Shown here piece by piece: positions 1 through 64,000 of a stretch of 64,000 nt of DNA. Numbering within the stretch: the stretch's first letter is position 1; the number at the start of each line of letters is the position of its first letter. This DNA is from an uncultured Prevotellaceae bacterium (lineage in GTDB: Bacteria; Bacteroidota; Bacteroidia; Bacteroidales; Muribaculaceae), in contig OMUK01000101.1 in assembly GCA_900314215.1 (NCBI GenBank), forward strand, positions 9,830 through 73,829, written 5' to 3'. Made by a program: the position numbers and the translations under genes. The notes below the pieces were generated by a model. That model was not told the origin of the DNA, did no database searches, and saw nothing but the letters and a program-made list of their open reading frames with translations.

Positions 1-2
1 CC

Positions 3-830
3 GACCTGTTTGGGCGCGTCTTCAGCGGCGTGGGCACCTTTGTGAGCATGCGCGGCGGCAACGACCTGCAGATGATGGTGCGCAAGTCGGAGCCCAAGCC
101 CATCAAGATATGCCTGCAAGACGGCACACGCGACGCGTGGAACCCGCTCTTCGGCCACTGGTATGAGGGCAACCGCATGCTGGCCTCGGCACTCGACTTC
201 GCTGGCTACGACACCAAGTATGATTGGAGCGACTGCACCCACGGCGTGAAGCGCGCCAGCGAGATCTTTGCCGACGTCATGACCTGGCTGTGGCAAGGCT
301 GGCCTGCTCCCATCGCCACAGGCACCACGCAAAACGACCTGTTGCGCCCCCTGCTCGATGCCGGCAGCCACTGGCAGCAAGGCAAGGCCAAGGGCGCAGC
401 CGCACGCAAGGTGGAGCACAGCGCCACCTACCCCGACGGCAGCCTGCTTGTGGAGCCCATTGCGGGCAGCAACTGCCTGCAGCAGTCGGTCATCGTGAAT
501 GGTAAGAAAGCCTACACGCAGCCTTTCTACTGGCTCGACAGCTACGACAACGCGCAACTGCAGGTGGGCGGCATGGCCTATGACGACAAGGGCAATCTGT
601 GGGTGGTGACTAGCGCTGGCATCCAAGTGCTGGACCAGAACGGCCGCGTGCGTGGCATCCTCAACCTGCCCCGCGGCGCAGGCGACGCCACGCAGCTGGC
701 CATCACCATCCTGCAAGACGGCACCGTGACGCTCACCCGCTGCGGCAGCGCTCCCTGCACGTGGCAGCGCCACTTCAACGTGGCTCCAGCCACCCCCGGC
801 CAGCGCCCCAAGTCGCAAGGGCAGGGATAG
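3..830 (+). CDS. 5'-truncated esterase / SMP-30-gluconolactonase-type fusion protein (C-terminal part)
   Basis: Frame is open from the window edge (DLFGRVFSGVGTFVSMRGG; GHWYEGN...DYKYDW-like esterase tail), then GGMAYDDKGNLWVVTSAGIQVLDQNGRVRGIL typical of SGL beta-propeller blades. Confidence 0.7.
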   Translation, partial: DLFGRVFSGVGTFVSMRGGNDLQMMVRKSEPKPIKICLQDGTRDAWNPLFGHWYEGNRMLASALDFAGYDTKYDWSDCTHGVKRASEIFADVMTWLWQGWPAPIATGTTQNDLLRPLLDAGSHWQQGKAKGAAARKVEHSATYPDGSLLVEPIAGSNCLQQSVIVNGKKAYTQPFYWLDSYDNAQLQVGGMAYDDKGNLWVVTSAGIQVLDQNGRVRGILNLPRGAGDATQLAITILQDGTVTLTRCGSAPCTWQRHFNVAPATPGQRPKSQGQG

Positions 831-867
831 CATCGCGTCATCCTCAACAAGAAGAAAGGAAATAATC

Positions 868-915
868 AACGGTGGCGGCGCAGGACTCACGATCCTGTGC
901 CGCCACCGTTTTTTG
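868..915. terminator. Bidirectional intrinsic terminator
   Basis: AACGGTGGCGGCGCAGGA / TCCTGTGCCGCCACCGTT stem followed by a T run, between convergent genes. Confidence 0.8.
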
Positions 916-926
916 GGGCTTCATGC

Positions 927-1041
927 GTAATCCTTGCAAAATCTCTATGCAATGCCACCAAGTGGCATCACGCAGGACAAATAGGACGGCCACCGGGGCC
1001 GCACCCTGCCAGCGCATCCACCCCGCCCAATACACACACAC
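927..1041. repeat. Composite repeat: 43-bp block plus REP-A palindrome; second copy at 27246-27375
   Basis: GTAATCCTTGCAAAATCTCTATGC.ATGC.ACCAAGTGGCATC at 927 and 27246, each followed by GGACGGCCAC..GGGCCGCACCCTGCCAG and a CACACACACG tract. Confidence 0.8.
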
Positions 1042-1072
1042 GGGCGGGCTCAGGGCACGCTGCTGGATGGGA

Positions 1073-1459
1073 CTATTTCACGGTTTTCTTGCCAGCCACC
1101 TGCCAGTCGATGATGCCGCCGTCGAGATTGGTCACCTTGTAGCCCACCTTGACCAGCTGCTGGGCGGCCATGGCGCTGCGGCGGCCACTGCGGCAATACA
1201 CCGCCACGGGCTTGCGGCGGTCGAGGCGTGCCTGGGCTTGCTCGACGAAGTTGTCGCCCTTCACGTCGATGTTTTGGGCCCCTTCAAGGTGGCCCTCGAG
1301 GTATTCGCTGGGCGTGCGCACGTCGACGAGCTGCACTCCAGGCTGGGCAATGTAGCTCTCAAACTTGTCGACACCCACACTCGTGAAGCCCTTGCTGCTT
1401 GAGCAAGAACCCAATAGCGTAGCTATAATTCCCATGATGAGTAGTAGCTTGATTTTCAT
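1073..1459 (-). CDS. Rhodanese-like domain lipoprotein
   Basis: Lipobox LGSC, DVRTPSEY, active-site loop CRSGRRS. Confidence 0.9.
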   Translation of the reverse strand: MKIKLLLIMGIIATLLGSCSSSKGFTSVGVDKFESYIAQPGVQLVDVRTPSEYLEGHLEGAQNIDVKGDNFVEQAQARLDRRKPVAVYCRSGRRSAMAAQQLVKVGYKVTNLDGGIIDWQVAGKKTVK

Positions 1460-1986
1460 TTGCGACGCGGGCTCACCGGGTGAGTGATGATTTGCAGAAA
1501 TGCCTTGCCGCGACGCGGACGCACGGCCATCTCAGGGTCTTCAAACATAGCCTCGTTCTGGTCGATATACTTGTGCCACTTGTCCTCGAGCATGTCGGCC
1601 AGCTTGGGCTCCAGGATTTGGCCGGCGTGGCCCGAGTCCCAGATGAAGCCAGGCAGGTCGCGCTGCAACTCGGCGGTGGTGATGATAGGTGCCTTGTCGG
1701 GGTTGATGATGATGTCGGGCTCCATGTCCATGTAGAACACCTGGCGGCCCTTGCCGCTCCAGTCCTCGGCCTCAAAGGGCTCGCTCGAGAGCACGCCCTT
1801 CATCACGATGCCCGTGTTGCCCTGGCCCACACGCACCAGGTAGAAGCGGTCGCAGGCCTTGGCATGCTCCCAGTCCCACACGCTCCAGTTGAAATAATGC
1901 TCAATACAATTTTTCATGCTCTCCTTGTACTCGTCCATGTTGACCGACGAAATCGCAGGATCCCACATCAGTATGATTGTATTCAT
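1456..1986 (-). CDS. Stand-alone EVE/PUA-like domain protein (hypothetical)
   Basis: Pattern ILMWDP...NWSVW...DRFYLVRVG...GIVMKG...SEPF...W...YMD..D resembles EVE-like modified-base reader domains; 4-nt overlap with the rhodanese gene. Confidence 0.55.
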   Translation of the reverse strand: MNTIILMWDPAISSVNMDEYKESMKNCIEHYFNWSVWDWEHAKACDRFYLVRVGQGNTGIVMKGVLSSEPFEAEDWSGKGRQVFYMDMEPDIIINPDKAPIITTAELQRDLPGFIWDSGHAGQILEPKLADMLEDKWHKYIDQNEAMFEDPEMAVRPRRGKAFLQIITHPVSPRRK

Positions 1987-2069
1987 AATCTTCAGGTTTT
2001 AAAGTTTATCATTACAAAGTTAATCATTCTCCTCGTGAAACCCATAAGAATTTCCCGAAAAATTTTGCA

Positions 2070-3140
2070 TCACTCCATGCCGGCGAGGGCGAGGAGTTTC
2101 TCGACCAGGCGAGGCAGGGCGTAGCGGCCCACGTCGCGCTCGGGCATCCACAAGTAGCCGGCGGGAAGCACAGGCCTCACGGGCGTGTCGAGCAGGTAGA
2201 AATCGGCATAGATGGTGCGGTGGGTGAGCTGGTGCTTCACGCCGTGGCGCAACTGCACAAGACGGCAGGCCTCGCCCGGCTCAGTGCCTGCAGGCCACTG
2301 CAAGGCGGCCATGATGGCGGCCGGGGCATCATCGCCTGGCGGCTGGGGCGTCTCGATGAGCAGGGGCTCGTAGAGGCCCTGCCAGATGTCGCCGGCGGGG
2401 CGGCGGCGCAGGGCAGTCTCGCCCTGGCAGCGCAGGTAGATGTATTGGAAATAGCGTGCCCTCACCTGGGTGGTCTTGAGCTTCACAGGCAGCTGGGCCA
2501 CGCGGTGGCTGTGCAGCGCCACGCAGGTGTCGGCCAGCGGGCAGCCGTCGCAATGGGGCGACTTGGGAGTGCACCAGGTGGCTCCGAAGTCCATCATCGC
2601 CTGGTTGAAGGCGGCTGCCTGGCGCTCGGGCAGCAGGCTCTGGGCCAGGGCGGCAAACTCCCGCTTGCCCTGGGTTGAATTGATGGGCGTGGCGATGCCG
2701 TAGTGGCGGGCGAGCACACGATACACGTTGCCGTCGACAGCGGCCACGGGCTGCCCGTAGGCAATCGAGGCGATGGCGGCGGCGGTGTAGTCGCCCACCC
2801 CCTTGAGCGCCTTGATGCCCTCGAGGGTGGCGGGAAAACTGCCTTGCTCCACCACCTGGCGCGCGGCGGCGAGCAAATTGCGGGCACGGCTGTAGTAGCC
2901 CAGGCCCTGCCACATGCGCAGCACCTCGTCCTCGCTGGCCGCGGCCAGGTCGCCCACCGTGGGCCATCGCTGCACGAAGCGCTGCCAGTAGTCGAGGCCC
3001 TGCTCGATGCGCGTCTGCTGCAGGATCACCTCGCTCAGCCATATCGCATAGGGGTCGGTGGTGTGCCGCCAGGGCAGGTCGCGGCCCCACTGGCGGTACC
3101 AGTCGAGAATGATGGCGGTGAAATTGCTGCTGCGAGTCAT
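2070..3140 (-). CDS. mutY: A/G-specific adenine glycosylase
   Basis: WLSEVILQQT, WQGLGYYSRARNL, HhH motif KGVGDYTAAAI, VDGNVYRV, 4Fe-4S motif CTPKSPHCDGCPLADTC. Confidence 0.97.
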   Translation of the reverse strand: MTRSSNFTAIILDWYRQWGRDLPWRHTTDPYAIWLSEVILQQTRIEQGLDYWQRFVQRWPTVGDLAAASEDEVLRMWQGLGYYSRARNLLAAARQVVEQGSFPATLEGIKALKGVGDYTAAAIASIAYGQPVAAVDGNVYRVLARHYGIATPINSTQGKREFAALAQSLLPERQAAAFNQAMMDFGATWCTPKSPHCDGCPLADTCVALHSHRVAQLPVKLKTTQVRARYFQYIYLRCQGETALRRRPAGDIWQGLYEPLLIETPQPPGDDAPAAIMAALQWPAGTEPGEACRLVQLRHGVKHQLTHRTIYADFYLLDTPVRPVLPAGYLWMPERDVGRYALPRLVEKLLALAGME

Positions 3141-3583
3141 AGCGTGAACGTGGCTGGATGCAACTGGCGCAGCGGCTGCAAGAAGAAGTCGCGCTCCATG
3201 AGGTGGCTGTGGGGAATGGTGAGCTCGCGCGAGTCGACGCCGACCCGCTGCCAGCGGCCATCGGGCGCCAGCGCCTCGGCATACACGATGTCGATGTCGA
3301 CCAGACGGTCGACGTAGCCTCCCGCTGCGTCGCGGTGGCTCGCGCTGCCCAGCTGGCGCTCAATGTCGTGTATCCACCCCAGCACCTGCATGGGCGCCAG
3401 GGCAGTGTCGATGGCCACGCCCACATTGAGGAAGGCATGAGGCGAGTCGAAGCCCCAGGGCTGCGACTCCATAACCGAAGAAACCTGACACCCGCCAGTG
3501 CCGGCGCTCAGGGCGGCGATGGCGAGCATCAGGTTGTGACGACGGTCACCCAAATTGGTGCCGATATTCAGATAGTATCGCAT
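3137..3583 (-). CDS. folK: 2-amino-4-hydroxy-6-hydroxymethyldihydropteridine diphosphokinase
   Basis: YLNIGTNLGDR, SQPWGF, FLNV, DRLVDIDI, IPH..LMERDF; ATG at 3583 preferred over TTG at 3598. Confidence 0.93.
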   Translation of the reverse strand: MRYYLNIGTNLGDRRHNLMLAIAALSAGTGGCQVSSVMESQPWGFDSPHAFLNVGVAIDTALAPMQVLGWIHDIERQLGSASHRDAAGGYVDRLVDIDIVYAEALAPDGRWQRVGVDSRELTIPHSHLMERDFFLQPLRQLHPATFTL

Positions 3584-3640
3584 TTCATCAAAACGCAAAG
3601 TGCTGTGGCTGCACGTGCTCGTGTGGCAGCCACAGGCATG

Positions 3641-5089
3641 CTACTCGATGTGCTTGAGGATGTCGAGCAGGTGCTCCCACACGAGTTTCACCGAGGGGAT
3701 GTAGAGGCACTCGTCGGGGGTGTGCACGTTGCGCAACGTGGGACCAAACGAGATCATGTCCATGTCGGGGTAGCGCTCGGCAAAGAGGCCGCACTCGAGG
3801 CCGGCGTGGATGCCAATCACCTTGGGCTCCTTGTGGAAGAGGCGCTCGTAGCTCTCCTTGGCAATCTCCACCAGCTTGCTGCCGGGCTTCATGGGCCAGG
3901 CGGGATTGGCCTCGTTGTGCACGATATTGTAGGCGCCTGCCAGGCGGAAGGCGGCCTCAACCGTGTTGCCCATGTTCACGAGGTTGCTGTTCACACTGCT
4001 GCGTTGCAGCGATATCACCTTGAGGTAGTCGGTGCCTGTCTCCACCACCGAGACGTTGCTCGAGGTCTCCACGAGCCAGCTGATTTCCTCGGCCTGGCTC
4101 ATGGCATAGACGCCATTGTCGACGGCCTGCAGGGCCATCACGATGTTGCGGCCCGTCTCGCGGGGCAGCACTTGCTGTGCCGGGGCGTCGCCCAGGTCAA
4201 ACTGCATGGTGGTATCGGTCACATAGAACTCATTTTTCACGTCGGCCTGGAATTTCACCCAGTCCTCGCGCACCTGCTCATAGGTGCCGCCCGGCACAGC
4301 GATCACCACCTTGCCGTCGCGCGGAATGGCGTTGTGCATCTTGCCCGAGTTGAAGCTAGCCAGACGCAGGTCGAGCTTGTCTTGCTCGATGTAGAGGAAG
4401 CGCGCGAGTATCTTGATGGCATTGGCACGCTTCTTCTCGATGTCGTCGCCCGAGTGGCCGCCGTTGAGGCCCTTGAGCGAGAGCAGGATGAAGTCGTAGC
4501 CGGCAGGAGCGTCCTCGCGGGCAAAGTTGAATGTGGCCTCGGTGCCGCAGCCGCCAGCGCAGCTTATGAAGATCTCGCCCTCGTCCTCGCTGTCGAGGTT
4601 GATGAGGTACTTGCCGCTCATGAAGTCGCTCTTCATGCCTATGGCACCCGTGAGCTCGGTCTCCTCGTCGCGGGTAAACACGCACTCGAGCGGGCCGTGC
4701 TCGATGTCGTCGCTCTCGAGCAGGGCAAGCTCTATGGCATCGCCCATGCCGTCGTCGGCACCCAGGGTAGTGCCCTTGGCGCGCATCCAGTCGCCGTCGA
4801 CGTAGGCCTGGATGGCATCTTTAGAGAAGTCGAAGTCTACATCCACGAGCTTGTCGCACACCATGTCCATGTGGCTTTGCAGCACCACAGTGGGGCGGTT
4901 CTCGTAGCCCGGGGTGGCAGGCTTCTTGATGAGCACATTGCCAGTCTCGTCGACCTTGGTCTCAAGGCCGTGGCTCTCGCCGAAATTCTTGAGGTATTCT
5001 ATCATCTTCTCCTCGTGCTTCGACGGACGGGGAATCTTGTTGATTTGAGCAAACTGATCAAAAACGATTTTTGGTTCTAATTCTGCCAT
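3641..5089 (-). CDS. pepD: Aminoacyl-histidine dipeptidase (M20C)
   Basis: LQSHMDMV, TTLGADDG, FTRDEE, NLDSED, GGHSG, HAGLECG. Confidence 0.95.
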   Translation of the reverse strand: MAELEPKIVFDQFAQINKIPRPSKHEEKMIEYLKNFGESHGLETKVDETGNVLIKKPATPGYENRPTVVLQSHMDMVCDKLVDVDFDFSKDAIQAYVDGDWMRAKGTTLGADDGMGDAIELALLESDDIEHGPLECVFTRDEETELTGAIGMKSDFMSGKYLINLDSEDEGEIFISCAGGCGTEATFNFAREDAPAGYDFILLSLKGLNGGHSGDDIEKKRANAIKILARFLYIEQDKLDLRLASFNSGKMHNAIPRDGKVVIAVPGGTYEQVREDWVKFQADVKNEFYVTDTTMQFDLGDAPAQQVLPRETGRNIVMALQAVDNGVYAMSQAEEISWLVETSSNVSVVETGTDYLKVISLQRSSVNSNLVNMGNTVEAAFRLAGAYNIVHNEANPAWPMKPGSKLVEIAKESYERLFHKEPKVIGIHAGLECGLFAERYPDMDMISFGPTLRNVHTPDECLYIPSVKLVWEHLLDILKHIE

Positions 5090-5131
5090 AATATCTTGAT
5101 TTTTAAAAGTTGGTTGTCTTGTTACCGGCCT

Positions 5132-5563
5132 TCACTCCATGCTCGCCTGCCGGGCGCAGTGGGGGCACAGGCCCTTGATCACGTAGTTCACGCCATGCAC
5201 CTCGTAGCCGGCGGGAAGCGTCACCTGGGGGATGTGGATCGACTCCAGGCAATAGGTGCGGTTGCAACGCTCGCAGTAGAAGTGCACGTGCTGGTCGTCG
5301 TCGTGGTCGGCGTCATGGCTCAGGCACAGCTCATATTTCACCGTGTCGCTGCCATCCTCGATCACGTGCACCAGGCCGTGGACTCTGAAGGTGCCGAGGG
5401 TGCGGAATATGCTGCTCTTGTCGAGCGTCTCGACGCGGCGCTCAAGCTCGGGCTGCGAACTGGGTCGCGTGGCGGCGGCAAGCGCCTGGGCGATGAGGAT
5501 GCGGTTGGGCGTGGGTTTCACCCCATGATGCACAAGCAGGCCCACTATTTCTTCGTTAGTCAT
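5132..5563 (-). CDS. fur: Fur-family transcriptional regulator
   Basis: GVKPTPNR, DKSSIFRTL, HVHFYCERC and GLCPHC zinc motifs; likely start MTNEEI at 5563, overlapping the upstream stop. Confidence 0.85.
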   Translation of the reverse strand: MTNEEIVGLLVHHGVKPTPNRILIAQALAAATRPSSQPELERRVETLDKSSIFRTLGTFRVHGLVHVIEDGSDTVKYELCLSHDADHDDDQHVHFYCERCNRTYCLESIHIPQVTLPAGYEVHGVNYVIKGLCPHCARQASME

Positions 5564-6863
5564 TGCGTTTCTCCTTTTCCTCTTGAGGCAAGACCTCGAC
5601 ACGCACCAGCTCGACACGGGCGGCCGTCTTGCGCAGCACCGTGAGCACATAGTTGCCGTCGATTTCCACCTTGTCGCCCTCGTTGGGTATGGCCTCGAGC
5701 TTGTTGAGGATGAGGCCGGCTATCGTCTGGTAATCGTCGTCCTCGGGCAGGTCGAGATGGAACTCCTCGTTGATTTCCTCAATCTCCTTGCGGCCCGAGA
5801 ATTCATAGGTGTTGTCGTCGATGCGGCGCGCCACGAGCTTGTTGCGATTGCGGTCGTGCTCGTCCTCGATGTCGCCAAATATTTCCTCCACCAGGTCTTC
5901 GAGGGTGACCATGCCGGCGGTGCCGCCAAACTCGTCGACCACGATGGCCATCGAGCGCTTCTCGTGCAGCAGGTTTTGCATCATCACCTTGGCCAGCATC
6001 GTCTCGGGGGCGAAGAGCACAGGCTTCACCTGGTCTTTCCAGTTCACATCGGTCACAAAGAGCTCGCTCACCGAGATGAAGCCCATCACGTTGTCGATGT
6101 CGTCGTGATACACCACGAGTTTGCTCAACCCCGTCTTGGAGAAGAGCTTCACCAGGTCGTCGCGGGTGGCCTCGGCGATGTCGACGCCCACAATCTCGTT
6201 GCGTGGCACCATGCAGTCGCGCAAGTGGGTGTCGCTGAAGTCGAGTGCGTTTTCAAATATCTTCATCTCGCGGTCCACTTCCTTGTGCTCATCTTCCTTC
6301 TTGTCGATGTTGTCTTGCAAGTAGGCGTCGAGCTCCTCCACGCTCAGGGTGCCCAGCTTCTCCTTGTCGGTCTTCACGCCAAAGAGGTGCATGATGCCCT
6401 GCGAGAGCCACTCGGTGAACTTGGAGATGGGGTAAAGCACCAAGTAGCACATGAAGAGCGGCAGCGAGAACATGCGCAGCGAGTAGTTGGGATTGATGCG
6501 GAACACGGCCTTGGGCAGGAACTCGCCCGTGATGAGGATGATGACGGTTGAGATGATGGTGATGAGCAGCAGGAGCAGGAACTCGTTGTCACCCACATAG
6601 GCCTTCAGTGGAATGGTGAGCAGCGATGCCATGGCCATCGAGTAGATCACATTCACCACATTGTTGCCAATGAGCATGGTGGAAATAAACATGTCGCTGT
6701 GGTTGTAAAACACGTGGATGATGCGGTTGATGAGGCCCGCCTTTTTCACGTCGATTTCAACGCGCACCTTGTTGGCCGAGACAAAGGCGATTTCCATCCC
6801 GGCAAAAAATGCCGAGAGCAAGATTGCTACAATCACTATTATCAAAGCGCTGCTTGTGCTCAT
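5556..6863 (-). CDS. Hemolysin-family / CNNM (DUF21)-CBS-CorC_HlyC protein
   Basis: [55 protein letters not shown]. Confidence 0.93.
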
Positions 6864-6967
6864 ATCCAATCACAAAATTACAATAATTTCTTGAGATATT
6901 CCCCAATTTTCGCCCATTGATTTGTGCCACACGGGCAACTGTTGCCGGCTGGGCCTGGCCACACGGG

Positions 6968-7642
6968 TCACCGGCCGGGGGTGAACTTGCTGTCGTCGAT
7001 AGGGAAGATGCCCTGCACGTGGTTGATTTTGTAGTGCTGCGAGCGGTCGTAGTACTCGTAGCCCTCACCCTCAATCACGCGTCCCTGGCCCTCGATGCGT
7101 ATGAAGGAGTCGCTGTGGGTCAAGGCCTGGGTGGTTTCATAGTACATCTGGTTGGTGAGTATCTTGTCGCCACTGGTGCGGGTGATGCGCACGTTGTCCT
7201 TGCAATTGATTTGGCGCGAGGATTCGTCGTAGTACATGCGGTCGCACAGCACCTTGTCGCCGCTGCGCATGGTGAGTCGCACGTTGCCCACGGCGCTCCA
7301 CACGTGGGAGTTGATGTTGTAGTAGGCCGAGTCGCATATGAGCGAGGCACTCTGACGGAATTTCTCGTCGAGCTCGTCGGCCTGCACGCCGTTGGGAAAC
7401 GACCAGTGGGGCGTCGTGGCCTCGCTGAAGATTTGCCACAGCTTGGTGACGATGCGGTAGCGGGTGCGGCCCGAGTCGCTGATGATGGTGTTCACGTCGT
7501 GGCTCTCCATGGTGGGCACGCGGTTGGGGTCGGTGTCATGCTTCACCACGGCAGTCTTGTCGTCGTTGCACGACGTGGCTATCGCCCCCATCACCATGAC
7601 AAGGGCGACAATCAAAATGCTGCTATAGCGAGTCAATTTCAT
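6968..7642 (-). CDS. lptC: LPS export periplasmic protein LptC (Bacteroidetes type)
   Basis: TIISDSGRTRYRI, WSFPNGV, CDSAYY, beta-jellyroll repeats; conserved position between the OMP and the hemolysin gene. Confidence 0.8.
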   Translation of the reverse strand: MKLTRYSSILIVALVMVMGAIATSCNDDKTAVVKHDTDPNRVPTMESHDVNTIISDSGRTRYRIVTKLWQIFSEATTPHWSFPNGVQADELDEKFRQSASLICDSAYYNINSHVWSAVGNVRLTMRSGDKVLCDRMYYDESSRQINCKDNVRITRTSGDKILTNQMYYETTQALTHSDSFIRIEGQGRVIEGEGYEYYDRSQHYKINHVQGIFPIDDSKFTPGR

Positions 7643-7698
7643 GAACAATTCTCCAAAACGGGGTTATCCCCTACGCTGCTGCACAACCAGCACGAGCA

Positions 7699-8937
7699 TC
7701 AACGTATCTTGCTCTTCCAGAACCACATCTCGTTGAAGGTCACGCTCAGGGTCACATTCAGGTAGTCCTCCTTGATGAGCGTGGTGGGCGACGAGTAGCG
7801 GTGACGCCACTCCACACCCAGGTTGATCACCGTCTTGCTGCCCAGGGCGGGGAAGCCGAAGCCGGCGCTCACGCCATAGTCGCGCACGTTGTTGCCACCC
7901 ACATTCTGGTAGTCGTGGTTGTAGAAGGCACCCAGGCGATAGGCGGTGCGCTTGAGATAGCTGCCGCGGTAGTTGGGCACATATTGCACGCCGGCAGCCA
8001 CCTTCCAGCGGTTGTCGAACTTGAAGTTGGGCGACTCGAAGCCCTCGAGCGGGGTGTATTTGGCCTTTGACCAGTCTTGATAGGTGAAGTTAAGCTCGCC
8101 CATGAGCTTGTTGCCATGGGTGTAGCTCACGCCCACGCCGAAGGTGTTGGGCAGCTCATACTTGCCCTTGAGGCTGGTGTAGCCCACCGTGTCGAGCTTG
8201 GAGTCGTTCACAGCATCGCGATAGGTGCCCCAGGTGTGGCCGTGCAGCGATTTCTTGGGCGAGTAGGTCACGCCCACTACCACATGGTCGCGGCGGTTGA
8301 GGTCGTAGCGGTACTGGGCGCCCAGGTGCAGGTTCCAGTCGCGCACTTCCATCACGCGATCGTAGAGGCTGGTCGAGGTGCTATAGATGTAGGTGTAATT
8401 GTCGATCGTGCCGAACATATAGGAGAAATTGGCACCGATGCTCAAGTGCTTCACCGGCTCCCAGCCAGCGCCCAGATAGAGCTCGCTGATCGAGCCCTCG
8501 CCGATGCGCGACTCGCTGCCATTGTTGATGTCGTTGCCAAAACTGTAGCCCACGCTCGAGAAGGGCATCACGCCGAACGAGCCACCCAGGCCCTTGGCAA
8601 TTCTGAAGGCGCCAGTGATGTAGTCGAGGCCGCCGCCAAAGCTGTAGCCGCTCTTGCCGTTCTCCTTCGACCACACGTTGGTGAGGTCGATGCCCATGTT
8701 CCACAGGAAGGTGAGCGAGTCGGTCTGCGAGTAGCTGGCAGGGTTCATTGTGTTGACTTGGCGGCCGTCTTGGGTGGCATATCCCACGCCGCCCATTTGG
8801 CGCTGGGCGCCGGTGGCATTCTCGCCCAGTATGCCGTAGCCCAAGCGGGAATAGGGCGTTACCGAGTTTTGGGCTCCTGCCTGCGCAACGGCTGTGGCGA
8901 CAAGCAAGGCAGCGATAAAGTATCTATATGTTCTCAT
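7699..8937 (-). CDS. Outer-membrane beta-barrel protein (FadL/OmpP1-like, Bacteroidetes conserved)
   Basis: Signal peptide, SPYSR.GYG-like N-terminus, NPASYS motif, C-terminal FNEMWF. Confidence 0.75.
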   Translation of the reverse strand: MRTYRYFIAALLVATAVAQAGAQNSVTPYSRLGYGILGENATGAQRQMGGVGYATQDGRQVNTMNPASYSQTDSLTFLWNMGIDLTNVWSKENGKSGYSFGGGLDYITGAFRIAKGLGGSFGVMPFSSVGYSFGNDINNGSESRIGEGSISELYLGAGWEPVKHLSIGANFSYMFGTIDNYTYIYSTSTSLYDRVMEVRDWNLHLGAQYRYDLNRRDHVVVGVTYSPKKSLHGHTWGTYRDAVNDSKLDTVGYTSLKGKYELPNTFGVGVSYTHGNKLMGELNFTYQDWSKAKYTPLEGFESPNFKFDNRWKVAAGVQYVPNYRGSYLKRTAYRLGAFYNHDYQNVGGNNVRDYGVSAGFGFPALGSKTVINLGVEWRHRYSSPTTLIKEDYLNVTLSVTFNEMWFWKSKIR

Positions 8938-9085
8938 ATTGTGACAAAATTAATAAATAGTGGCCAATAAATCGTTGTTTTCCACATTTTTTAGCACTTT
9001 TATGACAAATGCCGAAAAGATTAGCAATTTTCACACTGCCTGCCGCGCCAGTGCCCGGGAGCGAGCCGCCAGCGGCGAGCATGGC

Positions 9086-9526
9086 TCATTTTTTGTCGCT
9101 TTTCTCTTGACATTCACGCTCTTGCTTCTTCTTCTCCTTTTTCACCACGTGCTCATAGGCAAAGGTGACATAGATTTGCAGCACAGCGCCCGCCATCAAG
9201 AAGGCCAGCCAGTCGCGGCGGTCGTAGCCCGCCGAGGTGTCGAATACCGGCCACAGCAGGAAGAATGCCGACACGCAGTAGAAGAGCGCCGACACCTTGC
9301 CGATGCGGTAGAGCCGCTTGATGCGCGTGTTCTTGCCCTTGTAGCGCTCGGTCATGCGCTCGGCGAGGGCCATCACAGCGCCAAAGGCATACACCCAGCG
9401 CAGGTAGATGAGCTTTGCGGGGTCCCAATCGGTGAGAATAGGAATTGCGGCGCACACCAGCAAGATGAGCATGGCCACAGTAAGCATCAAGTTCTGTATG
9501 ATTTGTTTCTTCTCTTCAGTCATCAC
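9086..9526 (-). CDS. Hypothetical membrane protein (about 4 TM)
   Basis: Four hydrophobic stretches, basic C-terminus, host-like codon usage. Confidence 0.7.
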   Translation of the reverse strand: MMTEEKKQIIQNLMLTVAMLILLVCAAIPILTDWDPAKLIYLRWVYAFGAVMALAERMTERYKGKNTRIKRLYRIGKVSALFYCVSAFFLLWPVFDTSAGYDRRDWLAFLMAGAVLQIYVTFAYEHVVKKEKKKQERECQEKSDKK

Positions 9527-9565
9527 TTAAACTCTCTATCTATATGTAGTAAATTTTCTTGAAAA

Positions 9566-9880
9566 TCAGGGAATGTCGGTAATATACACATCCTCGCTGG
9601 CGCGCTTCATGCCGTATTTTTCGCGTGCGATGCGCTCGAGCTTGGCGCGATTGGTGTGCAGCTCCTGTATCTTGGCATCGTAGATGGCGGCCGAGTCCTC
9701 GTTGGCCTTGATCTCGGTCTTGAGCTGATTGATTTGCTGCTTGTAGTGGTAGATCTTCATGTAGTTGTTCTCACCGAAGAAGAGCAGCATGAGGATGAAG
9801 GCGGCAAAGACAATAAACGGGATACTCAGCCACCTGGGTATCCACTTGGGTCGATGATATTCTTTACCGAAAATATTCAT
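9566..9880 (-). CDS. ftsB: Septum formation initiator (FtsB/DivIC family)
   Basis: Single TM, coiled coil, LERIAREKYGMKR..EDVY. Confidence 0.85.
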   Translation of the reverse strand: MNIFGKEYHRPKWIPRWLSIPFIVFAAFILMLLFFGENNYMKIYHYKQQINQLKTEIKANEDSAAIYDAKIQELHTNRAKLERIAREKYGMKRASEDVYITDIP

Positions 9881-9962
9881 GTTCTACAACCTGTGTCGTG
9901 TTATGAAATGTCAAAGTTAAAGCTAAAATTCCAATTACTTGCCGTTTTCACAATATTTAATT

Positions 9963-10640
9963 CTATTTGAGCAAGTCGGGGCGCAGGCGGCGGGTGCGTT
10001 CCAGGGCCTGCTGCATCTTCCACTCGGCAATCTTGGCCTCGTTGCCGCTGAGCAGGATGTCGGGCACGCGCCAGCCGTTGAACTCGGCCGGGCGGGTGTA
10101 GACGGGGGCCTCGAGCAGGCCGTCCTGGAACGAGTCGCTCAGGGCGCTCTGGTCGTCGCCTATGGCGCCGGGAATCAGGCGCACGATGCTGTCGGCTATC
10201 ACGGCGGCCGGCAGCTCGCCACCGGTGAGCACATAGTTGCCTATCGAGATCTCGCGGGTCACGAGGTGCTCGCGTATGCGGTAGTCCACGCCCTTGTAGT
10301 GGCCGCACAGGATGATGATGTTCTGCTCCAGCGAGAGGGCATTGGCCATGGGCTGGTCGAGCAGGTCGCCGTCGGGCGAGGTGAAGATCACGTCGTCGTA
10401 GTCACGCTCTTTCTTGAGGTCCTCGATGCAGCGGTACACGGGCTCGATCTGCATCACCATGCCGGCCTCGCCGCTGAAGGGGTAGTCGTCGACCTTGCGG
10501 TGCTTGCGCAGCGACCAGTCGCGCAAGTTGTGCACGTGTATCTCCACCAGCCCCTTGTCCTGAGCCCGCTGGAGTATGCTGCAATGCAGTGGCGAGTCAA
10601 GTGCCTCGGGCATCACGCTCAATATATCGATTCTCATCAT
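9963..10640 (-). CDS. trmD: tRNA (guanine-37-N1)-methyltransferase
   Basis: [49 protein letters not shown]. Confidence 0.97.
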
Positions 10641-10659
10641 CTTGGCTAGAAATTTTGCG

Positions 10660-10667
10660 CAAAGTTA
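10660..10667 (-). promoter_or_regulatory. Bacteroidetes sigmaA -7 box for trmD
   Basis: TAACTTTG on the minus strand 20 nt upstream of the ATG. Confidence 0.7.
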
Positions 10668-10897
10668 CAAATAATATTTGAATGACGCCGCCTATTCAAG
10701 CTCCACCCGCCATGGCCGCGGCCAAATTCACAGCCTGCAAGGCGATGATGGCCCAAGGATTGCCGGGAAATATTTTTTATGGAAAAAACACGGCGGCTGG
10801 TTTTCCTGGTTTAGCCGAAAAGCTGTAAATTTACACCACTAGATGGGCGGTTGCGGCAATAAGCAACCATGAGCATCTAGAATGAAACGAAACGATA

Positions 10898-11491
10898 ATG
10901 AGTGAAGTCAATATATTTATAGCCTGCATGTTGCCCGAGCGGCAGCGGCAGCAGATGGAGCAGGTGGCAACCCGCGTGCGGGCCGTGTTCAGGCCCGAGG
11001 GCAAAGACGAACCCTTCTTCCACTCCACCCTGCTCTTCATTGGCAAGGTCGACGGCGGCCAGTTGCCCTTCATCCAGGAGAAGATGGCTGAGATTGCCGC
11101 CACCCAAAGCCCCATCGATATCGACATCGACAGCCTGGGCTACTTCTACAACGCCAAGCGGCAGTGTGTGAAGGTGCTCTATGCCGTGCCGAGCCGCATA
11201 CCCACTGCGCTCACCGCCCTGTGCCAGCGTCTTTATACCACGATTGGGAAGCCGCTCGCCAGCATCACCACGCCGCCCATCGGCCGCCCTGCCCAAGTGC
11301 ATTTCACCATCGCCAAGCGGCTGAGACACAGGCTCGGCAAGCAAGACTTTGCCACACTGGCCCGGCAGATTGAGCCATTCAGCATCCACGCCACCATGGG
11401 CGGAATGGGGCTATACCACTGCAAAGACCTGGAACACAGATATTACCGCGAGATAAGCCACTACACATTTAAAGGGGAGGAAGCTCAATGA
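10898..11491 (+). CDS. thpR: 2H phosphoesterase (RNA 2',3'-cyclic phosphodiesterase / LigT family)
   Basis: Two HxT motifs: FHSTLLFIG and VHFTIAK. Confidence 0.8.
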   Translation: MSEVNIFIACMLPERQRQQMEQVATRVRAVFRPEGKDEPFFHSTLLFIGKVDGGQLPFIQEKMAEIAATQSPIDIDIDSLGYFYNAKRQCVKVLYAVPSRIPTALTALCQRLYTTIGKPLASITTPPIGRPAQVHFTIAKRLRHRLGKQDFATLARQIEPFSIHATMGGMGLYHCKDLEHRYYREISHYTFKGEEAQ

Positions 11492-11718
11492 ACTGCGAGG
11501 ACGCCTGGCACCTGCAAGACGAGATAACCGCCATGGTCAATGCCCTGGGTTACTCGATATGGGAACTGAGCCTCGACGAGCGCTCGGGCTGCTTCACCCT
11601 GCAACTGCAACAGCATCTCGACGAGGCCGCCGCCTCGGCCCTGTGCTGCCACATGCCCCTGCCTGCCGACTACGACGGCCAGGGCCCCTATGGCTCCATC
11701 TTCACCCTCACGCCCTGA
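11488..11718 (+). CDS. Small acidic hypothetical protein
   Basis: ATGA overlap with thpR, host-like codon usage, 76 aa. Confidence 0.6.
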   Translation: MNCEDAWHLQDEITAMVNALGYSIWELSLDERSGCFTLQLQQHLDEAAASALCCHMPLPADYDGQGPYGSIFTLTP

Positions 11719-11742
11719 TTCAGCCCGCGACAGCCGGCACAA

Positions 11743-12555
11743 TTATAGCTCGGCCGATGATTGCTGCTGAAACTGGGTGGGCGTCATGCCAAAGCGCGAC
11801 TTGAAGAGGCGGTTGAAGTGGGGCACGTCGTTGAAGCCGCTGTGATAGCACACCTGCGCCACCTTCATCCCGCCCTTGGCAAGCAGGCGCAGGGCTATGT
11901 TGAGCCGGTAATCGTTGAGATAGGTCACAAAGGTCTTGCCCGTGGTGCGGCGAAACCGGCTGCAGAAGGCGCTGCGATTCATGCACAGGTGAGCGGCAAT
12001 CATGTCGAGGGTGATGTGGCGCCGGTGATTGCAGGTCACATAGATCTCCACCTCCTTGAGCCAATCCTGGTCTCGCGAGAGGTCGCGCACGGGGTGCCCC
12101 ACGGCGCGGCACTCGCGCGACATCGCAATCGTTCTCAACATCGACAGCACACTCACCAGCTTTCCCGAGGCATCGATGTGGCACATGCCCTCGAGCGCCT
12201 CCCGCAACTGGAGCAGCGTGCGGCGGGTGAACGTGATGGGGCGTGTGATTTTCACCAGCGCGTCGGTCACCCCGGCCATTTCGGGAAACTTGCCGCCCAC
12301 GAGCAAGAGGAAGTCGGTGGAAAAGATGAGCGTGATGTTCTCAATCATCCCGTCGCTGTCGTCGAAGTGCCACTCATGCGGCACGTCGGGCGGCACCAGC
12401 ACCACCTCGCCCGCCTCAAAGGGCTCGGTGAGGTCGCCCAGCGTGCGGCGCCCCTTGCCGCGCATCACCCACGACAGCTCCCAACTGGGCTGGGTGTGCA
12501 ATCCTATCTGCTCTTGAGGCCGCAATCTCACGTGGTCGAAATGAAAACTTTCCAT
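11743..12555 (-). CDS. AraC-family regulator with cupin sensor domain
   Basis: HTQPSWELSW...PHEW cupin; C-terminal HTH with SGFNDVPHFNRLFK. Confidence 0.92.
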   Translation of the reverse strand: MESFHFDHVRLRPQEQIGLHTQPSWELSWVMRGKGRRTLGDLTEPFEAGEVVLVPPDVPHEWHFDDSDGMIENITLIFSTDFLLLVGGKFPEMAGVTDALVKITRPITFTRRTLLQLREALEGMCHIDASGKLVSVLSMLRTIAMSRECRAVGHPVRDLSRDQDWLKEVEIYVTCNHRRHITLDMIAAHLCMNRSAFCSRFRRTTGKTFVTYLNDYRLNIALRLLAKGGMKVAQVCYHSGFNDVPHFNRLFKSRFGMTPTQFQQQSSAEL

Positions 12556-12665
12556 GGCGCTAATTTACGACAATTTTTAAATACGATACGACAAATGCGA
12601 CCGATTTATTTCCACTAATTTTGCGCCCTGAAACCATAACTTAAAATTTGACCCAAATCGACAAG

Positions 12666-13850
12666 ATGAAATCAAGCGCTGATGCGTCTTTTAAAGACAA
12701 TGTGTACCTTGCCTCCAAACCACGCTACGAGATACTCGACGGCTTGCGTGGCGTGGCGGCCCTGATTATTGTGGCCTTCCACCTCTTTGAAACTTACTCC
12801 AAAGGCCCTGCCTACCAAATCCTCAACCACGGCTACCTGGCTGTGGACTTCTTCTTTGTGCTCTCGGGCTTCGTGATTGGCTATGCCTACGACGACCGCT
12901 GGGACCGCATGTCGACCTGGAACTTCATCAAGCGCCGCCTGGTGCGCCTGCACCCCATGGTGATATTTGGCTGCATGATAGGTGCCGCCCTCTTCTACTT
13001 CGGCGACTGCGAGGCCTTCCCCTTGATTGGAAAGACTCCGGGCTGGATGGTCGTGGTCGTGATGCTGCTGTGCTTCACCATCATCCCGCTGCCCACCTCG
13101 ATGGACATACGCGGCTGGGGCGAGACCAACCCGCTCAACGGCACCGTGTGGTCGCTGCAATGGGAATACCTGGCCAACTTGCTCTACGCCTTCGTGATAC
13201 GCCGCCTGTCGAAGGTGGCTCTGACCGTGTGCGTGTTCCTCTTTGGCTGCATGACGGTGATGCTGTGCTTCAACATCGACTGGCTGGGCGTGTGGGCACA
13301 ACGCACCGAGGCTGCCTATACCGTGATAGGCGGATGGAGCCTCACCCCCGACCAGCTGCTCATAGGCGTCACCCGCCTGCTCTATCCCTTCTTTGCCGGC
13401 TTGCTCATCTCGCGCGTGCACAAGCTCATCAAGGTGAGTGGCGGCTTCTGGTGGTGCGGCCTGCTCGTGGCCATCGTGCTGGTGATGCCCCGCCTGGGCG
13501 GCACTACAGGATGGATCAACGGCCTCTACGAGAGTCTGGCCATCATCGTGGTGTTTCCGCTCGTGGTGAGCATGGGGGCCGGCAGCACCGTCACCGGCAA
13601 GTTCTCGGTATCGGTGTGCAAATTCTTCGGCGAGGTGTCCTATCCCATCTATATCACCCACTACCCACTGGTCTACATGCAGATGGCCTGGGCGAGCCGT
13701 CATCCCGACGCTCCCCTCTCGCAGCACATCGCCGTGAGCGTGGGCATCTACATTCTGGCCATCTTCAACGCCTATGCAGCCTATAAGCTCTACGACTTGC
13801 CCGTGCGTGCTTGGCTCAAGAAGAAACTCTTTAAACAGATTGCAAAATGA
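12666..13850 (+). CDS. Acyltransferase family 3 (OafA-like membrane O-acyltransferase)
   Basis: LDGLRGVAA, GYLAVDFFFVLSGFVI, RRLVRLHP, WSLQWEY, SYPIYITHYP. Confidence 0.92.
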   Translation: MKSSADASFKDNVYLASKPRYEILDGLRGVAALIIVAFHLFETYSKGPAYQILNHGYLAVDFFFVLSGFVIGYAYDDRWDRMSTWNFIKRRLVRLHPMVIFGCMIGAALFYFGDCEAFPLIGKTPGWMVVVVMLLCFTIIPLPTSMDIRGWGETNPLNGTVWSLQWEYLANLLYAFVIRRLSKVALTVCVFLFGCMTVMLCFNIDWLGVWAQRTEAAYTVIGGWSLTPDQLLIGVTRLLYPFFAGLLISRVHKLIKVSGGFWWCGLLVAIVLVMPRLGGTTGWINGLYESLAIIVVFPLVVSMGAGSTVTGKFSVSVCKFFGEVSYPIYITHYPLVYMQMAWASRHPDAPLSQHIAVSVGIYILAIFNAYAAYKLYDLPVRAWLKKKLFKQIAK

Positions 13851-14230
13851 GAATCGACCACATCGCACTCTACTGCAGCGACTTGAAGAAGATGCGCCAG
13901 TTTTTTGAGCAATACTTCCAAGCCCAGGCAGGCGCAATGTATCACAACCCCACGACGGGCTTCAGCAGCTACTTCCTCACCTTCACCGAGGGCAGCACCC
14001 GCCTCGAGATCATGACCAAGCCTGGAGTTGACCGGCCGAGCGACACGAGTGGGCTGGGCTACGCCCACCTCGCGCTGGCCGCAGGCAGCCGCCAGAGCGT
14101 GGATGCGCTCACCGCACGGCTCGCCGCCCATGGCTACGCCACCCTGAGCGGGCCCCGCATCACCGGCGACGGCTACTACGAGAGTTGCGTGGCTGGCCCC
14201 GAGGGCATTCTGGTTGAAATCACCGAGTAA
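13847..14230 (+). CDS. VOC / glyoxalase-family protein
   Basis: RIDHIALY, GYAHLA, DGYYESCV.GPEG..VEI; ATGA overlap with the acyltransferase. Confidence 0.9.
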   Translation: MRIDHIALYCSDLKKMRQFFEQYFQAQAGAMYHNPTTGFSSYFLTFTEGSTRLEIMTKPGVDRPSDTSGLGYAHLALAAGSRQSVDALTARLAAHGYATLSGPRITGDGYYESCVAGPEGILVEITE

Positions 14231-14253
14231 AATCGGGCACACAGCGCGCAATC

Positions 14254-14292
14254 ACAGCGGCATGGCAGAATGAATGACTGCCATGCCGCTGT
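14254..14292. terminator. 15-bp perfect hairpin between convergent genes
   Basis: ACAGCGGCATGGCAG / CTGCCATGCCGCTGT. Confidence 0.7.
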
Positions 14293-14370
14293 GCGCATGC
14301 CCAGCTTGCGTATTTTTCCTAACTTTGGCGTTGCGGCACGCAAAATCGTCGATCGGTGGATGATTGCAAT

Positions 14371-14398
14371 TGGCAGGGTGAGGCACTGGTGGCCGTCC
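14371..14398 (+). repeat. Degenerate REP-A copy
   Basis: TGGCAGGGTGAGGCACTGGTGGCCGTCC, 25/28 identical to the consensus TGGCAGGGTGCGGCCCTTGTGGCCGTCC. Confidence 0.7.
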
Positions 14399-14433
14399 AT
14401 AGAGTCACCTCATCCACACAGCTTGGCGGACCG

Positions 14434-14985
14434 TTACTTGAAGGCGTTGAGGGTGACGGCGGTGGGGTCCCACTTGTCCTTCACATGGGCCTCGCCGCGG
14501 GGATAGCCCACGACGATGGTGCAGAATGCCACCAGGTGGGCGGGCAGGTTGAGCACGCGGGCCACAGCCTGGCAACGCTCCTCGATGGGATAGGTGGCAG
14601 TCCAGGTGGCACCCAGCCCTATGCCGTGGGCGGCGAGCAGGATATTCTCGGTCACGGCCGAGCAGTCTTGTATCCACAAGTCGCGGTCGCGGCCCTGGCC
14701 GGCCTTGTTCATGTCGCCACACACCACGATGGCGAGCGGCGCACGCTTCACATAGCCGGCATAGGGATTGGCCTGGGCCAAGCCCTCGCGCAGAGCTTGG
14801 TCGGTGACCACCACCAGGTGCCAGGGGCGGTGGTCTACGCCCGAGGGCGCAGCCATGCCGGCACGCAACAGCTCCTCGACTTTAGCTTCCTCAACGGGGC
14901 GGTCTTCATAGGTGCGCACGCTCGAGCGCGACAGGATGTTTTCCATCACCACCTGCTCTACAATATTTGCATTGATTTCTTCCAT
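14434..14985 (-). CDS. Nitroreductase-family protein
   Basis: ILSRSSVRTY, AGMAAPSG, DCSAVTENILLAAHGIGLG; -7 box TATCTTTG at 15016-15023. Confidence 0.92.
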   Translation of the reverse strand: MEEINANIVEQVVMENILSRSSVRTYEDRPVEEAKVEELLRAGMAAPSGVDHRPWHLVVVTDQALREGLAQANPYAGYVKRAPLAIVVCGDMNKAGQGRDRDLWIQDCSAVTENILLAAHGIGLGATWTATYPIEERCQAVARVLNLPAHLVAFCTIVVGYPRGEAHVKDKWDPTAVTLNAFK

Positions 14986-15045
14986 AATTATTTATGCTTT
15001 TGATGGTTGCTATGGCAAAGATAGTGCAATTGCCCCAGTTTCGCG

Positions 15046-15375
15046 TCACTTTTTCTTCTTTCCTTTTATAAAAAAGCACTGCCCGATGTGCCGCAAGGTG
15101 GCCCCAGGCGAATAGATAATCATGCGCGGCCCCACCCAGCGCATCACTTCCTGCATCATCGCCCGTTTCTCGGGAGCGTAGCAATGCACGGGGCAATCCT
15201 TGCAGGCCGGCTTCTCCTCGCCCCAGCGGCAATGCTCCAGCCGGCGGCACGCATAGTCGGCCAGCTCCCTGTAGGCAGGCGGCATCTCCTCAAGCCCAAG
15301 GTGATGCCGGCAATAGATGCCAACCATCAACTCGATGGTGTGCTGGTCGCGGGCTATCTTTGAAGTCTTGCTCAT
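15046..15375 (-). CDS. ygbA: Nitrous-oxide-stimulated promoter family protein (YgbA)
   Basis: MVGIYCR.H, C..GEEKPACKDCPVHCY, EVMRWVGPRM. Confidence 0.85.
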   Translation of the reverse strand: MSKTSKIARDQHTIELMVGIYCRHHLGLEEMPPAYRELADYACRRLEHCRWGEEKPACKDCPVHCYAPEKRAMMQEVMRWVGPRMIIYSPGATLRHIGQCFFIKGKKKK

Positions 15376-15478
15376 TATGAAATCGCAATTTTGCGGCGCA
15401 AAGTTACAACTTCTCCTTCAAAGCCTATCAACAAGCCCTAAAAATTTGGCATAGCCACGCCACGGCTCAGAAAGCCCC

Positions 15479-15498
15479 GTTTGGAAAATTTTCCAAAC
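15479..15498. promoter_or_regulatory. 20-bp perfect palindrome, candidate operator
   Basis: GTTTGGAAAATTTTCCAAAC between divergent ygbA and tannase genes; tannase -7 box TACATTTG at 15547-15554. Confidence 0.55.
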
Positions 15499-15651
15499 AA
15501 AATATAAATCTCGACAACAGGGTGCCACACTATCAACATTAATTGCTACATTTGCCGCACATCTACGGGCACGCTGCCCCATAGAAAGCGAAACCGTCCT
15601 GGTGAGACGCAAAATATGCCAGCATTGTTATTTATTTAAAAACAGGTAATT

Positions 15652-17151
15652 ATGATGAAGAAATCAATCATTCTGCTGGCTCTGGTCACAAGCATCACGA
15701 CCGGCATGCAAGCAGCAAGCACCCAATTGCAATTTGACCCCTCGCAGGGCGTGGAGCGCACGCTCACGATGCCCACTGGCCAGACGGTGCGCTACACCGC
15801 CTACGAGAAACTGTGGTATGTGACCCACGTTGAAGACACCACCTATCAGTACATGAACGTGTATGTGCCTGAGGGCGCTACCCAGCACTCGGCAATCTTC
15901 TTGAAGAACAACGTGGGCGGCTACATGCCGTCGCGCCCAGGCACCATCTCGGCCGGCGACGCCACCGGCATGGCCTTGCTGCGCGGCTACGTGGTGGCCA
16001 TCCCTGGCGCCCGCGGCCGCACATCGAGCGTGACCATCAAGAAGAAACAAGTATACAATGGCAAGGCTCCGGCCGGCCTGCTCGACCTGAAGGCAGCCGT
16101 GCGCTACCTGCGCCACTTCGACAAGGAGATGCCCGGCGATGCCGAGCACATCATCTCCGACGGCACATCGGCAGGCGGTGCCATGTCGGCCCTGCTGGGC
16201 GCCTCGGGCAACAATCCCGCCTATGAGCCTCTGCTCGAGAAGATGGGCGCGGCACAGGAGCGCGACGACATATTTGCCGCCGTGTGCTACTGCCCCATCA
16301 CCGACCTTGCCCACGCCGACATGGCCTATGAGTGGCTTTATGGCAACACCGCCTCGCGCCAGGCCGACGACGAGGCCCACCGCCAGGTGAGCAAGGAGGA
16401 GGCCGCACTCTTCCCAGCCTATGTGAACTCCCTGGGACTGAAACTGAAGGACGGCACGCCCCTCACGGCCGACAACTACCTCGACTTCATCAAGAGTGAA
16501 ATCATGCGCGCGGCGCAAATTGCCAAGGATGCCGGCGCCACCATCCCCGACTCGATAGGCTTCACCTTCAGCACCGAGGGCGGCACATTCGCTCCCCTCA
16601 ACGGCGGCATGAAGCCCGACAAGATGCCAGCGGGGATGACCCCGCCCAAGGGCGGCATGATGCCCCCGCGGGGCGGCAGCAAGCGCGTGGGTGAATACAT
16701 CACCGACCTCGACATGACCAAATACCTGAACTATGTGGCCCAGACCACGCCGCTCAAGACAGCTCCCGCCTTCGACGCGCTGGGCGTGGCTGGCAACGAG
16801 GCTTCGGGTGAGAACGACGAGTTTGGCGACGCCAGCAACAACCCCGCCAACTTCACTCCCTACAGCGCCAGCAAAAACGGCACAACCGTGAGCGAGACCG
16901 TCAAGGCCAACGAACTGTTGCTCAACCCCATGCAACAGATAGGCTCAGGGCAAGCAACGGTGGCCCCGCACTGGTACATACGCCACGGCGCTATCGACCG
17001 CGACACCGCATTTCCCATCCCGCTCAACCTGGCCCTGAAACTGCAAAATGCAGGCAAGGATGTGAACTACCTGCTGGCCTGGAACCGCCCACACAGCGGC
17101 GACTATGCCCTGCACGAGCTCTTCGACTGGCTCGACAGTCTGCCGAAGTAA
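15652..17151 (+). CDS. Subtype B tannase-like secreted alpha/beta hydrolase
   Basis: Signal peptide; GGYMP, GARGR, DLKAAVRYLR, GTSAGGA nucleophile, WYIRHG..DRDT, HSGDY. Confidence 0.85.
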   Translation: MMKKSIILLALVTSITTGMQAASTQLQFDPSQGVERTLTMPTGQTVRYTAYEKLWYVTHVEDTTYQYMNVYVPEGATQHSAIFLKNNVGGYMPSRPGTISAGDATGMALLRGYVVAIPGARGRTSSVTIKKKQVYNGKAPAGLLDLKAAVRYLRHFDKEMPGDAEHIISDGTSAGGAMSALLGASGNNPAYEPLLEKMGAAQERDDIFAAVCYCPITDLAHADMAYEWLYGNTASRQADDEAHRQVSKEEAALFPAYVNSLGLKLKDGTPLTADNYLDFIKSEIMRAAQIAKDAGATIPDSIGFTFSTEGGTFAPLNGGMKPDKMPAGMTPPKGGMMPPRGGSKRVGEYITDLDMTKYLNYVAQTTPLKTAPAFDALGVAGNEASGENDEFGDASNNPANFTPYSASKNGTTVSETVKANELLLNPMQQIGSGQATVAPHWYIRHGAIDRDTAFPIPLNLALKLQNAGKDVNYLLAWNRPHSGDYALHELFDWLDSLPK

Positions 17152-17179
17152 CCTGGCAAATAAAAACATATATACAACA

Positions 17180-17230
17180 ACAGCCACCCACGCTGAGCCC
17201 TTGTGGCATCGCATGGGTGGCTGTGTTTTC
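17180..17230. terminator. Intrinsic terminator after tannase
   Basis: ACAGCCACCCA / TGGGTGGCTGT stem plus T tail. Confidence 0.75.
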
Positions 17231-17256
17231 ATTTGGCGCCGCCACGCGTGGCGCGC

Positions 17257-18585
17257 TTATTTCCCGATGGTTTTGGCCACAAAGAGGGTGGCCAGCTCCA
17301 CAGCGCGATACAGGTCTTGCGAGAAGCCGTGGTCGAAGGCAGGGAGCTCATGGTACTCACTGCCCTTCCACAGCTTGTGGAAGCGCTCTCCATAGGTGTA
17401 GGGCACGATGCGGTCGCCCGTGCCGTGAATGATGCAGGCAGGCCCAGTGTAGCGGGCAGCCGTCTCATAGATGGGAAGCCTGAAGGCGGTGCGCACATAG
17501 TTGGCGCCCAAGTTCACCTTGCCGCCCATGAGCGGGATGCTGTCGGGCGGGTCGAGCGGGTCGTAGAAGGCTCCCATGGTGTTGCCCCTGATGGCATCCT
17601 CGCGCAGCACAGCGGCGGGTGCTAGCAGCACCACAGCCTTCACCGGGCCATAGCCTAGGCGGCCAGCCGTCATGCTTGCCACCACGCCACCTTGCGAGTG
17701 GCCCACGAGGGCAATGCGCGAGGTGTCGGCCCAAGGTTGCTGTGCCACATAGGCAACAATCTTCTCGGCGTCGACAATCTCATTGGGCACAGTCATGTCC
17801 TCAAAGCGGCCCTCGCTATGCCCATGGCCGTTGAAGTCGAAGCGCACGGTGGCGATGCCGCGCGTGGCCAGCGAGTCGGCCAAGAGTTGCCACAGGTGCT
17901 CGTCTTTGTTGCCTGTGAAGCCGTGCATCAGTATGGCTACCGGCATGCGGCCCGTCACGCCAGCGGGGCGCTCAACGGTGGTGCTCAGCAGTCCGTGGTC
18001 GCCCTGCACGGTAGTGGTCGACTGGGTAGTGGCTACGGTCTTGCCGGTGGGCACAAGCTGCGTGAGGGTGTTCTCCAGTTTCGACCACAGCACGGTGCTC
18101 AGCACCACCTTGCCCTCGGGATCGAGCAGCACCATCGAGGGTATCCATTTCACACCATAGTCCTTTGAAACCTGGGTGTCGTGAAACTTCACGAGTTCGC
18201 TCACCTGCGTCCAGGCGATGCCATACTTGTCGACAGCGGCCCGCCACTTGTCGCGGTCGGTGTCCATCGAGACGCCCACAAACTCCACGCCCTGTGGGTG
18301 AAACTTCTGGTAAAGGCGCACCATGTCGGGGATGTCGCGCCGGCAGTCGGGGCACCACGATGCCCAGAAGTCGAGCACCACATAGTGTCCACGCAGTTTT
18401 GTGAGGTTGAAGCTGTTGCCGTCGAGTGTCTTCATCTTGATGACGGGGGCCACGTCGCCCGCCTTGGGCAGCGTGGTGGCATAGCGGGTGTCGGCATCGC
18501 TCTGGCTGAATTGTGCCCACAGGCTGGCGGGCGCCAGCAGCAAGGCTAGCAACAAGCTCATGTGCCAATTGAAAAATCTTTTCAT
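17257..18585 (-). CDS. Secreted fusion: TlpA/AhpC-TSA thioredoxin-like domain plus alpha/beta hydrolase
   Basis: Start MKRFFNW at 18585 with signal peptide; VLDFWASWCPDC then HGFTG, GHSQGG, HGTGD, HGF catalytic triad. Confidence 0.85.
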   Translation of the reverse strand: MKRFFNWHMSLLLALLLAPASLWAQFSQSDADTRYATTLPKAGDVAPVIKMKTLDGNSFNLTKLRGHYVVLDFWASWCPDCRRDIPDMVRLYQKFHPQGVEFVGVSMDTDRDKWRAAVDKYGIAWTQVSELVKFHDTQVSKDYGVKWIPSMVLLDPEGKVVLSTVLWSKLENTLTQLVPTGKTVATTQSTTTVQGDHGLLSTTVERPAGVTGRMPVAILMHGFTGNKDEHLWQLLADSLATRGIATVRFDFNGHGHSEGRFEDMTVPNEIVDAEKIVAYVAQQPWADTSRIALVGHSQGGVVASMTAGRLGYGPVKAVVLLAPAAVLREDAIRGNTMGAFYDPLDPPDSIPLMGGKVNLGANYVRTAFRLPIYETAARYTGPACIIHGTGDRIVPYTYGERFHKLWKGSEYHELPAFDHGFSQDLYRAVELATLFVAKTIGK

Positions 18586-18770
18586 AAGTGTGTATGTTGT
18601 TTTAATAATTTTCGGCAAAAGTAGCGCAAAAGGGTCGTGACATGACTGTGCAAGCCGCTCGATTTGTACTTTTTTAACTATCGCGAGAGAGCCAGCACGA
18701 TTACAATAGCTCCTCACAAAATATAATGGGGCGCTGGCTCGTTATAGTTGCACGGGGGCACGGCCACAAC

Positions 18771-19580
18771 ATGGAGAAAGAGCGACAAGGATATTACCGC
18801 AATCATGGCAAGGAAGAGGCGTTTTACCGCTCCTTTGTGCCCACGCCCCTGCAGGAAATCGACCTGGAGGTCGACGAGCCGATGCACACGCTCCTGCTGG
18901 CGGCCGAGCGGCGGCTCACGGGCACCGCGGGCATCGACGCGCTGGAGCAGGAAGCACGCTCGTCGGTCAACCTTGCCTATGGCGAGAGTGATATTGAGCT
19001 GAAGTTTGACTTGCTCACCATCGGCAGCCACAAGCAGGAAGATGTGGGCTATTTGCGCGATGCCATGCGATATGCGCTCGAGCGCATGCGCTACTTGCCG
19101 CTCTCGGGGCGGCTGCTCAAGGAGTTGCACGGGGTGATGATGCGCGGCCGTCACAACGAGAAGAAGTATCCCGGCGAGTTCCGCCGCTCGCCCATCTGGA
19201 TTGGGGCCGAGGGCGACACGCTCTCCACAGCCGCCTATGTGCCGCCCACGGCCGACGACATGCACGAGGCCTTCACCATGCTCGAGAAATACATCAACTA
19301 CGAGGACCACACCCATCCGCTCATCATGGCGGCACTCATCCACTACCAGTTTGAAGCCATCCACCCCTTTATCGACGGCAACGGGCGCATGGGCCGCCTG
19401 CTCGCCCTGCTTTTCCTCATCGAGCGCGGCGTGCTGCGTGGCTACTCCCTGCCCCTGTCGCACGGCCTCAACCGCAATCCCTTCAAGTACTACACCCGCC
19501 TGGCGGCCGTCGAGGTCTCGGGCGCCTACGAGCGCTGGGTGAAGTACTTCTTGCAAGCCCTCCTGTGGGGATTGAGCTGA
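18771..19580 (+). CDS. Fic-domain protein (short)
   Basis: Canonical HPFIDGNGRMGR, PGEFRRSPIWIG; start could be 18726 or 18771. Confidence 0.88.
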   Translation: MEKERQGYYRNHGKEEAFYRSFVPTPLQEIDLEVDEPMHTLLLAAERRLTGTAGIDALEQEARSSVNLAYGESDIELKFDLLTIGSHKQEDVGYLRDAMRYALERMRYLPLSGRLLKELHGVMMRGRHNEKKYPGEFRRSPIWIGAEGDTLSTAAYVPPTADDMHEAFTMLEKYINYEDHTHPLIMAALIHYQFEAIHPFIDGNGRMGRLLALLFLIERGVLRGYSLPLSHGLNRNPFKYYTRLAAVEVSGAYERWVKYFLQALLWGLS

Positions 19581-19633
19581 GCCACATGACCAGGGCGGCG
19601 AACGTAGAAAACAATTGACGATTTTGAGACTGA

Positions 19634-20836
19634 ATGATGAAAGAGAGACTTTGGAATGCTAACTACAACAAGGTGATGGTGGCCAACTTCGGCCTGTTTT
19701 TTTCGTTCTACCTGCTGGCGCCGTTGCTGCCCATCTACCTTGCCGACACCTTCCACGCCACCAAGGACGTGATAGGCGTGGTGCTTTTTGGCTACACCAT
19801 TGCCGCGCTGGTCATCAGGCCCTTCTGCGGCTTCTTTGTCGACAGTTTCAACCGCAAGCGGGTGCTGCTGGTGTGCCTGGGCGTCTACGCCCTGTTTTTC
19901 ACAAGCTATCTCGCGGCAAGTTCGTTGCTGCTCTTTGCCATCGCCCGCACCCTGCACGGCGCACCCTTCGGAGCCTCGACCGTGGCCAATTCCACCGTGG
20001 CCATCGACGTGCTCCCGCCCAGCCGCCGCAACGAGGGCATAGGCTACTACGGCCTGAGCAACAACCTGGCCACCGCCATCGCGCCCACCGTGGGCATCTT
20101 CATCTACAGCCACACCCACAACTTCAAGTATCTCTTCTGGCTCGCCCTCATCATCGCCATCGTGGGATTTGCCGCCGACAGCACCGTGCACTTGCCGGCC
20201 AAGGCGATTGTGAAAAACAAGCAGCCCCTCTCGCTCGACCGCTTCTTTCTCACGCGCGGGTGGCTGCTGGGCGTCAACGCCGCCATCTTCGGCCTGTGCT
20301 ATGGCATTTTGAGCAATTACCTGGCCATCTACGGCAAGGAGCGGCTGGGCATCGTGGGCGGCACGGGCACCTATTTCGCCTTGCTCTCGGTGGGCCTCAT
20401 CGCCTCGCGCATCGAGGGCGGCCGCTCGCTACGCAAGGGGCTGCTCGTGCACAACGCCGCCATGGGCATCGTGCTCTCGACCGTGGGCTACACGCTATTT
20501 GTAGCCTGCCCCACCCTGGCGGGCTACTACCTCTCGGCCTTCCTCATCGGGCTGGGCAACGGCCACATGTGGCCCGCCTTCCAAAACATGATCATCAACG
20601 TCGCCTACCACTACGAGCGCGGCACCGCCAATTCCACCCTGCTCACCATGTGGGACCTGGGCCAAGGCGCCGGCATCTTGTGCGGCGGCCTGGTGGCCGA
20701 GCGCTGGGGCTACACCGCCGCCTTCGTCATGATGGCTGCCATGCACGCGCTGGGGCTCTTGCTCTTCTTCCTGCACACCCGAGGCTTCTTCCTGCGCAAG
20801 AAAGCCTACATCGACTCCACCCTTGGCACTCTATGA
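19634..20836 (+). CDS. MFS transporter
   Basis: 12 hydrophobic segments, G.FVDSFNRKR motif A, RTLHG, EGIGYYG. Confidence 0.92.
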   Translation: MMKERLWNANYNKVMVANFGLFFSFYLLAPLLPIYLADTFHATKDVIGVVLFGYTIAALVIRPFCGFFVDSFNRKRVLLVCLGVYALFFTSYLAASSLLLFAIARTLHGAPFGASTVANSTVAIDVLPPSRRNEGIGYYGLSNNLATAIAPTVGIFIYSHTHNFKYLFWLALIIAIVGFAADSTVHLPAKAIVKNKQPLSLDRFFLTRGWLLGVNAAIFGLCYGILSNYLAIYGKERLGIVGGTGTYFALLSVGLIASRIEGGRSLRKGLLVHNAAMGIVLSTVGYTLFVACPTLAGYYLSAFLIGLGNGHMWPAFQNMIINVAYHYERGTANSTLLTMWDLGQGAGILCGGLVAERWGYTAAFVMMAAMHALGLLLFFLHTRGFFLRKKAYIDSTLGTL

Positions 20837-20924
20837 GTATCCGGCCGAGACCACTAGGGCCATCGTCAACCTGCTGGTGCACCGCGTGCCTGAGCGCTAT
20901 CCCAACATCAAGTTCGTCATTCCC
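20823..20924 (+). pseudogene. Relic of an amidohydrolase_2 (metal-dependent decarboxylase-like) gene
   Basis: PLALYEYPAETTRAIVNLL...RYPNIKFVIP matches the internal YEYxAETTRA...RYPNxKxVxPH segment of this family; no start, truncated at both ends. Confidence 0.65.
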
Positions 20925-21428
20925 CCAATGCCGTCCGTCCTCACTCTGGCAGCACGTCAGGCGTTGCTCTCGCGAGGCAGAGGGCAACCGGGATTACCTT
21001 CAAAATAATTCGACTGCTTTTTATCATATTCTTGCTTATACTATTCCTACCCCAAAAAACATTCTATCCACATCCTTGGCCACTGCATTTGATTTTTTCA
21101 TATGCGTGCATGACAAACCGATATCACCGTGTTCAAACCTGTTGATACCGGTTATGCCTTATTTTAGTTTTTTCTCAGCATGAAACTTGTTACTTTTAGA
21201 ACTTTGACAGATAAACACATCAACGTTTTATATCACAGCACTTTGCGTGCTGCAACATGTAGTTAATGGGCTATCGGAGTGTTCATTTAGCCCGATTCAA
21301 CAACAACCCTACCGAAAGACGGGAGACGCCGTCCCAAATCTCCACCGCAGCGCAATTGTTAAAAAATTTCACGTTTCCGAATTATCGAAAAAAATCTTTA
21401 TTTCTGAAAGAAAATATTAATGTTTTTC

Positions 21429-21460
21429 TTTGGCAATTCACTTGATTTTACATAATTTCG
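21429..21460 (+). promoter_or_regulatory. Candidate susC promoter (-33/-7)
   Basis: TTTG at 21429, 20-nt spacer, TAATTTCG at 21453 (one mismatch to TAnnTTTG); implies a leader of about 270 nt. Confidence 0.45.
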
Positions 21461-21739
21461 CGATGCGTAAGATTACGCCTAACCTCCTAACAGCATAAAC
21501 AAGCAAGCTGTGAAAAATGGGATTGCCCGCAGGGCGAGGCAATGATATTGATGCTCACACGATTTCACCCCTCAGTAGTGTTTTTCATGGAGCCATAAGA
21601 CATTTTTCAAAGAGAGATTTGGCGGCAAGTCTCGGCGTCACCTCATCGCCACAGCGCTGGCGAGGGAGGCTGTGAAAATGAATCTTTTATAAAAAGACCA
21701 TTAACTAAATAAAAATGTTTAACTAAAACCAAAACGCGT

Positions 21740-24700
21740 ATGAAAGGCAGTTCGCTCTTTTAGGAGCAATTCTCCTGGCATGTGGAACGGTGGGCACTAT
21801 CAATGCAGCCCAACCGGCTCCTCAGGTTGTGTCGAGCAATGTGGGCACAACCATCGTGAAAGGTACTGTCGTCGATGAGAAGGGTGATCCCGTGATCGGC
21901 GCCAGTGTCGTAGAACCTGGAACTACCCGCGGCACATCGACCGACATCAACGGTCACTTCTCGTTGCGGGTGAGCACCAATGCCAAGGTGCAAATCTCTT
22001 ACATCGGCTACAAGACGGTAACCCGCCCAGCCGGTGACAACATGAACATCAAGCTGGAGACCGACAACGCCCTCCTCGACGAGGTGGTGGTTGTGGGTTA
22101 CGGCCAGCAAAAGAAGGTCAACCTCACTGGCGCAGTAGCCAACGTTGACCTCGACAAGACGCTCACCTCTCGTCCTGAGCAAGATGTGACCAAGGCACTG
22201 CAAGGCGCTGTGCCCGGCCTCACCATCCTCAACACCAGTGGTGATATCAACAGTGAGCCTACCATCCAAATACGTGGCGTGGGCTCCCTCAACGGCAACG
22301 GCGCTCCCCTCATCGTGGTCGACGGCGTACCTACCGACGACCTGTCGATGATCAACGGCGAGGACATCGCCACAATCTCGGTGCTCAAGGATGCAGCATC
22401 ATCGTCGATCTACGGTACCCGTGCAGCCTTTGGTGTGATCCTGATCACCACCAAGCAGGCCAAGAAGGGTGACCGCGTGAGTGTGAAGTACAGCAACAAC
22501 TTCGCTTGGGACCAGGCTACCTACCTGCCCGACTTCCCCGACGTGCCCACCCAGCTGACGGCAGCCCTCGAGGCTAAGGCCCGCGCAGGCAGTGGCTCGG
22601 TCGAGCTCTTCGGTATGTACTTCGACAAGTTGCTCCCCTACGCTCAGGCTTGGAAGGAACAACACGGCGGCAAGAAGGGCTACGGCCCCATGCAGCCCTA
22701 CGAGAGCATGGACAACGTGGGTGACTACTACTTCAATGGCAACCAACCCCTGTACTATGCCGACTACGACATACAAGACATCTGGTACAACAACGCAGCT
22801 CCATCGCAGACTCACGACATCTCGGTGACTGGCTCGAGCGGCCGCACCACCTATTACCTGGACTTCGGCTACAACTACAAGGAAGACCAGATGAACTTCA
22901 ACCCCGCCAAGCGCAAGCGCTACAACGCTACTGTGAACCTGCAAACCGACCTCACCGACTGGCTCACTGTGGGTGCCCGCGTGAACTTCACGCGCCGCCA
23001 CTTCAGCCGTGCCGATGCCTGGAGCAACATGTACCAGTACATATGGCGCTGGGGCTCGTTCTTCGTGCCTAGCGGCACTATCAACGGTCTCGACACCCGC
23101 TTCATCGCTATGCAGAAGCAAGCTGCCCGCAAGCAGGTGACCAACGACAACACCCGCCTGAACGGCTGGTTGCGCGCCAACATCACCAAGAATCTGACCC
23201 TGAACGCCGACTTTACCTATACGATAGGCAACATGAACAGCCACAGCAGTGACTTCACCGTGCGCGGCTACAACTGGAGCGGCGTTACTCCTCAAAACAT
23301 TGTGGGCCAAAGCAGCACCGACACTTGGCGCGACAATGGCAAGACCAACACTTGGGTTGCCAATGCCTACCTCACCTATCAAAACACCTGGAACGATGCT
23401 CACAACCTGAGCGTGATGCTGGGTGTGAACGGCGAGGATATGAAATATGACTACTTCTATGCTCAGAAGCCCGAGCTCTACTCGCAAAACTATGAAGACC
23501 TGGGCCTCACCTATGGCGACCGCTCGAAGTGGGCTATCAACAACGGCACCAACGACCGCGCTTCGGCTGGCTACTTCGGCCGTATCAACTACGACTACAA
23601 GGGCACCTACCTGGTTGAGCTCAATGGCCGCTACGACGGTTCTTCTCGCTTCCCCAAGGGCGACAAGTGGGCATTCTTCCCCAGCTTCTCTCTGGGCTGG
23701 CGTTTCAGCCAGGAAGCCTTCTGGGAGAGCATTCGCGACAAGGTGAGCAACGGCAAGCTGCGCTTCTCCTATGGCGAAATCGGCAATGAGGATGTGGGCT
23801 CAAGCTGGCCCTACATCTCGACGCTCGACGTGATCAGCGAGAGCAATGTGCACTGGCTCAACTCCAGCGGCTCTAAGGTGAACGAGTTTGGCATGCCCGA
23901 GTGGGTATCGTCGAGCCTCACCTGGGAGCGCATCAAGACCCTCGACGTGGGTCTCGACCTGGGCCTGTTCAACGACATGGTGACCATGGGCTTCGACTGG
24001 TATCAGCGCACCACCAAGGACATGCTCGCTCCTGGTAGCGCAGTGCCTGCATCGGTGGGCGCAAGCGCACCTATGGGCAACGGCGGCAAGCTGCGCACTC
24101 GCGGTTGGGAACTCAACCTGAGCTGGCGCAAGCAGTTCAACAAGGACCTGGGCGCTTATGTAACCTTCAACCTGGCCGACAGCAAGAGCAAAGTCACCAA
24201 GTGGGACAACGACAAGAACATAGGTCACCCGCTGAGCACCGCCTACGCTTATGAGGGCGAGACTTGGGGCGACATCTGGGGCTTTGAGACCGACCGCTAC
24301 TTCACCGAGGCCGACTTCAAGGGCAAGAATGCCGATGGCAGCTGGATCTATGCCGACGGCGTAGCCGACCAGACCGGCCTGCAGAACAACCAGTTTGTAT
24401 ACGGCCCTGGCGACATCAAGTTCAAGGACCTCAACGGCGACGGCGTGATCGACGGCGGTAAGGGTACGGCCGACGACCATGGCGACCTCAAGGTGATAGG
24501 CAACTGCCTGCCACGCTATGAGTACAGCTTCCACCTGGGCGGCAACTACCGCGGCTTCGACCTCGACCTCTTCTTCCAGGGCGTGGGCAAGCGCAAGCAA
24601 TGGACCACCTCGGCCTTCATGTCGCCTGAGATGCGTGAGAGCGACCTCGCCATCTACGACCACCAGACCAGCTACAACCGCTACCTGCCCGACCAGGGCA

Positions 24701-25080
24701 TTGTGGACATCAGCGAGAGCAACGACTTCCCAGTGCTCTATCCTGGCAACGACGGTGCCGGCACTGTTTCGGCTCTGGCTGCCGAGGGCGGCTGCCACAA
24801 CTTCTACCCACAGAGCAAGTATATCATCGACATGAGCTACCTGCGCCTCAAGAACGTGACCCTGGGCTACACCCTGCCCATGGAGCTCACCAAGAAGGCC
24901 TACATCCAGAAACTTCGCATCTATGCCAGCGTCAACAACCTGTGCCTGCTTCACAAGGGCTCGGGCGACCTGCCCATCGATCCTGAAATCAACACCGGCC
25001 AAGGCGCTGCCTATGGTGGCTGGGGCCGTACCTACCCCATCACCCGCAGGTGGTCGTTCGGCTTGCAGCTCACATTCTAA
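21740..25080 (+). CDS. susC: SusC/RagA TonB-dependent outer-membrane transporter with a 1-nt frameshift at 21743-21745
   Basis: LDEVVVVGYG.QKK.NLTGAV, ISVLKDAASSSIYGTRAAFGVILITTK, YDGSSRF, C-terminal F; adding one A after ATGAAA gives the signal peptide MKRQFALLGAILLACGTVGTINA in frame. Confidence 0.93.
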
Positions 25081-25117
25081 TTTATCTTAATCACAAGGAT
25101 TTAAATATTTCGCTAAT

Positions 25118-26815
25118 ATGAAAAAGTCAATTTTATATATGCTGGGTGCTTCACTGCTGGTGCTCGCGAGCTGCGACGACATGCTCGACAAGTCGCCCCG
25201 CTCTGAGTTCTCCAATGATCCAAGTTTCTGGAGCAACGAGAACCAAGTGCTCACCTATAGCAACAAAATGTATGAGGACTACGCCGGCTATGGCTACGGT
25301 GGCAATGGCGGCTGGTTCTACTTCAAGAGCTTGAGCGACGACCAGGCCAACCCGAACTTCGACAACTGGACGTTCACCTCGGTTCCCAACACGTCGTCGT
25401 ACTGGAGCAGCGGCTTCACCGAGATACGCCGTTGCAACTACATGATCAATGGTCTGGCCTCGTCGTCAATGGCAGCCAGCACTCGCAACAACTACATGGC
25501 TATCGCACGCCTCAACCGCGCTTGGCAATACTTCCAGCTCGTGCGCGAGTATGGCGACGTGCAATGGCAAAGCCAGGTGATTCTTGATCCTAACGCAGCC
25601 GAAGTGAAAGGCCCACGCACCGATCGCGACGTGGTGATGGACAGCGTGCTGGCCGACCTCGACTATGCTATCGCCAATCTGGCTACCACTAGCGCCGACA
25701 ACGCTTGGAGCAAGGATATGGCTCTGGCTATGAAGAGCGACGTGTGCCTCTTTGAGGGCACCTATTGCAAGTATCGCACCCAGGCCGAGAACGGCAAGGC
25801 TCCCGATGAGACCCGTGCTCAACGCTACCTGAAGGAGTGCGTCGACGCCAGCGAGCAACTCATCAACAGCGGCCGCTACACGCTGAGCGCCAACTATGGC
25901 GATGTGTACAACAGCCTCGACCTGAGCCAAAATAGCGAAGTCATCTTCTGGCGCAACTATGCCAAGGATGTGCAAGGCCACAGCACCGTCGACTACACCA
26001 CGGGCTCTACCACTCAACGTGGTATCACCAAGGACGCTGTCGACGCCTTCCTGTTCCGCGATGGCAAGCCTCTGGCTACCACTACGCTCAACACCGACGA
26101 CAAGGCCGTGAAAAATGACGATGGCAACTACTCGATCAGCAAGATGCTTGCCAACCGCGACAAGCGCCTGAGCGTGATTGTAGACTCTATCGTGTGCTTC
26201 AAGGGCCATGGCTGGAGCCGTGGCGGCAAAACTGCCGAGATGACCTCGAGCACGGGCTACACGATCGCAAAATACGACAACCTGAACATGGGTACCGAGA
26301 ACCCCACCCTCTACCGCAACGGTATTGGCTCGGGCTACACCGACGCTCCTATCTACTGGCTCGCCGTGATTTATCTGAACGATGCTGAGGCTAAGGCCGA
26401 ACTGGGCACAATCACGCAAACCGACCTCGACGCTACCATCAATAAGCTCGAGGCTCGCGCTGGCCTGCCCGATCTTACTACCGCTCCCGCTGCCGACCCA
26501 GCCAACAACCAGGGCGTGAGCAACCTGCTGTGGGAGATACGCCGCTGCCGTCGTTGCGAACTCATGACCGACAACTGGTATCGCTACTGGGATCTCGTGC
26601 GCTGGCACCAGCTCGACAAGCTCGACAGCAGCAAGTATCCTAACATCAACCTGGGCGCTAACCTGAGCAAAGTAACGGACTGCGAGGTTGACCTCAATGG
26701 CGGCTACGCTGTAGCAAGCGCCGCAACCCGCACTTGGAACGCTCGCAACTACTTCTTCCCAGTGCCTCAGAGCCAAAGCACGCTGAGTGGCAACACCCAG
26801 AATCCTGGTTGGTGA
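25118..26815 (+). CDS. susD: SusD/RagB nutrient-binding lipoprotein
   Basis: Lipobox LASC, ARLNRAWQYFQLVREYGDV, AEAKAEL, EIRRCRRCEL, RYWDLVRW, QNPGW. Confidence 0.95.
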   Translation: MKKSILYMLGASLLVLASCDDMLDKSPRSEFSNDPSFWSNENQVLTYSNKMYEDYAGYGYGGNGGWFYFKSLSDDQANPNFDNWTFTSVPNTSSYWSSGFTEIRRCNYMINGLASSSMAASTRNNYMAIARLNRAWQYFQLVREYGDVQWQSQVILDPNAAEVKGPRTDRDVVMDSVLADLDYAIANLATTSADNAWSKDMALAMKSDVCLFEGTYCKYRTQAENGKAPDETRAQRYLKECVDASEQLINSGRYTLSANYGDVYNSLDLSQNSEVIFWRNYAKDVQGHSTVDYTTGSTTQRGITKDAVDAFLFRDGKPLATTTLNTDDKAVKNDDGNYSISKMLANRDKRLSVIVDSIVCFKGHGWSRGGKTAEMTSSTGYTIAKYDNLNMGTENPTLYRNGIGSGYTDAPIYWLAVIYLNDAEAKAELGTITQTDLDATINKLEARAGLPDLTTAPAADPANNQGVSNLLWEIRRCRRCELMTDNWYRYWDLVRWHQLDKLDSSKYPNINLGANLSKVTDCEVDLNGGYAVASAATRTWNARNYFFPVPQSQSTLSGNTQNPGW

Positions 26816-26875
26816 TAATCACCCATAGCCAGGCGCCTGTGGCCACATGACCACTGCACCTGAGCAAAGCCAACA

Positions 26876-26921
26876 AGGCCGCCGAAACCTACACAATGAG
26901 GTTCCGGCGGCCTTAGTTTTT
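26876..26921 (+). terminator. Intrinsic terminator of susCD
   Basis: AAGGCCGCCGAAACCT / AGGTTCCGGCGGCCTT stem plus T run. Confidence 0.8.
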
Positions 26922-26974
26922 CCCATCAATGCTCCACCACCAAATTTTGAAGTCGGTTTTGACATTATCGACTA

Positions 26975-27490
26975 GCAGGGTGCGGCCCTTGTGGCCGCCC
27001 GCGCGACACGATTGCAACATTGCTTTTAATCCCATGCCCAAGGTGGTCGAGCGAGGGGAAATCGCTCCATTCGCTTTGCTCATTGCGCTCATTCCCTCGC
27101 TAGTATACCGCAATACCCTATCGGACATTGCCTTGCAGCCACATTGCTCATAGCCTCCGCTCCTGCCCGCTACCGCGCTGCAATGCCACATGCCACAATG
27201 CAGGGTGCGGCCCTTGTGGCCGCCCGCACGCGGTGCTGCCAGTGGGTAATCCTTGCAAAATCTCTATGCGATGCAACCAAGTGGCATCGAACGGAACAAT
27301 AACGAAACAATAACGGGTCAACAACGGGACAATGAGGACGGCCACAAGGGCCGCACCCTGCCAGTCACACACACGTGGTTGACCTGTAGGGGCCGGTCTT
27401 GTGCCGACTCAAAACAATGTTATTCCATATTTTGCTAATAATCAAATAATTGCAACCGCATTTGTGAGCCACCACAAGATCGGCCCCTAC
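26975..27490. repeat. Cluster of five REP-like palindromes (three REP-A, two REP-B) including two inverted doublets
   Basis: GCAGGGTGCGGCCCTTGTGGCCGCCC at 26975 and 27200, inverted copy at 27336-27361; GTAGGGGCCG(G/A)TCTTGTG at 27386 and inverted at 27467-27490. Confidence 0.85.
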
Positions 27491-27570
27491 AATTCGGTAT
27501 AACCATGGTGGTCGTCACTGCCCACGCGTAGGGTATAACAAGGGCTCGGGCAGGGAGCTGGGGAAAAAAC

Positions 27571-27624
27571 GGGGAGGCAAGCACCTGGGGGCGCATGCAA
27601 TGACGCGCGGGTGGTTGCCTCCCC
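27571..27624. terminator. Long hairpin downstream of the TIM-barrel gene
   Basis: GGGGAGGCAA / TTGCCTCCCC arms; T run on the minus strand at 27564-27569. Confidence 0.55.
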
Positions 27625-27671
27625 TGTAAGGTTTATACTAATGGATGGGGAGAAGGCTTTAAGCCTTTATT

Positions 27672-28511
27672 TTACTTGCGGTTGCCGGGGATAGCCTTGA
27701 AAGCGGCGGCCTGGGCAGTCATGCCGCGCTCCGAAGCCAGACGCTCAATCGACGATGCGCCAAAGAAGCCGTCGAGCTCAGGCACGTTCTTGATCACATA
27801 GGCAGCGTCCTCGGGGTCGGCGATAGGACCGCCGTGGCATATCACCATCACATCGGGATTCACCTCGCGGCCGGCCTTGATGATCTCGCGTATCTTCACG
27901 AGGCAGTCGTCGAGCGTGACGGCAGTCTCGGCACCAATCGAACCCTTGGTAGTGAGGCCCATGTGAGCCACGAGGCAGTCGGCACCGGCAGCAGCCATGG
28001 CGCGGGCCTGGTCGGGATCAAACACATAGGGGCAGGTCACCATGTCGAGTTCATGGGCGATGCGCACCATCTCAACCTCGAGGCCGTAGCCCATGCCAGT
28101 CTCTTCCAGGTTGGCGCGGAACTTGCCGTCGATCAAGCCCACGGTTGGGAAGTTCTGCACGCCGTTGAAGCCCTGATCCTTGAGCTGGCGCAGGAAGATG
28201 TGCATGTCGCGGAAGGGGTCGGTGCCGTTCACGCCGGCGAGCACAGGGGTCTTCTTCACGATAGTGAGCACTTCCTGACCCATCTCTTGCACAATCTTGT
28301 TGGCGTCGCCATAGGCCAGCAAGCCCGAGAGTGAGCCGCGGCCAGCCATGCGGAAGCGGCCCGAGTTGTAGATGATGAGCATGTCGACACCAGCTTTCTC
28401 CGAGCACTTGGCGGTGATACCGGTTCCGGCACCCACACCCACGAGGATTTTACCACTTTCTACTTGTTTCTTGAAGTTTGCGAGAATTTCTTTTCTTGTT
28501 GCGCGATACAT
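27672..28511 (-). CDS. PEP-hydrolase-like TIM-barrel protein (TIM-br_sig_trns family)
   Basis: GAGTGITAK, IIYNSGRFRMAGRGSL.GLLAYGDAN, GVNGTDPF, GVQNFPTVGL.DG.FR..LEETGMGY, HGGPI, GFFGASS.ER. Confidence 0.92.
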   Translation of the reverse strand: MYRATRKEILANFKKQVESGKILVGVGAGTGITAKCSEKAGVDMLIIYNSGRFRMAGRGSLSGLLAYGDANKIVQEMGQEVLTIVKKTPVLAGVNGTDPFRDMHIFLRQLKDQGFNGVQNFPTVGLIDGKFRANLEETGMGYGLEVEMVRIAHELDMVTCPYVFDPDQARAMAAAGADCLVAHMGLTTKGSIGAETAVTLDDCLVKIREIIKAGREVNPDVMVICHGGPIADPEDAAYVIKNVPELDGFFGASSIERLASERGMTAQAAAFKAIPGNRK

Positions 28512-28565
28512 AGTTGTAATAATTTTAAGTTGTTGATTTATGATTGATTAGTTAGATGTTCTCAG

Positions 28566-29792
28566 TTATTTTTTTGCAGCCTCGATGAGGTCGAGCAGCT
28601 TCTGGGCCGCAGTCTGGGCAAAGCGCTTGTCGTTGATGTTGCAGTCTAGCTCGTCGATCTCTACATTGGGATTGTCGATACCTTGCTTGAGGGTGTCGAA
28701 GAGGGCCTTGCGGGCCACCTTGTCTTCAAATGGCTGCCCGTCGGCGTCGATCATCGACACGCCCCCGTCGGGAAGCATGAGCACCATGGGAGCCTCGGCC
28801 TTGTTCCACTTGCCGGCCATGATGCGGCCCATGGCCACATTCTCGTCGGGCGTGGTGCGCATCAGGGTCACCGTGGGGTTGTGCTGGTAGAGGTTGCGCT
28901 GGGCAAATTTTGCGGGCACCGTGTCGCGGGGGCCGAAGTTCACCATGTCGGTAGCGCCCACCGACACCACCTGGGGCACTTTGCACTTGATGGCGGCGTC
29001 GAGACGGTCGGGGCCGGCGTTGAGCACGCCGCCCACCAGCTCGTCGCACCACTCGGTGGTGGTGAGGTCGAGCACGCCCACAAAGTAGCCGGCATTGATG
29101 AGCGACTCCATCGTGCGGCCGCCCGTGCCGGTGCAGTGAAACACGAGCACCTCGTAGCCGCGCTCCTCAAGGTATCGCTTGGCCTCATCGACACACGGGG
29201 TGGTCACGCCAAACATTGTGGCGGCGATGAGCGGCTTGGTTTGCTCGGTGTCGGGGGCGAGCTTGTCCTTCAAGCCCACCATGCCGGCAACGGCAAGCAC
29301 CGCGTTGCGGAATATGGTCTTCGACACCTCGTTGAGGCCAGCCACATCCACAATCGAGGGCATCATGATGATGTCGCTCGTGCCCACATATTGCGACACA
29401 TTGCCCGAGGCCATGGTCGACACCAGCACCTTGGGCACGCCCAGGGGCAGTGCGCGCATGGCAGGCGCCACCAGCGACGAGCCGCCCGAGCCGCCCATCG
29501 AGATGATGCCGTCGAAGTGCCCCTCCTTGTAGAGCTTAGGCACCAGAGCAAGCATGCCCTTGGAGAGCGCCTCCATGGCCAGAGCGCGGTCGTGGCGCTC
29601 CACAATCTGCTTGATGTCGTAGCCAGCGGCGGCAGCCACCTGGTCGCTGCCCACATCGGGAGTGAACGCGGGGGTGAACACACCCGTGTTGATGGTATAG
29701 GTATTCAGCCCTAACTGCTCAATGAGGCCCTTGAGGTAGAGGAACTCACGGCCTTTGGTATCAAACGTACCAGCGATTGCAATTGTCTTCAT
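28566..29792 (-). CDS. Tm-1-like ATP-binding domain protein (UPF0261), canonical copy
   Basis: Start MKTIAI at 29792; GTFDTKG, GGSGG, STMASG, PSIVDVAGLN, TMFGVTTPCV, FHCTGTGG, DLTTTE, DMVNFG, HNPTVTLMRT. Confidence 0.92.
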   Translation of the reverse strand: MKTIAIAGTFDTKGREFLYLKGLIEQLGLNTYTINTGVFTPAFTPDVGSDQVAAAAGYDIKQIVERHDRALAMEALSKGMLALVPKLYKEGHFDGIISMGGSGGSSLVAPAMRALPLGVPKVLVSTMASGNVSQYVGTSDIIMMPSIVDVAGLNEVSKTIFRNAVLAVAGMVGLKDKLAPDTEQTKPLIAATMFGVTTPCVDEAKRYLEERGYEVLVFHCTGTGGRTMESLINAGYFVGVLDLTTTEWCDELVGGVLNAGPDRLDAAIKCKVPQVVSVGATDMVNFGPRDTVPAKFAQRNLYQHNPTVTLMRTTPDENVAMGRIMAGKWNKAEAPMVLMLPDGGVSMIDADGQPFEDKVARKALFDTLKQGIDNPNVEIDELDCNINDKRFAQTAAQKLLDLIEAAKK

Positions 29793-29834
29793 CTTGTTGT
29801 TCAGTTTAGTGTTATTGGTTTTATTTTTCTGCTG

Positions 29835-29901
29835 CAAAAATACAATGGCACCCACCAAGCCCAAAATAAAAACAGCGCATGAAATTTCACAATCAGCGCA
29901 T
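29835..29901 (-). promoter_or_regulatory. Promoter (-33/-7) with two upstream direct repeats 21 bp apart
   Basis: TATTTTTG (29835-29842), 19-nt spacer, TTTG (29862-29865); CAGCGCAT at 29873 and 29894. Confidence 0.6.
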
Positions 29902-29969
29902 TCCACCAGCCCGCTTCCAAAACTCCCCAATCCCGTAGCACCACCCCTTCAAATCATAGAAGAGATGTG

Positions 29970-30773
29970 TCAGTCTTGGAGGTGCTTGGGGGAGAGGCCC
30001 AGGTTTTTCTCAATGTAGCGGGTGAAATAGGAGGGAGAGGAGAAATGATAGTAGTAGGCGAGCTCCTGGATGGTGTGCTGGTGCTCGTAGAGGCGGCGGC
30101 GCATGTCGAGTTGCAGGAATCGGTTGATCCAGTAGGCGGCCGAGAAGCCGGTGCACTGGCGGGAGACGCGCGCGAGGTGCTTGGCCGAGACGCACAGCTC
30201 TTGGGCGTAGTGGTCCACGTCGCGGTGCTCGTGGTAGTCGCCGCGCTCGAGCATGGCCATGAAGCCCTTCATGAGATTGCTGTAGCGCGAGGTGGAGCGC
30301 ACTTGCCCGCGGCGCTGCGCCAGAATGTCGAAGAGGTCGAGCAACAAGAGTTGCACGCCATGCTGCAGCACCTTGTCGTAGTAGTGGTGCTCCTGATGCA
30401 ACTGGTGGTAGCTCACAAACTGGAAATTGGCGCGCATCACCATCATCTGGTCGCTGGTGAGATGCAGCACGGGGTTGAGAAAGAGCTCCATCTGCCCCTT
30501 CACGGCATAGTCCATGTCGCGGAATGAGTTGATGTAGACGGCATTGAGCAGCAAGATTTCGATCAGGCAATCGTGGCTCTGGCCCTGGGGGCTCAAGCGC
30601 GCGCAGCGGCTCACGGCGATGTCCTGCGACCGCAAGGTGATGCGGCGGCTGTTGTAGCCAAAGGTGCACTCACCACGCCTGCACAGCAAGATGGCCACAT
30701 ATTGGCCCAAGCGCGGGTCGGCAATGTCGCGCAGGCTATACTTGAAAATCACGTTTTCCTGCTCCTTCATCAC
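29970..30773 (-). CDS. AraC-family transcriptional regulator
   Basis: HRDVDHYAQELCVSAKHL, FSSPSYFTRY...GLSP; ATGA overlap with the upstream Tm-1-like gene. Confidence 0.9.
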   Translation of the reverse strand: MMKEQENVIFKYSLRDIADPRLGQYVAILLCRRGECTFGYNSRRITLRSQDIAVSRCARLSPQGQSHDCLIEILLLNAVYINSFRDMDYAVKGQMELFLNPVLHLTSDQMMVMRANFQFVSYHQLHQEHHYYDKVLQHGVQLLLLDLFDILAQRRGQVRSTSRYSNLMKGFMAMLERGDYHEHRDVDHYAQELCVSAKHLARVSRQCTGFSAAYWINRFLQLDMRRRLYEHQHTIQELAYYYHFSSPSYFTRYIEKNLGLSPKHLQD

Positions 30774-32002
30774 GATTTTTTCTTTTCCATGAGGTCGATG
30801 AGCAACTGGGCGGCATGGTGGGCAAACCGCGGGTCGTTGATGTGCAACGGCATCACCTCAATCTTCACTTTGGGATTATAGATGTGCTCTTGCAGGGCGC
30901 CGATGATGGCATTGCGGGCGTCGGGGTCGTCGAAGGGCTGACCGGGAGCGTCGAGAGCCGACACGCCGCCTGCGGGCAACAGCACCACCATGGGTGAGTG
31001 GGTATTGTTCCACTTGTCGGCCAGCACGTCGCCCACGCGGGCGCACTCCACGGCGGTGGTGCGCATGAGGGTGACGTTGGCATTGTGGCGATAGAGGTTG
31101 CGGCGGGCATAGCGCATGGGCACCGAGCTCACGGGGCCAAAGTTGACCATGTCGGTAGCGCCTATCGACACCACCTGGGGCACGCGGCAGGCGATGGCGG
31201 CGTCGAGGCGCGTGGGGCCGGCGCCCAGCATGCCGCCCAGCAGCTCGTCGCACCACTCGGTGGTGGTGAGGTCGAGCACGCCTGCAATGGCGCCCTCGTT
31301 GATAAACTTCTCCATCGTGCGGCCGCCGGCGCCAGTGCAGCTGAACTCGAGCACGTCGTAGCCGCGCTCCTCGAGGTAGCGCTTGGCCTCGCTCACGCAG
31401 TCGCTCGTGAGCGAGAACACCGAGATCGCCACCGTGGGGCGGGTCGACTTCTCGGGAGCAGGACGGTGCAGCACCATGCCGGCGATGGCGTTGACGGCAT
31501 TGACGTAGACCTGCCGCGAGATGCGGTCGAGCCCGTCGGCATTCACAATCGAGGGCATGAGCAGGATGTCGCTGGTCTCCACATAGTCCTTCACCGTTCC
31601 CGATGCCACGGTGGTGACCATGAGCTTGGGCACCCCGATGGGCAGCAAGCGCATCACGGCGGTGATGGCAGCCGTGTCCGACGAGCCGCCCAGCGAGAGC
31701 ATGCCGTCGAGCTCGCCCACGGCCTGGAGACGTAGCACCACCTTGCGCAGCCCGGCATAAATGGCAGCCACGGCACGGTGCTGGTCGCCGCTGTCGAGCA
31801 GTTGCTGCAAGTTGTCGCCAGCCAGGCGCGCGAGTTCGCCGTTATCCACATCGGGCTTGAAGAGTGGCTTGTGCAATCCCGTGTGTATCATGTAGGGACG
31901 CACGCCACGCTCCTCAAGCAGCCGCTTGATGAAGGCGAACTCGCGGCCGCGCACCCCGAAGGTGCCAGCCACCACCACGGTCTTGAGATTTTGTGTCATC
32001 AT
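30770..32002 (-). CDS. Tm-1-like (UPF0261) paralog, motif-degenerate copy
   Basis: Full-length alignment by eye to 28566-29792; conserved DLTTTEWCDEL, GATDMVNFGP, HNANVTLMRT; N-terminal motifs altered. Confidence 0.9.
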   Translation of the reverse strand: MMTQNLKTVVVAGTFGVRGREFAFIKRLLEERGVRPYMIHTGLHKPLFKPDVDNGELARLAGDNLQQLLDSGDQHRAVAAIYAGLRKVVLRLQAVGELDGMLSLGGSSDTAAITAVMRLLPIGVPKLMVTTVASGTVKDYVETSDILLMPSIVNADGLDRISRQVYVNAVNAIAGMVLHRPAPEKSTRPTVAISVFSLTSDCVSEAKRYLEERGYDVLEFSCTGAGGRTMEKFINEGAIAGVLDLTTTEWCDELLGGMLGAGPTRLDAAIACRVPQVVSIGATDMVNFGPVSSVPMRYARRNLYRHNANVTLMRTTAVECARVGDVLADKWNNTHSPMVVLLPAGGVSALDAPGQPFDDPDARNAIIGALQEHIYNPKVKIEVMPLHINDPRFAHHAAQLLIDLMEKKKS

Positions 32003-32021
32003 ATAGGTCTCTAAACTTTCA

Positions 32022-32029
32022 CAAATATA
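32022..32029 (-). promoter_or_regulatory. -7 box for the Tm-1-like/AraC operon
   Basis: TATATTTG on the minus strand 20 nt upstream of the ATG. Confidence 0.55.
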
Positions 32030-32253
32030 AGAAGAAATTGCGCATGAAGCGGGCCACGGCTCTCAAATTTTAAGAGATTTAACCCGCCGGTCCATCGAGG
32101 CCACTCACTCGCCCCGGCGCCTGCCGCCCGCCACAACAATTGCGGAGCGAAAATTTGCAAAAAACGCAGAATTGATTAATTTTGCACACAAGTAGGCGCG
32201 CCGACGGCCCGCCTGCTTCTTTATCACAAAACCATTTAATAAGAAATAAAATT

Positions 32254-32787
32254 ATGAAACGACAACGCAACATCTTGGCTGCCCTGCTCGTGGGCATCGT
32301 GGCAGCCTTCACCCTGGTGGCTTGCGGCGGCAAGCAGACCGCCAACACCGACAACGTGGTGGCCCGCCCCACCCCCAACACCTACCTCAACGACATGGCC
32401 GGCATCATCAAGGAGGATGCCAAAGACACCATCTCGGCCCACTGGATGGAAGACACGCTGAAATCCTACGCCGAGACCTCGCCCTACAAGATATATGTAG
32501 TGACCACCAAGGAGAGCTTGGGCGACATGGGCGCCCAAGCCTATGCCAAAGCCATCGCCGAGAAGTGGCAGCTGGGCGACAGCAGCGTGGTGCTCTTCAT
32601 CCAGCGCACGCCCCAGGCCTTCCAGGTGGGCATAGCCCCCGGGGCCGCAGTGAAGGATAAATTCAACCAGCAGACCATCGACCAAATCATACAAGACAAG
32701 ATAGGCCACGTGATACTGAGTTACAAGGGCCGCTTCGACCGCGCCGCCTGGAATGGCATACGCGAGATCAAAGACCGCCTGAAATAG
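32254..32787 (+). CDS. TPM-domain lipoprotein (YgcG-like)
   Basis: Start MKRQRN, lipobox LVAC, YLNDMAGII, IYVVT..SL, A..IAEKWQLG; -7 box TAATTTTG at 32177. Confidence 0.75.
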   Translation: MKRQRNILAALLVGIVAAFTLVACGGKQTANTDNVVARPTPNTYLNDMAGIIKEDAKDTISAHWMEDTLKSYAETSPYKIYVVTTKESLGDMGAQAYAKAIAEKWQLGDSSVVLFIQRTPQAFQVGIAPGAAVKDKFNQQTIDQIIQDKIGHVILSYKGRFDRAAWNGIREIKDRLK

Positions 32788-32814
32788 GCAGGAATCCTAC
32801 CTACAGAACAAGCC

Positions 32815-32857
32815 ACAAGGAGGGGCTCCAAGAGTGCCTCTCCTTGTGCTTTTTTTA
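32815..32857 (+). terminator. Intrinsic terminator
   Basis: ACAAGGAGGGG / CCTCTCCTTGT stem plus T6. Confidence 0.7.
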
Positions 32858-32899
32858 TGTGAGCAACAATCGCCTGCTGGCAGCTTGCACGAGAGCGAT

Positions 32900-32941
32900 T
32901 GTAACAATTTGTTACACGATTTTTACAAGATTGTTACAATC
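32900..32941. promoter_or_regulatory. Operator-like array (inverted plus 11-bp periodic direct repeats)
   Basis: TGTAACAA-T-TTGTTACA; TTGTTACA / TTTTTACA / TTGTTACA at 32909, 32920, 32931. Confidence 0.55.
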
Positions 32942-33086
32942 CTTTGGGCGATTTTTTTCATGAAAACTTTAATTTTAAAGCGAAAAATCAACTATCAGCG
33001 GGCAAGTGCCATTTTAACTGGCTCTTCTTGGCACATGCCATGGCCAATGAGATTTGAAAGAGCTAAAAAATTAAAGTATTAACTTC

Positions 33087-35183
33087 ATGAGAAAACTACT
33101 GACTTTATGTTTTGCACTCATGTCGATGTTGATTGCCACGCCACAGCTTCGAGCCGAAGAGGTGGCGGCGACGCCGCCCGGCAACGAGGCGTCCTCCACA
33201 GGCGAGCAACTCGGCACAATGCCAAGTAGTGTGAGCGCAGTGTTCAGGCAGATCGAGCGGGTGAATGCCGCCGGCATCCAGGCTGGCGACGCCACTGTCG
33301 ACAAGGTCGAGCCTCAATCGCCCCAATTCAAGCAGGGCAAGGCACAGTTGAGCCTGAGCCCCATCGTGCAGCAAGCACGCAAGGCAAGCCGCAAGGCAGC
33401 CACCCTGGCCACCGGCGAGTATTTCTCGCGCGACTCCAGCTACTATGACAACGACAACTACAGCCACATGGCACTCGTCATTGCCGATGGCAGCGCCAAG
33501 ATGATTAATGTGTACAGCTACGGCGACACCATCGATGTGAACTACAACGTCTCGACGGGCGCCTTCTCCATCCCGGCGCAGAAGTTGTATCACTTCGACA
33601 CCTATGGCGATGTGTATGCCTGCCCGGTGAGCTTCAGCAGCGGCGCGGTGACCTACAGCACCACTGGCTCGATAAGCGGCACGGTGGCCGACGACGGCAC
33701 CATCACCCTGCAGCCCTGGGGCATCTTTGTGATAAGCGGCGACTACACCGGTTCGGTGGTCAACGCTTTCTATATGAGCGCCTGGCACCCCAAGAACGCC
33801 ACCATCAAGACCTACAATGCCAAGCATGTGCTCACGAGCTACAGCGCCTATGTAGAGCAGAATGCCGACAACGAAATCAGGGTCTACAACTTCAGCAACA
33901 CGGGCAACGTGACAGGCAACGGCTATGTGGGCGGCATCGCCTCAAGCGTGTCGGGCGGCAACACACTGGAGTATTGCGAGAACACTGGCAACGTCGAGAC
34001 CGTGCGCAGCTCGTCGTCGGCAATCTACACCGGCGGCATCGCTGCCTACGTGAGCGGCACTGCCACCAATCCCGCCTATGCGCGCTACCTGCTCAACAAG
34101 GCTCCTGTCACCAGCCAAGGCTCCTATGTGGGCGGCGTGATAGGCAACTTCAGCAATGCCGAGGCCACAGGCCTCTACAATGCTGGCAAGGTCACTGCCA
34201 CACACTACGGCACGGGCTCGAGCGCTCGCTATGCCACCTATGTGGGCGGCGTGGTTGGCATGTTCGCCGGCCAGGGCAATGTGATGTGGAATATTGCCGA
34301 CGTCACTGCCGAGGGCTACGCCGTGGGCGGTATCGCCGGCCAGGGCAACGGCACCGTGTCGCAATGCTTCAACGCAGGCAATATGCATGCCGACGGTCAG
34401 GGCAAGTCGTCGCTGGCCAGCGCCGGCGGAATATGGGGCGTGGGACGCCCGTCGATCAACGGCTGCTACAACCTGGGCACTGTGAATGGCCCCGACAAGA
34501 TTGCAGGCATCATAGTCGAATTGGCCAACACCGGCAGCATCACCAATTGCTACAACGCTGGCGTGCTCGCACCCACAGCAACTGGCGCCTCAATCGTGAA
34601 GAGCATCGCCTACCAGAGCGGAGCCACTGCCACCTGCTCGGGCAATGCCTACCTGAGCGACATCAACGAGGCTTATCCCGACACAGCACACGGCATCCCC
34701 GTCACAATTGACCAACTCATGGCGGGCGAAGGCCTTGCCGACCTCTACGTGATCAATCGCGCTGCCTATCCCGTGCCCGACTCGCTCATAGGCGAGCCCA
34801 TCGCACGCTACTATGCAGCCAGCCTGGCCTTCGCACCTGGCGACAGCGCAATGGGAGTGACGCAGAACTTCTATGTGGGCGCACTCGACAGCGTGGCATG
34901 GACCTCGAGCGACAACATCTCGATCGACGCCACTGGCACCGCCACTGCCCAAGTGGGCAATGGCTGGGTGAAAAAGTCAATCTCGTGGAATGGCATCGAC
35001 CTGGAGCGCCAGTATGCCATCAACGTGCTTGAGACCACCGGCATCAACGGCATCAACACCAATGGCAGCGACAACGCCATCGACAAGCGCATCTACAGCA
35101 TCGACGGCCGCTACATGGGCACCGATGCCAGCGTGCTGCCAAGCGGCATCTACATCCAGGGCGGAAAGAAGCACATCAAGTAA
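33087..35183 (+). CDS. Secreted T9SS-type protein with GLUG-like repeats
   Basis: Signal peptide; repeated NxGxV...YVGGI units; C-terminal TGINGI...IYSIDGRY...LPSGIYIQGGKKHIK. Confidence 0.85.
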   Translation: MRKLLTLCFALMSMLIATPQLRAEEVAATPPGNEASSTGEQLGTMPSSVSAVFRQIERVNAAGIQAGDATVDKVEPQSPQFKQGKAQLSLSPIVQQARKASRKAATLATGEYFSRDSSYYDNDNYSHMALVIADGSAKMINVYSYGDTIDVNYNVSTGAFSIPAQKLYHFDTYGDVYACPVSFSSGAVTYSTTGSISGTVADDGTITLQPWGIFVISGDYTGSVVNAFYMSAWHPKNATIKTYNAKHVLTSYSAYVEQNADNEIRVYNFSNTGNVTGNGYVGGIASSVSGGNTLEYCENTGNVETVRSSSSAIYTGGIAAYVSGTATNPAYARYLLNKAPVTSQGSYVGGVIGNFSNAEATGLYNAGKVTATHYGTGSSARYATYVGGVVGMFAGQGNVMWNIADVTAEGYAVGGIAGQGNGTVSQCFNAGNMHADGQGKSSLASAGGIWGVGRPSINGCYNLGTVNGPDKIAGIIVELANTGSITNCYNAGVLAPTATGASIVKSIAYQSGATATCSGNAYLSDINEAYPDTAHGIPVTIDQLMAGEGLADLYVINRAAYPVPDSLIGEPIARYYAASLAFAPGDSAMGVTQNFYVGALDSVAWTSSDNISIDATGTATAQVGNGWVKKSISWNGIDLERQYAINVLETTGINGINTNGSDNAIDKRIYSIDGRYMGTDASVLPSGIYIQGGKKHIK

Positions 35184-35208
35184 TCTTCCTTCCCACTGGC
35201 TCACTATC

Positions 35209-35250
35209 AAGCCCTCCCCAGGCACAGCGCCCCGGGGAGGGCTTTTTCTT
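35209..35250 (+). terminator. Intrinsic terminator
   Basis: AAGCCCTCCCC / GGGGAGGGCTT plus T tail. Confidence 0.8.
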
Positions 35251-35351
35251 GCATAGGGCGAGCGCAAAAAAACGTGGTGATTGTTTTGAAGTCTTGGCTT
35301 TTTTAGTTTACTTTGTCATAAGCGTAAGCCGAGACAAAACCAAAAACAGAG

Positions 35352-36230
35352 ATGCAGATAAGCAAATACATGGTGGCATCGCCACACGACTGCCAGTGGG
35401 GCCTCACGGTGAGCACCGTGGGACTCGACGAGATTGCTCCCGGCGACGCCTACCCCACCAGCGGCCACGCCGACGGCTACTACTTCGACCCGCGCAAGGG
35501 GCGCACGCTCGAGGAGTACCAGATGCTCTATCTCGTGGAGGGCGAGGGCACCTTTGAGTCGGCCACAATGACGGCCACGCGCATCAAGGGCGGCGACCTC
35601 TTCCTGCTCTTCCCCGGCGAGTGGCACACCTATTGCCCCCTGCCCAGCTCGCACTGGAAAAGCTACTGGATAGGCTACAAAGGCCGCAACATGGACGACC
35701 GCGTGAAAGCCGGCTTCCTCACTCCCGAGAAGCCCATCTACCACGTGGGCTTCTCGGCCGAGATTGTGCGCCTCTACGAGACGGCGCTCAAGACGGCTCA
35801 GAGCGAGCCAGCCTATGTGCAGCCCATTCTGGCCGGCATCGTCAACCACCTGGTGGGATTGATGTACTCGCTGGAGCGCAACCGGCAACTCAGCCAGAAG
35901 CCGAGCCACATCGACGAGATCAACCAGGCTCGCCTGCGCATACGCCAGTCGCTCGAGCAGGACCTGAGCATTCAGCGCATTGCCAAGGACCTGGGCATGA
36001 GCTACAGCAGCTTCCGCAAGTTCTTCAAGGAGTACACCGGCATCTCACCCGCCCTCTACCAGCAGGACCTGCGCCTGCAGCGTGCCAAGGAGCTGCTCAC
36101 CACCACCTCGATGAGCATCAAGAGCATAGCCTATCAACTGCAGTTTGAGTCGCCCGACTACTTCTCCAGCAAGTTTAAGAACAAGACCGGAATGAAACCC
36201 AGCGACTTCCGCTCGATGCACCAAGCTTAG
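35352..36230 (+). CDS. rhaR: AraC-family regulator, probable rhamnose regulator
   Basis: Bacteroides-type AraC (GRTLEEYQMLY, FPGEWHTY, FESPDYFS); directly upstream of rhaB. Confidence 0.8.
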   Translation: MQISKYMVASPHDCQWGLTVSTVGLDEIAPGDAYPTSGHADGYYFDPRKGRTLEEYQMLYLVEGEGTFESATMTATRIKGGDLFLLFPGEWHTYCPLPSSHWKSYWIGYKGRNMDDRVKAGFLTPEKPIYHVGFSAEIVRLYETALKTAQSEPAYVQPILAGIVNHLVGLMYSLERNRQLSQKPSHIDEINQARLRIRQSLEQDLSIQRIAKDLGMSYSSFRKFFKEYTGISPALYQQDLRLQRAKELLTTTSMSIKSIAYQLQFESPDYFSSKFKNKTGMKPSDFRSMHQA

Positions 36231-36365
36231 CCATTGCCACCCCCACACACACAGCGCGATTTTGTGCAAAACGTGAAGGCCAAAAATCAAATAACAAAGT
36301 CGCAGGCCGAAAATATGGCCTAAATTTGTGGCAACAAAAACTTAAATGACAACATCCCAAAAACT

Positions 36366-37835
36366 ATGAATACTGCAAAGAGCTATTTCGCCGTTGACCT
36401 GGGTGCCACCAGCGGCCGCACCATCGTGGGCACCATCGAGCACGGGCAGGTGAAGCTCGAGGAGCTCACCCGATTTTCCAACCCCATCATCGAGCTGCAG
36501 GGCCACTGCTACTGGGACCTCTACGCCCTCTATAACGAAATCATAAAAGGTCTCAAGACCGCCGCCAGAGAGGGCGTGCAGGTGCAAAGCATAGGTATCG
36601 ACACCTGGGGCTGCGACTTTGTGGCCGTGGGCCACGACGGCGCGTTGCTCTCCAATCCCCTCTGCTATCGCGACCCCCACACGGCCCACACCATGCAGGC
36701 CTATTTCGCCGAGTCGATCGACCGCAAGCAGGTGTATGCCAAGACGGGTATCCAGTTTATGAACTTCAACTCCTTGTTTCAGCTCTACCAGATGCACAAA
36801 GACGGCAACGTGGCCCTGTGCAACGCCAGCAAGATACTCTTCATCCCCGACGCGCTGAGCTATCTGCTCACGGGCAAGGCCGTGTGCGAGTACACCGTGG
36901 CCTCGACCTCGCAGTTGCTCAACCCCATGCAGGGTGACCTCGACCCCGACCTGCTCAAGTCGGCAGGCCTCACGCGCGAGCAGTTTGGGCCCATGACCCA
37001 GCCTGGCACCGTGATAGGCACCCTCACGCCCGAGGTGCAACGCCTCACGGGGCTGGGCGAGGTGCCAGTGGTGGCTGTGGCTGGCCACGACACTGCCTCG
37101 GCTGTGGCTGCCGTGCCAGCGCGCGACGAGCACTTTGCCTATCTCTCGTCGGGCACATGGAGCCTCATGGGCATCGAGACCCGCAATGCCATCATCAACC
37201 AGGAGAGCTACGACAAGAACTTCACCAACGAGGGCGGCATCGGCGGCACCACCCGCTTCTTGAAAAACATATGCGGCATGTGGATATATGAGTGCTGCCG
37301 CCGCGAGTGGAAGGGCACCGTCGACGTCAGCCACGCCAAGTTGCAGCACGAGGCCATGCAACAGCCTGCCTTCAGGAGCCTCATCAATCCCGACGACCCT
37401 GCCTTTGCCAACCCCACATCGATGCTCCAGGCCATCGACGACTACTGCCGCGGCACCCAGCAGCCCGTGCCCGCCAGCCCGGCGGCCTATTGCCGCTGCA
37501 TCTTCGAGTCGCTGGCCCTGCGCTACCGTCAGGTTTTCTCGTGGCTCAAGGAGTTTGCCCTCTTCCCCATCGAGGTGCTCCACATCATAGGCGGCGGCGC
37601 CATGAATGAGTATCTCGACCAGTTCACCGCCAACTCATGCGGCGTGGTGGTGCTCGCCGGTCCGCAAGAGGGCACCGCCCTGGGCAACATCATGCTCCAG
37701 GCCAAAGCCAGCGGCGAGGTGGGCGACACATGGCAGATGCGCCGCATCATTGCCCAGTCGATCTCGCTCAAGCGATTTGAGCCTCGCGACAAGCAGGCTT
37801 GGGATGCCGCCTATGAGCGTTTCCTCCATCTTTAA
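36366..37835 (+). CDS. rhaB: Rhamnulokinase
   Basis: AVDLGATSGR, GIDTWGCD, TGIQFMNFNSLFQL, SSGTWSLMG, NFTNEGG; -7 box TAAATTTG at 36321. Confidence 0.95.
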   Translation: MNTAKSYFAVDLGATSGRTIVGTIEHGQVKLEELTRFSNPIIELQGHCYWDLYALYNEIIKGLKTAAREGVQVQSIGIDTWGCDFVAVGHDGALLSNPLCYRDPHTAHTMQAYFAESIDRKQVYAKTGIQFMNFNSLFQLYQMHKDGNVALCNASKILFIPDALSYLLTGKAVCEYTVASTSQLLNPMQGDLDPDLLKSAGLTREQFGPMTQPGTVIGTLTPEVQRLTGLGEVPVVAVAGHDTASAVAAVPARDEHFAYLSSGTWSLMGIETRNAIINQESYDKNFTNEGGIGGTTRFLKNICGMWIYECCRREWKGTVDVSHAKLQHEAMQQPAFRSLINPDDPAFANPTSMLQAIDDYCRGTQQPVPASPAAYCRCIFESLALRYRQVFSWLKEFALFPIEVLHIIGGGAMNEYLDQFTANSCGVVVLAGPQEGTALGNIMLQAKASGEVGDTWQMRRIIAQSISLKRFEPRDKQAWDAAYERFLHL

Positions 37836-37886
37836 TCACCACAACACGACATAAAATAACAACAAAAAAATATAAACCACGACATT

Positions 37887-39140
37887 ATGAAATCAGAAAT
37901 CATCGAGAAAAATTACCAAGTAGCACGGGAGCGCTATGCCGCCCTGGGCATCGACACCGACAAGGCCATCGCCACCCTCGAGCAGACGCCAATAAGCCTG
38001 CATTGCTGGCAGGCCGACGACGTGGTGGGCTTTGAGCGCAACGTGGCTGCCTCGGGCGGCATCCAGACCACCGGCAACTACCCCGGCAAGGCCCGCAACA
38101 TCGACGAGCTGCGCCAGGACATCGCCGAGGTGATCTCGCTGCTGGCCGGCACCTTCCGCCTCAACCTGCACGAGACCTACGGCGAGTTTGGCGGCACATT
38201 TGTCGACCGCGACCAGGTGGAGGTGAAGCACTTCACGGGCTGGATGGACTGGGCCAAGGAGCACAACCTCAAGCTCGACTTCAACTCCACCAGCTTCTCG
38301 CACCCCAAGAGCGGCAATCTCACGCTGAGCAACCCCGACAAGGAGATACGCGACTTCTGGATTGAGCACACCAAGCGCTGCCGTCGCATCGCCGACGCCA
38401 TGGGCAAGGCCCAGGGCGACCCCTGCATGATGAACATATGGATACACGACGGCTCCAAGGACTACACCGTAGAGAAGCTGCGCTACCGCCAAATCTTGAA
38501 AGAAAGCCTCGACGACATCCTCGCCGAGCCGCTGCCCAACATGAAGACCTGCCTCGAGGCCAAGCTTTTCGGCATCGGGCTGGAGGCCTACACCGTGGGC
38601 TCCCACGACTTCTATGCCGGCTACTGCGCCAAGAATAACGTGATCTACACCCTCGACACCGGCCACTACGAGCCCACCGAGAACGTGAGCGACGCCGTGA
38701 GCTCGCTGCTGCTCTTTGTGCCCGAACTCATGCTCCACGTGTCGCGCCCCATGCACTGGGACAGCGACCACGTGACCCTCTACGACGACAACACGCGCAA
38801 CCTCTTTGCCGAGCTCGTGCGTGCCAATGCCCTCGACCGTGCCCACATAGGCCTCGACTACTTCGACGCCAGCATCAACCGCATCGGCGCCTATATCATA
38901 GGCGTGCGCGCTGCCCAGAAGAGCTTGCTGCAAGCCCTGCTCGAGCCCCTCGACACACTGCGCCGCTACGAGGACGAGGGCAAACTCTTTGAGCGCCTGG
39001 CCCTGCTCGAGGAGGAGAAGACGCTGCCGATGGGTGCCGTCTACGACTACTACAACCTGAAGCATGGCGTGCCCGTGGCCGAGGACTACATAGGCCAAGT
39101 AGTGCAATATGAGCGCGACGTGCTCGCCAAGCGCAACTAA
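37887..39140 (+). CDS. rhaA: L-rhamnose isomerase
   Basis: ISLHCWQADDV.GFE, TGNYPGKAR, LHVSRP.HWDSDHV, GLDYFDASINRI. Confidence 0.97.
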   Translation: MKSEIIEKNYQVARERYAALGIDTDKAIATLEQTPISLHCWQADDVVGFERNVAASGGIQTTGNYPGKARNIDELRQDIAEVISLLAGTFRLNLHETYGEFGGTFVDRDQVEVKHFTGWMDWAKEHNLKLDFNSTSFSHPKSGNLTLSNPDKEIRDFWIEHTKRCRRIADAMGKAQGDPCMMNIWIHDGSKDYTVEKLRYRQILKESLDDILAEPLPNMKTCLEAKLFGIGLEAYTVGSHDFYAGYCAKNNVIYTLDTGHYEPTENVSDAVSSLLLFVPELMLHVSRPMHWDSDHVTLYDDNTRNLFAELVRANALDRAHIGLDYFDASINRIGAYIIGVRAAQKSLLQALLEPLDTLRRYEDEGKLFERLALLEEEKTLPMGAVYDYYNLKHGVPVAEDYIGQVVQYERDVLAKRN

Positions 39141-39154
39141 ACGTGCAACCCGTG

Positions 39155-39193
39155 ATGCCCCCGCACCGCGGCATGCTGTCGCGGTGCGGGCAT
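39155..39193 (+). other. Intercistronic GC-rich hairpin between rhaA and rhaT
   Basis: ATGCCC(C)CGCACCGCGGCA / TGTCGCGGTGCGGGCAT, no T tail; mRNA stabiliser or partial terminator. Confidence 0.55.
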
Positions 39194-39216
39194 TCACAAC
39201 AATATGACCTATCGAA

Positions 39217-40251
39217 ATGGATATCATCATCGGACTACTGATTATCGCAGTGGGCGCCTTCTGCCAGTCGAGCTGCTACGTGCCCATCAATAAGATCAAG
39301 GACTGGTCGTGGGAGAGCTACTGGATTGTGCAGGGCATATTTGCCTGGATTGTGTTTCCCCTGCTGGGAGCCCTGCTGGCTGTGCCCGCCGGGCATAGCC
39401 TCATGGAACTCTACGGCTCGGCCAGCTCCTTCAATGTGTGGATGACCATATTCTTCGGCGTGCTGTGGGGCGTGGGCGGTCTCACCTTCGGCCTCTCGAT
39501 GCGCTACCTGGGAGTGGCCTTGGGGCAAAGCATCGCACTGGGCACCTGCGCCGCACTGGGCACCATCATGGGCCCGGTACTGCTCAATGTGTTCTTTCCC
39601 AGCCTCAACGCCCTGTCGCAGCTCACCCTGGCCGTGATATTCGGCGTGGTGGTCACCCTCGTGGGCATCGCCATCATAGGCGTGGCCGGCTCGATGAAGG
39701 CCTCCTCGCTGAGCGACGAGGAGAAGAAGGCCGCCGTGAAGGACTTCAACTTCCCCAAGGGCCTGGCCATCGCCCTGCTGGCCGGCTTCATGAGCGGTTG
39801 CTTCAACGTGGGCCTGGAATTTGGCAAGGACATCAACTTCGGCTCGCTCACCGACCCCATGTTTAAGACGCTGCCAGCCACCCTGCTTGTCACCCTGGGT
39901 GGCTTTGTGACCAATGCCGTGTACTGCTTCTTCCAGAATCAGAAGAACCACACCTGGGGCGACTACCGCAAGGGTCGCGTGTGGGCCAACAACCTGCTCT
40001 TCTGCGCCCTGGCCGGCGTGCTGTGGTACTCGCAGTTCTTCGGCCTCTCGCTGGGCAAGGGCTTCCTCACCTCGTCGCCCACGCTCATGACCCTCTCATT
40101 CTGCATCCTGATGGCTCTCAACGTGGTCTTCTCCAACGTGTGGGGCATCATCCTCAAGGAGTGGAAAGGGTGCTCGCGCAAGACCATCGTGGTACTCGTC
40201 GTGGGCATCGTGGTGCTCATCGTCTCCTCGTTTGTGCCCCAGCTCCTCTAG
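39217..40251 (+). CDS. rhaT: L-rhamnose/proton symporter
   Basis: DWSWESYW, LWGVGGLTFGLSMRYLG..LG, WYSQFF, SNVWGIILKEW. Confidence 0.95.
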   Translation: MDIIIGLLIIAVGAFCQSSCYVPINKIKDWSWESYWIVQGIFAWIVFPLLGALLAVPAGHSLMELYGSASSFNVWMTIFFGVLWGVGGLTFGLSMRYLGVALGQSIALGTCAALGTIMGPVLLNVFFPSLNALSQLTLAVIFGVVVTLVGIAIIGVAGSMKASSLSDEEKKAAVKDFNFPKGLAIALLAGFMSGCFNVGLEFGKDINFGSLTDPMFKTLPATLLVTLGGFVTNAVYCFFQNQKNHTWGDYRKGRVWANNLLFCALAGVLWYSQFFGLSLGKGFLTSSPTLMTLSFCILMALNVVFSNVWGIILKEWKGCSRKTIVVLVVGIVVLIVSSFVPQLL

Positions 40252-40435
40252 GCCATAGCACGCAGGCCGGGCGGGGCAAGAAGATTATTGCAAAATGTAA
40301 CGTTTTTTTGGTATAAATGACGCAAAATATTGCTGAAAATGCAGTAACTTTGTGAATGTGATTGTAAGGCGCCACAATTGGCTCTTGCCCACCTTCTAAA
40401 GCGCGTATATACCGCCATAGATTTAGCATAGACAC

Positions 40436-41677
40436 ATGGCTACCGAAATTCTACATCCTTTTTCCCGCCCGCTCTACGTGTTGCTCAAGCCTGTGGATGC
40501 CTCGTGCAACCTGCGGTGCAAGTATTGCTACTACCTGGAGAAGCAGAAGCTATACTCCGCCCAGGACAAGCACATCATGAGCGACGCGCTGCTCGACAAG
40601 TTCACCTACGACTACATACACGCCCAGACCATGCAAGAGGTGCTCTTCACCTGGCATGGCGGCGAGCCCCTGATGCGCCCGCTTTCCTTCTACAAGCGGG
40701 CCATGCAGCTGCAGCGGCAATATGCCGACGGGCATATCATCGCCAACTCGCTGCAGACCAACGGCACCATGCTCACCGACGAGTGGTGCGAGTTTCTCAA
40801 GCAGAACAACTGGCTGGTGGGCATCTCGATCGACGGGCCGCAGGACTTCCACGACGAGTACCGCCGCAACGCTCAGGGCGGGCCCTCGTGGGTGAAGGTG
40901 ATGCGCGGCATCAAGCTGCTCAAGAAGCATGGCGTGCAATGGAACGCCATGGCCGTGGTCAACGACTACAACGCCGACTATCCACTGGAATTCTACAACT
41001 TCTTCAAGGAGAACGGCTGCCAGTACCTGCAGCTCACGCCCATCGTGGAGCGCATCGTCGAGCACGCCGACGGCCGGCACCTGGCCACCCTGGGCGACAG
41101 CGACGACGCGCCGCTGGCCGATTTCTCGGTCACGCCCGAGCAGTGGGGCGACTTCCTGATAGCCATCTTCGACGAGTGGGTGCGCCACGACGTGGGCCGC
41201 TTCTATGTGGAGACCTTCGACTGCATGCTTGCCAACTGGGCAGGCGTTGACCCAGGCATATGCATGTATGGCAAGGAGTGCGGCCATGCAGGCGTGATGG
41301 AGTATAACGGCGATGTGTACAGCTGCGACCACTTTGTGTTTCCCGAGTACAAGCTGGGCAACATCTACACCTCCACGCTCTACAACATGCTCTACGGCGA
41401 GAAGCAGCACCGCTTCAGCCAGCTCAAGCACAAGTCGCTGCCACAGCAGTGCCTGGAGTGCGACTACGAGTTTGCCTGCCACGGCGAGTGCCCCAAAAAC
41501 CGGTTTGCGCGCGACCGCTACGGCAACCCGGGCCTCAACTACCTGTGCAAGGGCTACCACCGCTTTCTCGATCACATTGCCCCCTACATGGACTACATGA
41601 AGCAGCAACTCGACCGCAAGCAGCCGCCAGCCGCCATCATGCAGGCATTGCGCGACGGCACCTTCAAGGCCAAATAA
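40436..41677 (+). CDS. chuR: Anaerobic sulfatase-maturating radical SAM enzyme (anSME)
   Basis: CNLRCKYCYY, WHGGEPL, LQTNG, SIDGP, SPASM YSCDHFV and CHGECPKNRF; own -7 box TAACTTTG at 40345. Confidence 0.95.
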   Translation: MATEILHPFSRPLYVLLKPVDASCNLRCKYCYYLEKQKLYSAQDKHIMSDALLDKFTYDYIHAQTMQEVLFTWHGGEPLMRPLSFYKRAMQLQRQYADGHIIANSLQTNGTMLTDEWCEFLKQNNWLVGISIDGPQDFHDEYRRNAQGGPSWVKVMRGIKLLKKHGVQWNAMAVVNDYNADYPLEFYNFFKENGCQYLQLTPIVERIVEHADGRHLATLGDSDDAPLADFSVTPEQWGDFLIAIFDEWVRHDVGRFYVETFDCMLANWAGVDPGICMYGKECGHAGVMEYNGDVYSCDHFVFPEYKLGNIYTSTLYNMLYGEKQHRFSQLKHKSLPQQCLECDYEFACHGECPKNRFARDRYGNPGLNYLCKGYHRFLDHIAPYMDYMKQQLDRKQPPAAIMQALRDGTFKAK

Positions 41678-41728
41678 CTCATCGACAACCAAAAGTTTTT
41701 TTTCAAGTTTTCCTAAATCATAACCAAT

Positions 41729-43414
41729 ATGAACCGCTTTTATTTAACCGCAGGCATGCTCTCCCTGCTTCCAGGACTGCAAGCTGCCGCACAATCGCAG
41801 CAAGCCCAGCGACCCAACATCATCTACATCATGAGCGACGACCACGCCTATCAGGCCATCAGCGCCTATGGCAGCGAGGTGTCGAAGCTTGCCCCCACCC
41901 CCAACATCGACCGCATCGCCAAGGCCGGTGTCACGTTTGACCGCGCCTTTGTGGAGAACTCGCTCTCCACGCCCAGCCGCGCTTGCACCCTCACGGGCCT
42001 CTACAGCCACCAGAACGGGCAGGAACAGCTCAACGAGGGCATGGACCCCACCAAGCCCTTCGTGTCGGAACTGCTGCAAAAATGCGGCTACCAGACTGCC
42101 GTGATCGGCAAGTGGCACGTGCCTTGCGACCCCAAGGGATTTGACTACTACCACATCTACAACGGCCAGGGCGAGTACTACAACCCCAACTTCCGCGGCT
42201 CTGACACGGGCGGCAAATATGTGCAAGAGCACGGCTACTGCGTCGACCTCGTCGACAAGCACGCCAAGGAGTTTCTCGACAACCGCGACAAGTCGAAGCC
42301 CTTCTTCCTGATGGTGCACTTCAAGGCGCCACACCGCAACCAGATGCCCAACCTCAAGTATCTGGGCCTCTTCGACGACGTGAAGTTCCCGCTGCCCACG
42401 ACCTTCTGGGATGACTACTCCACCCGCCAGTCGCCAGCCCACACCCAGAAGATGAGCATCACCAATCACATGGAGCTCATCCAAGACCTGAAGGTGGTGC
42501 AGATGAAGGATTCACTCAAGGATGCCTACAACCAGGGCTTCTCGTGGTTCTGCTACCGTGCCGGCGTGGAGCGCATGACGCCCGACCAGAGAGCCGCCTG
42601 GAACCGCTACTACATGCCGCGCGGCGAGGAGTTCCTCAACGCCCATCTCACGGGCCGAGCCCTCTCGGAGTGGAAATACCAAGCCTACATGCGCGACTAC
42701 CTGGCTTGCGTGCGCAGCATCGACGATGCTGTGGGCGACATCCTCGACTACCTCAAGGCCAACGGGCTCGACGAGAACACCGTGGTCATCTACACCAGCG
42801 ACCAGGGCTTCTACCTGGGCGAGCACAACTGGTTCGACAAGCGCTTCATGTATGAGCAAAGCTTGCGCACCCCGCTGCTCATGGCCTGGAAGGGACACAT
42901 CAACCCCGGCACCCGCTGCAACGCCATGGTGCAGAACATCGACTACGCCCCCACCTTCCTCTCGCTGGCTGGCGGCAAGAAGACCGACGAGATGAGCGGC
43001 CTCGACCTGCAGCAAGTGTGGAATGGCCAGACGCCTAAGACCTGGCGCACGAGCATCTACTACCACTACTACGACTACCCGGCATTCCACCAGGTGCGCC
43101 GTCACGACGGTGTGCGCACCGACCGCTACAAGCTCATCAGCTTCTACGGCAAGGGCGGCACTCGCGCCGAGACCAACTGGTACCAGACCGACCCCAAGGC
43201 TCAGGAGTACCGCATCCTGCACTGGCTGCGCAGCATGAACTACACCGACGACAACGATCCCGACCTGAAGGACTGCTACGAGCTCTACGACCTGCAGAAC
43301 GATCCCGACGAGTTGCACAACATCTACGGCCAGCCCGGCACCGAGAAGATCACCAATGACTTGATGAAGCTCCTCAACAAGTACCGCAAAGACCTGAAGG
43401 TGCAAGAGTACTAA
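41729..43414 (+). CDS. Periplasmic Ser-type sulfatase (family S1)
   Basis: Signal peptide, PNIIYIMSDDH, SLSTPSRA (SxPxR), GKWH, YTSDQGFYLGEHNWFDKRFMYE. Confidence 0.95.
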   Translation: MNRFYLTAGMLSLLPGLQAAAQSQQAQRPNIIYIMSDDHAYQAISAYGSEVSKLAPTPNIDRIAKAGVTFDRAFVENSLSTPSRACTLTGLYSHQNGQEQLNEGMDPTKPFVSELLQKCGYQTAVIGKWHVPCDPKGFDYYHIYNGQGEYYNPNFRGSDTGGKYVQEHGYCVDLVDKHAKEFLDNRDKSKPFFLMVHFKAPHRNQMPNLKYLGLFDDVKFPLPTTFWDDYSTRQSPAHTQKMSITNHMELIQDLKVVQMKDSLKDAYNQGFSWFCYRAGVERMTPDQRAAWNRYYMPRGEEFLNAHLTGRALSEWKYQAYMRDYLACVRSIDDAVGDILDYLKANGLDENTVVIYTSDQGFYLGEHNWFDKRFMYEQSLRTPLLMAWKGHINPGTRCNAMVQNIDYAPTFLSLAGGKKTDEMSGLDLQQVWNGQTPKTWRTSIYYHYYDYPAFHQVRRHDGVRTDRYKLISFYGKGGTRAETNWYQTDPKAQEYRILHWLRSMNYTDDNDPDLKDCYELYDLQNDPDELHNIYGQPGTEKITNDLMKLLNKYRKDLKVQEY

Positions 43415-43461
43415 CGCTCACACCCGGGCATTGACCACCCGGCAATCCGCAACACAACACC

Positions 43462-43506
43462 AGGCGGGGCGTGCCACACACTCACAGTGTGCAACACGCC
43501 CCGCCT
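43462..43506. terminator. Hairpin between convergent sulfatase and rhaD
   Basis: AGGCGGGGCGTG / CACGCCCCGCCT. Confidence 0.7.
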
Positions 43507-43538
43507 GCTTGTTGATTAAGAGATTTAGTGAGGTCTCT

Positions 43539-44348
43539 TTATTTTGGCAAATGGAACACGTCGCTGATTTCTTGCATCTGCGCCTGGGTCATGCCCTCGG
43601 GCACAAAGCCCATGCAGCGGGCGTCGAGGTAAATCTTAGCGCTCTTGGAGAGCACGTCGATCTGGTCGAAGGCGTCCATCACATCCTGGCCCTTGGCAAA
43701 GACGCCATGCTTCTCCCACATCACCACGTCGTAGTCCTCGAGCTCGTGGAGCGTGGCCTGTGCCAGCTTGTTGCTGCCGGGCAGCTCATAGGGCACAATG
43801 CCCAGGCCCAGCGGGCAGAAGGCCTTGGTCTCGGGAATCATGCTCCACAGCAGGCGTGTGAGCACGTCCTTGCCCAGGAAGTCACGATTGTGGCTCATGG
43901 CCACCAGTTCGATGGGATGGGTGTGCACCGTGGCCTTGTAGCCGCTGCCCAGCTCAAGTTGGCGGTCGTGCACAGCCAGGTGCGAGGGCAACTCGCTGGT
44001 GGGAGCCACTGGGTTGTCGGCAATGATCTCGTAGCTGGCGCAGTCGTCGAGGATGCGTATCACGCTGCCATTCTCCATGGGCCATCGAGCCAGGTCGCGC
44101 ATGCGCTTGCCCGTGCCCTTGCAGAAGAAATACTGCCCTTTCAGGTGGGGCAACGCCTCGCCTATGGGGTAAACCGGCGAGATGGCAGGCAGTGCCCGAA
44201 CCTCGTCGTCGATGCAGTCGGTCACATTGATCGTGATATTGCCGCCGTTGCGCTCGGCCCAGCCGTTTTGCCACAGGTAGCCAGCCACCTCGGCAACCTT
44301 GTCCACTTCACGTTTCAGGGCGGGACGACCCTCGAGGATTGATTTCAT
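43539..44348 (-). CDS. rhaD: Rhamnulose-1-phosphate aldolase
   Basis: Start MKSILE at 44348; GWAERNGGNI, PTSELPSHL, HTHP, WSMIPE, WEKHG; -7 box TATCTTTG at 44386-44393. Confidence 0.95.
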   Translation of the reverse strand: MKSILEGRPALKREVDKVAEVAGYLWQNGWAERNGGNITINVTDCIDDEVRALPAISPVYPIGEALPHLKGQYFFCKGTGKRMRDLARWPMENGSVIRILDDCASYEIIADNPVAPTSELPSHLAVHDRQLELGSGYKATVHTHPIELVAMSHNRDFLGKDVLTRLLWSMIPETKAFCPLGLGIVPYELPGSNKLAQATLHELEDYDVVMWEKHGVFAKGQDVMDAFDQIDVLSKSAKIYLDARCMGFVPEGMTQAQMQEISDVFHLPK

Positions 44349-44501
44349 TGTTCCAGTTTTTAAATTTTGTCGTTGTTTTCTATCGCAAAGATAGGCATTC
44401 TTGCCGTCAATGCCCATCTACTTTTTGATTAATCACCCTTCAATTTTGACCAAGGCCGTGCAACATGCCAGCGCGAGGCAGGCCGCAGGCTGCAAGCGGT
44501 G

Positions 44502-44545
44502 AAAACAAAGGCTGCCTGAGGACACACAGTCCCGGCAGCCTTTGC
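44502..44545 (-). terminator. Intrinsic terminator
   Basis: CAAAGGCTGCC / GGCAGCCTTTG stem with a T tail on the minus strand. Confidence 0.7.
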
Positions 44546-44573
44546 ATGTGTGGTTTTTATGCCTCGCTGGCGG

Positions 44574-45782
44574 TTACACCTCCAGGTCGATATTGAATTG
44601 CTCATGCCAGGGCAGACCGCTCTTGGCCACCTGCTCCAGGAATGGGTCGGGGTCAAACTCCTCCACGTTGTGCACGCCGGGCTTCTTCCACAGGCCCTTG
44701 AAAAACATCATGGCACCCGTCATGGCAGGCACGCCGGTGGTGTAGCTCACGGCCTGCATGCCGGTCTCCTCATAGGCGGCGTGGTGGTCGCAGTTGTTGT
44801 AGATGTAGTAGGTGAGCGGCTTGCCGTCGAGCCCAATGCCGCTTATGCGGCAGCCAATCGAGGTCTTGCCGGTGTAGTTCTTGCCCAGATCCTGCGGGTT
44901 GGGGAGCACGGCCTTGAGAAATTGCAGGGGGATGATTTCCTGGCCATTATACATCACGGGGTCGATGCGGGCCATACCTATGTCTTGTATCACGCGCAGG
45001 TGGGTGAGGTATTCCTTGCCGAAGGTCATCCAGAAGCGGGCGCGCTTGATGGTGGGGAAATTCTTGGTGAGCGACTCCAGCTCCTCGTGATACATGAGGT
45101 AGCTCTCGCGCTCGCCTATCTCGGGATAGGTGAGGGGCTTGTGTATCTCGAGCGGGCCGGTGGTCACCCACTTGCCGTCCTGGTAGTAACGGCCGTTTTG
45201 CGTGATTTCGCGTATGTTGATCTCGGGGTTGAAATTGGTGGCGAAGGCCTTGCCGTGGTTGCCGGCGTTGCAGTCCACGATGTCGAGGGTGTGCATCTCC
45301 TTGAAGTGGTGCTTGGCGGCACGGGCGGTGTAGACGCCGCTCACGCCGGGGTCGAAGCCGCAACCCAGTATGGCGGTGAGGCCGGCCTTCTCAAATTTGT
45401 CGCGGTAGGCCCACTGCCAGCTGTACTCAAAGTGGGCCACATCCTTGGGCTCATAGTTGGCCGTGTCGAGGTAGTTGACGCCGCATTCCAGGCAGGCGTC
45501 CATGATAGTAAGGTCCTGGTAAGGCAGGGCCAGGTTGATCACCAGCTGCGGCTTGTGCCGCTTGAGCAGGGCCACAAGCTGCGGCACCTCGTCGGCGTCG
45601 ACCTGGTCGGTGACGATGTTGTTCACTCCCAGGCGGCTCTTGATGTCGGCAGCCACCTTGTCGCATTTCTCCTTGTGCCGCGAGGCAATCACTATCTCGT
45701 TGAACACGTCGGGGTTCTGGGCGCACTTGAAGGCGCACACGGTGCCCACGCCGCCGCAACCAATAATTAGTACTTTGTTCAT
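44574..45782 (-). CDS. Saccharopine-dehydrogenase-family protein, probable carboxyspermidine dehydrogenase
   Basis: GCGGVG, NLALPYQDL, YLDTANYE, GCGFDPG, ATNFNPEINIRE, QAVSYTTGVPA. Confidence 0.88.
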   Translation of the reverse strand: MNKVLIIGCGGVGTVCAFKCAQNPDVFNEIVIASRHKEKCDKVAADIKSRLGVNNIVTDQVDADEVPQLVALLKRHKPQLVINLALPYQDLTIMDACLECGVNYLDTANYEPKDVAHFEYSWQWAYRDKFEKAGLTAILGCGFDPGVSGVYTARAAKHHFKEMHTLDIVDCNAGNHGKAFATNFNPEINIREITQNGRYYQDGKWVTTGPLEIHKPLTYPEIGERESYLMYHEELESLTKNFPTIKRARFWMTFGKEYLTHLRVIQDIGMARIDPVMYNGQEIIPLQFLKAVLPNPQDLGKNYTGKTSIGCRISGIGLDGKPLTYYIYNNCDHHAAYEETGMQAVSYTTGVPAMTGAMMFFKGLWKKPGVHNVEEFDPDPFLEQVAKSGLPWHEQFNIDLEV

Positions 45783-45832
45783 TTCCTATGCTGTTGTGTT
45801 AAATATGATTTTCGGTAGTTTTACCACTTGTG

Positions 45833-45918
45833 CAAAGATAATGAATTAAAGCGGGATAACGAAAAATTTCATTTCCTGGCAAAAAAATCATTATAATTCA
45901 AGAAAAGTTGTATCTTTG
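45833..45918. promoter_or_regulatory. Divergent -7 boxes
   Basis: TATCTTTG on the minus strand at 45833-45840 and on the plus strand at 45911-45918. Confidence 0.65.
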
Positions 45919-46006
45919 CACATATTGGCCGTCATGCAGCAACAATATGAAACAAAACAGGCCATTGCGCATTCACATTTATTAGATACATAAAATTTTA
46001 TCGCTT

Positions 46007-47692
46007 ATGAAAAAAATTGCTACCCTCATGATCACATCGCTCTTGTGCCTGGCAGCCCAGGCCCAAGGCTTCAGTCCCGCTCATGCACGAGTCAACGGCA
46101 CCCCGTTCAAGAAGACGGCCGTCACGCTCGGGCAGCTGCAAGAGCGCGGCCTCGTGCGCAAGGCCGTGGCCCGTGCCAGCGACGAGAAACCCATCACCAC
46201 GGCTCCCGAGGGCCGGCTGCTCGACAACATGTATGTCAACTCCAACAGCTTCGGCCTGGGCTGGGGCTCGGCCTACACTCAGGTGGTCGACGGCGGCCTG
46301 GGCGGCGTGGTCGAGGGCAAAGACGGCTACGTCTATGTGAAAGGCCCCATCTCGCAAGCCTACGTGTGGGGCCTGGGCTCGCCCTGGATCAAGTGCAAGA
46401 AGCTCGCTGGCGACACCATCGAGATGATCACCCCGCAAATCTATGCCATCGATGCCGGCGACCCCTACTATGTGCAACGCATGACCTATGACAAGACGGG
46501 CGACACCTATGTGGTCGACTCGACCGAGGCCGGCATCAAGTTCACTTGGAAAAGCGACACACTGCGCCAGGTCGACGACTGCCTGGTGGGCTTTGCCGAC
46601 GCCACCGGCGGCTGGTTCTACATGGGCGACTACAACATCGTCTACACGGTGAACCCCGACAAGCTGGTCACCATCAACAAGGACCAGACCCAGGGCATCG
46701 ACACCTCGCTGGTGAGAGTGACCCACATCGCCAGCCCCGAGAAGCTCGACTCCACGATCACGACCATGATCAACGCCTATGCCGTGGTCGATGTCGACGA
46801 CGAGATGGTGGGGAACTCCATCTATGTCGACCACCTCGAGCCAACCCTGCCCGATGCCCTGGTCAAGCTGAGCGCCAATGTAGCGACCATGGCCCTTGAG
46901 CTGCCCTCGGGCCAGTACCTGGGTGTCGATGAGAACTACAACTCCCACATCTACGCCCTCACCGGCAACGCCTATATCGACAGCACGGGCACTACCAAGT
47001 ATTTCAACTACAACAAGACCAGCAAGCTCACACTGGGCTCCACCGAGGAGGGCGACACCATCTATGCGCCCTACCCTGCCTCGCTCATCATCAACTGCGG
47101 CCGCAACAACCTCTACATTGTGAAGGAATATGTAGCACCGCTGCTTGAAGAGGTCGACGACGAGGCCATGACACCGGCCAACCCCGTGTTCACGAGCGAC
47201 AACGTGACCCGCTCCACCCGCTTCGACGTGCTCAAGTTCACCATTCCCACGGTCGATGTCGACGGCGATGAGCTCAACACCAACAACCTGTACTACTGCA
47301 TCTACTACAACGACTCGGTCTACACCTTCACGCCCGCCCTCTACACCGGCCTCAAGACCGACATGACCGAGATACCCTACGGCTTCAGCGACAGCAACTA
47401 CGACATCTTCCTGAGCGGCGGCCAGCACACCATCTACTTCTACGACAAGAATTGGACCAAGATAGGCGTGCAGAGCATATACCGCGGCGGCGGCGAGGTG
47501 CGCAAGTCGGCCGTCGTGTGGGTCAACAGCGAGACCGGTGTGACCGACGTGAACGTGGCCGGCAAGACGGTGAAGCGCGTCACCTACTACGACCTCTCGG
47601 GTCGCCAGGTGAGCCCCGATGCCAGCGGCATCCTCATCAAGCGCACTGCCTATACCGACGGCACCACCGCAACACGCAAGGTTGTGAAGTAA
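46007..47692 (+). CDS. Secreted T9SS-type hypothetical protein
   Basis: Signal peptide; beta-rich Tyr/Thr body; CTD TGVTDV...YYDLSGRQV...GILIKR...TATRKVVK. Confidence 0.85.
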   Translation: MKKIATLMITSLLCLAAQAQGFSPAHARVNGTPFKKTAVTLGQLQERGLVRKAVARASDEKPITTAPEGRLLDNMYVNSNSFGLGWGSAYTQVVDGGLGGVVEGKDGYVYVKGPISQAYVWGLGSPWIKCKKLAGDTIEMITPQIYAIDAGDPYYVQRMTYDKTGDTYVVDSTEAGIKFTWKSDTLRQVDDCLVGFADATGGWFYMGDYNIVYTVNPDKLVTINKDQTQGIDTSLVRVTHIASPEKLDSTITTMINAYAVVDVDDEMVGNSIYVDHLEPTLPDALVKLSANVATMALELPSGQYLGVDENYNSHIYALTGNAYIDSTGTTKYFNYNKTSKLTLGSTEEGDTIYAPYPASLIINCGRNNLYIVKEYVAPLLEEVDDEAMTPANPVFTSDNVTRSTRFDVLKFTIPTVDVDGDELNTNNLYYCIYYNDSVYTFTPALYTGLKTDMTEIPYGFSDSNYDIFLSGGQHTIYFYDKNWTKIGVQSIYRGGGEVRKSAVVWVNSETGVTDVNVAGKTVKRVTYYDLSGRQVSPDASGILIKRTAYTDGTTATRKVVK

Positions 47693-47718
47693 TCATCCGC
47701 CCCACCCATTGCATCAAG

Positions 47719-47753
47719 TGGCAGCCAGGCAACCAGCCCGGCTGCCATTTTTC
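47719..47753 (+). terminator. TGGCAGCC-type terminator
   Basis: TGGCAGCC / GGCTGCCA plus T run. Confidence 0.75.
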
Positions 47754-47869
47754 TTGAGCCAGCCATCGTGACCTGCCAGGTGAGGAAAACAGGAAATATT
47801 TTGCAATGTCACGGGAAATGTATAATTTTGCAAACGATTAGTATTAAGGACAATAAAACAAAATTCAAA

Positions 47870-49909
47870 ATGAAAAAATTCTACACCCTACTGGCTCTCG
47901 TTGCCATCGCAACGGCATCGTGGGCCCAGAGTGCAATGTTCGACTTTGCCCACAACGGCGTAGCCCTGCTGGGCCTTGCCGGCACCTCGTCGAGCACCAG
48001 CACCGATGGCGACATCACTGCCGACAAGACTGCGACCGTCGACGGCGTCACCTTCACAGTGAGCGCCAGCACCACCAACACCGCCAACCGCCTCTACAGC
48101 GACTACAACGGCAACGTGCAGTTGCGCGTCTACGGCGGCACCGTCACCATCGCAGCCCCCACGGGCAAGAGCGTGACCGGCGTCACCTTCTACAACAGCC
48201 GCTGGAGTGAGCCCACTCCCAGCACAGGCTCCTTCTCGAGCAACAACTGGCTGGGCAGCGCCAGCTCGGTCGTGTTTACCGCCAATGGCCAAATGCGCCT
48301 CGACTCGGTGCGCGTGGCATATAGCGATGGCGGCACCACGCCCGACACCACCGACACCACAGGCACCAAGCTCAACACCTTCAAGATGCTGCGCGACACC
48401 ATCGCCGACGGCACCGAGTTCACCTTTACCGGCAACGCCATGGTGTGCTACCAGTGGGGCCGCTACCTGTATCTGCGCTGCTATGACCCCACCGACGGCT
48501 ATGGCTACAGCGCACTGGTATATGGCAACGTGGGCAACACCTACAAGCAGGGCGACTACATCCCCGCCGGCTGGAAGGGCACCAAGACCATGTATCACGG
48601 CATGTGCGAGATCACCAAGCCCACCGGCTTCAACGCCTCGACCCTGCAGGCCGACAGCGCCGACTGGGGCCCCATGGACATGAGCGGCTACCTGGGCTTC
48701 TTTGTGGATGCACCACAGGGCTATGAGGCCGACTACGACCTCTTCCAGAACGTGACGCTGAGCAGCGTCGACAGCACGGGCAACTTCGCCATCACCGAGG
48801 TGGGCCTCAACGCCCAGCAAGAGGAAGGCACCTACACCATGCCGGCCTGCAACCGCTTTGGCATCGACCTGCCTACCGACACCACCCAGCACTACACGGT
48901 GGAGGGCGTGCTCAACATCTACAACAACAAGGCCGAGTTCCTGCCCACCAAGGTCTATGCCTACGACTGGTCGACCCGCCTGTGGAAAGTGTGGTACCAG
49001 GGCGAGGACAGCACCGCCTACCAGATTGCCGACACCCTCTATGTGATACCCACCCCTGCCGCTATTGAGCCCGAGGCCGGCAGCAAGAACCTGGTGTATG
49101 TGACCGACAACGCCACGAGCGTGCTCATCGACTTCTATGCCGACTGGGGCTACACCTGGTGGCAAGACTGGGATCCCGACTTCATCGCCATCGACTGCGG
49201 CGACAACACCGACCTCTACAAGAAGCTGAGCGCCATGAAGGCCATCGCTCCGCGCACCGTCGAGGGCACCCTCTACAACAACTACACCAACCCGCGCCTT
49301 GTGCTCAGCAAGACTCCCGAGGCCCTTGCCGGCGTCGACATGCCCGAAATCGCCTATAGCGAGTTCACCCTCGCCGCTCCCGACACGCTCAGCGCCAACG
49401 GCAACCAGGTGGCTTGGGTCGACGGCATCTACAAGAGAGACAGCCTGGGCAACGAGTATCTCATGGGCTACAACCAAGACGGCAGCCTCTTCCAGCAAGT
49501 GAAGCTCGACCGCCGCTATCTGGCCATGACCATTGCCTTCAACGAGGGCGATGAATACAGCATGCGCGTGGTCTTCAAGCAGCTCGAGCCCTGGGAGGAT
49601 GCCGACGACGATGACAGCACCGAGGCCAACCTGACTCCACGCCAGCGTGCAGCCCGCCCTGTGATGCCTGCCCGCGTGCCCAGCAAGATGAAGACCAACG
49701 ACCCGCACTGGTACAACAACTACATCGCGTGCCCGCTTGAGTTCAGAGAACTCACTGGCGTCAACACCGTGAGCACAGCCAAGACGGTGAAGAGCGTGCG
49801 CTACTACAACATCGCCGGCATCGAGAGCAACCAGCCTCTCGACGGCGTCAACATTGTGGTCACCACCTACACCGACGGCACCACCGCCACCAGCAAGCTC
49901 ATGAAGTAA
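47870..49909 (+). CDS. Secreted T9SS-type protein with probable OB-fold modules
   Basis: Start MKKFYTL at 47870 (-7 box TAATTTTG at 47823); GNAMVCYQ.GRYLY...YKQGDYIPAGWKG and YTVEGVLNIYNNKAEFLP resemble extracellular OB-folds; CTD TGVNTV...YYNIAG...ATSKLMK. Confidence 0.8.
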   Translation: MKKFYTLLALVAIATASWAQSAMFDFAHNGVALLGLAGTSSSTSTDGDITADKTATVDGVTFTVSASTTNTANRLYSDYNGNVQLRVYGGTVTIAAPTGKSVTGVTFYNSRWSEPTPSTGSFSSNNWLGSASSVVFTANGQMRLDSVRVAYSDGGTTPDTTDTTGTKLNTFKMLRDTIADGTEFTFTGNAMVCYQWGRYLYLRCYDPTDGYGYSALVYGNVGNTYKQGDYIPAGWKGTKTMYHGMCEITKPTGFNASTLQADSADWGPMDMSGYLGFFVDAPQGYEADYDLFQNVTLSSVDSTGNFAITEVGLNAQQEEGTYTMPACNRFGIDLPTDTTQHYTVEGVLNIYNNKAEFLPTKVYAYDWSTRLWKVWYQGEDSTAYQIADTLYVIPTPAAIEPEAGSKNLVYVTDNATSVLIDFYADWGYTWWQDWDPDFIAIDCGDNTDLYKKLSAMKAIAPRTVEGTLYNNYTNPRLVLSKTPEALAGVDMPEIAYSEFTLAAPDTLSANGNQVAWVDGIYKRDSLGNEYLMGYNQDGSLFQQVKLDRRYLAMTIAFNEGDEYSMRVVFKQLEPWEDADDDDSTEANLTPRQRAARPVMPARVPSKMKTNDPHWYNNYIACPLEFRELTGVNTVSTAKTVKSVRYYNIAGIESNQPLDGVNIVVTTYTDGTTATSKLMK

Positions 49910-49936
49910 ACCAAGAGATTCAACCTCTATAAACAC

Positions 49937-49974
49937 AATGGCAGCCCGGCAATGCCGCGGCTGCCATTTTTTTT
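49937..49974. terminator. TGGCAGCC-type bidirectional terminator
   Basis: AATGGCAGCC / GGCTGCCATT plus T8. Confidence 0.8.
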
Positions 49975-50059
49975 CTTCATTCAAAACAGCTGCACAAGGG
50001 GCAGTGTAAAAAAAATGTAGCAGTTGCACTTGGTGGAAATGAAGGATTGCGTGCTGCGA

Positions 50060-51626
50060 TTAGCGGCCACCACCGCCGCCGCCATAGCTTGAGCTGTCGG
50101 CGCTGTTGCTGGAGCACGACGTGATGGTTGCCGACAGATAATACAAGTAGTAGGCGTTTCTGCACTGCAGGTCGTCGATATCATGGGCCAGGCTCGACAG
50201 CTCGAGCAGCTCGGGGCACGTGGTCTTGAGGGCTTTGCTCAATTTCCTCGTGAAGCCAAAGAGGCAGGCGTAGACGAGCAAGTCATCGTCCCAGCTGCCG
50301 GCATCGGCCATGCGCCAGCCGTCGGTCTTGCCCAGGTCGGCAAGATAGTTGCGCAGCCCTAGCAAGTGGCACGTGTCCTCATCGCTCAATTTCGCCTCGC
50401 AGCTGTCCACGCCGAGCGCCTTGTCAAAGTTTGCCAGTTCCTCTTCATGCTGCTCGGCCCAAGCCTCAAATTTTGACGATGTCAACACCCCGTCGTCGGC
50501 AACAGCGCAAGCCATGATGTGAAGCAGATAGCCACACAGGTAGGCATCGGTGCACGCCTCGTCGGCAGGAATGCAAGTGCTCTCAGCAGTGACTTTCAAC
50601 GCCTTCTTGGTTTTTCCACGCTTGTCGGGCTGGGTTAGGTCGGCAATGGCCAACTTCTTCTGGCCGAGCAGGCGCAATATCATGGCCCCAATCAGGTTTT
50701 CCTTGTCGTACCATCCATATTCATTCAGCGCCCTGGCGGCTTTCAAGAGGCTCCAGGAGCTTGACACCTGCTTGAAATAGGGCAACTCCCTGGCCTTGCG
50801 TCGCTTGCGGTGCGCCTTCACACCCAGCACTGTGAACCATGCCAAAAGTGCCGCACCGGCACATCCCACTACAATCCACACGGCAAGAGGAGCAGGCTCG
50901 CCCTCGGAGCCACCCCCGAAGTCGCTGCCCTTGAAGGCCTTCTCTTTCAGCTGTGAAAAAGTGCCGTTGCCCTTGAGAGCGGGTGAAAGCACACCCTTGC
51001 CGAGCGACATCAGGAGCCCTATTTTGCCGATTTCGCCCGTTGAGCTGGCCCGCACGATGCCGCCAGCCAGCCGCGCAGTGCCCCGGTAGCCGAATCCCCA
51101 CACCTGGCAATTAGTGGCCGAGAGCGCCACAGGGGCAGTGACAGTGAGCCTGAAGGACTTGATGGGGTCGCCGTCGTTGAGGTCGGCAAACCAGTAGCCA
51201 AACCCGTCCTTGTCGGGATAGGACTGTACAAAGCCCGAGATGTCGTAGCCGACGGTATAGACGTGGCGCCCCAGCGTGGGCACTCCCCAGCATATCTCGT
51301 AGCCGCCTTCCCGAGCGCAAGCCGCACTTCCCCGCCTTCTCCTCCTTGCTCATGTCAACGTCCCAGTCTCCGTCGAGGGTCGTGAGCCGTGCGCCATTGT
51401 CGATGACCTTGAGATTGGAAATCACCCGGTCGCCCATGTTGTAGTGGGCAACATACCACTCGCTCTCCACATCGTCGCCCATGTCGATATTCCACGCCTC
51501 GTGCACGTGGTCATCACCGTCGTGCTTCAGGGTCACAGCAATGTCGAGCTGGCGCACCACACTCTGCGGCATTGCCGGCAGGGAGAGCAGCAGGAAGATG
51601 AGCAACACTATCGTTTTGTAGCGCAT
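50060..51626 (-). pseudogene. DUF2207-type membrane protein split by a 1-nt frameshift near 51310
   Basis: N-terminal frame (signal peptide...KEEKAGKCGLRS) continues in a second frame (EGGYEICWGVPTLGRHVYTVGYD...TM...LVYACLFG...GGGGGR); one extra G in TCGGGAAGG. Confidence 0.75.
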
Positions 51627-51886
51627 AAGCAGGGAGAATTAGATTATTGTCAATTTATGGCATCGCGCCGCGGCTTGCCATAGCGCAGCGATGCCTATAT
51701 GCAAATTTAAAATAAGATTCTGTTTCCGGCCCAATGGGCAATTGCCCGTGAGATGATTTTTACCAAAATGTTACAACCATAGAGACACATGCGCTTTGTT
51801 AAATGAAGTTAGAGTGACTTTTTTCGCCAAGGGCCCAGTGTATGGGGGCATGATGCAGAGCTTCGCCAAGAATATATACACACACA

Positions 51887-51917
51887 AATGGCAACCCGGC
51901 ATCCCCGAGCTGCCATT
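51887..51917. repeat. Orphan copy of the TGGCAGCC-type hairpin
   Basis: AATGGCAACCCGGCATCCCCGAGCTGCCATT closely resembles 49937-49968, but no gene ends here. Confidence 0.55.
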
Positions 51918-52132
51918 CTTCTTCGTCACTTTATTAGATACCAATTGGTATTCAATATGTTATAAGCCTTAACAGATGGTTTGGTGTGGCTCATTGGCGA
52001 GGTCACCGCCATGGTTTGAGTGTCTGTCGTCTTTTTTTATTAATTTTGTAACAAGATGACCAAAGAACTGCGCAAAAAAGCTTTTGCCGGCCGAGAGCCA
52101 TCCTACAGCATACAAGCGAAAAATTACATATT

Positions 52133-52531
52133 ATGAAAAAAGATTACAGCAAACGCATTACCCCCGACTACATCACCTCGCTCGAGCCCAACGAAATCTT
52201 TGTGTTTGGCAGCAACCTTGCTGGCATGCACGGCGGCGGCGCGGCACGCACGGCTCGCCTATACTTCGGCGCAGTGCTTGGCAATGGCGACGGCCCGCAG
52301 GGGCAGAGCTATGCCATACCCACCATGCAGGGCGGTGTCGACACCATCAAGCCCTATGTCGACAAATTCATCGCCTATGCCAAGGCCCACCCCGAGCTCA
52401 CGTTTCTCGTCACGCCCATAGGCTGCGGCATAGCCGGATTCTCGCCCAGCGACATTGCACCCCTGTTCAGCAAAGCCGCCAGCGTAGACAACGTCCATCT
52501 CCCGCAATGTTTCTGGGATATACTCGACTAA
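52133..52531 (+). CDS. A1S_2505-family macrodomain-like protein
   Basis: EIFVFGSNLAGMHGGGAA, GPQGQSYAIPT, FLVTPIGCGIAG. Confidence 0.8.
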   Translation: MKKDYSKRITPDYITSLEPNEIFVFGSNLAGMHGGGAARTARLYFGAVLGNGDGPQGQSYAIPTMQGGVDTIKPYVDKFIAYAKAHPELTFLVTPIGCGIAGFSPSDIAPLFSKAASVDNVHLPQCFWDILD

Positions 52532-52554
52532 ACCCACATTCTTTTCGCACCGAC

Positions 52555-52911
52555 ATGAATATAGAAGAAGTTAGAGAATATGCCTTGGCCTTGCCAGGTA
52601 CGACCGAAGACCAAGCCTATGGCGACGACTGGGTGCTGTTCCGCATCGAGGGGAAGATATTTCTTCACATCTGGCTCAATGCCCCAGCCCCCTCTTGCGC
52701 CTTGAAGCTCCCGCCCGAGCAAGGCCAAACGCTCAGAGAGCACTATGAGGGAATACGCCCCGCCTATCACCTGAACAAGGTGCACTGGAACGACATCATG
52801 CTCGACAAGATCGACGACGAGATGGTAAAGGGCCTCATCGACCAGTCCTATCGGCTTGTTGCCAGCAAGCTACCCAAGCGATTGAGAGTGAAATATATAA
52901 CCAAACGATGA
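52555..52911 (+). CDS. MmcQ/YjbR-family DNA-binding protein
   Basis: MNIEEVREYAL.LP, FRIEGKIF, LKLPPE, IRPAYHLNKVHWN, LIDQSYRLV. Confidence 0.9.
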   Translation: MNIEEVREYALALPGTTEDQAYGDDWVLFRIEGKIFLHIWLNAPAPSCALKLPPEQGQTLREHYEGIRPAYHLNKVHWNDIMLDKIDDEMVKGLIDQSYRLVASKLPKRLRVKYITKR

Positions 52912-52965
52912 ATATAGACATTGGTTTTCCAGTGGTACTAGATGATGCCCATGTGGGCAAAAACC

Positions 52966-52997
52966 AAAGAAGCCAAGTGAAATCACTTGGCTTCTTT
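52966..52997. terminator. Bidirectional terminator between mmcQ and the tRNA
   Basis: AAAGAAGCCAAGTG-AAAT-CACTTGGCTTCTTT. Confidence 0.85.
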
Positions 52998-53001
52998 AAA
53001 T

Positions 53002-53079
53002 TGGTAGGGACGATCGGGTTCGAACCGATGACCTCTGCAATGTGACTGCAGCGCTCTGAACCAGCTGGGCTACGCCCCT
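53002..53079 (-). tRNA. tRNA-Val(CAC)
   Basis: Cloverleaf: acceptor AGGGGCG/CGTCCCT, anticodon arm CTGCA-GTCACAT-TGCAG, T arm ATCGG-TTCGAAC-CCGAT, encoded CCA; -7 box TAATTTTG at 53102-53109. Confidence 0.93.
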
Positions 53080-53373
53080 ATCTTCTTGCGGTTAGCGAGT
53101 GCAAAATTACACAATTAAATTGAATTTGCCACACTTTTTTCAATTTTTTTTGAAAATTCTTTCTTGCAAATGCGCTATCAATTGTGTATCAACCCAATAC
53201 ACGACAGCCCGCAGCAAGCCCTCGCCCACCTCGCCACGGGTGGCCACCAGGGTTTCACGCCTATGCGCTACCACCACCGTGGTTCAGCCCGCCTGCAGGT
53301 GCTGGTCTTGTGCCGGCCCTCGACAATGTTACATCATATTTCATTGATTATTAAGAGGATAAAACCGTGCTTG

Positions 53374-53399
53374 TGGGCCGACACAAGATCGGCCCCTAC
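53374..53399 (-). repeat. REP-B palindrome
   Basis: GTAG-GGGCCGA-TCTTGTG-TCGGCCC on the minus strand; a degenerate REP-A lies at about 53479-53499. Confidence 0.8.
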
Positions 53400-53593
53400 A
53401 GGTTCGTAATTGTGCCTTGTTGCGCATTGTGGCAATGTCAACGCCGGGCAACAATCGACCTGATTGCCTGCCACTGCCGACGGGCCCTAGTGGCCGTCCA
53501 CATCCCCTGCGCCATTATGGAGACATGCGGTGCAGTGTGTGAAATGCAACGGGCTGGTACTGCTTGAATAGCGGTGCCAGCCCGGTAAGGGGA

Positions 53594-54088
53594 TTAGGGT
53601 TGCAGGAGGAGGGAGCGCAACAAGGTTGAGACCACGCCGCCCAGGGTGTCGCCCACTTTCTTCTGCATGGCAGCCACCATGGCTTGGCCTATCTCGGCCT
53701 CGTCGCTCACAAAGGTGTGGCCCAGCAGGCCCACAGCCACGCGGCGCTCCTTGCCGTCCTCGAGGCGCAGGGTGCCGGTGGTCCACAGCAGGTAGTCGTG
53801 ATAGGTGTAGTTGCTGTCGAGATAGCTCTTCATCGCGTCGTTGCCAGCCCACTTGGCGCCCTCGCTCATGATGTTGCCAAAGACGGGCAAGCTGTCGAGT
53901 CCCAGACTGTCGACCCGGTTGCTCACATAGGAGCGTGCGGCATCATTCACAGCCTCGAGCTGCTGGGCGCGGCTGGGGCGCGAGAGGCACAGCGTGGCCA
54001 GCACGATGAGGCAACACAGCAGGCCTACGAGCCAGCCCAGGCGGCGCTGTGGCCGCTTGGGGGCAACGGGATTATTGGCCATTTCCAT
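53594..54088 (-). CDS. DUF4359-like membrane-anchored protein
   Basis: TM anchor, PSRAQQLEA, YHDYLLWTTG, VAVGLLGHTF; paralog of the C-terminal part of 54072-55097. Confidence 0.7.
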   Translation of the reverse strand: MEMANNPVAPKRPQRRLGWLVGLLCCLIVLATLCLSRPSRAQQLEAVNDAARSYVSNRVDSLGLDSLPVFGNIMSEGAKWAGNDAMKSYLDSNYTYHDYLLWTTGTLRLEDGKERRVAVGLLGHTFVSDEAEIGQAMVAAMQKKVGDTLGGVVSTLLRSLLLQP

Positions 54089-55097
54089 TCCCTATGTATT
54101 TTTTGATTTCGTCTTCCAACTCGTCGAGCAGGCTCTCGCCGGCCTTGCGTGCCTGCTTCACGGCCTCGTCGGTGGCATGGTCGATGGCGGCATTGGTTGC
54201 CGAGTCCACTTTCTCGCCCAGGCCGGTGGTGTCGACTCTCGACACGACCTTGCCCACGGCCTCCTTGGCAGCGTCGACGGCCTCTTGCAGCACAGCCGAG
54301 TTATCGCCGCTGCCATCGTCGGTGGGCTGGGCGCGGTGCTCCTCGGCATACTTTTTCACAGCGTCGGCCAAATCCTCCTTGTCGAAGGTGAACACGTGGC
54401 CCAAGATGCCCACGCTCACGGTCTTCTCGCGGCCATTGTAGGTGAACTTGCCCACATTCCACAAGAAGTAGTCGTGGAGCTCAAAGTGCTGCTCGATGGC
54501 AGTGTTGATGAAGGTGTTCATCAGGCTCTTGGCGCCGTCGGCTATGCCGGGCAGGCCGCCAATGAGGCTGCTGTCGACACTCTCGCTCAGGTAGTCGTAG
54601 CAGGCAGCGTCGATGGCCTCTAGGTGGGAGTCGCGGCTGGGCTTGGTGCACACCAGCAGGGCAATCACAGCCAGCACGCATAGCACCACCACCCAGGTCA
54701 GGTTGCGCTTCTTGGGCTTCTCGGGCTGAGTGGTGCCGGTGGCCGGCCGGTTGTAGCCATAGCCTGGGGCTTGCTGCCGATAGGCGTTGTCATATTGTTG
54801 CTCTCCAGCGTAGCCAGCAGGCTGCTGCGACTCAGGCTTGCTCTCGTCGCCATAGAGTGGCGGTGGCACAGTCTCGCCAATGGGTGCTTGCCCGGTGCCG
54901 GCAGCCGGCGCGTCGCCAGGCATGCTGGGCACATCGCTGTCGATAGCGGCAGCCAACTCGGGCACACGCGATGCCTCGATCCACTCGGGCATACCCTTGG
55001 TCCACACCAGGGTGTCGGGGCTCAACCGCTGGCGCATGAGCTCCTCAACCTCGTAGGGGCCCTGGCGCGTTCCGTCTTTCACAATGTAGAATCTCAT
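54072..55097 (-). CDS. GYF_2 (DUF4339) domain plus DUF4359-like domain membrane protein
   Basis: FYIVKDGTRQGPY...TLVWTKGMPEW.EA..VPEL, Pro/Gln linker, TM, LHDYFLWNVG.FTYNG.EKTVSVGILGHVF. Confidence 0.8.
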   Translation of the reverse strand: MRFYIVKDGTRQGPYEVEELMRQRLSPDTLVWTKGMPEWIEASRVPELAAAIDSDVPSMPGDAPAAGTGQAPIGETVPPPLYGDESKPESQQPAGYAGEQQYDNAYRQQAPGYGYNRPATGTTQPEKPKKRNLTWVVVLCVLAVIALLVCTKPSRDSHLEAIDAACYDYLSESVDSSLIGGLPGIADGAKSLMNTFINTAIEQHFELHDYFLWNVGKFTYNGREKTVSVGILGHVFTFDKEDLADAVKKYAEEHRAQPTDDGSGDNSAVLQEAVDAAKEAVGKVVSRVDTTGLGEKVDSATNAAIDHATDEAVKQARKAGESLLDELEDEIKKYIGNGNGQ

Positions 55098-55299
55098 AGT
55101 CGTATTATCCTAAATATTAAAGTGATGACTCACGATACACGTCGTTTTGACGCATTTCGGCGCCAAAAGTAAAAAGTAAAAAGATAAAAAGCAACACTTT
55201 CCCATCATTTTTTCTTCGGCGGGCACGGCAGGTGTGTATTTGCACTGTGTCGCGCTGTGGGTGTCAATGCTGAAAAACAATCGATATTATTCCCTGCAA

Positions 55300-55475
55300 C
55301 CGGACGGCCATAAAGGCCGCACCCTGCCATGTGCCTTCACCTACCCAAACACCCATTCGCGACACCGGACGGCCATAAAGGCCGCACCCTGCCACGTGCA
55401 CTCACCCACCCAAACACCCATTCGCGACACCGGACGGCCATAAAGGCCGCACCCTGCCACGTGCACTCACCCACC
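55300..55475. repeat. 65-bp tandem array carrying three REP-A copies
   Basis: CGGACGGCCATAAAGGCCGCACCCTGCCA with period 65 (55302, 55367, 55432) and near-identical linkers. Confidence 0.9.
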
Positions 55476-55608
55476 TGTGAACAATTTGGAGTGAGGCATT
55501 GGCGCCGTCGGTAAAAGCAAGGAAGCCACACGGGAGCTGCAGTGGCCCATGTGGCTTGATGTGTGGCATGAGGCGGCCGCCCGTGGCTTGCGCCGGGGTG
55601 GCGAGAGG

Positions 55609-56325
55609 CTACTTCTGGATGAAATCCTGGAAGGCCTGCTTATAGCTGTCGCCTATGGGGATGTAGACGTCGCCAAAGACGATGCGGTTGCGGTCGATCT
55701 CGCGTATCTTGCTCTTCTGCACGATAAAGGAGCGGTGCACCCTGATGAAGCGCGAGGCGGGCAACATCTGCTCCATGCCTTTCATGTTCATGAGCGACAA
55801 GATGGGGTGCGGCGAGTCCTCGGTGTAGATTTTCACATAGTCCTTGAGGCCCTCGATATATTTGATCTTGTCGAGGTCGATTTGCAGCAGCTTGTACTCG
55901 CTCTTCACAAAGATGCTCTTCATCTCCTGCTCCTGCTTGGGAGCCGCAGCCTCGCTGGGGTGGGTGAGCTTGAACCACTGCAGGGCCTTGCTGCAGGCCT
56001 CGAGGAAGTTCACATAGGAGATGGGCTTGGTGAGGTAGTCGAGCGCGTTGAGGCGGTAGCTGTCGACCGCATATTGCTGGAAGGCAGTGGTGAAGACGAT
56101 GCGGGTGGTCTCGGGCAGCATCTTGGAGAGCTCGAGGCCGTTGAGGTCGGGCATCTGGATGTCGAGAAAAACCACGTCGACGGGGTGCTCACTCAGGCCC
56201 TTCATCGCGTCGATTGCGTTGGAATACTTGCCAGCCAGTTCCATAAAGGGGATCTTGGCCACATAGCTCACCAGCAGTTCTACTGCCAGGGGCTCATCAT
56301 CAACTATTGCGCACTTGAGTGTCAT
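55609..56325 (-). CDS. LytTR-family response regulator
   Basis: IVDDEPLA, FLDIQMP, FTTAF, DYLTKP, EGLKDYVKI, FIRVHRSFIV. Confidence 0.95.
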   Translation of the reverse strand: MTLKCAIVDDEPLAVELLVSYVAKIPFMELAGKYSNAIDAMKGLSEHPVDVVFLDIQMPDLNGLELSKMLPETTRIVFTTAFQQYAVDSYRLNALDYLTKPISYVNFLEACSKALQWFKLTHPSEAAAPKQEQEMKSIFVKSEYKLLQIDLDKIKYIEGLKDYVKIYTEDSPHPILSLMNMKGMEQMLPASRFIRVHRSFIVQKSKIREIDRNRIVFGDVYIPIGDSYKQAFQDFIQK

Positions 56326-57403
56326 ATCGGTAAATCGTTATTTTGCTGTAATATTCTTTATCATCATTGGCGGTGCCTTTCTCCCAGGAGTAGCAACCCG
56401 GGTACATGAGGTCGAGCCGCTTCTGCACTTGCATCAGGCCTATGCCCGAGCCGCTCTTGTCGTTGGCTCGCTTGGGCCAGTTGCTGTTGCGTATCTCGCA
56501 CACGATCGCGTCGTCGTCGTGGCTCATGCTCACCAGTATATAGCCCTTGCCGCTGGGCGAGATGCCGTGCTTGAAGGCATTCTCGATGAGCGAGATGAAG
56601 ATGAGCGGGGCTATGGGGGTGGAGTCGTCGTCGGCCACGGTGATGTGGGTTTCGACTTTCACATTGCTGGTCACGCGTATCTTCATGAGCGCGATGTAAT
56701 TTTTCATAAACGCCACTTCCTTGTAGAGGGGCACATAGTTCTGCTGGTTCTCATAGAGCACGTGGCGCAGCAGCTTGCTCAGCTCCTCGACGGCGGTCTG
56801 TGCCTTCTCGGGGGCAAAGGCGATGAGGGCGTAGATGTTGTTGAGCGTGTTGAGCAGGAAGTGGGGGTTGAGCTGGTTGCGCAGGTTGGTGAGCTCGGCC
56901 TCGCTCTTGGCTTTCTCGGCCTCGCGGCGCGTCTCCTCGATGTGCTGCCAGCGTTGCCCCATGCACACTGCCATGGCCAGCGCTGCCACAAGCGCCGTCA
57001 TGAGCGCGCTCTGAAACATCATGTTCCACAAGGGCGGCCCGCCGTGGCGGTGAGGCGGGCGTCGCTCCATGCGAGGCATCTCGTCGGGCAAGATGTGGCC
57101 GAAGGCGTCCCACCAACCCAGCGACAAACCTATGATTGCGGCGATGAGGAGCACATTGAGCATGATATAGAGGCCGCGCTTGCGGGTAAACAAGAACTTG
57201 GGCGCCAGCCACAGGTAGTTGACATAGAAGATGATCATGTAGCCCAGCGTGCCGCCCAACGAGCGCAACCAGTGGCTCATGCGCAGCTCCCACGACTCGT
57301 TGGGGCGGAAGAAAGCCAGCGGCAGAAACAAGACAATGCTCCAGCACATGATGTGTATAAGCAGCTCTCTTCGCTTCATTGATTTTCGTTCGTTATCGCT
57401 CAT
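56300..57403 (-). CDS. LytS-type sensor histidine kinase
   Basis: N-terminal TMs, QLNPHFLLNTLNNIY, LIENAFKHG, SGIGL; -7 box TAACTTTG at 57406-57413. Confidence 0.93.
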   Translation of the reverse strand: MSDNERKSMKRRELLIHIMCWSIVLFLPLAFFRPNESWELRMSHWLRSLGGTLGYMIIFYVNYLWLAPKFLFTRKRGLYIMLNVLLIAAIIGLSLGWWDAFGHILPDEMPRMERRPPHRHGGPPLWNMMFQSALMTALVAALAMAVCMGQRWQHIEETRREAEKAKSEAELTNLRNQLNPHFLLNTLNNIYALIAFAPEKAQTAVEELSKLLRHVLYENQQNYVPLYKEVAFMKNYIALMKIRVTSNVKVETHITVADDDSTPIAPLIFISLIENAFKHGISPSGKGYILVSMSHDDDAIVCEIRNSNWPKRANDKSGSGIGLMQVQKRLDLMYPGCYSWEKGTANDDKEYYSKITIYRYDTQVRNS

Positions 57404-57451
57404 TGCAAAGTTAACTATTTTTTTGACAGAAAACAAGTTATAAAATATTTT

Positions 57452-58675
57452 CTACTCGTAGCGTATGGCCTCGATGGGGTCGAGATTGGCCGCTTTCTTG
57501 GCCGGATACCAGCCAAAGAACACGCCAATAAAGGTACACACCGTGAACGAGAGGATGATGGTCCACACCTCGATGCTGATGGGCCAGTGGGCAAAGGTCT
57601 TGACGGCAAATGCCGCCCCCACGCCCAGCAGCACGCCTATCACGCCGCCGGTGATGCTGATGAGCACCGACTCGATGAGGAACTGTGCCAGGATGTCGAT
57701 GCCGCGGGCTCCCACACTCATGCGCAGGCCTATCTCGCGGGTGCGCTCGGTCACCGACACATACATGATATTCATGATGCCGATGCCGCCCACCACCAGG
57801 GCGATGCCGGCCACGGCTGCCAACAGCGTGGTCATCATGCTGGTGGTAGAATTCATCATCGAGCTCATCTCCTCTTGCGAGCGTATGTTGAAGTCATCGT
57901 CCTCACCGGCCTTGAGCTTGTGGTCGGTGCGCAAGATCGAGGTGACGTCTTGAATGGCGAGGTCGGTCATGCTCTCCTTGATGGCGCTGGCATAGATGCC
58001 CGAGAGATAGGTCTGGGCAAGCATGCGCTTCATCACGGTGGTGTAGGGGGCCAGGATGATGTCGTCCTGGTCCATGCCCATCGAGTTGTAGCCCTTCTTC
58101 TTGAGCACACCCACCACGCGCATGGGAATCTTGTTGAAACGTATCACCTGTCCTATGGGGTCGGCGCCCTCGCCAAAGAGGTTGTCGACGATCGTCTTGC
58201 CGATGACGCACACCTTGGCGCTGGCCTTGATGTCGGCATTGGTAAACATCTCGCCCTCCTCCACGGTGAGCTGGCGTATCTCCAGGTAGTCCTGGCTCAC
58301 GCCGGTCACGCTCGTCTGGTAGTTGTTGTTGCCAAAGATGACCTGGCCGCTCGAGCTCACATTGGGGCTCACGGCTGCAAGATACTTGTTCTGGTCAACG
58401 ATATTCTCATAGTCCTGCAAGGTGAGGGTCTCCATGTCGTCGGCGCTCTGGCGGGCGCCGCCGGGGCCCTTGTCCTCGCCGGGGTGTATCATGATCATGT
58501 TGGAGCCCATCTCGGCGATTTGCTTCTGGATGCTCACCTTGGAGCCCTGCCCTATGGCAAGCATGGTGATGACCGAGCCCACGCCTATGATGATGCCCAG
58601 CATGGTGAGAAACGACCGCATCTTGTTGGCTGCGATGGCCTTGATAGCTATTCTGAATAGATTGAAAAAATTCAT
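57452..58675 (-). CDS. macB: MacB-family ABC transporter permease
   Basis: NKMRSFLTMLGIIIGV, VGGIGIMNIMYVSVTERTREIGLR, QFLIES, LDPIEAIRYE. Confidence 0.95.
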   Translation of the reverse strand: MNFFNLFRIAIKAIAANKMRSFLTMLGIIIGVGSVITMLAIGQGSKVSIQKQIAEMGSNMIMIHPGEDKGPGGARQSADDMETLTLQDYENIVDQNKYLAAVSPNVSSSGQVIFGNNNYQTSVTGVSQDYLEIRQLTVEEGEMFTNADIKASAKVCVIGKTIVDNLFGEGADPIGQVIRFNKIPMRVVGVLKKKGYNSMGMDQDDIILAPYTTVMKRMLAQTYLSGIYASAIKESMTDLAIQDVTSILRTDHKLKAGEDDDFNIRSQEEMSSMMNSTTSMMTTLLAAVAGIALVVGGIGIMNIMYVSVTERTREIGLRMSVGARGIDILAQFLIESVLISITGGVIGVLLGVGAAFAVKTFAHWPISIEVWTIILSFTVCTFIGVFFGWYPAKKAANLDPIEAIRYE

Positions 58676-58754
58676 TGTATATGCTTTAGTTATGATGCAA
58701 GCCTCGAGTGGCGAGGGAGCTGCCCGCGCGGCTTGAGGCTGTCACCTACACATT

Positions 58755-59516
58755 TTAATCATCGTCGTTAACCGGCAGTGTGGCGAGCTTCTCGGCAGCG
58801 CTCTTGATGTCGGTATTCAACACATCGGCGCGTATCTTGCCGTCGCGCAGGGTGATGTTGCGGCTTGAGTACTGCGCTATCTCGGGGTTGTGGGTCACAA
58901 AGATGATGGTGCGGCCCTCGGCGTGCAGCTCCTGAAAGAGCACCAGTATCTCAAACGAGGTGCGGGTGTCGAGGTTGCCGGTGGCCTCGTCGGCGAGCAC
59001 CACGGCGGGGTCGTTGACCAGGGCGCGGGCGATTGCCACGCGCTGCATCTGGCCGCCGCTCATCTGGTTGCTCAGGTGCTCCAGGCGGTCGCCCAGGCCC
59101 ACACGCTTGAGTGCGGCCACTGCGCGGGCGCGGCGCTCGGTAGAGCCCACATTGGGGTTGTACATGAGGGGCAACTCCACATTGAGCACCGAGGTTGTCT
59201 TGGGCAACAGGTTGTAGTTTTGAAACACAAAGCCTATCTTGTGGTTGCGCAACAGGGCTCGCTGATTCTTGCTCATGGTGCGCACGGGCACGCCGTCGAG
59301 CTTGTACTCGCCGCTGGTGGGCTTGTCGAGGCATCCCAGTATGTTGAGCAGGGTCGACTTGCCCGAGCCCGAGGTGCCCATGATGGTCACAAACTCGCCC
59401 TCATAGATGGTGAACGACACGCCGCGCAGCGCGTGCACCGTCTCGCCGCCCACCTTGAAGTTGCGGCGCAGGTTGGTGAGCTCAATGACTGGTTTCTTAT
59501 TTACGTTTTCTTCCAT
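58755..59516 (-). CDS. ABC transporter ATP-binding protein (MacB/LolD type)
   Basis: [37 protein letters not shown]; start MEENV at 59516. Confidence 0.95.
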
Positions 59517-59542
59517 GATTAAGTTAGCTTGTAATCGCACAA

Positions 59543-60928
59543 TTATGCCGACTTGCCTCCACCGCCGCCGTTGGAGCCGCTGCCGTTGGAGCCACTGCTC
59601 TTTTTCTTGTCGCTGCCGGGACGCTTGGGCTGGAAGGGCGACGAGGTGTCGTCGCTGCTGCTTTCCTCATCGTTGCTGGCATCGCTGGCAACTGCCACGT
59701 CGACCACGACCTGGGTGCCCAGCTCGATGCCGCTCAATATCTCGGTGTGGGTGCCGTCGCTGGTGCCAATCTCCACGGTGTGGGGCACCAGCTTGTTGCC
59801 CTCGAGGGTCCACACCACATGCTCGCCACGGGCGGTGCCTATCTTGTATTTCTTGCCCACCACCTCGGTTGTGGGAGTGAAGCGCAATGCCTTGCTGGGC
59901 ACGCAGGTCACGTTGGAGCGGTCGAGGGTGTAGATGGTGACATTGGCGGTGAGGCCTGGCTTGAGCTTGAGGTCCTGGTTGGGGGCAGTGATCACCACCT
60001 CGTAGGTCACCACATTGTTGGTGGTGGTGGCATTCTGGCGCACTTGCTTCACGGTGCCGGTGAAGACGTCGTCGGGGTAAGCGTCGACGGTGAACTGGCA
60101 GCGCTGCCCTTCCTTCACATTGCCTATATCGGCCTCATCCACATCGGCCACCACCTGCATGTCGCGCAGGTCCTTGGCGATGGTCACCAGCGTTGGGGTG
60201 CTGTAGGACGAAGCCACGGTCTGGCCTTCCTCAACCGACTTTGAGATCACGACGCCGTCGATGGGGGCGGTGATGGTGGCATAGCCCAGATTGGTCTGCG
60301 CCTGCTTCACGCTCTCTTGGGCTGTGCCCACCTGCGTCTCTGCGCTGGCCACTTGCGTCTGTGCGCTGGCCACCTGCTCCTGGGCTTGTGCCACTTGCTT
60401 GGCGGCCTGCTGGTAGCTCAGGCGGGCGCTCTCATAGTCGTTGGCGCTCACCAGGCCCTTGCGGTAGAGGGTGGCATAGCGGTTGTAGTTCGACTTCTGG
60501 TAGTTCATGCTGGCTTGCGCGCTCTGCAAGGCTGCACGCTGCTGTTGCACGGCGGCCTGCTGGGTTCGCACGTCGGCACGGGCGCGCTCCAGGTTGTCCT
60601 GGGCGGTGGTGAGCTGGCTCTGCAGGTTCGACTTGTCGAGCTCGGCGATGACCTGGCCCTTCTTGACCTGACTGTTGTAGTCGACATTGAGCTTGGTCAC
60701 GATACCCGACACCTGCGTACCCACGTCGACCGAGGTCACAGCCTCGACAGTGCCAGTAGCGGTGACGCTTGACGAGATAGTGCCTTTCTCAACCTTGGCG
60801 GTTTCAAACTTTACCTCGCCGCTATCTTTCTTGCCACCAAAGATGAAGGCGAGCAGCGCGGCCACTACGGCCACAGCCACCACGATGGTGCCAATCTTCT
60901 TGATTGATTTTTTCTTGTTGTCTTCCAT
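59543..60928 (-). CDS. macA: Efflux periplasmic adaptor (MacA-like)
   Basis: ATGTVEA...VGTQVSG, coiled coil, ITAPIDGVVI, VDEADIG, LKPGLTANV. Confidence 0.93.
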   Translation of the reverse strand: MEDNKKKSIKKIGTIVVAVAVVAALLAFIFGGKKDSGEVKFETAKVEKGTISSSVTATGTVEAVTSVDVGTQVSGIVTKLNVDYNSQVKKGQVIAELDKSNLQSQLTTAQDNLERARADVRTQQAAVQQQRAALQSAQASMNYQKSNYNRYATLYRKGLVSANDYESARLSYQQAAKQVAQAQEQVASAQTQVASAETQVGTAQESVKQAQTNLGYATITAPIDGVVISKSVEEGQTVASSYSTPTLVTIAKDLRDMQVVADVDEADIGNVKEGQRCQFTVDAYPDDVFTGTVKQVRQNATTTNNVVTYEVVITAPNQDLKLKPGLTANVTIYTLDRSNVTCVPSKALRFTPTTEVVGKKYKIGTARGEHVVWTLEGNKLVPHTVEIGTSDGTHTEILSGIELGTQVVVDVAVASDASNDEESSSDDTSSPFQPKRPGSDKKKSSGSNGSGSNGGGGGKSA

Positions 60929-61005
60929 TATCTTGTGCTTTTGTTTTTATCGAGATGTGTTGTGTGAATTGTTGAAGTTTTCTAGCATGCTCACCTGGCA
61001 GCGGC

Positions 61006-62376
61006 CTAGAGGTCGATGGTTTCGCCCTTGTAGTACTTGAGCATGGCGGCATTGAGCAACTCGGTGTATTTGGCCTGCAGCATCTGCTGGTTGGCGCTCT
61101 CGAGGTTGGTCTTGCCCGTGGTGAGCTCAAGTATGTTTTTCAGCCCCAGGCGGTATTGCTCGCTGGTGAGGTCGTAGCTCGTCTGGGCATATTTTGCATT
61201 CTCCTTGGCCGCCACATAGCGCTGCTGGGCGTTGTAGGCGTTCATGTGATAGGTGTCGATGGTGTTCCACAGCGACTTTTGGGCGTCGAGCAGGTCGAGG
61301 TAGTAGCTTTCCTTCTCGAGGCGGGCCTTGGCGATGTTGTTTTTGGTCTTGCCGCCGTCGTAGATGGGCACGCTCACACTCAGGCCCACAAAGTTGTTCC
61401 AGTTCTTCTTGAGCTGGGTGAAGAGGTTGCCGCTGCCGCTCATGTTGGTCGAGTTGAGGCCGGCGTTGAGGTTGATCGAGGGGTACCAGGCTGCCTTGGC
61501 AATCTTCACGTCGAGGTCGCTCTTCTGCATGGCCAGCTTATTGGCCTGTATCTCGGGGCGCAGGGCGAGGGCGGCGTTGTAGACGTCGGTAGTGGTGGGC
61601 AGCATGGCGAGCACGTCGCCATCCACGCCGTTGCTGGCGATGTCGAAGTTCTCGTCGTCGCTTATCTCGAGCAGCTGCTTGAGCTGCAGCTTATACTGGT
61701 TGAGGGTGGTTTCGTCGGCCACCTTCTGATATTTGTCGGTAGCAAGCTGCGACTCGATTTGGCTCACGTCGGCCTGAGCCAGCAAGCCGTTTTTGTAGAA
61801 TTGCTGGGTGCGCTCGAGGTTCACCTGCGAGAGCTTGATTTGCTCCTCGTCTTGCTTCACGGTCTCGCGGGCATAGAGTATCTGCACATAGAGGTTGGTG
61901 ATTTGCTCCTCGATGTTGAGCTCCGAGGCGTTGGTGTTGAGCTCGGCAATCTGGGTGTTGATTTCGGCGAGCTTGATGTTGTTGCTCGTGGTGCCGCCGT
62001 CGAAGAGGGGCATCGAGGCATTCACGCCATAGTTGCCGCTATAGGTCCACTTGCTGCCGGTCGAGATCACCTGGCTGCCATTGACCACTGCCGAGGTCTC
62101 GCGAAAGGGGGCGTAGCTGCCTTGCTGGCTCGTCGAGGCGCTCACGGTGGGCAGCCGGCCGGCCTTGGCGTTGGCCAGGTCGAGGCGGGCGCTCTGGGCA
62201 CTCACTTTGTTTTTTCTCACGGTCACATTGTTCTGCTTGGCATAGTCGATGCAGTTGCGCAAGGTCCAGCTCGAGGGCTTGGCTGTGACTGTGGCTTGCA
62301 GTGTGTCTTGGGCATGCGCAGCCGCCGGTGTGAGCAGCAATAGCGCTGTGGTGACGATTGCTAGTGTTGATTTCAT
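61006..62376 (-). CDS. tolC: TolC-family outer-membrane channel
   Basis: Start MKSTL at 62376; WTLRNCIDYA, ALRPEI, YPSINL, SVPIYDGG. Confidence 0.93.
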   Translation of the reverse strand: MKSTLAIVTTALLLLTPAAAHAQDTLQATVTAKPSSWTLRNCIDYAKQNNVTVRKNKVSAQSARLDLANAKAGRLPTVSASTSQQGSYAPFRETSAVVNGSQVISTGSKWTYSGNYGVNASMPLFDGGTTSNNIKLAEINTQIAELNTNASELNIEEQITNLYVQILYARETVKQDEEQIKLSQVNLERTQQFYKNGLLAQADVSQIESQLATDKYQKVADETTLNQYKLQLKQLLEISDDENFDIASNGVDGDVLAMLPTTTDVYNAALALRPEIQANKLAMQKSDLDVKIAKAAWYPSINLNAGLNSTNMSGSGNLFTQLKKNWNNFVGLSVSVPIYDGGKTKNNIAKARLEKESYYLDLLDAQKSLWNTIDTYHMNAYNAQQRYVAAKENAKYAQTSYDLTSEQYRLGLKNILELTTGKTNLESANQQMLQAKYTELLNAAMLKYYKGETIDL

Positions 62377-62550
62377 ATCTTTCTCAATTTTTCTCACCGC
62401 AAATGTAAAAAACCTTAATTATTTAACACAAATTAAATAGACTGCCTCAATTTTTCCATAGAAATACCCCCCTTTTTCATCGATTAATTGTTCCCGGCCC
62501 CAATCCATCCCGCAAGAGTGCAGGCAAAGCGGCGAGAAATGACTAAAATA

Positions 62551-62599
62551 AAAACAGGGGGCACAATTCTTGACCAGAGTTCAATGCCTCCTGTTTTTT
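62551..62599. terminator. Bidirectional terminator
   Basis: AAAACAGGGGGCA / TGCCTCCTGTTTT. Confidence 0.7.
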
Positions 62600-62624
62600 G
62601 TTAATAGTTATGTGTAGAAGCAGT

Positions 62625-63932
62625 TTACTTCACGAGCACTTTCACAGCCTTGTTGCCTGTGCGCTTCACGTAGACTCCAGGTTGAGCGGGATTGTCGACA
62701 CGCACGCCATTCAAGTCATAATATACTGCTTTGAAGTTGCCGTCGGCATGAATGAGGTCGACGCTACTCACGTTGGGATTAGCCTCGATTTTGGTGAAGT
62801 TTTTCCATCCGTCGGCTTGCCGGTAAGCCTCAATTGACTTCTCTGGCACATAGAGCGTTGCTTCGCTATACACGTTGCTTGGGAAGTCGGCGCCTGTGGG
62901 CGGAACCAAGCTCTCGCAATATACTTTCTTGAGGGCTGTGCTGTTGTCAAACACGGCTTCTTCAAGGGTGGTCACATCCTTGCCAAATGTGATCTCACTC
63001 AATGCAAAGCAGTATTCAAAAGCACGCTTGCCCACTGTCTTCACTCCGTCGTTCACCTTGTATTTCGGCAGGTCAACGCAGTAGCTGAATGTTTCCTCGG
63101 GAAGTGTGTCGAGTGCCTCGGGCAATGTGGCATCGGTGAGCGATGTGCATGCAAGCAGCACCCCTTTGCCCATGTACTTAACCGAGTTGGGCACAATCAC
63201 ATGATTGAGTTTCTCGCATTTAGCGAAAGCATACTTGCCGATGCTGTCTACACCATCGGGTATTGTAATTGAACCCATAGAATTGCACTCGTAAAACGCA
63301 TATTGGCTTATCTTGTGCAAGGTGGAGGGCAAGGTGACGTTACTGAGCTTCAAGCAACCGCTGAAGAGGCCTGTCGAAATAGAGTCGATGCCTTCACCCA
63401 CAACGAGCGTGTCGAGCATCTTGTTGTCCTGAAATGCCTCTTTGCCGATTTTTTTACACGTTCCCGGGATGGAAAGCGATTTGAGTTTAGCGTCGCAAAA
63501 TGCATTGGTCTCTATCTCTTGCAGCCCCGTGGGCAGGTTGATCTCGGTGATATATGATCCATAGAACGACCACTCGTCGATCTTGCGAATGGTAGACGGG
63601 AGCTTTACCGACTTGAGGCTGGTGGCATCATCGTCGAAGCAAAACTTGCCGATTTCCACCACCGTGTACTCGGTGCCGTCGTTGGTGACCTTTGCTGGTA
63701 CCACCACGTCGCCGCTGTAGGGAGCGGCATCATTGATATAATCAATGGCAAAACGCACAGTCTTGTCGGCCTTTGAGATGATCTCGTAATAGTAGTTGCC
63801 GCTGTAGAACGTGCCTTCATTTGGGTCGGCTGCACGCTGGGCCGGCTTCGATGCTGCCGTGGCAACTGTCGCTAGGCACAATCCAAGCACTGTGAAGAAC
63901 AATCTCACCTTTTTACTCATTCTCATATTCAT
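62625..63932 (-). CDS. BspA-type leucine-rich-repeat surface protein with T9SS-type CTD
   Basis: Repeats L..I.LP..L..I...AF..C; WKNFTKI; CTD YYDLNGVRVDNP.QPGVYVKR. Confidence 0.92.
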   Translation of the reverse strand: MNMRMSKKVRLFFTVLGLCLATVATAASKPAQRAADPNEGTFYSGNYYYEIISKADKTVRFAIDYINDAAPYSGDVVVPAKVTNDGTEYTVVEIGKFCFDDDATSLKSVKLPSTIRKIDEWSFYGSYITEINLPTGLQEIETNAFCDAKLKSLSIPGTCKKIGKEAFQDNKMLDTLVVGEGIDSISTGLFSGCLKLSNVTLPSTLHKISQYAFYECNSMGSITIPDGVDSIGKYAFAKCEKLNHVIVPNSVKYMGKGVLLACTSLTDATLPEALDTLPEETFSYCVDLPKYKVNDGVKTVGKRAFEYCFALSEITFGKDVTTLEEAVFDNSTALKKVYCESLVPPTGADFPSNVYSEATLYVPEKSIEAYRQADGWKNFTKIEANPNVSSVDLIHADGNFKAVYYDLNGVRVDNPAQPGVYVKRTGNKAVKVLVK

Positions 63933-64000
63933 ATTCCTTTCGTTTTAGAGAAAACACCGATGAAATTTGACTTATTTCTTCACAATCTTCTTGCCATTCA

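Follow-up and report, generated by a model that had tools for sequence, protein, structure and literature searches.

What is the function of a locus that combines two genes for UPF0261 (Tm-1-like) proteins with an AraC/XylS-family regulator and a TIM barrel, and why is one of the UPF0261 genes a diverged copy of the other? We addressed this question in a window of 64,000 nucleotides, the whole stretch of DNA that was analyzed, from an uncultured Prevotellaceae bacterium. Genes for UPF0261 and PF09370 proteins occur together very widely, in bacteria, archaea and, as Tm-1, in plants. Searches of the literature for the pair under several names returned only MarK and a 2016 paper on the origin of Tm-1-like proteins. 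The initial annotation regarded the function of bacterial UPF0261 proteins as unknown, a view that is out of date: MarK (Saro_1862) of Novosphingobium aromaticivorans is a proven ATP-dependent aromatic kinase of known structure (PDB 9MPY; PMC12624787). MarK is the only UPF0261 protein with demonstrated catalytic activity, and the paired form is without any biochemical data point.

Coordinates and Pfam matches confirmed the four genes and the order proposed for them, B-AraC-A-TIM on the minus strand. B (30770-32002) encodes a diverged UPF0261 paralog of 410 aa and is followed by AraC (29970-30773, 267 aa), which starts with a GTG at 30773 or an ATG at 30770. Because the stop of B overlaps the start of AraC (GTGA/TGATG at 30770-30773), the two were considered one translationally coupled unit. 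A (28566-29792) encodes a UPF0261 protein of 408 aa whose start codon is most likely the ATG at 29792 (MKTIAIAG...), as in all homologs, and not the mechanically called TTG at 29930. Its partner TIM (27672-28511) is a PF09370 TIM barrel of 279 aa (PEP-hydrolase-like, or "TIM-barrel signal transduction"). The A-TIM unit likely ends at a hairpin followed by a U-run on the same strand (27571-27624, inverted repeat I10), with a dG of -40.5 kcal/mol (z -6.0) and a stability reached in 0 of 200 shuffles.

Membership in UPF0261 was defined by full-length matches to both PF06792 and PF23189 above the gathering score (cut-off 27 bits). Both paralogs carry the two domains, with N- and C-domain scores of 209 and 323 bits in A (E 5e-62 and 7e-97) and 163 and 282 bits in B (E 9e-48 and 4e-84), and both belong to NCBIfam subfamily PRK02399.1-2 (592 and 481 bits, cut-off 335). 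They share 53% identity over their full length, distributed unequally between the N-domain (48%) and the C-domain (63%). The AF2 model of B (pLDDT 91.8) has a Tm-1-like fold (Foldseek TM 0.82). TIM covers the PEP_hydrolase profile PF09370 from position 1 to 267 of 267 (413 bits, E 5e-124) and matches PDB 2P10 (Mll9387) at E 4e-106. The regulator has an HTH_18 match in Pfam (54.6 bits, E 1e-14), and its AF2 model (pLDDT 88.6) predicts a cupin-like N-domain joined by a helical linker to two C-terminal HTH, the organization of AraC/XylS activators. Foldseek matched this model full length to ToxT, Rns and CuxR, and in the regulatory domains to RhaR, AraC and BgaR.

A neighbourhood survey for the four-gene architecture, an idea already put forward in the initial annotation, recovered the same order in five other independent metagenomic contig lineages with unrelated flanks, and the arrangement is therefore not due to chance. 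The resulting sample of six cassettes is entirely metagenomic, comes from ENA/Logan assemblies only and includes two closely related pairs; scans with the AraC alignment found no relatives among contigs of GTDB representative genomes or JGI metagenomes. UPF0261 was present in 0 of 36 genomes of the same genus and in 2 of 401 genomes of the order. Overall, the cassette is rare but conserved in gut/rumen-type Bacteroidales, and its patchy distribution looks HGT-like, as if it had spread horizontally. The flanks consist of housekeeping or glycan-use genes that differ from locus to locus. Among the cassettes, identity is highest for TIM (88–91%), followed by A (78–83%), B (55–70%, with intact ORFs in all six) and AraC (45–55%), whose orthologs come after B in every cassette at a spacing of -4 to +21 nt. 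The dN/dS values were 0.020 for A, 0.032 for AraC and 0.050 for B, the last obtained from the sole unsaturated pair, with synonymous sites otherwise saturated. An attempt to locate an empty site in same-genus genomes by way of a neighbouring gene for a 698-aa protein yielded no insertion boundary, as the neighbour belongs to a multi-copy family without orthologous synteny, and no direct repeats were found bracketing the cassette. A possible link to sulfatases, one located after the cassette in another locus (L007) and one in the rhamnose cluster of the window, was dropped because the two proteins are unrelated (22% identity, E 4e-4).

Comparison with MarK, given the demonstrated activity and structure of that enzyme, allows A to be interpreted as a competent catalyst and B as a degenerate one. 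The conserved sites of MarK are D14/T15/K16 for ATP and G195/H219/H304 for the phenol, and E16K shifts the rate ~1600-fold (PMC12624787). A carries the entire set (D11-T12-K13, G195, H219 and H304) and is, judging from its sequence, a probable ATP-dependent small-molecule kinase. We infer this activity and do not assign it, because MarK is only ~27–30% identical and the residues of its aromatic pocket (F283/I285/H348) are replaced by M/N/I(L) in A, B and Tm-1. The acvCDEF-type carboxylase genes that accompany MarK were likewise absent from the window.

The B copies of the six cassettes form one clade (SH-aLRT 99) with stem and tips 2–4 times longer than those of A. Four residues retained by A are changed in all six B orthologs (K13R, G104D, D149N and H219S/N): the ATP lysine (K16 in MarK) has become R, the substrate histidine (H219 in MarK) S or N, and the loop motif reads GGS(S/G/A)D in place of GGSGG. 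At the ATP-site triad B reads G-V-R, or D-R-R in the second subclade, and with H219 also changed the six orthologs lack the residue signature of an active MarK-type kinase. Across 149 representatives of the family these positions are almost constant, with K in 136 of 139, D in 147 of 149 and H in 132 of 149, and no representative shows all three losses. Arginine can sometimes replace lysine at a phosphate site, and B could retain an altered activity. Of the 189 columns that are invariant across the family, all six B copies preserve 103 and all six depart from the family residue at 13, the four substitutions above among them; within the B clade itself, 168 positions do not vary. The pattern suggests that B is a catalytically degenerate copy of the kinase and probably regulatory.

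A conserved regulatory site is found in the spacer between AraC and A. The putative AraC operator (29875-29901, minus strand) is a direct repeat, ATGCGC(N15)ATGCGC, and constitutes the sole match in the 2.88-Mb genome at ≤2 mismatches. This repeat (TGCGC..., 21-bp period) is conserved in 6/6 cassettes despite the saturation of synonymous sites, and in each of the six loci 37–38 bp separate the start of its second copy from the -7 box downstream. In the window that box is TATTTTTG (29835-29842, minus strand), which fits TAnnTTTG, the -7 consensus of Bacteroides promoters, and occupies the same position in 6/6 cassettes. The predicted layout, a direct-repeat operator adjoining the upstream promoter element of the target operon, is that of AraC/XylS activators. 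Separate promoters for the two units had been proposed in the initial annotation; the A-TIM promoter is supported by the conserved operator and -7 box, and the evidence for one at B is a single TAnnTTTG box in this window, the candidate TATATTTG (32022-32029, minus strand), 27 nt before the ATG of B. The cassettes are not conserved upstream of B, and a scan for sigma-70 promoters and terminators gives no information in a Bacteroidetes genome. Autorepression of B-AraC was considered but is unsupported: a lone ATGCGCA half-site lies near the B promoter in the window and is conserved in no other cassette.

The fixed gene order, the translational coupling of B to AraC and the conserved operator-promoter in front of A-TIM support an inducible regulator/effector circuit around the Tm-1-like enzyme pair, as had been suspected, in a locus without a characterised function. 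Our best explanation, to which we assign a probability of roughly 55%, is a self-contained, horizontally spread, inducible cassette for small-molecule conversion in which AraC activates A-TIM and B serves as a non-catalytic co-regulator. In such a circuit, B and AraC would be co-produced at a basal level, and AraC, through its cupin-like sensor and two HTH, would bind the 21-bp-spaced direct repeats abutting the -33 region and activate the A-TIM promoter in the presence of inducer. A, which retains every ATP and substrate-hydroxyl residue of MarK, would then use ATP to phosphorylate a small molecule, with the PF09370 TIM barrel working alongside A or on its product. The substrate would be a hydroxylated small molecule of the gut or rumen, such as a plant phenolic or a keto-sugar/sugar acid. 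B, as a duplicate of A lacking the ATP lysine, a glycine-loop residue, an invariant aspartate and the substrate histidine, would keep its fold and its better-conserved C-terminal (substrate-side) domain under purifying selection and serve the regulator as ligand-binding co-sensor or anti-activator. Tentatively, B can be pictured more specifically as a pseudoenzyme co-sensor whose retained C-terminal pocket accommodates the substrate or product of the pathway and which governs AraC through physical interaction. As a counterpoint, the cupin-like domain modeled in AraC might sense the inducer alone.

Other explanations of B start from the same observations. B could still be an enzyme of altered chemistry or specificity, performing a second step of the pathway or producing the inducer, as LacZ makes allolactose, hence its co-expression with AraC. 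Strong purifying selection, an intact fold, a well-conserved substrate-side domain with 103/189 invariant columns kept and the conservative nature of the K to R change all agree with this possibility. We nonetheless find it rather unlikely, since four family-invariant polar or glycine positions were lost together in 6/6 copies, a combination seen in no other family representative, and since the lost sites have diverged between the two subclades of B (GVR/S vs DRR/N; H304 vs Y), a pattern expected once catalysis is no longer selected. It is also improbable that B is a structural or allosteric pseudoenzyme subunit of an A-B heterodimer or A-B-TIM complex, with the AraC linkage as operon bookkeeping. 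UPF0261 proteins are dimeric, as MarK is a homodimer (PMC12624787), and B derives from A; yet B is never part of the induced A-TIM unit, where an enzyme subunit would be expected, and is instead coupled to AraC in 6/6 cassettes, and a parallel in Firmicutes (see below) favours regulator-linked paralogs. Pseudoenzyme partners of active paralogs are common, which also speaks for a subunit. As for a decaying, functionless duplicate with a dN/dS near 1 and no counterpart in relatives, the faster evolution of B and its lost catalytic-site residues are what it would predict, but we find it scarcely credible. B is maintained and not decaying, with intact ORFs in one clade across six cassettes at 55–70% identity and a dN/dS of 0.05; these observations, together with the 168 invariant positions, refute decay, and the confident fold and conserved AraC coupling point the same way.

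The initial annotation also considered nucleotide-dependent inhibition of a phage helicase, in which ATP-dependent binding by A and/or B would target a replication helicase of the phage, by analogy with tomato Tm-1 and the tobamovirus helicase. Only homology and the fold match to the N-terminal region of Tm-1, along with the patchy, HGT-like distribution, argue for such a system, and we regard it as very improbable. PADLOC recognized none of the four proteins (0 hits), the flanks of every cassette are free of defence or mobile genes, UPF0261 and TIM are separate genes and not a fusion, and the pair occurs widely alongside regulators of the metabolite type. The wiring of the locus resembles that of a substrate-induced operon, with a ligand-type AraC acting via a single dedicated, class-II-like operator. 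Moreover, the capacity of Tm-1 to bind virus is a derived trait that was positively selected in plants (PMC5028733). The cassette looks metabolic, not antiviral.

Being rare, the cassette carries small ecological weight, and its value lies in giving access to an orphan family. It offers a compact testable circuit of one regulator, a unique operator, an enzyme pair and a natural degenerate paralog, in which a reporter of the A promoter with and without B could reveal the inducer and thereby the class of substrate on which the family acts. Together, A and B can also be read as a natural mutagenesis experiment that marks catalytically important residues.

Among known systems, MarK belongs to the same two-domain family (phmmer E 1e-59 for A and 7e-48 for B), but it acts alone in an acetovanillone carboxylase operon with no TIM-barrel partner, and B lacks its K16 and H219. 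Tomato Tm-1 (PDB 3WRV-3WRY) is the closest solved relative (E 2e-90 for A and 1e-76 for B); its two halves correspond to A and TIM, and the pocket-lining motif GA(T/L)DMVNFGP is shared. In contrast to the separate genes described here, which are under metabolite-type transcriptional control, plant Tm-1 is a single fused polypeptide, and its known role is viral helicase binding. The regulatory side resembles E. coli AraC at araI/pBAD and RhaR/RhaS, with a cupin-like regulatory domain, two HTH and, as at araI, two direct-repeat half-sites of 21-bp period abutting the upstream promoter element. It differs by the Bacteroidetes -33/-7 promoter and by an extra co-translated partner protein.

The closest parallel is an uncharacterised module of Firmicutes, in which the same enzyme pair (~51–53% identity to B, with a similar level expected for A) is preceded directly upstream, in 4/4 loci inspected, by a PF09370 paralog fused to an AraC HTH. 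This fusion, annotated as "predicted TIM-barrel enzyme/AraC-like DNA-binding protein", comprises at least 747 protein clusters. A dedicated AraC is thus the rule for the UPF0261/PF09370 pair, a point missed in the initial annotation, and by analogy the Firmicutes fusion may represent an independent case of an enzyme paralog acting as sensor for the module. There, the TIM barrel is duplicated and fused to the HTH, whereas here UPF0261 is duplicated as a separate protein; the cassette AraC has no PF09370 match in Pfam, and its cupin-like domain is unrelated to the fusion protein (22% identity, E 0.08, generic HTH similarity only). Should the co-sensor reading of B hold, a paralog of the enzyme pair would have been recruited twice, independently, as ligand sensor of an AraC protein, in Firmicutes as a TIM barrel within the HTH fusion and in Bacteroidales as UPF0261 acting in trans. 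The two systems would then illustrate repeated recruitment of enzyme paralogs as sensors and, with the single conserved operator, open a reporter route to the UPF0261/PF09370 substrate, including that of plant Tm-1. Similar "trigger enzyme" paralogs are known from ROK-family repressors and from BzdR with its shikimate-kinase-like sensor domain, where a kinase-fold paralog without catalytic residues is retained to regulate its source pathway. Such proteins carry the enzyme-like and DNA-binding domains on one polypeptide, whereas B would work in trans on an AraC already equipped with its own sensor domain.

Four minus-strand open reading frames fill positions 27672-32002 of the window, as determined from the window sequence and Pfam. 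They encode, in order, B (30770-32002, 410 aa) with UPF0261 N- and C-terminal domains, an AraC-type HTH_18 regulator (AraC; 29970-30773, 267 aa), a second UPF0261 protein (A; 408 aa) and a PF09370 "PEP-hydrolase-like" TIM barrel (TIM; 27672-28511, 279 aa, E 5e-124). The start of A is probably best placed at ATG 29792 on the minus strand, with the N-terminus MKTIAIAGTFDTKG, because this choice agrees with the N-termini of all homologs. A and B share 53% identity end to end, and the AraC start overlaps the TGA of B (GTGATG at 30770-30773). Directly past the TIM stop, a hairpin is followed by a U-run (27571-27624; dG -40.5 kcal/mol, z -6.0). The four genes claimed by the initial annotation are real by Pfam, and cassettes in other contigs extend them to a conserved unit.

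The genome is Bacteroidales-like, and the window carries a Bacteroidales-type context with SusC/SusD genes (21790-26815) as well as a rhamnose cluster (35352-40251). Between susD and the cassette end (26970-27491) is a cluster of REP-like GC-rich inverted repeats with 31-nt arms that are 93–94% complementary; a second repeat type occupies 27385-27491. On the plus strand, 33087-35183 encodes a 698-aa protein without any Pfam match, parts of which match 27 places in its own genome and, at about 30–38% identity, many open frames of roughly 2000 aa in some congeners. It belongs to a multi-copy giant-protein family and has no one-to-one ortholog in the genus. Further away, AhpC/TSA-thioredoxin-like and alpha/beta hydrolase domains are joined in a single minus-strand ORF (17257-18717), which converges on the gene for a BD-FAE-type esterase (15652-17151, plus strand). 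Next come a gene with a Fic domain (18726-19580) and one for an MFS transporter (19634-20836).

Overall, the four-gene cassette is conserved, yet rare. UPF0261 was not found in 36 other species of the genus, nor in 24 other families of the order, and a wider draw from 237 genera detected it in only 2/401 genomes of the order, the second with a single copy in an unrelated cluster. This sole other UPF0261 gene in 400 genomes (L029, G231:C30:1-5874) sits with a PPDK_N dikinase subunit, a UbiD-family (de)carboxylase, a CBS-domain protein and a UbiX flavoprotein and has no TIM-barrel partner. The set looks like phenol phosphorylation/carboxylation; its contig is short (5.9 kb) and of uncertain origin. 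Searching 5.8 billion proteins with B yielded a handful of B-type clusters (70, 66, 57 and 56% identity), beyond which identity falls to ~53%, the level of ordinary A-type proteins. Similarly, a profile of the six B copies (the window's own and those of five other contig lineages) retrieved one B-clade representative at 791 bits among 1.84 billion 50%-identity representatives, with the next-ranking matches at 499 and 468 bits. Close clusters in the AraC profile search number only about seven, and pattern scanning turned up none in GTDB representative genomes or JGI metagenomes. The order B-AraC-A-TIM surrounds every B-type protein (metagenomic loci L003, L005, L007/L008, L009 and L010), the contigs of L003 and L009 ending inside A, and B-to-AraC spacing ranges from -4 to +21 nt. 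Flanking genes differ at each locus (thiamine operon; sulfatase/SecG/LptE; nucleoside hydrolase; ABM/flavin reductase; DUF4251), so the four genes move together. In L010 the TIM-barrel gene (3774-4604) is split into two ORFs of 78 and 196 aa, reflecting either a lineage frameshift or stop, or misassembly of the Logan contig.

A maximum-likelihood tree built from 71 sequences placed all six B copies in one clade (SH-aLRT 99), which grouped with the cassette A copies (13-row A+B group, support 93); the smallest starred set containing A and B copies had 20 rows and support of 98. The B stem branch measures 0.7 and B tips are 2–4 times longer than A tips. This pattern is consistent with a single duplication of the A gene of the cassette and subsequent accelerated change in B. 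Synonymous sites are saturated in most cassette pairs, so dN/dS was usable in one pair, L009/L010, where B had 0.050, AraC 0.032 and A 0.020. The initial annotation had named a value near 1 as the sign of a decaying copy B; the value found is far from this, and B is maintained. Its AlphaFold model is confident (pLDDT 91.8) and superposes on the N-terminal region of the tomato protein Tm-1 (TM 0.82) and on the aromatic kinase MarK (TM 0.66). Divergence is concentrated in the N-terminal domain, the ATP-binding domain in Tm-1, both between A and B (48% identity versus 63% in the C-terminal domain) and among the B copies (54% versus 71%).

Of the 189 columns with 95% or higher conservation across 117 non-B homologs, all six B copies retain 103 and all six differ at 13. 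Among the replacements common to every B copy are K13R (MarK K16), G104D at the second glycine of the GGSGG loop, D149N (MarK D152) and S or N for H219 (MarK H219). In the MarK study, D14/T15/K16 and G195/H219/H304 are given as the conserved sites for ATP and the phenol oxygen, K16 is aligned with the ATP-contacting lysine of Tm-1, and an E16K exchange raised the kinase rate about 1600-fold (PMC12624787). All six of these residues are kept in A, and only H304 in the window's B. At the lost positions, one B subclade carries G-V-R, S195 and S219, and the other D-R-R, N219 and Y304; such differences are what would be expected once selection on an inactivated catalytic site has relaxed. In a set of 149 family representatives, position 13 is K in 136/139, position 149 is D in 147/149 and position 219 is H in 132/149, and none shows the triple loss. 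Taken together, these data mark B as a maintained and catalytically degenerate paralog.

TAnnTTTG -7 boxes of Bacteroidetes type were found upstream of both B and A in the window. The AraC-A spacer is conserved in all six cassettes (6/6) despite saturated synonymous sites in the flanking genes, and contains TGCGC(A/T)... directly repeated at a 21-bp period, followed by the TAnnTTTG box. The second repeat starts 37 bp from this box at five loci and 38 bp from it at the sixth. The window's version of the repeat, a putative operator, is ATGCGCTGATTGTGAAATTTCATGCGC (29901-29875, minus strand) and the -7 box of A is TATTTTTG (29842-29835, minus strand). Allowing up to 2 mismatches, the six-operator pattern matched the 2.88-Mb genome once, at the AraC-A spacer. 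AraC at araI binds two direct half-sites, two helical turns apart, that abut the upstream promoter element, a classical activator geometry; the putative cassette operator shares this arrangement. No conservation was found upstream of B across cassettes, and a single ATGCGCA half-site near the window's B promoter is absent from the others. The AraC model (pLDDT 88.6) contains a cupin-like beta domain, a helical linker and two HTH motifs, and matches full-length ToxT, Rns and CuxR and the regulatory domains of RhaR, AraC and BgaR. Distant subfamily members (31–37% identity) occur in Prevotella, Bacteroidaceae, Parabacteroides and Alloprevotella. The nearest non-cassette relatives (L011-L016) adjoin aldo-keto reductase, flavodoxin-like reductase, esterase, SnoaL/DUF4440 or cupin genes, neighbors that look like carbonyl or xenobiotic detoxification clusters and hint weakly at carbonyl or aromatic ligands.

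The locus is probably an AraC-controlled operon around an orphan Tm-1-like pair. In the best-supported reading, AraC would activate the two-enzyme operon A-TIM, whose products would use ATP to convert a small hydroxylated molecule, and B would be a partner in regulation without catalytic activity. Residues shared with MarK and Tm-1 suggest that A is a kinase. Its pocket is of Tm-1 rather than MarK type (M/N/I in place of F283/I285/H348), and its substrate could lie outside the acetophenone-type aromatics. B may be dispensable for sensing, since AraC carries its own sensor-like domain. The initial annotation had proposed a sensor/effector circuit serving either a small-molecule pathway or inhibition of a phage helicase. 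The former is supported and is sharpened by the degenerate paralog, the operator and a parallel in Firmicutes. The antiviral option recalls the binding of a tobamovirus helicase by Tm-1, but this is a derived plant trait (PMC5028733); PADLOC returned zero matches, the context is not a defense island and control is of metabolite type, and a defense role has no support.

In Caproiciproducens, a Lachnospiraceae MAG and Paenibacillus, a regulator of 395–407 aa directly precedes the UPF0261-PF09370 pair; in it, a complete PF09370 TIM barrel is joined to an AraC HTH in one polypeptide. This barrel and the window's TIM share 37% identity. The fusion family numbers at least 747 clusters, and the annotation of some reads "predicted TIM-barrel enzyme/AraC-like DNA-binding protein". 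The closest non-cassette A relative inspected (P0007, L027) also has the fusion regulator, on a contig whose ribosome-binding sites are of the Firmicutes GGAGG type. Gene order there is regulator-TIM-UPF0261; in L017, another Firmicutes-type locus, the two enzyme genes are separated by one for a DUF1097 membrane protein. The cassette AraC shows no kinship with the fusion regulators beyond the generic HTH. A dedicated AraC thus accompanies the enzyme pair as a rule, and the attachment of an enzyme-component paralog to the regulator would have arisen twice. A Bacteroidales lineage may have acquired A-TIM from Firmicutes, after which a native-type AraC would have replaced the foreign regulator and A would have duplicated. 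The cassette is chiefly an experimental handle on a large uncharacterized family. The Firmicutes module carries a TIM-barrel paralog in cis with the HTH, whereas the cassette carries a UPF0261 paralog in trans.

Follow-up and report, generated by a model that had tools for sequence, protein, structure and literature searches.

Copy B, the first gene of a four-gene cassette in a rumen bacterium, probably encodes a catalytically dead pseudo-kinase. We read it as a disabled paralog of the UPF0261 kinase encoded in the same cassette (copy A), kept in the regulatory half of the locus, and give this reading a probability of roughly 0.4. A probably dead kinase copy that always lies next to an AraC regulator is, for that reason, a good candidate for an enzyme-derived regulatory subunit. 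That B acts directly on AraC is plausible, at a little under even odds.

The cassette lies in the window, the whole 64-kb stretch of DNA analysed here, and is arranged as two units, B-AraC and A-TIM barrel. The PF09370 TIM barrel is the usual partner of UPF0261 proteins. The genes and the B/AraC junction are:

30770–32002, reverse strand: copy B, 410 aa, a full-length UPF0261 (Tm-1/MarK-like) paralog and putative pseudo-kinase
30768–30773, reverse strand: junction of the B stop and AraC start, GTGATG, read directly from the sequence
29970–30770, reverse strand: AraC-family regulator of 266 aa if begun at the ATG at 30770, with the GTG at 30773 as alternative start
28566–29792, reverse strand: copy A, a UPF0261 protein of the canonical kinase type, all invariant motifs intact
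27672–28511, reverse strand: PEP-hydrolase-like TIM barrel, PF09370 (Pfam match of 413 bits)

The locus is near-identical across bovine gut metagenomes of several independent studies, and the cassette is therefore not an assembly artefact. The B gene itself is identical in independent rumen samples, and between-sample variation amounts to one SNP in 4.6 kb.

Family, fold and altered motifs of copy B

Copy B is full length, as an earlier preliminary description of this DNA had stated. Across its 410 aa it scores 163 bits for PF06792 and 282 bits for PF23189, the two Pfam domains of UPF0261 (cut-off 27), and 481 bits for NCBIfam NF002674 (cut-off 335). Its AF2 model (pLDDT 90.5) superposes in both domains on known structures, with a TM of 0.80 to Tm-1 chain 3wrw_A and 0.62 to 9mpy, which together with the Pfam matches places B in the UPF0261/Tm-1-like fold family. 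B and A are 53% identical over their full length. The family is very widespread, with about 5,000 clusters at 50% identity matching the profile. To our knowledge, a biochemical activity has been demonstrated within UPF0261 for MarK alone (2025), and Tm-1 provides the only known biological role.

Copy A has intact GTFDTKG, GGSGG, PSIVD, MFGVTT, and FHCTG motifs. Alignment of B to A reproduces exactly the five changes listed in the preliminary description: GTFDTKG to GTFGVRG, GGSGG to GGSSD, PSIVDVAGLN to PSIVNADGLD, TMFGVTTP to SVFSLTSD, and FHCTG to FSCTG. These had been presented as N-domain motifs, which holds for three of them; MFGVTTP and FHCTG lie in the C-terminal domain, because PF23189 begins at residue 188 of B. 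The accompanying statement that B keeps its C-domain is therefore only partly right. This domain is indeed more conserved than the N-domain (60% versus 43% identity to A), but its substrate-pocket residues have changed as well, and it is in the C-terminal domain that MarK binds its substrate (PMC12624787).

The suggested mapping of the substitutions onto solved structures (Tm-1, and MarK 9MPY) located the B equivalents of MarK D14/T15/K16, G195, H219, and H304, with residue roles taken from the MarK paper (PMC12624787). In the ATP site, the D14/T15/K16 triad of the active kinase is replaced by G16-V17-R18, and the glycine-rich and PSIVD motifs of MarK-type kinases read GGSSD109 and PSIVN154. 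In the substrate pocket B carries S197, L198, and S221; G195 has become S197, H219 has become S221, and only H304 is retained from the acceptor pocket, as H306. In MarK, the position equivalent to the ATP-contacting Lys20 of Tm-1 is Glu16 in the wild type; replacing it with Lys increased the rate about 1600-fold, and the phospho-acceptor oxygen is hydrogen-bonded by His219 (PMC12624787). For B we only infer a loss of catalysis, because the Lys→Arg change keeps the positive charge and the His219 equivalent varies in ∼13% of diverse family members.

The B-like clade, its cassette and its regulator

Five clusters among 5.8 billion protein clusters are B-like, scoring 760–791 bits versus at most 635 for all others, and a 1.84-billion protein library clustered at 50% identity contains a single B-like representative. 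The five proteins are encoded by intact ORFs of 405–410 aa, are mutually 55–70% identical, and come from hosts of 45–60% GC. They are monophyletic in our tree (SH-aLRT 99) and nest with the A proteins of the cassettes; these sequence comparisons show that B originated as a duplicate of an A-like gene. All five share the ATP-site Lys→Arg change, GGSGG→GGSxD, PSIVD→PSIVN, and replacement of the substrate-contacting His by Ser or Asn, and residues R18, D109, N154, L198, R300, and H335 are identical throughout. That the replacement residues are fixed despite 55–70% overall identity argues for new constraint rather than relaxation. The clade retains the fold, an aromatic stacking residue (His or Tyr, position 306), and most C-domain motifs.

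All 120 canonical homologues carry the Asp and Lys of DTK, the Asp of PSIVD, the Gly of MFG, and the His of FHxTG (100% invariant). At least 119 of them have the last Gly of GGSGG, where Asp109 stands in all five B-like proteins. Among 129 diverse family representatives clustered at 50% identity, the ATP-site Lys is kept in 120/122 and the PSIVD Asp in 127/129. Clade-wide changes occur at four of the ten MarK ligand-contact positions versus 40 of 402 positions overall (hypergeometric P = 0.011). The targeted residue loss proposed from the window alone is thus borne out, with the same replacements at otherwise invariant ATP- and substrate-site residues in all five proteins. B evolves at 2–3 times the rate of A. 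Taken as a whole, the comparison supports a view of B as a conserved, specifically remodelled paralog.

All five B-like genes lie directly 5′ of an orthologous AraC gene in B-AraC-A-TIM cassettes, which come from five lineages in rumen and other metagenomes. Only five orthologues of this AraC are known, all in the same cassette type, and an AraC alignment search of genome contigs and metagenome contigs found no relatives. Wherever a contig is long enough to show both, B is never found without A and the TIM barrel. The B and AraC genes overlap in three of the five cassettes (the window, L010, and L012); in the other two there is no overlap, and the genes are 6 nt (L008) and 21 nt (L006) apart. 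The overlap reported for the window is real, but it is not the ATGA described, a form found in L010 and L012; the window instead has GTGATG (junction sequence TCGTGATGAAG). Here the AraC ATG shares 1 nt with the TGA stop of B (TGATG), whereas the GTG start would share 4 nt (GTGA); the N-termini of the orthologues favour the ATG at 30770. The overlap is an arrangement suited to translational coupling.

Identity between cassettes is 55–70% for B, 44–69% for AraC, 78–89% for A, and 88–91% for the TIM barrel. B and AraC share similar fast rates and the same two sub-clades. The cassette A proteins form a clade of their own (support 99/98), with no acceleration or special changes. AU tests found no significant conflict between the A tree and the B/AraC sub-clades (p = 0.28 and 0.07), and hence no evidence of an independent exchange of A. 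None of 400 genomes from the family to which the host belongs carries the cassette. We also checked for signs of recent transfer and found none: cassette GC3 matches that of the host, though the family is absent from relatives.

AraC and A are 113–174 nt apart in all five cassettes, and this spacer holds a promoter/operator region. The candidate regulatory elements of the window are:

29875–29901, reverse strand: tandem direct repeat ATGCGC-N15-ATGCGC in a 21-bp register upstream of A, a putative AraC operator
29835–29842, reverse strand: TATTTTTG −7 box (TAnnTTTG), a Bacteroidetes-type promoter of the A-TIM operon
32022–32046, reverse strand: ahead of B, one CATGCGCAATTT half-site (32035–32046) lying 10 bp upstream of a TATATTTG −7 box

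The tandem ATGCGC repeat is kept in 5/5 cassettes and has no second match within the 64-kb window (0.01 expected by chance). We take TAnnTTTG to be the Bacteroidetes −7 promoter consensus; the other four cassettes carry an equivalent TAACTTTG −7 box. The half-site 12-mer occurs twice in the window, once in each cassette promoter region, where 0.19 occurrences are expected. The half-site ahead of B possibly points to autoregulation of the B-AraC operon.

The AraC protein ends in an HTH_18 domain (Pfam, 54.6 bits), and its AF2 model (pLDDT 88.6) has a beta-sandwich N-domain. Foldseek matches this model to ToxT, Rns, and the AraC, RhaR, and BgaR regulatory domains. Pfam PF02311 is undetected in AraC at E ≤ 1. 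In the model AraC possesses its own N-terminal regulatory domain, cupin-like in fold, and in combining this with a C-terminal double HTH and a putative direct-repeat operator it has the make-up of a cupin-sensor AraC/XylS regulator. We considered and rejected an AraC without a sensor domain, as the fold search shows the cupin-type domain.

Possible roles of copy B

B has two features that would be looked for in a co-regulator. Derived from a pathway enzyme by duplication, it has lost catalytic residues while keeping the fold, and in all five cassettes it is conserved in the regulator's operon, apart from the enzyme genes. We conjecture that B has lost phosphate transfer and may still bind a pathway metabolite, a nucleotide, or both. 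Produced in a fixed ratio with AraC, it would bind the regulator as a macromolecular co-inducer or anti-activator, in the manner of DhaQ and DhaS, and AraC would switch on A-TIM from the tandem repeats only in the presence of the metabolite. In this role B may have replaced a sensor domain of another kind, the TIM-barrel paralog fused to the AraC HTH of sister Firmicute-type loci. The earlier proposal of a pseudo-enzyme co-sensor is strengthened by the conserved, remodelled clade of five members (SH-aLRT 99) but weakened by the missing B/AraC overlap in two of the five cassettes and by the cupin-type domain of AraC. With such a domain, an external sensor is not needed; because the cupin-like domain is complete, a small molecule could act on AraC directly.

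Three other accounts of B can be weighed against these data. B might serve the enzyme complex as a subunit without catalytic activity, structural or allosteric, in an A/B heterodimer or bound to the TIM barrel, with its adjacency to AraC a duplication accident. MarK and Tm-1 are homodimers through their N-domains (PMC12624787), so an A/B heterodimer is equally allowed and a subunit role would fit. In plant Tm-1, UPF0261 and PF09370 form a single fused protein (PMC5028733), so contact between UPF0261 proteins and TIM barrels does occur. The retention of most C-domain motifs in B, and its constant company of A and the TIM barrel, also fit. However, B belongs to the regulator's transcription unit and is separated from A-TIM by the 113–174 nt promoter/operator region, so that its dosage tracks AraC and not A. 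B has diverged most in its N-domain (43% identity), where the dimer interface lies, and the cassette A proteins have undergone neither acceleration nor special changes. We consider a subunit role somewhat unlikely.

Less likely again is an enzyme of altered chemistry or specificity, using another phosphoryl donor or acceptor or catalysing a non-kinase reaction; in one version, B turns the incoming compound into the true AraC inducer. R18, D109, N154, and L198 are strictly conserved, as in a working site, and Arg is able to bind phosphate. The B-like pocket retains its aromatic platform (His/Tyr 306) and a polar Ser/Asn 221, and His219 is not universal in the UPF0261 family. Against this, B has lost the two most invariant residues of the family, Lys16 (120/122) and the PSIVD Asp (127/129), and their loss together with Gly→Asp in the Gly-rich loop is a pattern typical of dead enzymes. 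Asp→Asn and Lys→Arg are classic inactivating changes; going by the title of a 1986 study by Kamps and Sefton, neither Arg nor His reportedly replaces Lys-295 in the p60src ATP site. The loss of canonical motifs and the faster evolution of B than of A would also fit a decaying duplicate without function. The degeneracy of B is not decay, because the comparative data reveal a fast-evolving monophyletic clade with the same replacements in the same cassette. Intact ORFs of 405–410 aa in five lineages diverged to 55% identity (hosts 45–60% GC), 163 invariant columns in the clade, the pLDDT of 90.5, and the identical gene in independent rumen samples all speak against decay. The conservation data effectively refute a decaying pseudogene, which we regard as highly improbable.

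The B-like proteins, a naturally occurring clade tied to a transcription factor and with both Lys16 and the PSIVD Asp replaced, point to the catalytic residues of the family. B is also a ready-made variant, putatively ligand-binding yet inactive, for finding the A-TIM substrate, and offers one more bacterial case, open to testing, in which a duplicated enzyme may have been recruited into gene regulation. Its wider biological reach is limited, the cassette being rare and known from five lineages. Should B prove to be a pseudo-kinase that binds AraC as an inducer, it would be the first pseudo-kinase of UPF0261 and, among AraC regulators of catabolic operons, the first described case of a protein co-inducer derived from a paralog, and the protein-binding inhibitor activity of plant Tm-1 would be suggested as an old property of the fold.

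Comparison with known systems

MarK (Saro_1862, Novosphingobium aromaticivorans, PDB 9MPY) is an ATP-dependent kinase acting on phenolic aromatic monomers. B has the same two-domain fold (E = 6.7e-48 by sequence, TM 0.62) and keeps the pocket aromatic residue equivalent to His304. It differs in carrying G-V-R for D14-T15-K16, Ser for G195, and Ser for H219; moreover, MarK is a stand-alone protein that has neither a TIM-barrel partner nor an AraC-coupled paralog. The closest solved structure to B is that of tomato Tm-1 (PDB 3WRW, 3WRX, 3WRY; E = 1e-76, TM 0.80). Tm-1 acts through its ATP-site region, with which it binds another protein (PMC12624787). Its target is the tobamovirus helicase domain, bound via an ATP-bridged N-domain surface, which offers a precedent for a UPF0261 protein that regulates by binding. 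Unlike B, Tm-1 keeps the canonical ATP-binding Lys20, is fused to a TIM barrel, is eukaryotic, and has no link to a transcription factor.

DhaQ of Lactococcus lactis is a non-catalytic paralog of a pathway kinase subunit. DhaS, a DNA-binding regulator, has this dihydroxyacetone-binding protein as its macromolecular inducer and co-activator (PMC4325133). This is the mechanism that we propose for B and AraC, and DhaK/DhaL-DhaR of E. coli can be named alongside it. The two systems differ in that the folds are unrelated (Dha kinase versus UPF0261) and the regulators belong to the TetR and AraC families, and the B-AraC interaction is a proposal only.

A further comparison lies within the same pathway module. 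Three loci (L017, L018, and L019), whose A proteins group as sister to those of the cassettes, carry canonical A-TIM pairs beside AraC regulators whose sensor domain is a TIM-barrel paralog. Enzyme-to-sensor co-option thus has a close precedent. In these PF09370-AraC HTH fusions, as proposed for the cassette, a paralog of a pathway protein has been recruited as the sensing part. The fusion regulators carry the TIM-barrel paralog covalently in place of the cupin domain, whereas the paralog of the cassette is the UPF0261 half and a separate polypeptide, and its AraC keeps a cupin-like domain and has no PF09370 domain detectable by Pfam. We tentatively suggest, as a possibility we hold loosely, that split Tm-1 (UPF0261/PF09370) modules are governed by AraC regulators that sense via catalytically silent paralogs of the module's own proteins. 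The sensor would be a fused TIM-barrel paralog in Firmicute-type loci and a free UPF0261 pseudo-kinase, B, bound as macromolecular inducer to a host-type cupin AraC, in the rare Bacteroidales cassette.

Organisation and distribution of the cassette

The divergence of B, a motif-changed paralog of the canonical UPF0261 (Tm-1/MarK-like) kinase-type protein A, is real and significant. The two proteins align across their full length with 53% identity, and their genes lie in a cassette with an AraC-family gene and the TIM-barrel partner of A:

32002..30770, minus strand: B, UPF0261 paralog (410 aa; PF06792 and PF23189)
30770..29970, minus strand: AraC-family gene (HTH_18)
29875-29901: tandem ATGCGC-N15-ATGCGC repeat in the AraC-to-A spacer
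29835-29842: TAnnTTTG box in the AraC-to-A spacer
29792..28566, minus strand: A (PF06792 and PF23189)
28511..27672, minus strand: PEP-hydrolase-like TIM barrel (PF09370)

The B/AraC junction, previously described as an ATGA overlap, reads TCGTGATGAAG; the TGA stop of B shares one base with an AraC ATG (TGATG) or four with a GTG (GTGA), and the N-termini of orthologues point to the ATG. Bovine gut metagenomes of several studies carry a near-identical locus. Across independent rumen metagenomes, the sole variant in 4.6 kb is an A>G at 30012, within the AraC gene, seen in two runs.

All five B-like genes known to us from this analysis (B and those of four other metagenome contigs, L006, L008, L010 and L012) sit in the B-AraC-A-TIM order, as far as each contig reaches. 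The B and AraC genes overlap in three of them (window, L010, L012) and are 6 nt apart in L008 and 21 nt in L006; the AraC-to-A gap is 113-174 nt in every cassette. Identity between cassettes is 88-91% for the TIM barrel, 78-89% for A, 55-70% for B and 44-69% for AraC, with the same two sub-clades in B and AraC. Since the A proteins of the cassettes form a single clade (support 99/98) and a topology test found no significant conflict with B and AraC, the four genes seem to share one origin and to move together. Orthologues of this AraC occur only in these five cassettes; its next relatives (∼35% identity) are AraC proteins of Bacteroidales that stand alone, in unrelated gene neighbourhoods.

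Nothing beyond the four genes is common to all cassettes. Flanking genes are unlike in each, and in the window comprise susC/susD, a TPM-domain gene and a rhamnose cluster. The latter (35352-44417) encodes an AraC-type regulator, FGGY kinase, RhaA, RhaT and a class II aldolase, with a radical-SAM/SPASM maturase and a sulfatase inserted between transporter and aldolase. In L010, a sulfatase gene (8105-9934) lies directly 3′ of the TIM barrel; the window sulfatase is ∼10 kb away. A 698-aa plus-strand ORF (33087-35183) has a signal-peptide-like N-terminus and Gly/Asn/Thr-rich repeats, and no Pfam match at E <= 1e-5. A search of 40 close relatives and of 400 same-family genomes (35 genera) returned no UPF0261 gene. 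Despite this absence, cassette GC3 matches adjoining host genes in the window (0.76-0.87) and also matches the other hosts (GC 45 to 60%), pointing to an old island with patchy retention and not to a recent transfer.

Residue changes in B and its clade

The five motif changes reported in the preliminary description are all present exactly. Their assignment to the N-domain fails for MFGVTTP and FHCTG, which Pfam domain bounds place in the C-terminal domain. MarK (PDB 9MPY), an ATP-dependent kinase yielding ADP, is the only characterised UPF0261 enzyme (PMC12624787). Its putative ATP site is D14, T15 and K16; replacing wild-type Glu16 with Lys, at the position equivalent to ATP-contacting Tm-1 Lys20, made the reaction about 1600-fold faster (PMC12624787). 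The acceptor is bound in the C-domain by the G195 backbone N, H219, which hydrogen-bonds the phospho-acceptor oxygen, and H304, which stacks (PMC12624787). In a HMMER alignment of B to 9MPY, D14/T15/K16 become G16/V17/R18, G195 becomes S197 and H219 becomes S221, while H304 is retained as H306. AF2 modelling of B (pLDDT 90.5; TM 0.80 to tomato Tm-1) puts all five changed motifs in loops at the C-terminal end of beta-strands, where domains of this kind usually form their ligand crevice; model confidence dips locally in these loops.

Among 120 canonical homologues, D14, K16, the PSIVD Asp, H219, and G195 with the Val, Thr and Pro after it are 100% invariant (MarK numbering), and the last Gly of GGSGG is kept in 119. 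Across 129 diverse UPF0261 representatives clustered at 50% identity, K16 is found in 120/122 and the PSIVD Asp in 127/129; H219 is less constant (112/129). A few other UPF0261 representatives also lack the ATP-site Lys, among them P0300 and P0345, with GTH and ARN replacing DTK, and may be independent degenerate lineages. A further representative, P0221 (689 aa), has internally repeated C-domain segments, which may reflect a eukaryotic Tm-1-like gene model or an artefact of assembly.

Only four relatives (P0002 to P0005; 56-70% identity) among 5.8 billion protein clusters share the derived motifs of B, and the B-like proteins collapse to a single representative in a 1.84-billion library clustered at 50% identity. 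A five-member profile scores its own members at 760-791 bits, versus at most 635 for everything else. All five carry K>R, GGSxG>GGSxD, PSIVD>PSIVN, V>L and H>S/N, and further new residues are fixed (R300, H335, V318, D325). Clade-wide changes, defined as residues in all B-like proteins that are absent or below 5% in canonical ones, affect 40 of 402 positions, including four of the 10 MarK ligand-contact positions (P = 0.011). The B-like proteins are monophyletic (SH-aLRT 99), on a long stem nested with the cassette A proteins, a topology consistent with an A-like gene having duplicated and then accelerated. That B is a decaying copy was rejected, as it belongs to a conserved clade with shared derived residues.

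Regulatory DNA and the putative role of B

The tandem repeat occurs in the AraC-to-A spacer of all five cassettes, each time followed ∼33 bp later by the TAnnTTTG box; in the window, the repeat at 29875-29901 is the sole match in 64 kb, versus 0.01 expected. Ahead of B, a TATATTTG box is preceded at a distance of 10 bp by a single CATGCGCAATTT, and the 12-mer is found in the window only at these two promoters, ahead of A and of B. This architecture fits a scheme in which AraC would activate A-TIM and autoregulate B-AraC.

The earlier proposal that B is a pseudo-enzyme is well supported by the changed ATP-site and pocket residues, fixed across the five-member clade. We consider a putative role as co-sensor for the adjoining AraC the best single explanation, with a probability of about 40%. 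Against it, the modelled AraC protein (pLDDT 88.6) has at its N-terminus a normal cupin-like regulatory domain, similar to the ones in ToxT, Rns, AraC, RhaR and BgaR, so a small molecule could be bound by AraC directly. Less probably, B might instead be a dead subunit of the enzyme complex: MarK and Tm-1 dimerise via their N-domains (PMC12624787), so an A/B heterodimer is conceivable. Slightly less probable still is an enzyme with altered chemistry that possibly produces the inducer; charge is preserved in the Lys to Arg change and the new residues of B are conserved, so its chemistry may be altered, not lost.

Precedents for the proposed co-sensor role of B come from canonical A-TIM pairs on three Firmicute-like contigs, L017, L018 and L019; the A proteins of the first two form the sister clade to those of the cassettes. 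Each pair is preceded by a regulator of 395-419 aa in which a PF09370 TIM-barrel domain is fused to an AraC HTH:

L017:2356-3615: PF09370-AraC HTH fusion regulator
L018:68-1327: PF09370-AraC HTH fusion regulator
L019:4630-5817: PF09370-AraC HTH fusion regulator

The regulator TIM domains are 37-39% identical to the adjoining PF09370 enzymes and look like enzyme-derived sensor domains. The A-TIM module is thus repeatedly controlled via a protein paralogous to one of its own components. Beyond the UPF0261 family, DhaQ, a macromolecular co-activator of DhaS (PMC4325133), provides a precedent for the role proposed for B with AraC.

Follow-up and report, generated by a model that had tools for sequence, protein, structure and literature searches.

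In the 64,000-nt stretch of DNA analyzed here (hereafter the window), we found an L-rhamnose catabolic cluster that holds a desulfation module, namely, the gene for an anaerobic sulfatase-maturating enzyme (anSME) followed by that for an exported Ser-type sulfatase, between rhaT and an inverted rhaD. The host genome is a 90%-complete metagenome-assembled genome (MAG) in 140 contigs and represents a cattle-rumen Muribaculaceae species. The best explanation is probably that the module was acquired horizontally and came to lie in the rha cluster, with rhaD inverted and the lactaldehyde reductase gene (fucO) lost. The juxtaposition of sulfatase and rha genes is most likely historical and does not point to a pathway for sulfated rhamnose. 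Adjacency of genes in Bacteroidales is thus insufficient for inferring substrate; in this case, the reading that adjacency suggested was overturned by specificity determinants at the family level and by surveying relatives.

Rhamnose genes and local signals

The locus runs araC/rhaR-rhaB-rhaA-rhaT, anSME, the sulfatase gene, and a convergent rhaD. A preliminary description of this DNA had given the same gene set and order, and every gene was found where it had placed it. An AraC-family regulator, rhaB, rhaA, rhaT, and rhaD together make a bona fide cluster for L-rhamnose catabolism. Scores above the cut-offs of rhamnose-specific equivalog models were obtained for rhaA (L-rhamnose isomerase; 37887..39140, plus strand; NF002203, 627 bits, cut-off 572), rhaT (L-rhamnose/H+ symporter; 39217..40251, plus strand; NF010022, 373 bits, cut-off 369), and rhaD (rhamnulose-1-phosphate aldolase; 43539..44348, minus strand; NF002963, 299 bits, cut-off 170). 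The score of rhaB (rhamnulokinase; 36366..37835, plus strand; TIGR02627, 511 bits, E 2e-153) is marginally under its cut-off of 528, and the gene product is 60% identical to RhaB of congeners. The AraC-family regulator (35352..36230, plus strand) has a cupin domain (PF02311) and an HTH domain (PF12833); its presumed identity as RhaR is based on position because it reached no equivalog cut-off.

The rhamnose operon of Bacteroides thetaiotaomicron consists of rhaKIPAO plus rhaR. A kinase, an isomerase, a RhaT permease, a class II aldolase, and an AraC-type regulator are common to both systems, but here neither the locus nor the assembled genome has the lactaldehyde reductase, rhaT and rhaD are separated by two unrelated genes, and rhaD is inverted with a promoter of its own. 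The inversion had been noted before and is confirmed: rhaD, which is 78% identical to its counterparts in congeners, lies on the strand opposite to rhaBAT, 3.3 kb away from rhaT and convergent with the sulfatase gene. The Bacteroides-type arrangement of five collinear genes on one strand, absent here, is found in the congener G076. In that genome, only 3 nt separate rhaT from rhaD, both on one strand, and a true lactaldehyde reductase gene follows rhaD (630 bits; this is the only congener checked for it). In the host genome, no fucO lies near the locus, in agreement with the earlier description, and none scores over the cut-off genome-wide in the 90%-complete MAG; the best match has 214 bits compared with the cut-off of 523. 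Three generic Fe-ADHs are encoded on contigs C23, C97, and C16. A search of the window for fucO remnants also found none. This poses a small metabolic question, as the species has the rhamnose pathway but neither a recognizable lactaldehyde reductase nor a recognizable aldehyde dehydrogenase.

For promoters, we scanned for the Bacteroidetes-type -7 box (TAnnTTTG, consensus match only); sigma-70 scans are uninformative in Bacteroidota. Such boxes were found 45 nt 5' of the rhaB ATG (TAAATTTG; 36321..36328, plus strand), in the AT-rich spacer of 184 nt between rhaT and anSME (40252..40435, plus strand; TAACTTTG at 40345-40352), and 45 nt 5' of the rhaD ATG (TATCTTTG; 44386..44393, minus strand). 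The last two are consistent with the separate promoters that had been attributed to anSME and rhaD. No terminator-like hairpin was found in the 184-nt spacer, so that transcription from the rhamnose promoter may continue into anSME. Between the convergent sulfatase gene and rhaD, the repeat and hairpin scan identified a GC-rich hairpin of 20 bp (43461..43507), which is likely a bidirectional terminator of the two genes. It alone stands out among the inverted and direct repeats that were sought as marks of inversion or insertion junctions. By inspection only, a hairpin followed by a T-run was seen at about 44510-44540, after the saccharopine-dehydrogenase-family gene upstream of rhaD. The regions upstream of araC, rhaB, anSME, and rhaD share operator-like words of 8-10 nt only, in approximately the number expected by chance, and no RhaR box could be proposed from them.

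The maturase and the sulfatase

The anSME gene (40436..41677, plus strand) encodes a radical-SAM/SPASM protein that scores well above two equivalog cut-offs (NF010308, 745 bits compared with 484; TIGR03942, 458 bits compared with 349). The protein has the radical-SAM cluster motif CX3CX2C at residues 24-31 (C24/C28/C31), the SPASM domain PF13186, and nine auxiliary Cys residues in the C-terminal half (263, 276, 282, 297, 339, 342, 348, 352, and 371). It is the single over-cut-off match in the genome. One other S1 sulfatase is encoded there, an S1_15-like enzyme on contig C121 that is unlinked to the rha locus, and the sole maturase must therefore also mature it. The anSME/ChuR of B. thetaiotaomicron, one maturase for all Ser-type sulfatases of its genome, is similar in its domains, Cys motifs, single genomic copy, and service to unlinked clients; the difference is that the anSME gene here immediately precedes the gene for one of the two sulfatases that the enzyme serves.

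The sulfatase gene (41729..43414, plus strand; PF00884 and PF16347) encodes an S1_11-like enzyme, predicted to be of the exo GlcNAc-6-O-sulfatase type. Its formylglycine motif C/S-x-P-x-R is of the Ser type (S80-T-P-S-R84), and its N-terminus has a signal-like segment without a lipobox Cys; both features fit the earlier assignment as a periplasmic Ser-type sulfatase, the location being a prediction. The best solved relatives are 7p24, 9s03, 5g2v, 7ebp, and 9s8y (E 1e-124 to 1e-140). By its residue numbering, 7P24 is BT3177; 5G2V and 9S8Y are BT4656 and Amuc1074, respectively, and all three are S1_11 GlcNAc-6-O-sulfatases. As a proxy for S1_11 membership, these five relatives include every identified S1_11 enzyme, and no other subfamily matches better than E 1e-42. 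In the alignment with BT3177 and BT4656, the metal ligands D37/D38 and D358/Q359 fall on the SDDH/TDDH and SDQG motifs of those enzymes, and the triad that recognizes 6S-gluco sugars is kept, with D370/R372/H454 aligned to D361/R363/H445 of BT3177. Judged by its sequence, the sulfatase thus falls among the S1_11 enzymes that remove 6-O-sulfate from gluco-configured sugars. The likeness to BT3177, BT4656, and Amuc1074 covers full-length similarity, the formylglycine Ser, the metal ligands, the Asp/Arg/His triad, and the predicted periplasmic location. However, the solved enzymes are encoded in PULs for mucin or heparan rather than in a rha cluster, and approximately 40 extra residues (475-515) of the locus sulfatase do not align to them.

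The closest similarity is not to a rhamnose-sulfate sulfatase. The sulfatase domain of 6HR5, the ulvan rhamnose-sulfatase structure, matches in two partial stretches at E 1.4e-37, compared with 1e-140 for S1_11 enzymes. Rhamnose is a 6-deoxy sugar and has no O6, the position targeted by S1_11 enzymes, and the sulfated-rhamnose reading is therefore disfavored; action of the locus sulfatase on rhamnose sulfates is not expected from its sequence. By family membership, the anSME would act in the cytoplasm on the sulfatase precursor, turning its Ser80 into formylglycine prior to export. In the periplasm, the mature sulfatase would then cleave the 6-O-sulfate of terminal sugars with gluco configuration, for example, GlcNAc-6S in glycans of the mucin, keratan, or heparan type. 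The same maturase would also serve the unlinked S1_15-like sulfatase, a predicted Gal/GalNAc-6-sulfatase. The locus exemplifies a minimal, transferable maturase-plus-sulfatase module, which is predicted to open 6-O-sulfated host-type glycans to an otherwise sulfatase-poor rumen Muribaculaceae species. The host genome also encodes two GH20 hexosaminidases.

Distribution among relatives and source of the module

The orthologous anSME-sulfatase pair is absent from the 132 other species in the genus. A sulfatase-anSME pair occurs in just one of these congeners, G393, and is non-orthologous (46% and 62% identity); these values are not compatible with vertical orthology because five congeners share 85-88% identity in a core protein. 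In the 12 kb of the G393 contig that were examined, no rha genes lie near the pair. Collinear rhaB-A-T-D is found in the congeners G076, G073, and G008. The preliminary description had offered a neutral rearrangement as one possible reading, and the synteny survey supports it, as the linkage occurs in one species and the congeners keep rhaB-A-T-D. Among 300 genomes sampled from the order Bacteroidales, anSME was found in 83 and rhaA in 69; approximately 42 have both, and of those, only the host genome has the two on the same contig and no more than 400 kb apart. The arrangement is shared by none of the 160 loci with sulfatase homologs, in approximately 17 of which anSME is paired with the sulfatase. 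We also looked for the insertion boundaries by synteny around the core saccharopine-dehydrogenase-family gene, the neighbors of which are not conserved among congeners.

The closest pair was recovered by a metagenome scan from locus L093 of an unrelated bacterium (82% and 77% identity). This locus has the order HTCS-anSME-sulfatase-GH3-S1_11 sulfatase, and its HTCS, GH3, and YaaA proteins have only 28-50% identity to those of the host genome. The closest relatives of our anSME and sulfatase thus keep the gene order and common strand seen in the window, but in L093 a second sulfatase gene and GH3 lie between them and an HTCS gene lies upstream. All of these are absent from the window, and a search of it for remnants of GH3, the second sulfatase, and HTCS found none. 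In the sulfatase tree, the window and L093 sequences pair with 100% support within a clade rich in Prevotellaceae labels, far from the sulfatase of the congener. Composition gave no sign of a recent transfer: the GC3 of anSME and the sulfatase gene is 0.87, the same as that of the rha genes, so any transfer must be old or must have involved a donor with a composition like that of the host. We infer that horizontal transfer brought in the module from a Bacteroidales lineage of the rumen or gut, in which the closest pair belongs to an HTCS-regulated sulfatase/GH3 operon, and that the same or a linked rearrangement may have inverted rhaD, given it its own promoter, and removed the lactaldehyde reductase of the operon.

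Competing readings of the juxtaposition

An artifact of assembly, i.e., a chimeric contig joining the rha operon to the sulfatase locus of another organism, could be suspected because the genome is a 140-contig MAG and the closest relatives of the sulfatase fall in other families. However, the rhaT/anSME, anSME/sulfatase, and sulfatase/rhaD junctions are each bridged by contigs with zero differences in four independent bovine-gut studies and are therefore not a misassembly; with GC3 also uniform over the junctions, we regard a chimera as next to impossible. The preliminary description had offered, as its other reading, use of sulfated rhamnose or sulfated rhamnose-containing glycans, such that the locus would be a pathway for sulfated rhamnose or ulvan/rhamnan sulfate in which desulfation precedes RhaT, RhaA, RhaB, and RhaD. 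The sulfatase does adjoin the rha genes on the same strand, and in the Rikenellaceae-labeled MAG G433, one locus joins a GH78 rhamnosidase, rhaT-rhaA-rhaK, five sulfatases, and an anSME. This proposal is nevertheless very improbable and is not supported by the analysis, given an S1_11-like enzyme that keeps the 6S-gluco triad, a substrate that lacks O6, and the weak match to 6hr5. Moreover, the linkage is seen in 0 of 132 congeners, the four G433 sulfatases that were classified (of five) are of mucin type (S1_20-, S1_15-, and S1_16-like plus one S1_11-like), and no rhamnosidase, PUL, or lyase adjoins the locus in the window, where the neighbors are a GLUG-like surface protein and uncharacterized proteins.

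A role in regulation is easier to entertain, although we consider it rather unlikely. The module may have been kept 3' of rhaT because its own promoter is supplemented by transcription reading through from the rhamnose promoter, with the sulfatase still acting on 6S-GlcNAc-type sugars; deoxyhexose availability would then raise sulfatase maturation and 6-O-desulfation and couple sulfated-glycan foraging to a sugar signal. The co-directional genes with a terminator-free spacer are consistent with this, as are the identical arrangement in cattle samples from several studies, an S1_11-like sulfatase after fucI-O-A-K-P in one Prevotella clade (L027, L096, L098, and L099), and another directly 3' of rhaT-rhaA-rhaK in G433. 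That such sulfatases adjoin deoxyhexose operons in two further lineages is a hint of possible selection for the association. A still less probable extension is that S1_11-type modules repeatedly settle 3' of 6-deoxyhexose operons through selection for released deoxyhexose as an inducer, for which sulfated, deoxyhexose-decorated glycans, e.g., sulfo-Lewis-type epitopes of salivary or gut mucin, are candidate substrates. On the other side, anSME has its own -7 box, the fuc adjacency is limited to one narrow clade, the sister species of G433 (G435 and G436) hold their rha and sulfatase blocks apart, and rha genes occur near the sulfatase in 1 of 160 other loci, which is not clearly above chance. 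Read-through coupling, if real, would show a sugar signal co-opted to control sulfatase maturation, and the inducer reading, if true, would be a regulatory logic so far undescribed in gut Bacteroidales. Historical acquisition of the module remains our preferred explanation.

The identical protein is carried by 24 contigs. The flanking ORFs at 33087-35183, 46007-47692, and 47768-49909 have no match in Pfam, NCBIfam, or PDB; a protein atlas gave a GLUG-like lead for the ORF at 33087-35183 only.

Gene content of the rhamnose locus

Gene mapping based on the ORF list and scans of Pfam and NCBIfam recovered the layout given in the preliminary description, which was exact to the base. On the plus strand, a gene for an AraC-family regulator with cupin and HTH domains (35352-36230) is followed by rhaB (36366-37835; TIGR02627, 511 bits), rhaA (37887-39140; NF002203, 627 bits), rhaT (39217-40251; NF010022, 373 bits), anSME (40436-41677; NF010308, 745 bits), and an S1 sulfatase gene (41729-43414). 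An AT-rich spacer of 184 nt (40252-40435) lies between rhaT and anSME, and 51 nt separate anSME from the sulfatase gene. By comparison with these genes, rhaD (43539-44348; NF002963, 299 bits) is inverted and located on the minus strand. A near-perfect, GC-rich hairpin of 20 bp (43461-43507) between the convergent sulfatase gene and rhaD is probably a bidirectional terminator for both. By inspection, another hairpin with a T-run was found between rhaD and the gene upstream of it, a core gene of the saccharopine dehydrogenase family (44574-45782, minus strand). Matches to the -7 box consensus TAnnTTTG precede rhaB, anSME, and rhaD, in agreement with the proposal that the latter two have their own promoters. 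All components of the locus belong to well-known families. Upstream of the AraC gene, the ORF at 33087-35183 (698 aa) has no match in Pfam, NCBIfam, or PDB; its placement in a protein atlas is close to surface proteins of the GLUG-motif and BACON types, which may serve as a lead.

Predicted specificity of the sulfatase

The sulfatase is of the Ser type (motif S80-T-P-S-R84) and has a signal-peptide-like N-terminus with no lipobox cysteine. Its five top solved relatives are 7P24, 9S03, 5G2V, 7EBP, and 9S8Y (E = 1e-124 to 1e-140), among which 7P24 corresponds to BT3177 (by residue numbering), 5G2V to BT4656, and 9S8Y to Amuc1074. These three are characterized GlcNAc-6-O-sulfatases of the SulfAtlas subfamily S1_11. 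Matches to the next subfamilies have E-values of 1e-42 or weaker, and the match to 6HR5, an ulvan rhamnose-sulfatase entry, is only 1e-37. S1_11 enzymes cleave sulfate at O6, and in the literature, their specificity is defined by an Asp/Arg/His triad, which binds a gluco-configured sugar at O4 and O3 (D361, R363, and H445 in BT3177; found in 91% of the subfamily). In our alignment, D370, R372, and H454 of the sulfatase correspond to this triad, and the metal ligands D37, D38, D358, and Q359 are all present. L-Rhamnose is a 6-deoxy sugar and cannot carry an O6-sulfate. Homology to these enzymes predicts that the sulfatase acts on terminal 6-O-sulfated sugars of the GlcNAc type rather than on a rhamnose sulfate, which argues against the earlier suggestion that the locus is used for sulfated rhamnose.

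The anSME of this locus is the only one in the genome. Among the six PF00884 matches, two are S1-sulfatase-like, namely, the gene in this locus and one on contig C121 (S1_15-like, Gal/GalNAc-6-sulfatase type; E = 1e-198 to 7P26). This maturase thus serves both members of the sulfatase complement rather than the rhamnose locus in particular. Two GH20 hexosaminidases are encoded elsewhere in the genome and could act downstream of desulfation.

Distribution and origin of the anSME-sulfatase pair

The host genome, a 90%-complete MAG, totals 2.88 Mb across 140 contigs. A chimeric assembly was ruled out, because the rhaT/anSME, anSME/sulfatase, and sulfatase/rhaD junctions are all bridged without differences by contigs from four independent studies; the 6-kb stretch recurs in bovine-gut metagenomes of seven studies. 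Named homologs of the neighboring core protein (85-88% identity) are labeled Muribaculaceae or Sodaliphilus, which places the organism among the rumen Muribaculaceae. For five congeners, the identity of a core protein amounts to 85-88%, while a related sulfatase was found in only one of the 132 other species representatives of the genus (G393; 46% identity, with an adjacent anSME at 62%) and a partial anSME (56%) was found in G073 on a contig other than that with the rha operon, such that these low identities do not reflect vertical orthology. The G393 pair (L173:279-3290) lies at a contig end and is non-orthologous to the pair in the window; the examined 12 kb of its contig contain no rha genes.

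The rha genes have a patchy distribution in the genus, with rhaD in four and rhaT in three of the 60 congeners sampled. In G076, G073, and G008, rhaB-rhaA-rhaT-rhaD are on a single strand; in G076, the rhaT-rhaD gap is 3 nt, and a true lactaldehyde reductase gene (630 bits; cut-off 537) comes next after rhaD. A synteny survey had been proposed in the preliminary description. In an order-wide sample of 300 genomes, 83 have anSME, 69 have rhaA, and about 42 have both, and this genome is the only one with the two genes on one contig within 400 kb. Similarly, none of the 160 loci with sulfatase homologs in the genome and metagenome collections has the arrangement of the window. An anSME adjoins the sulfatase gene in about 17 of these loci, indicating that the pairing is a recurrent module.

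The nearest relatives of both genes together (82% identity for the sulfatase and 77% for anSME) were found in the metagenome contig L093, which has a GC content of 51% and the following gene order: HTCS regulator, anSME, second sulfatase, GH3, and S1_11 sulfatase. The HTCS, GH3, and YaaA of this contig are just 28-50% identical to the host genome. In the maximum-likelihood tree, the sulfatases of the window and L093 are paired with 100% SH-aLRT support and nested in a well-supported clade of mostly Prevotellaceae-labeled gut and rumen MAGs, and the G393 sulfatase has a long branch near the root. Taken together, these sequence relationships point to horizontal acquisition of the pair. The GC3 of the pair is 0.87, the same as that of the rha genes; therefore, the transfer was not recent or the donor was similar in composition. 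The earlier interpretation of a rearrangement was supported and can be extended as follows: a module of maturase and S1_11 sulfatase was probably acquired horizontally and lodged between rhaT and rhaD, with inversion of rhaD and loss of the lactaldehyde reductase gene. A search of the window for remnants of fucO, GH3, and the second sulfatase found none, and the genus comparison revealed no conserved synteny around the neighboring core gene. In L093, units of roughly 19-20 nt (GCGGTCGCCACGTGATGCT-like) are repeated in tandem at positions 1250-1425, within the 530-nt spacer between the HTCS and anSME genes.

Possible coupling to deoxyhexose operons and the fate of lactaldehyde

The appeal of this locus rests on a possible read-through coupling and the missing lactaldehyde step. 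No terminator-like hairpin was found in the rhaT-anSME spacer, such that transcription from the rhamnose promoter may possibly continue into the anSME-sulfatase pair. Other associations with deoxyhexose genes exist. The S1_11-like sulfatase gene of a single narrow Prevotella clade (L027, L096, L098, and L099, from metagenome contigs and MAGs of Prevotella sp.) is about 60% identical to that of the window and is located immediately downstream of fucI-fucO-fucA-fucK-fucP in the same orientation (e.g., L027:1109-9686). In the Rikenellaceae-labeled MAG G433, five S1 sulfatase genes in tandem come after a divergent GH78 alpha-L-rhamnosidase gene and rhaT-rhaA-rhaK (FGGY kinase). They share the strand of the rha genes, as do the genes for a Na+/H+ exchanger and an esterase that come next, and anSME is encoded on the other strand (L072:1-14188 and L180:646-6247). 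Four of these five sulfatases were classified and are of the host-glycan type (three nearest to S1_20, S1_15, and S1_16 structures and one S1_11-like). In its sister species G435 and G436, the GH78-rhaTAK block lacks sulfatases and the rha and sulfatase blocks are separate, indicating that G433 represents another lineage-specific juxtaposition. Finding two deoxyhexose-adjacent events in a set of 160 non-independent loci is suggestive but does not clearly exceed the number that the clustering of sugar-utilization genes would produce.

For lactaldehyde, the preliminary description noted that its fate was unexplained locally, and the genome-wide search likewise found no lactaldehyde reductase at the cut-off (best score ~214 bits vs. 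523). Neither fucI nor any aldehyde dehydrogenase of the PF00171 family was detected in the 90%-complete assembly. The ~214-bit scores come from two of the three generic Fe-ADHs (on contigs C23, C97, and C16), and one such enzyme would be the most likely substitute for the lactaldehyde reductase.
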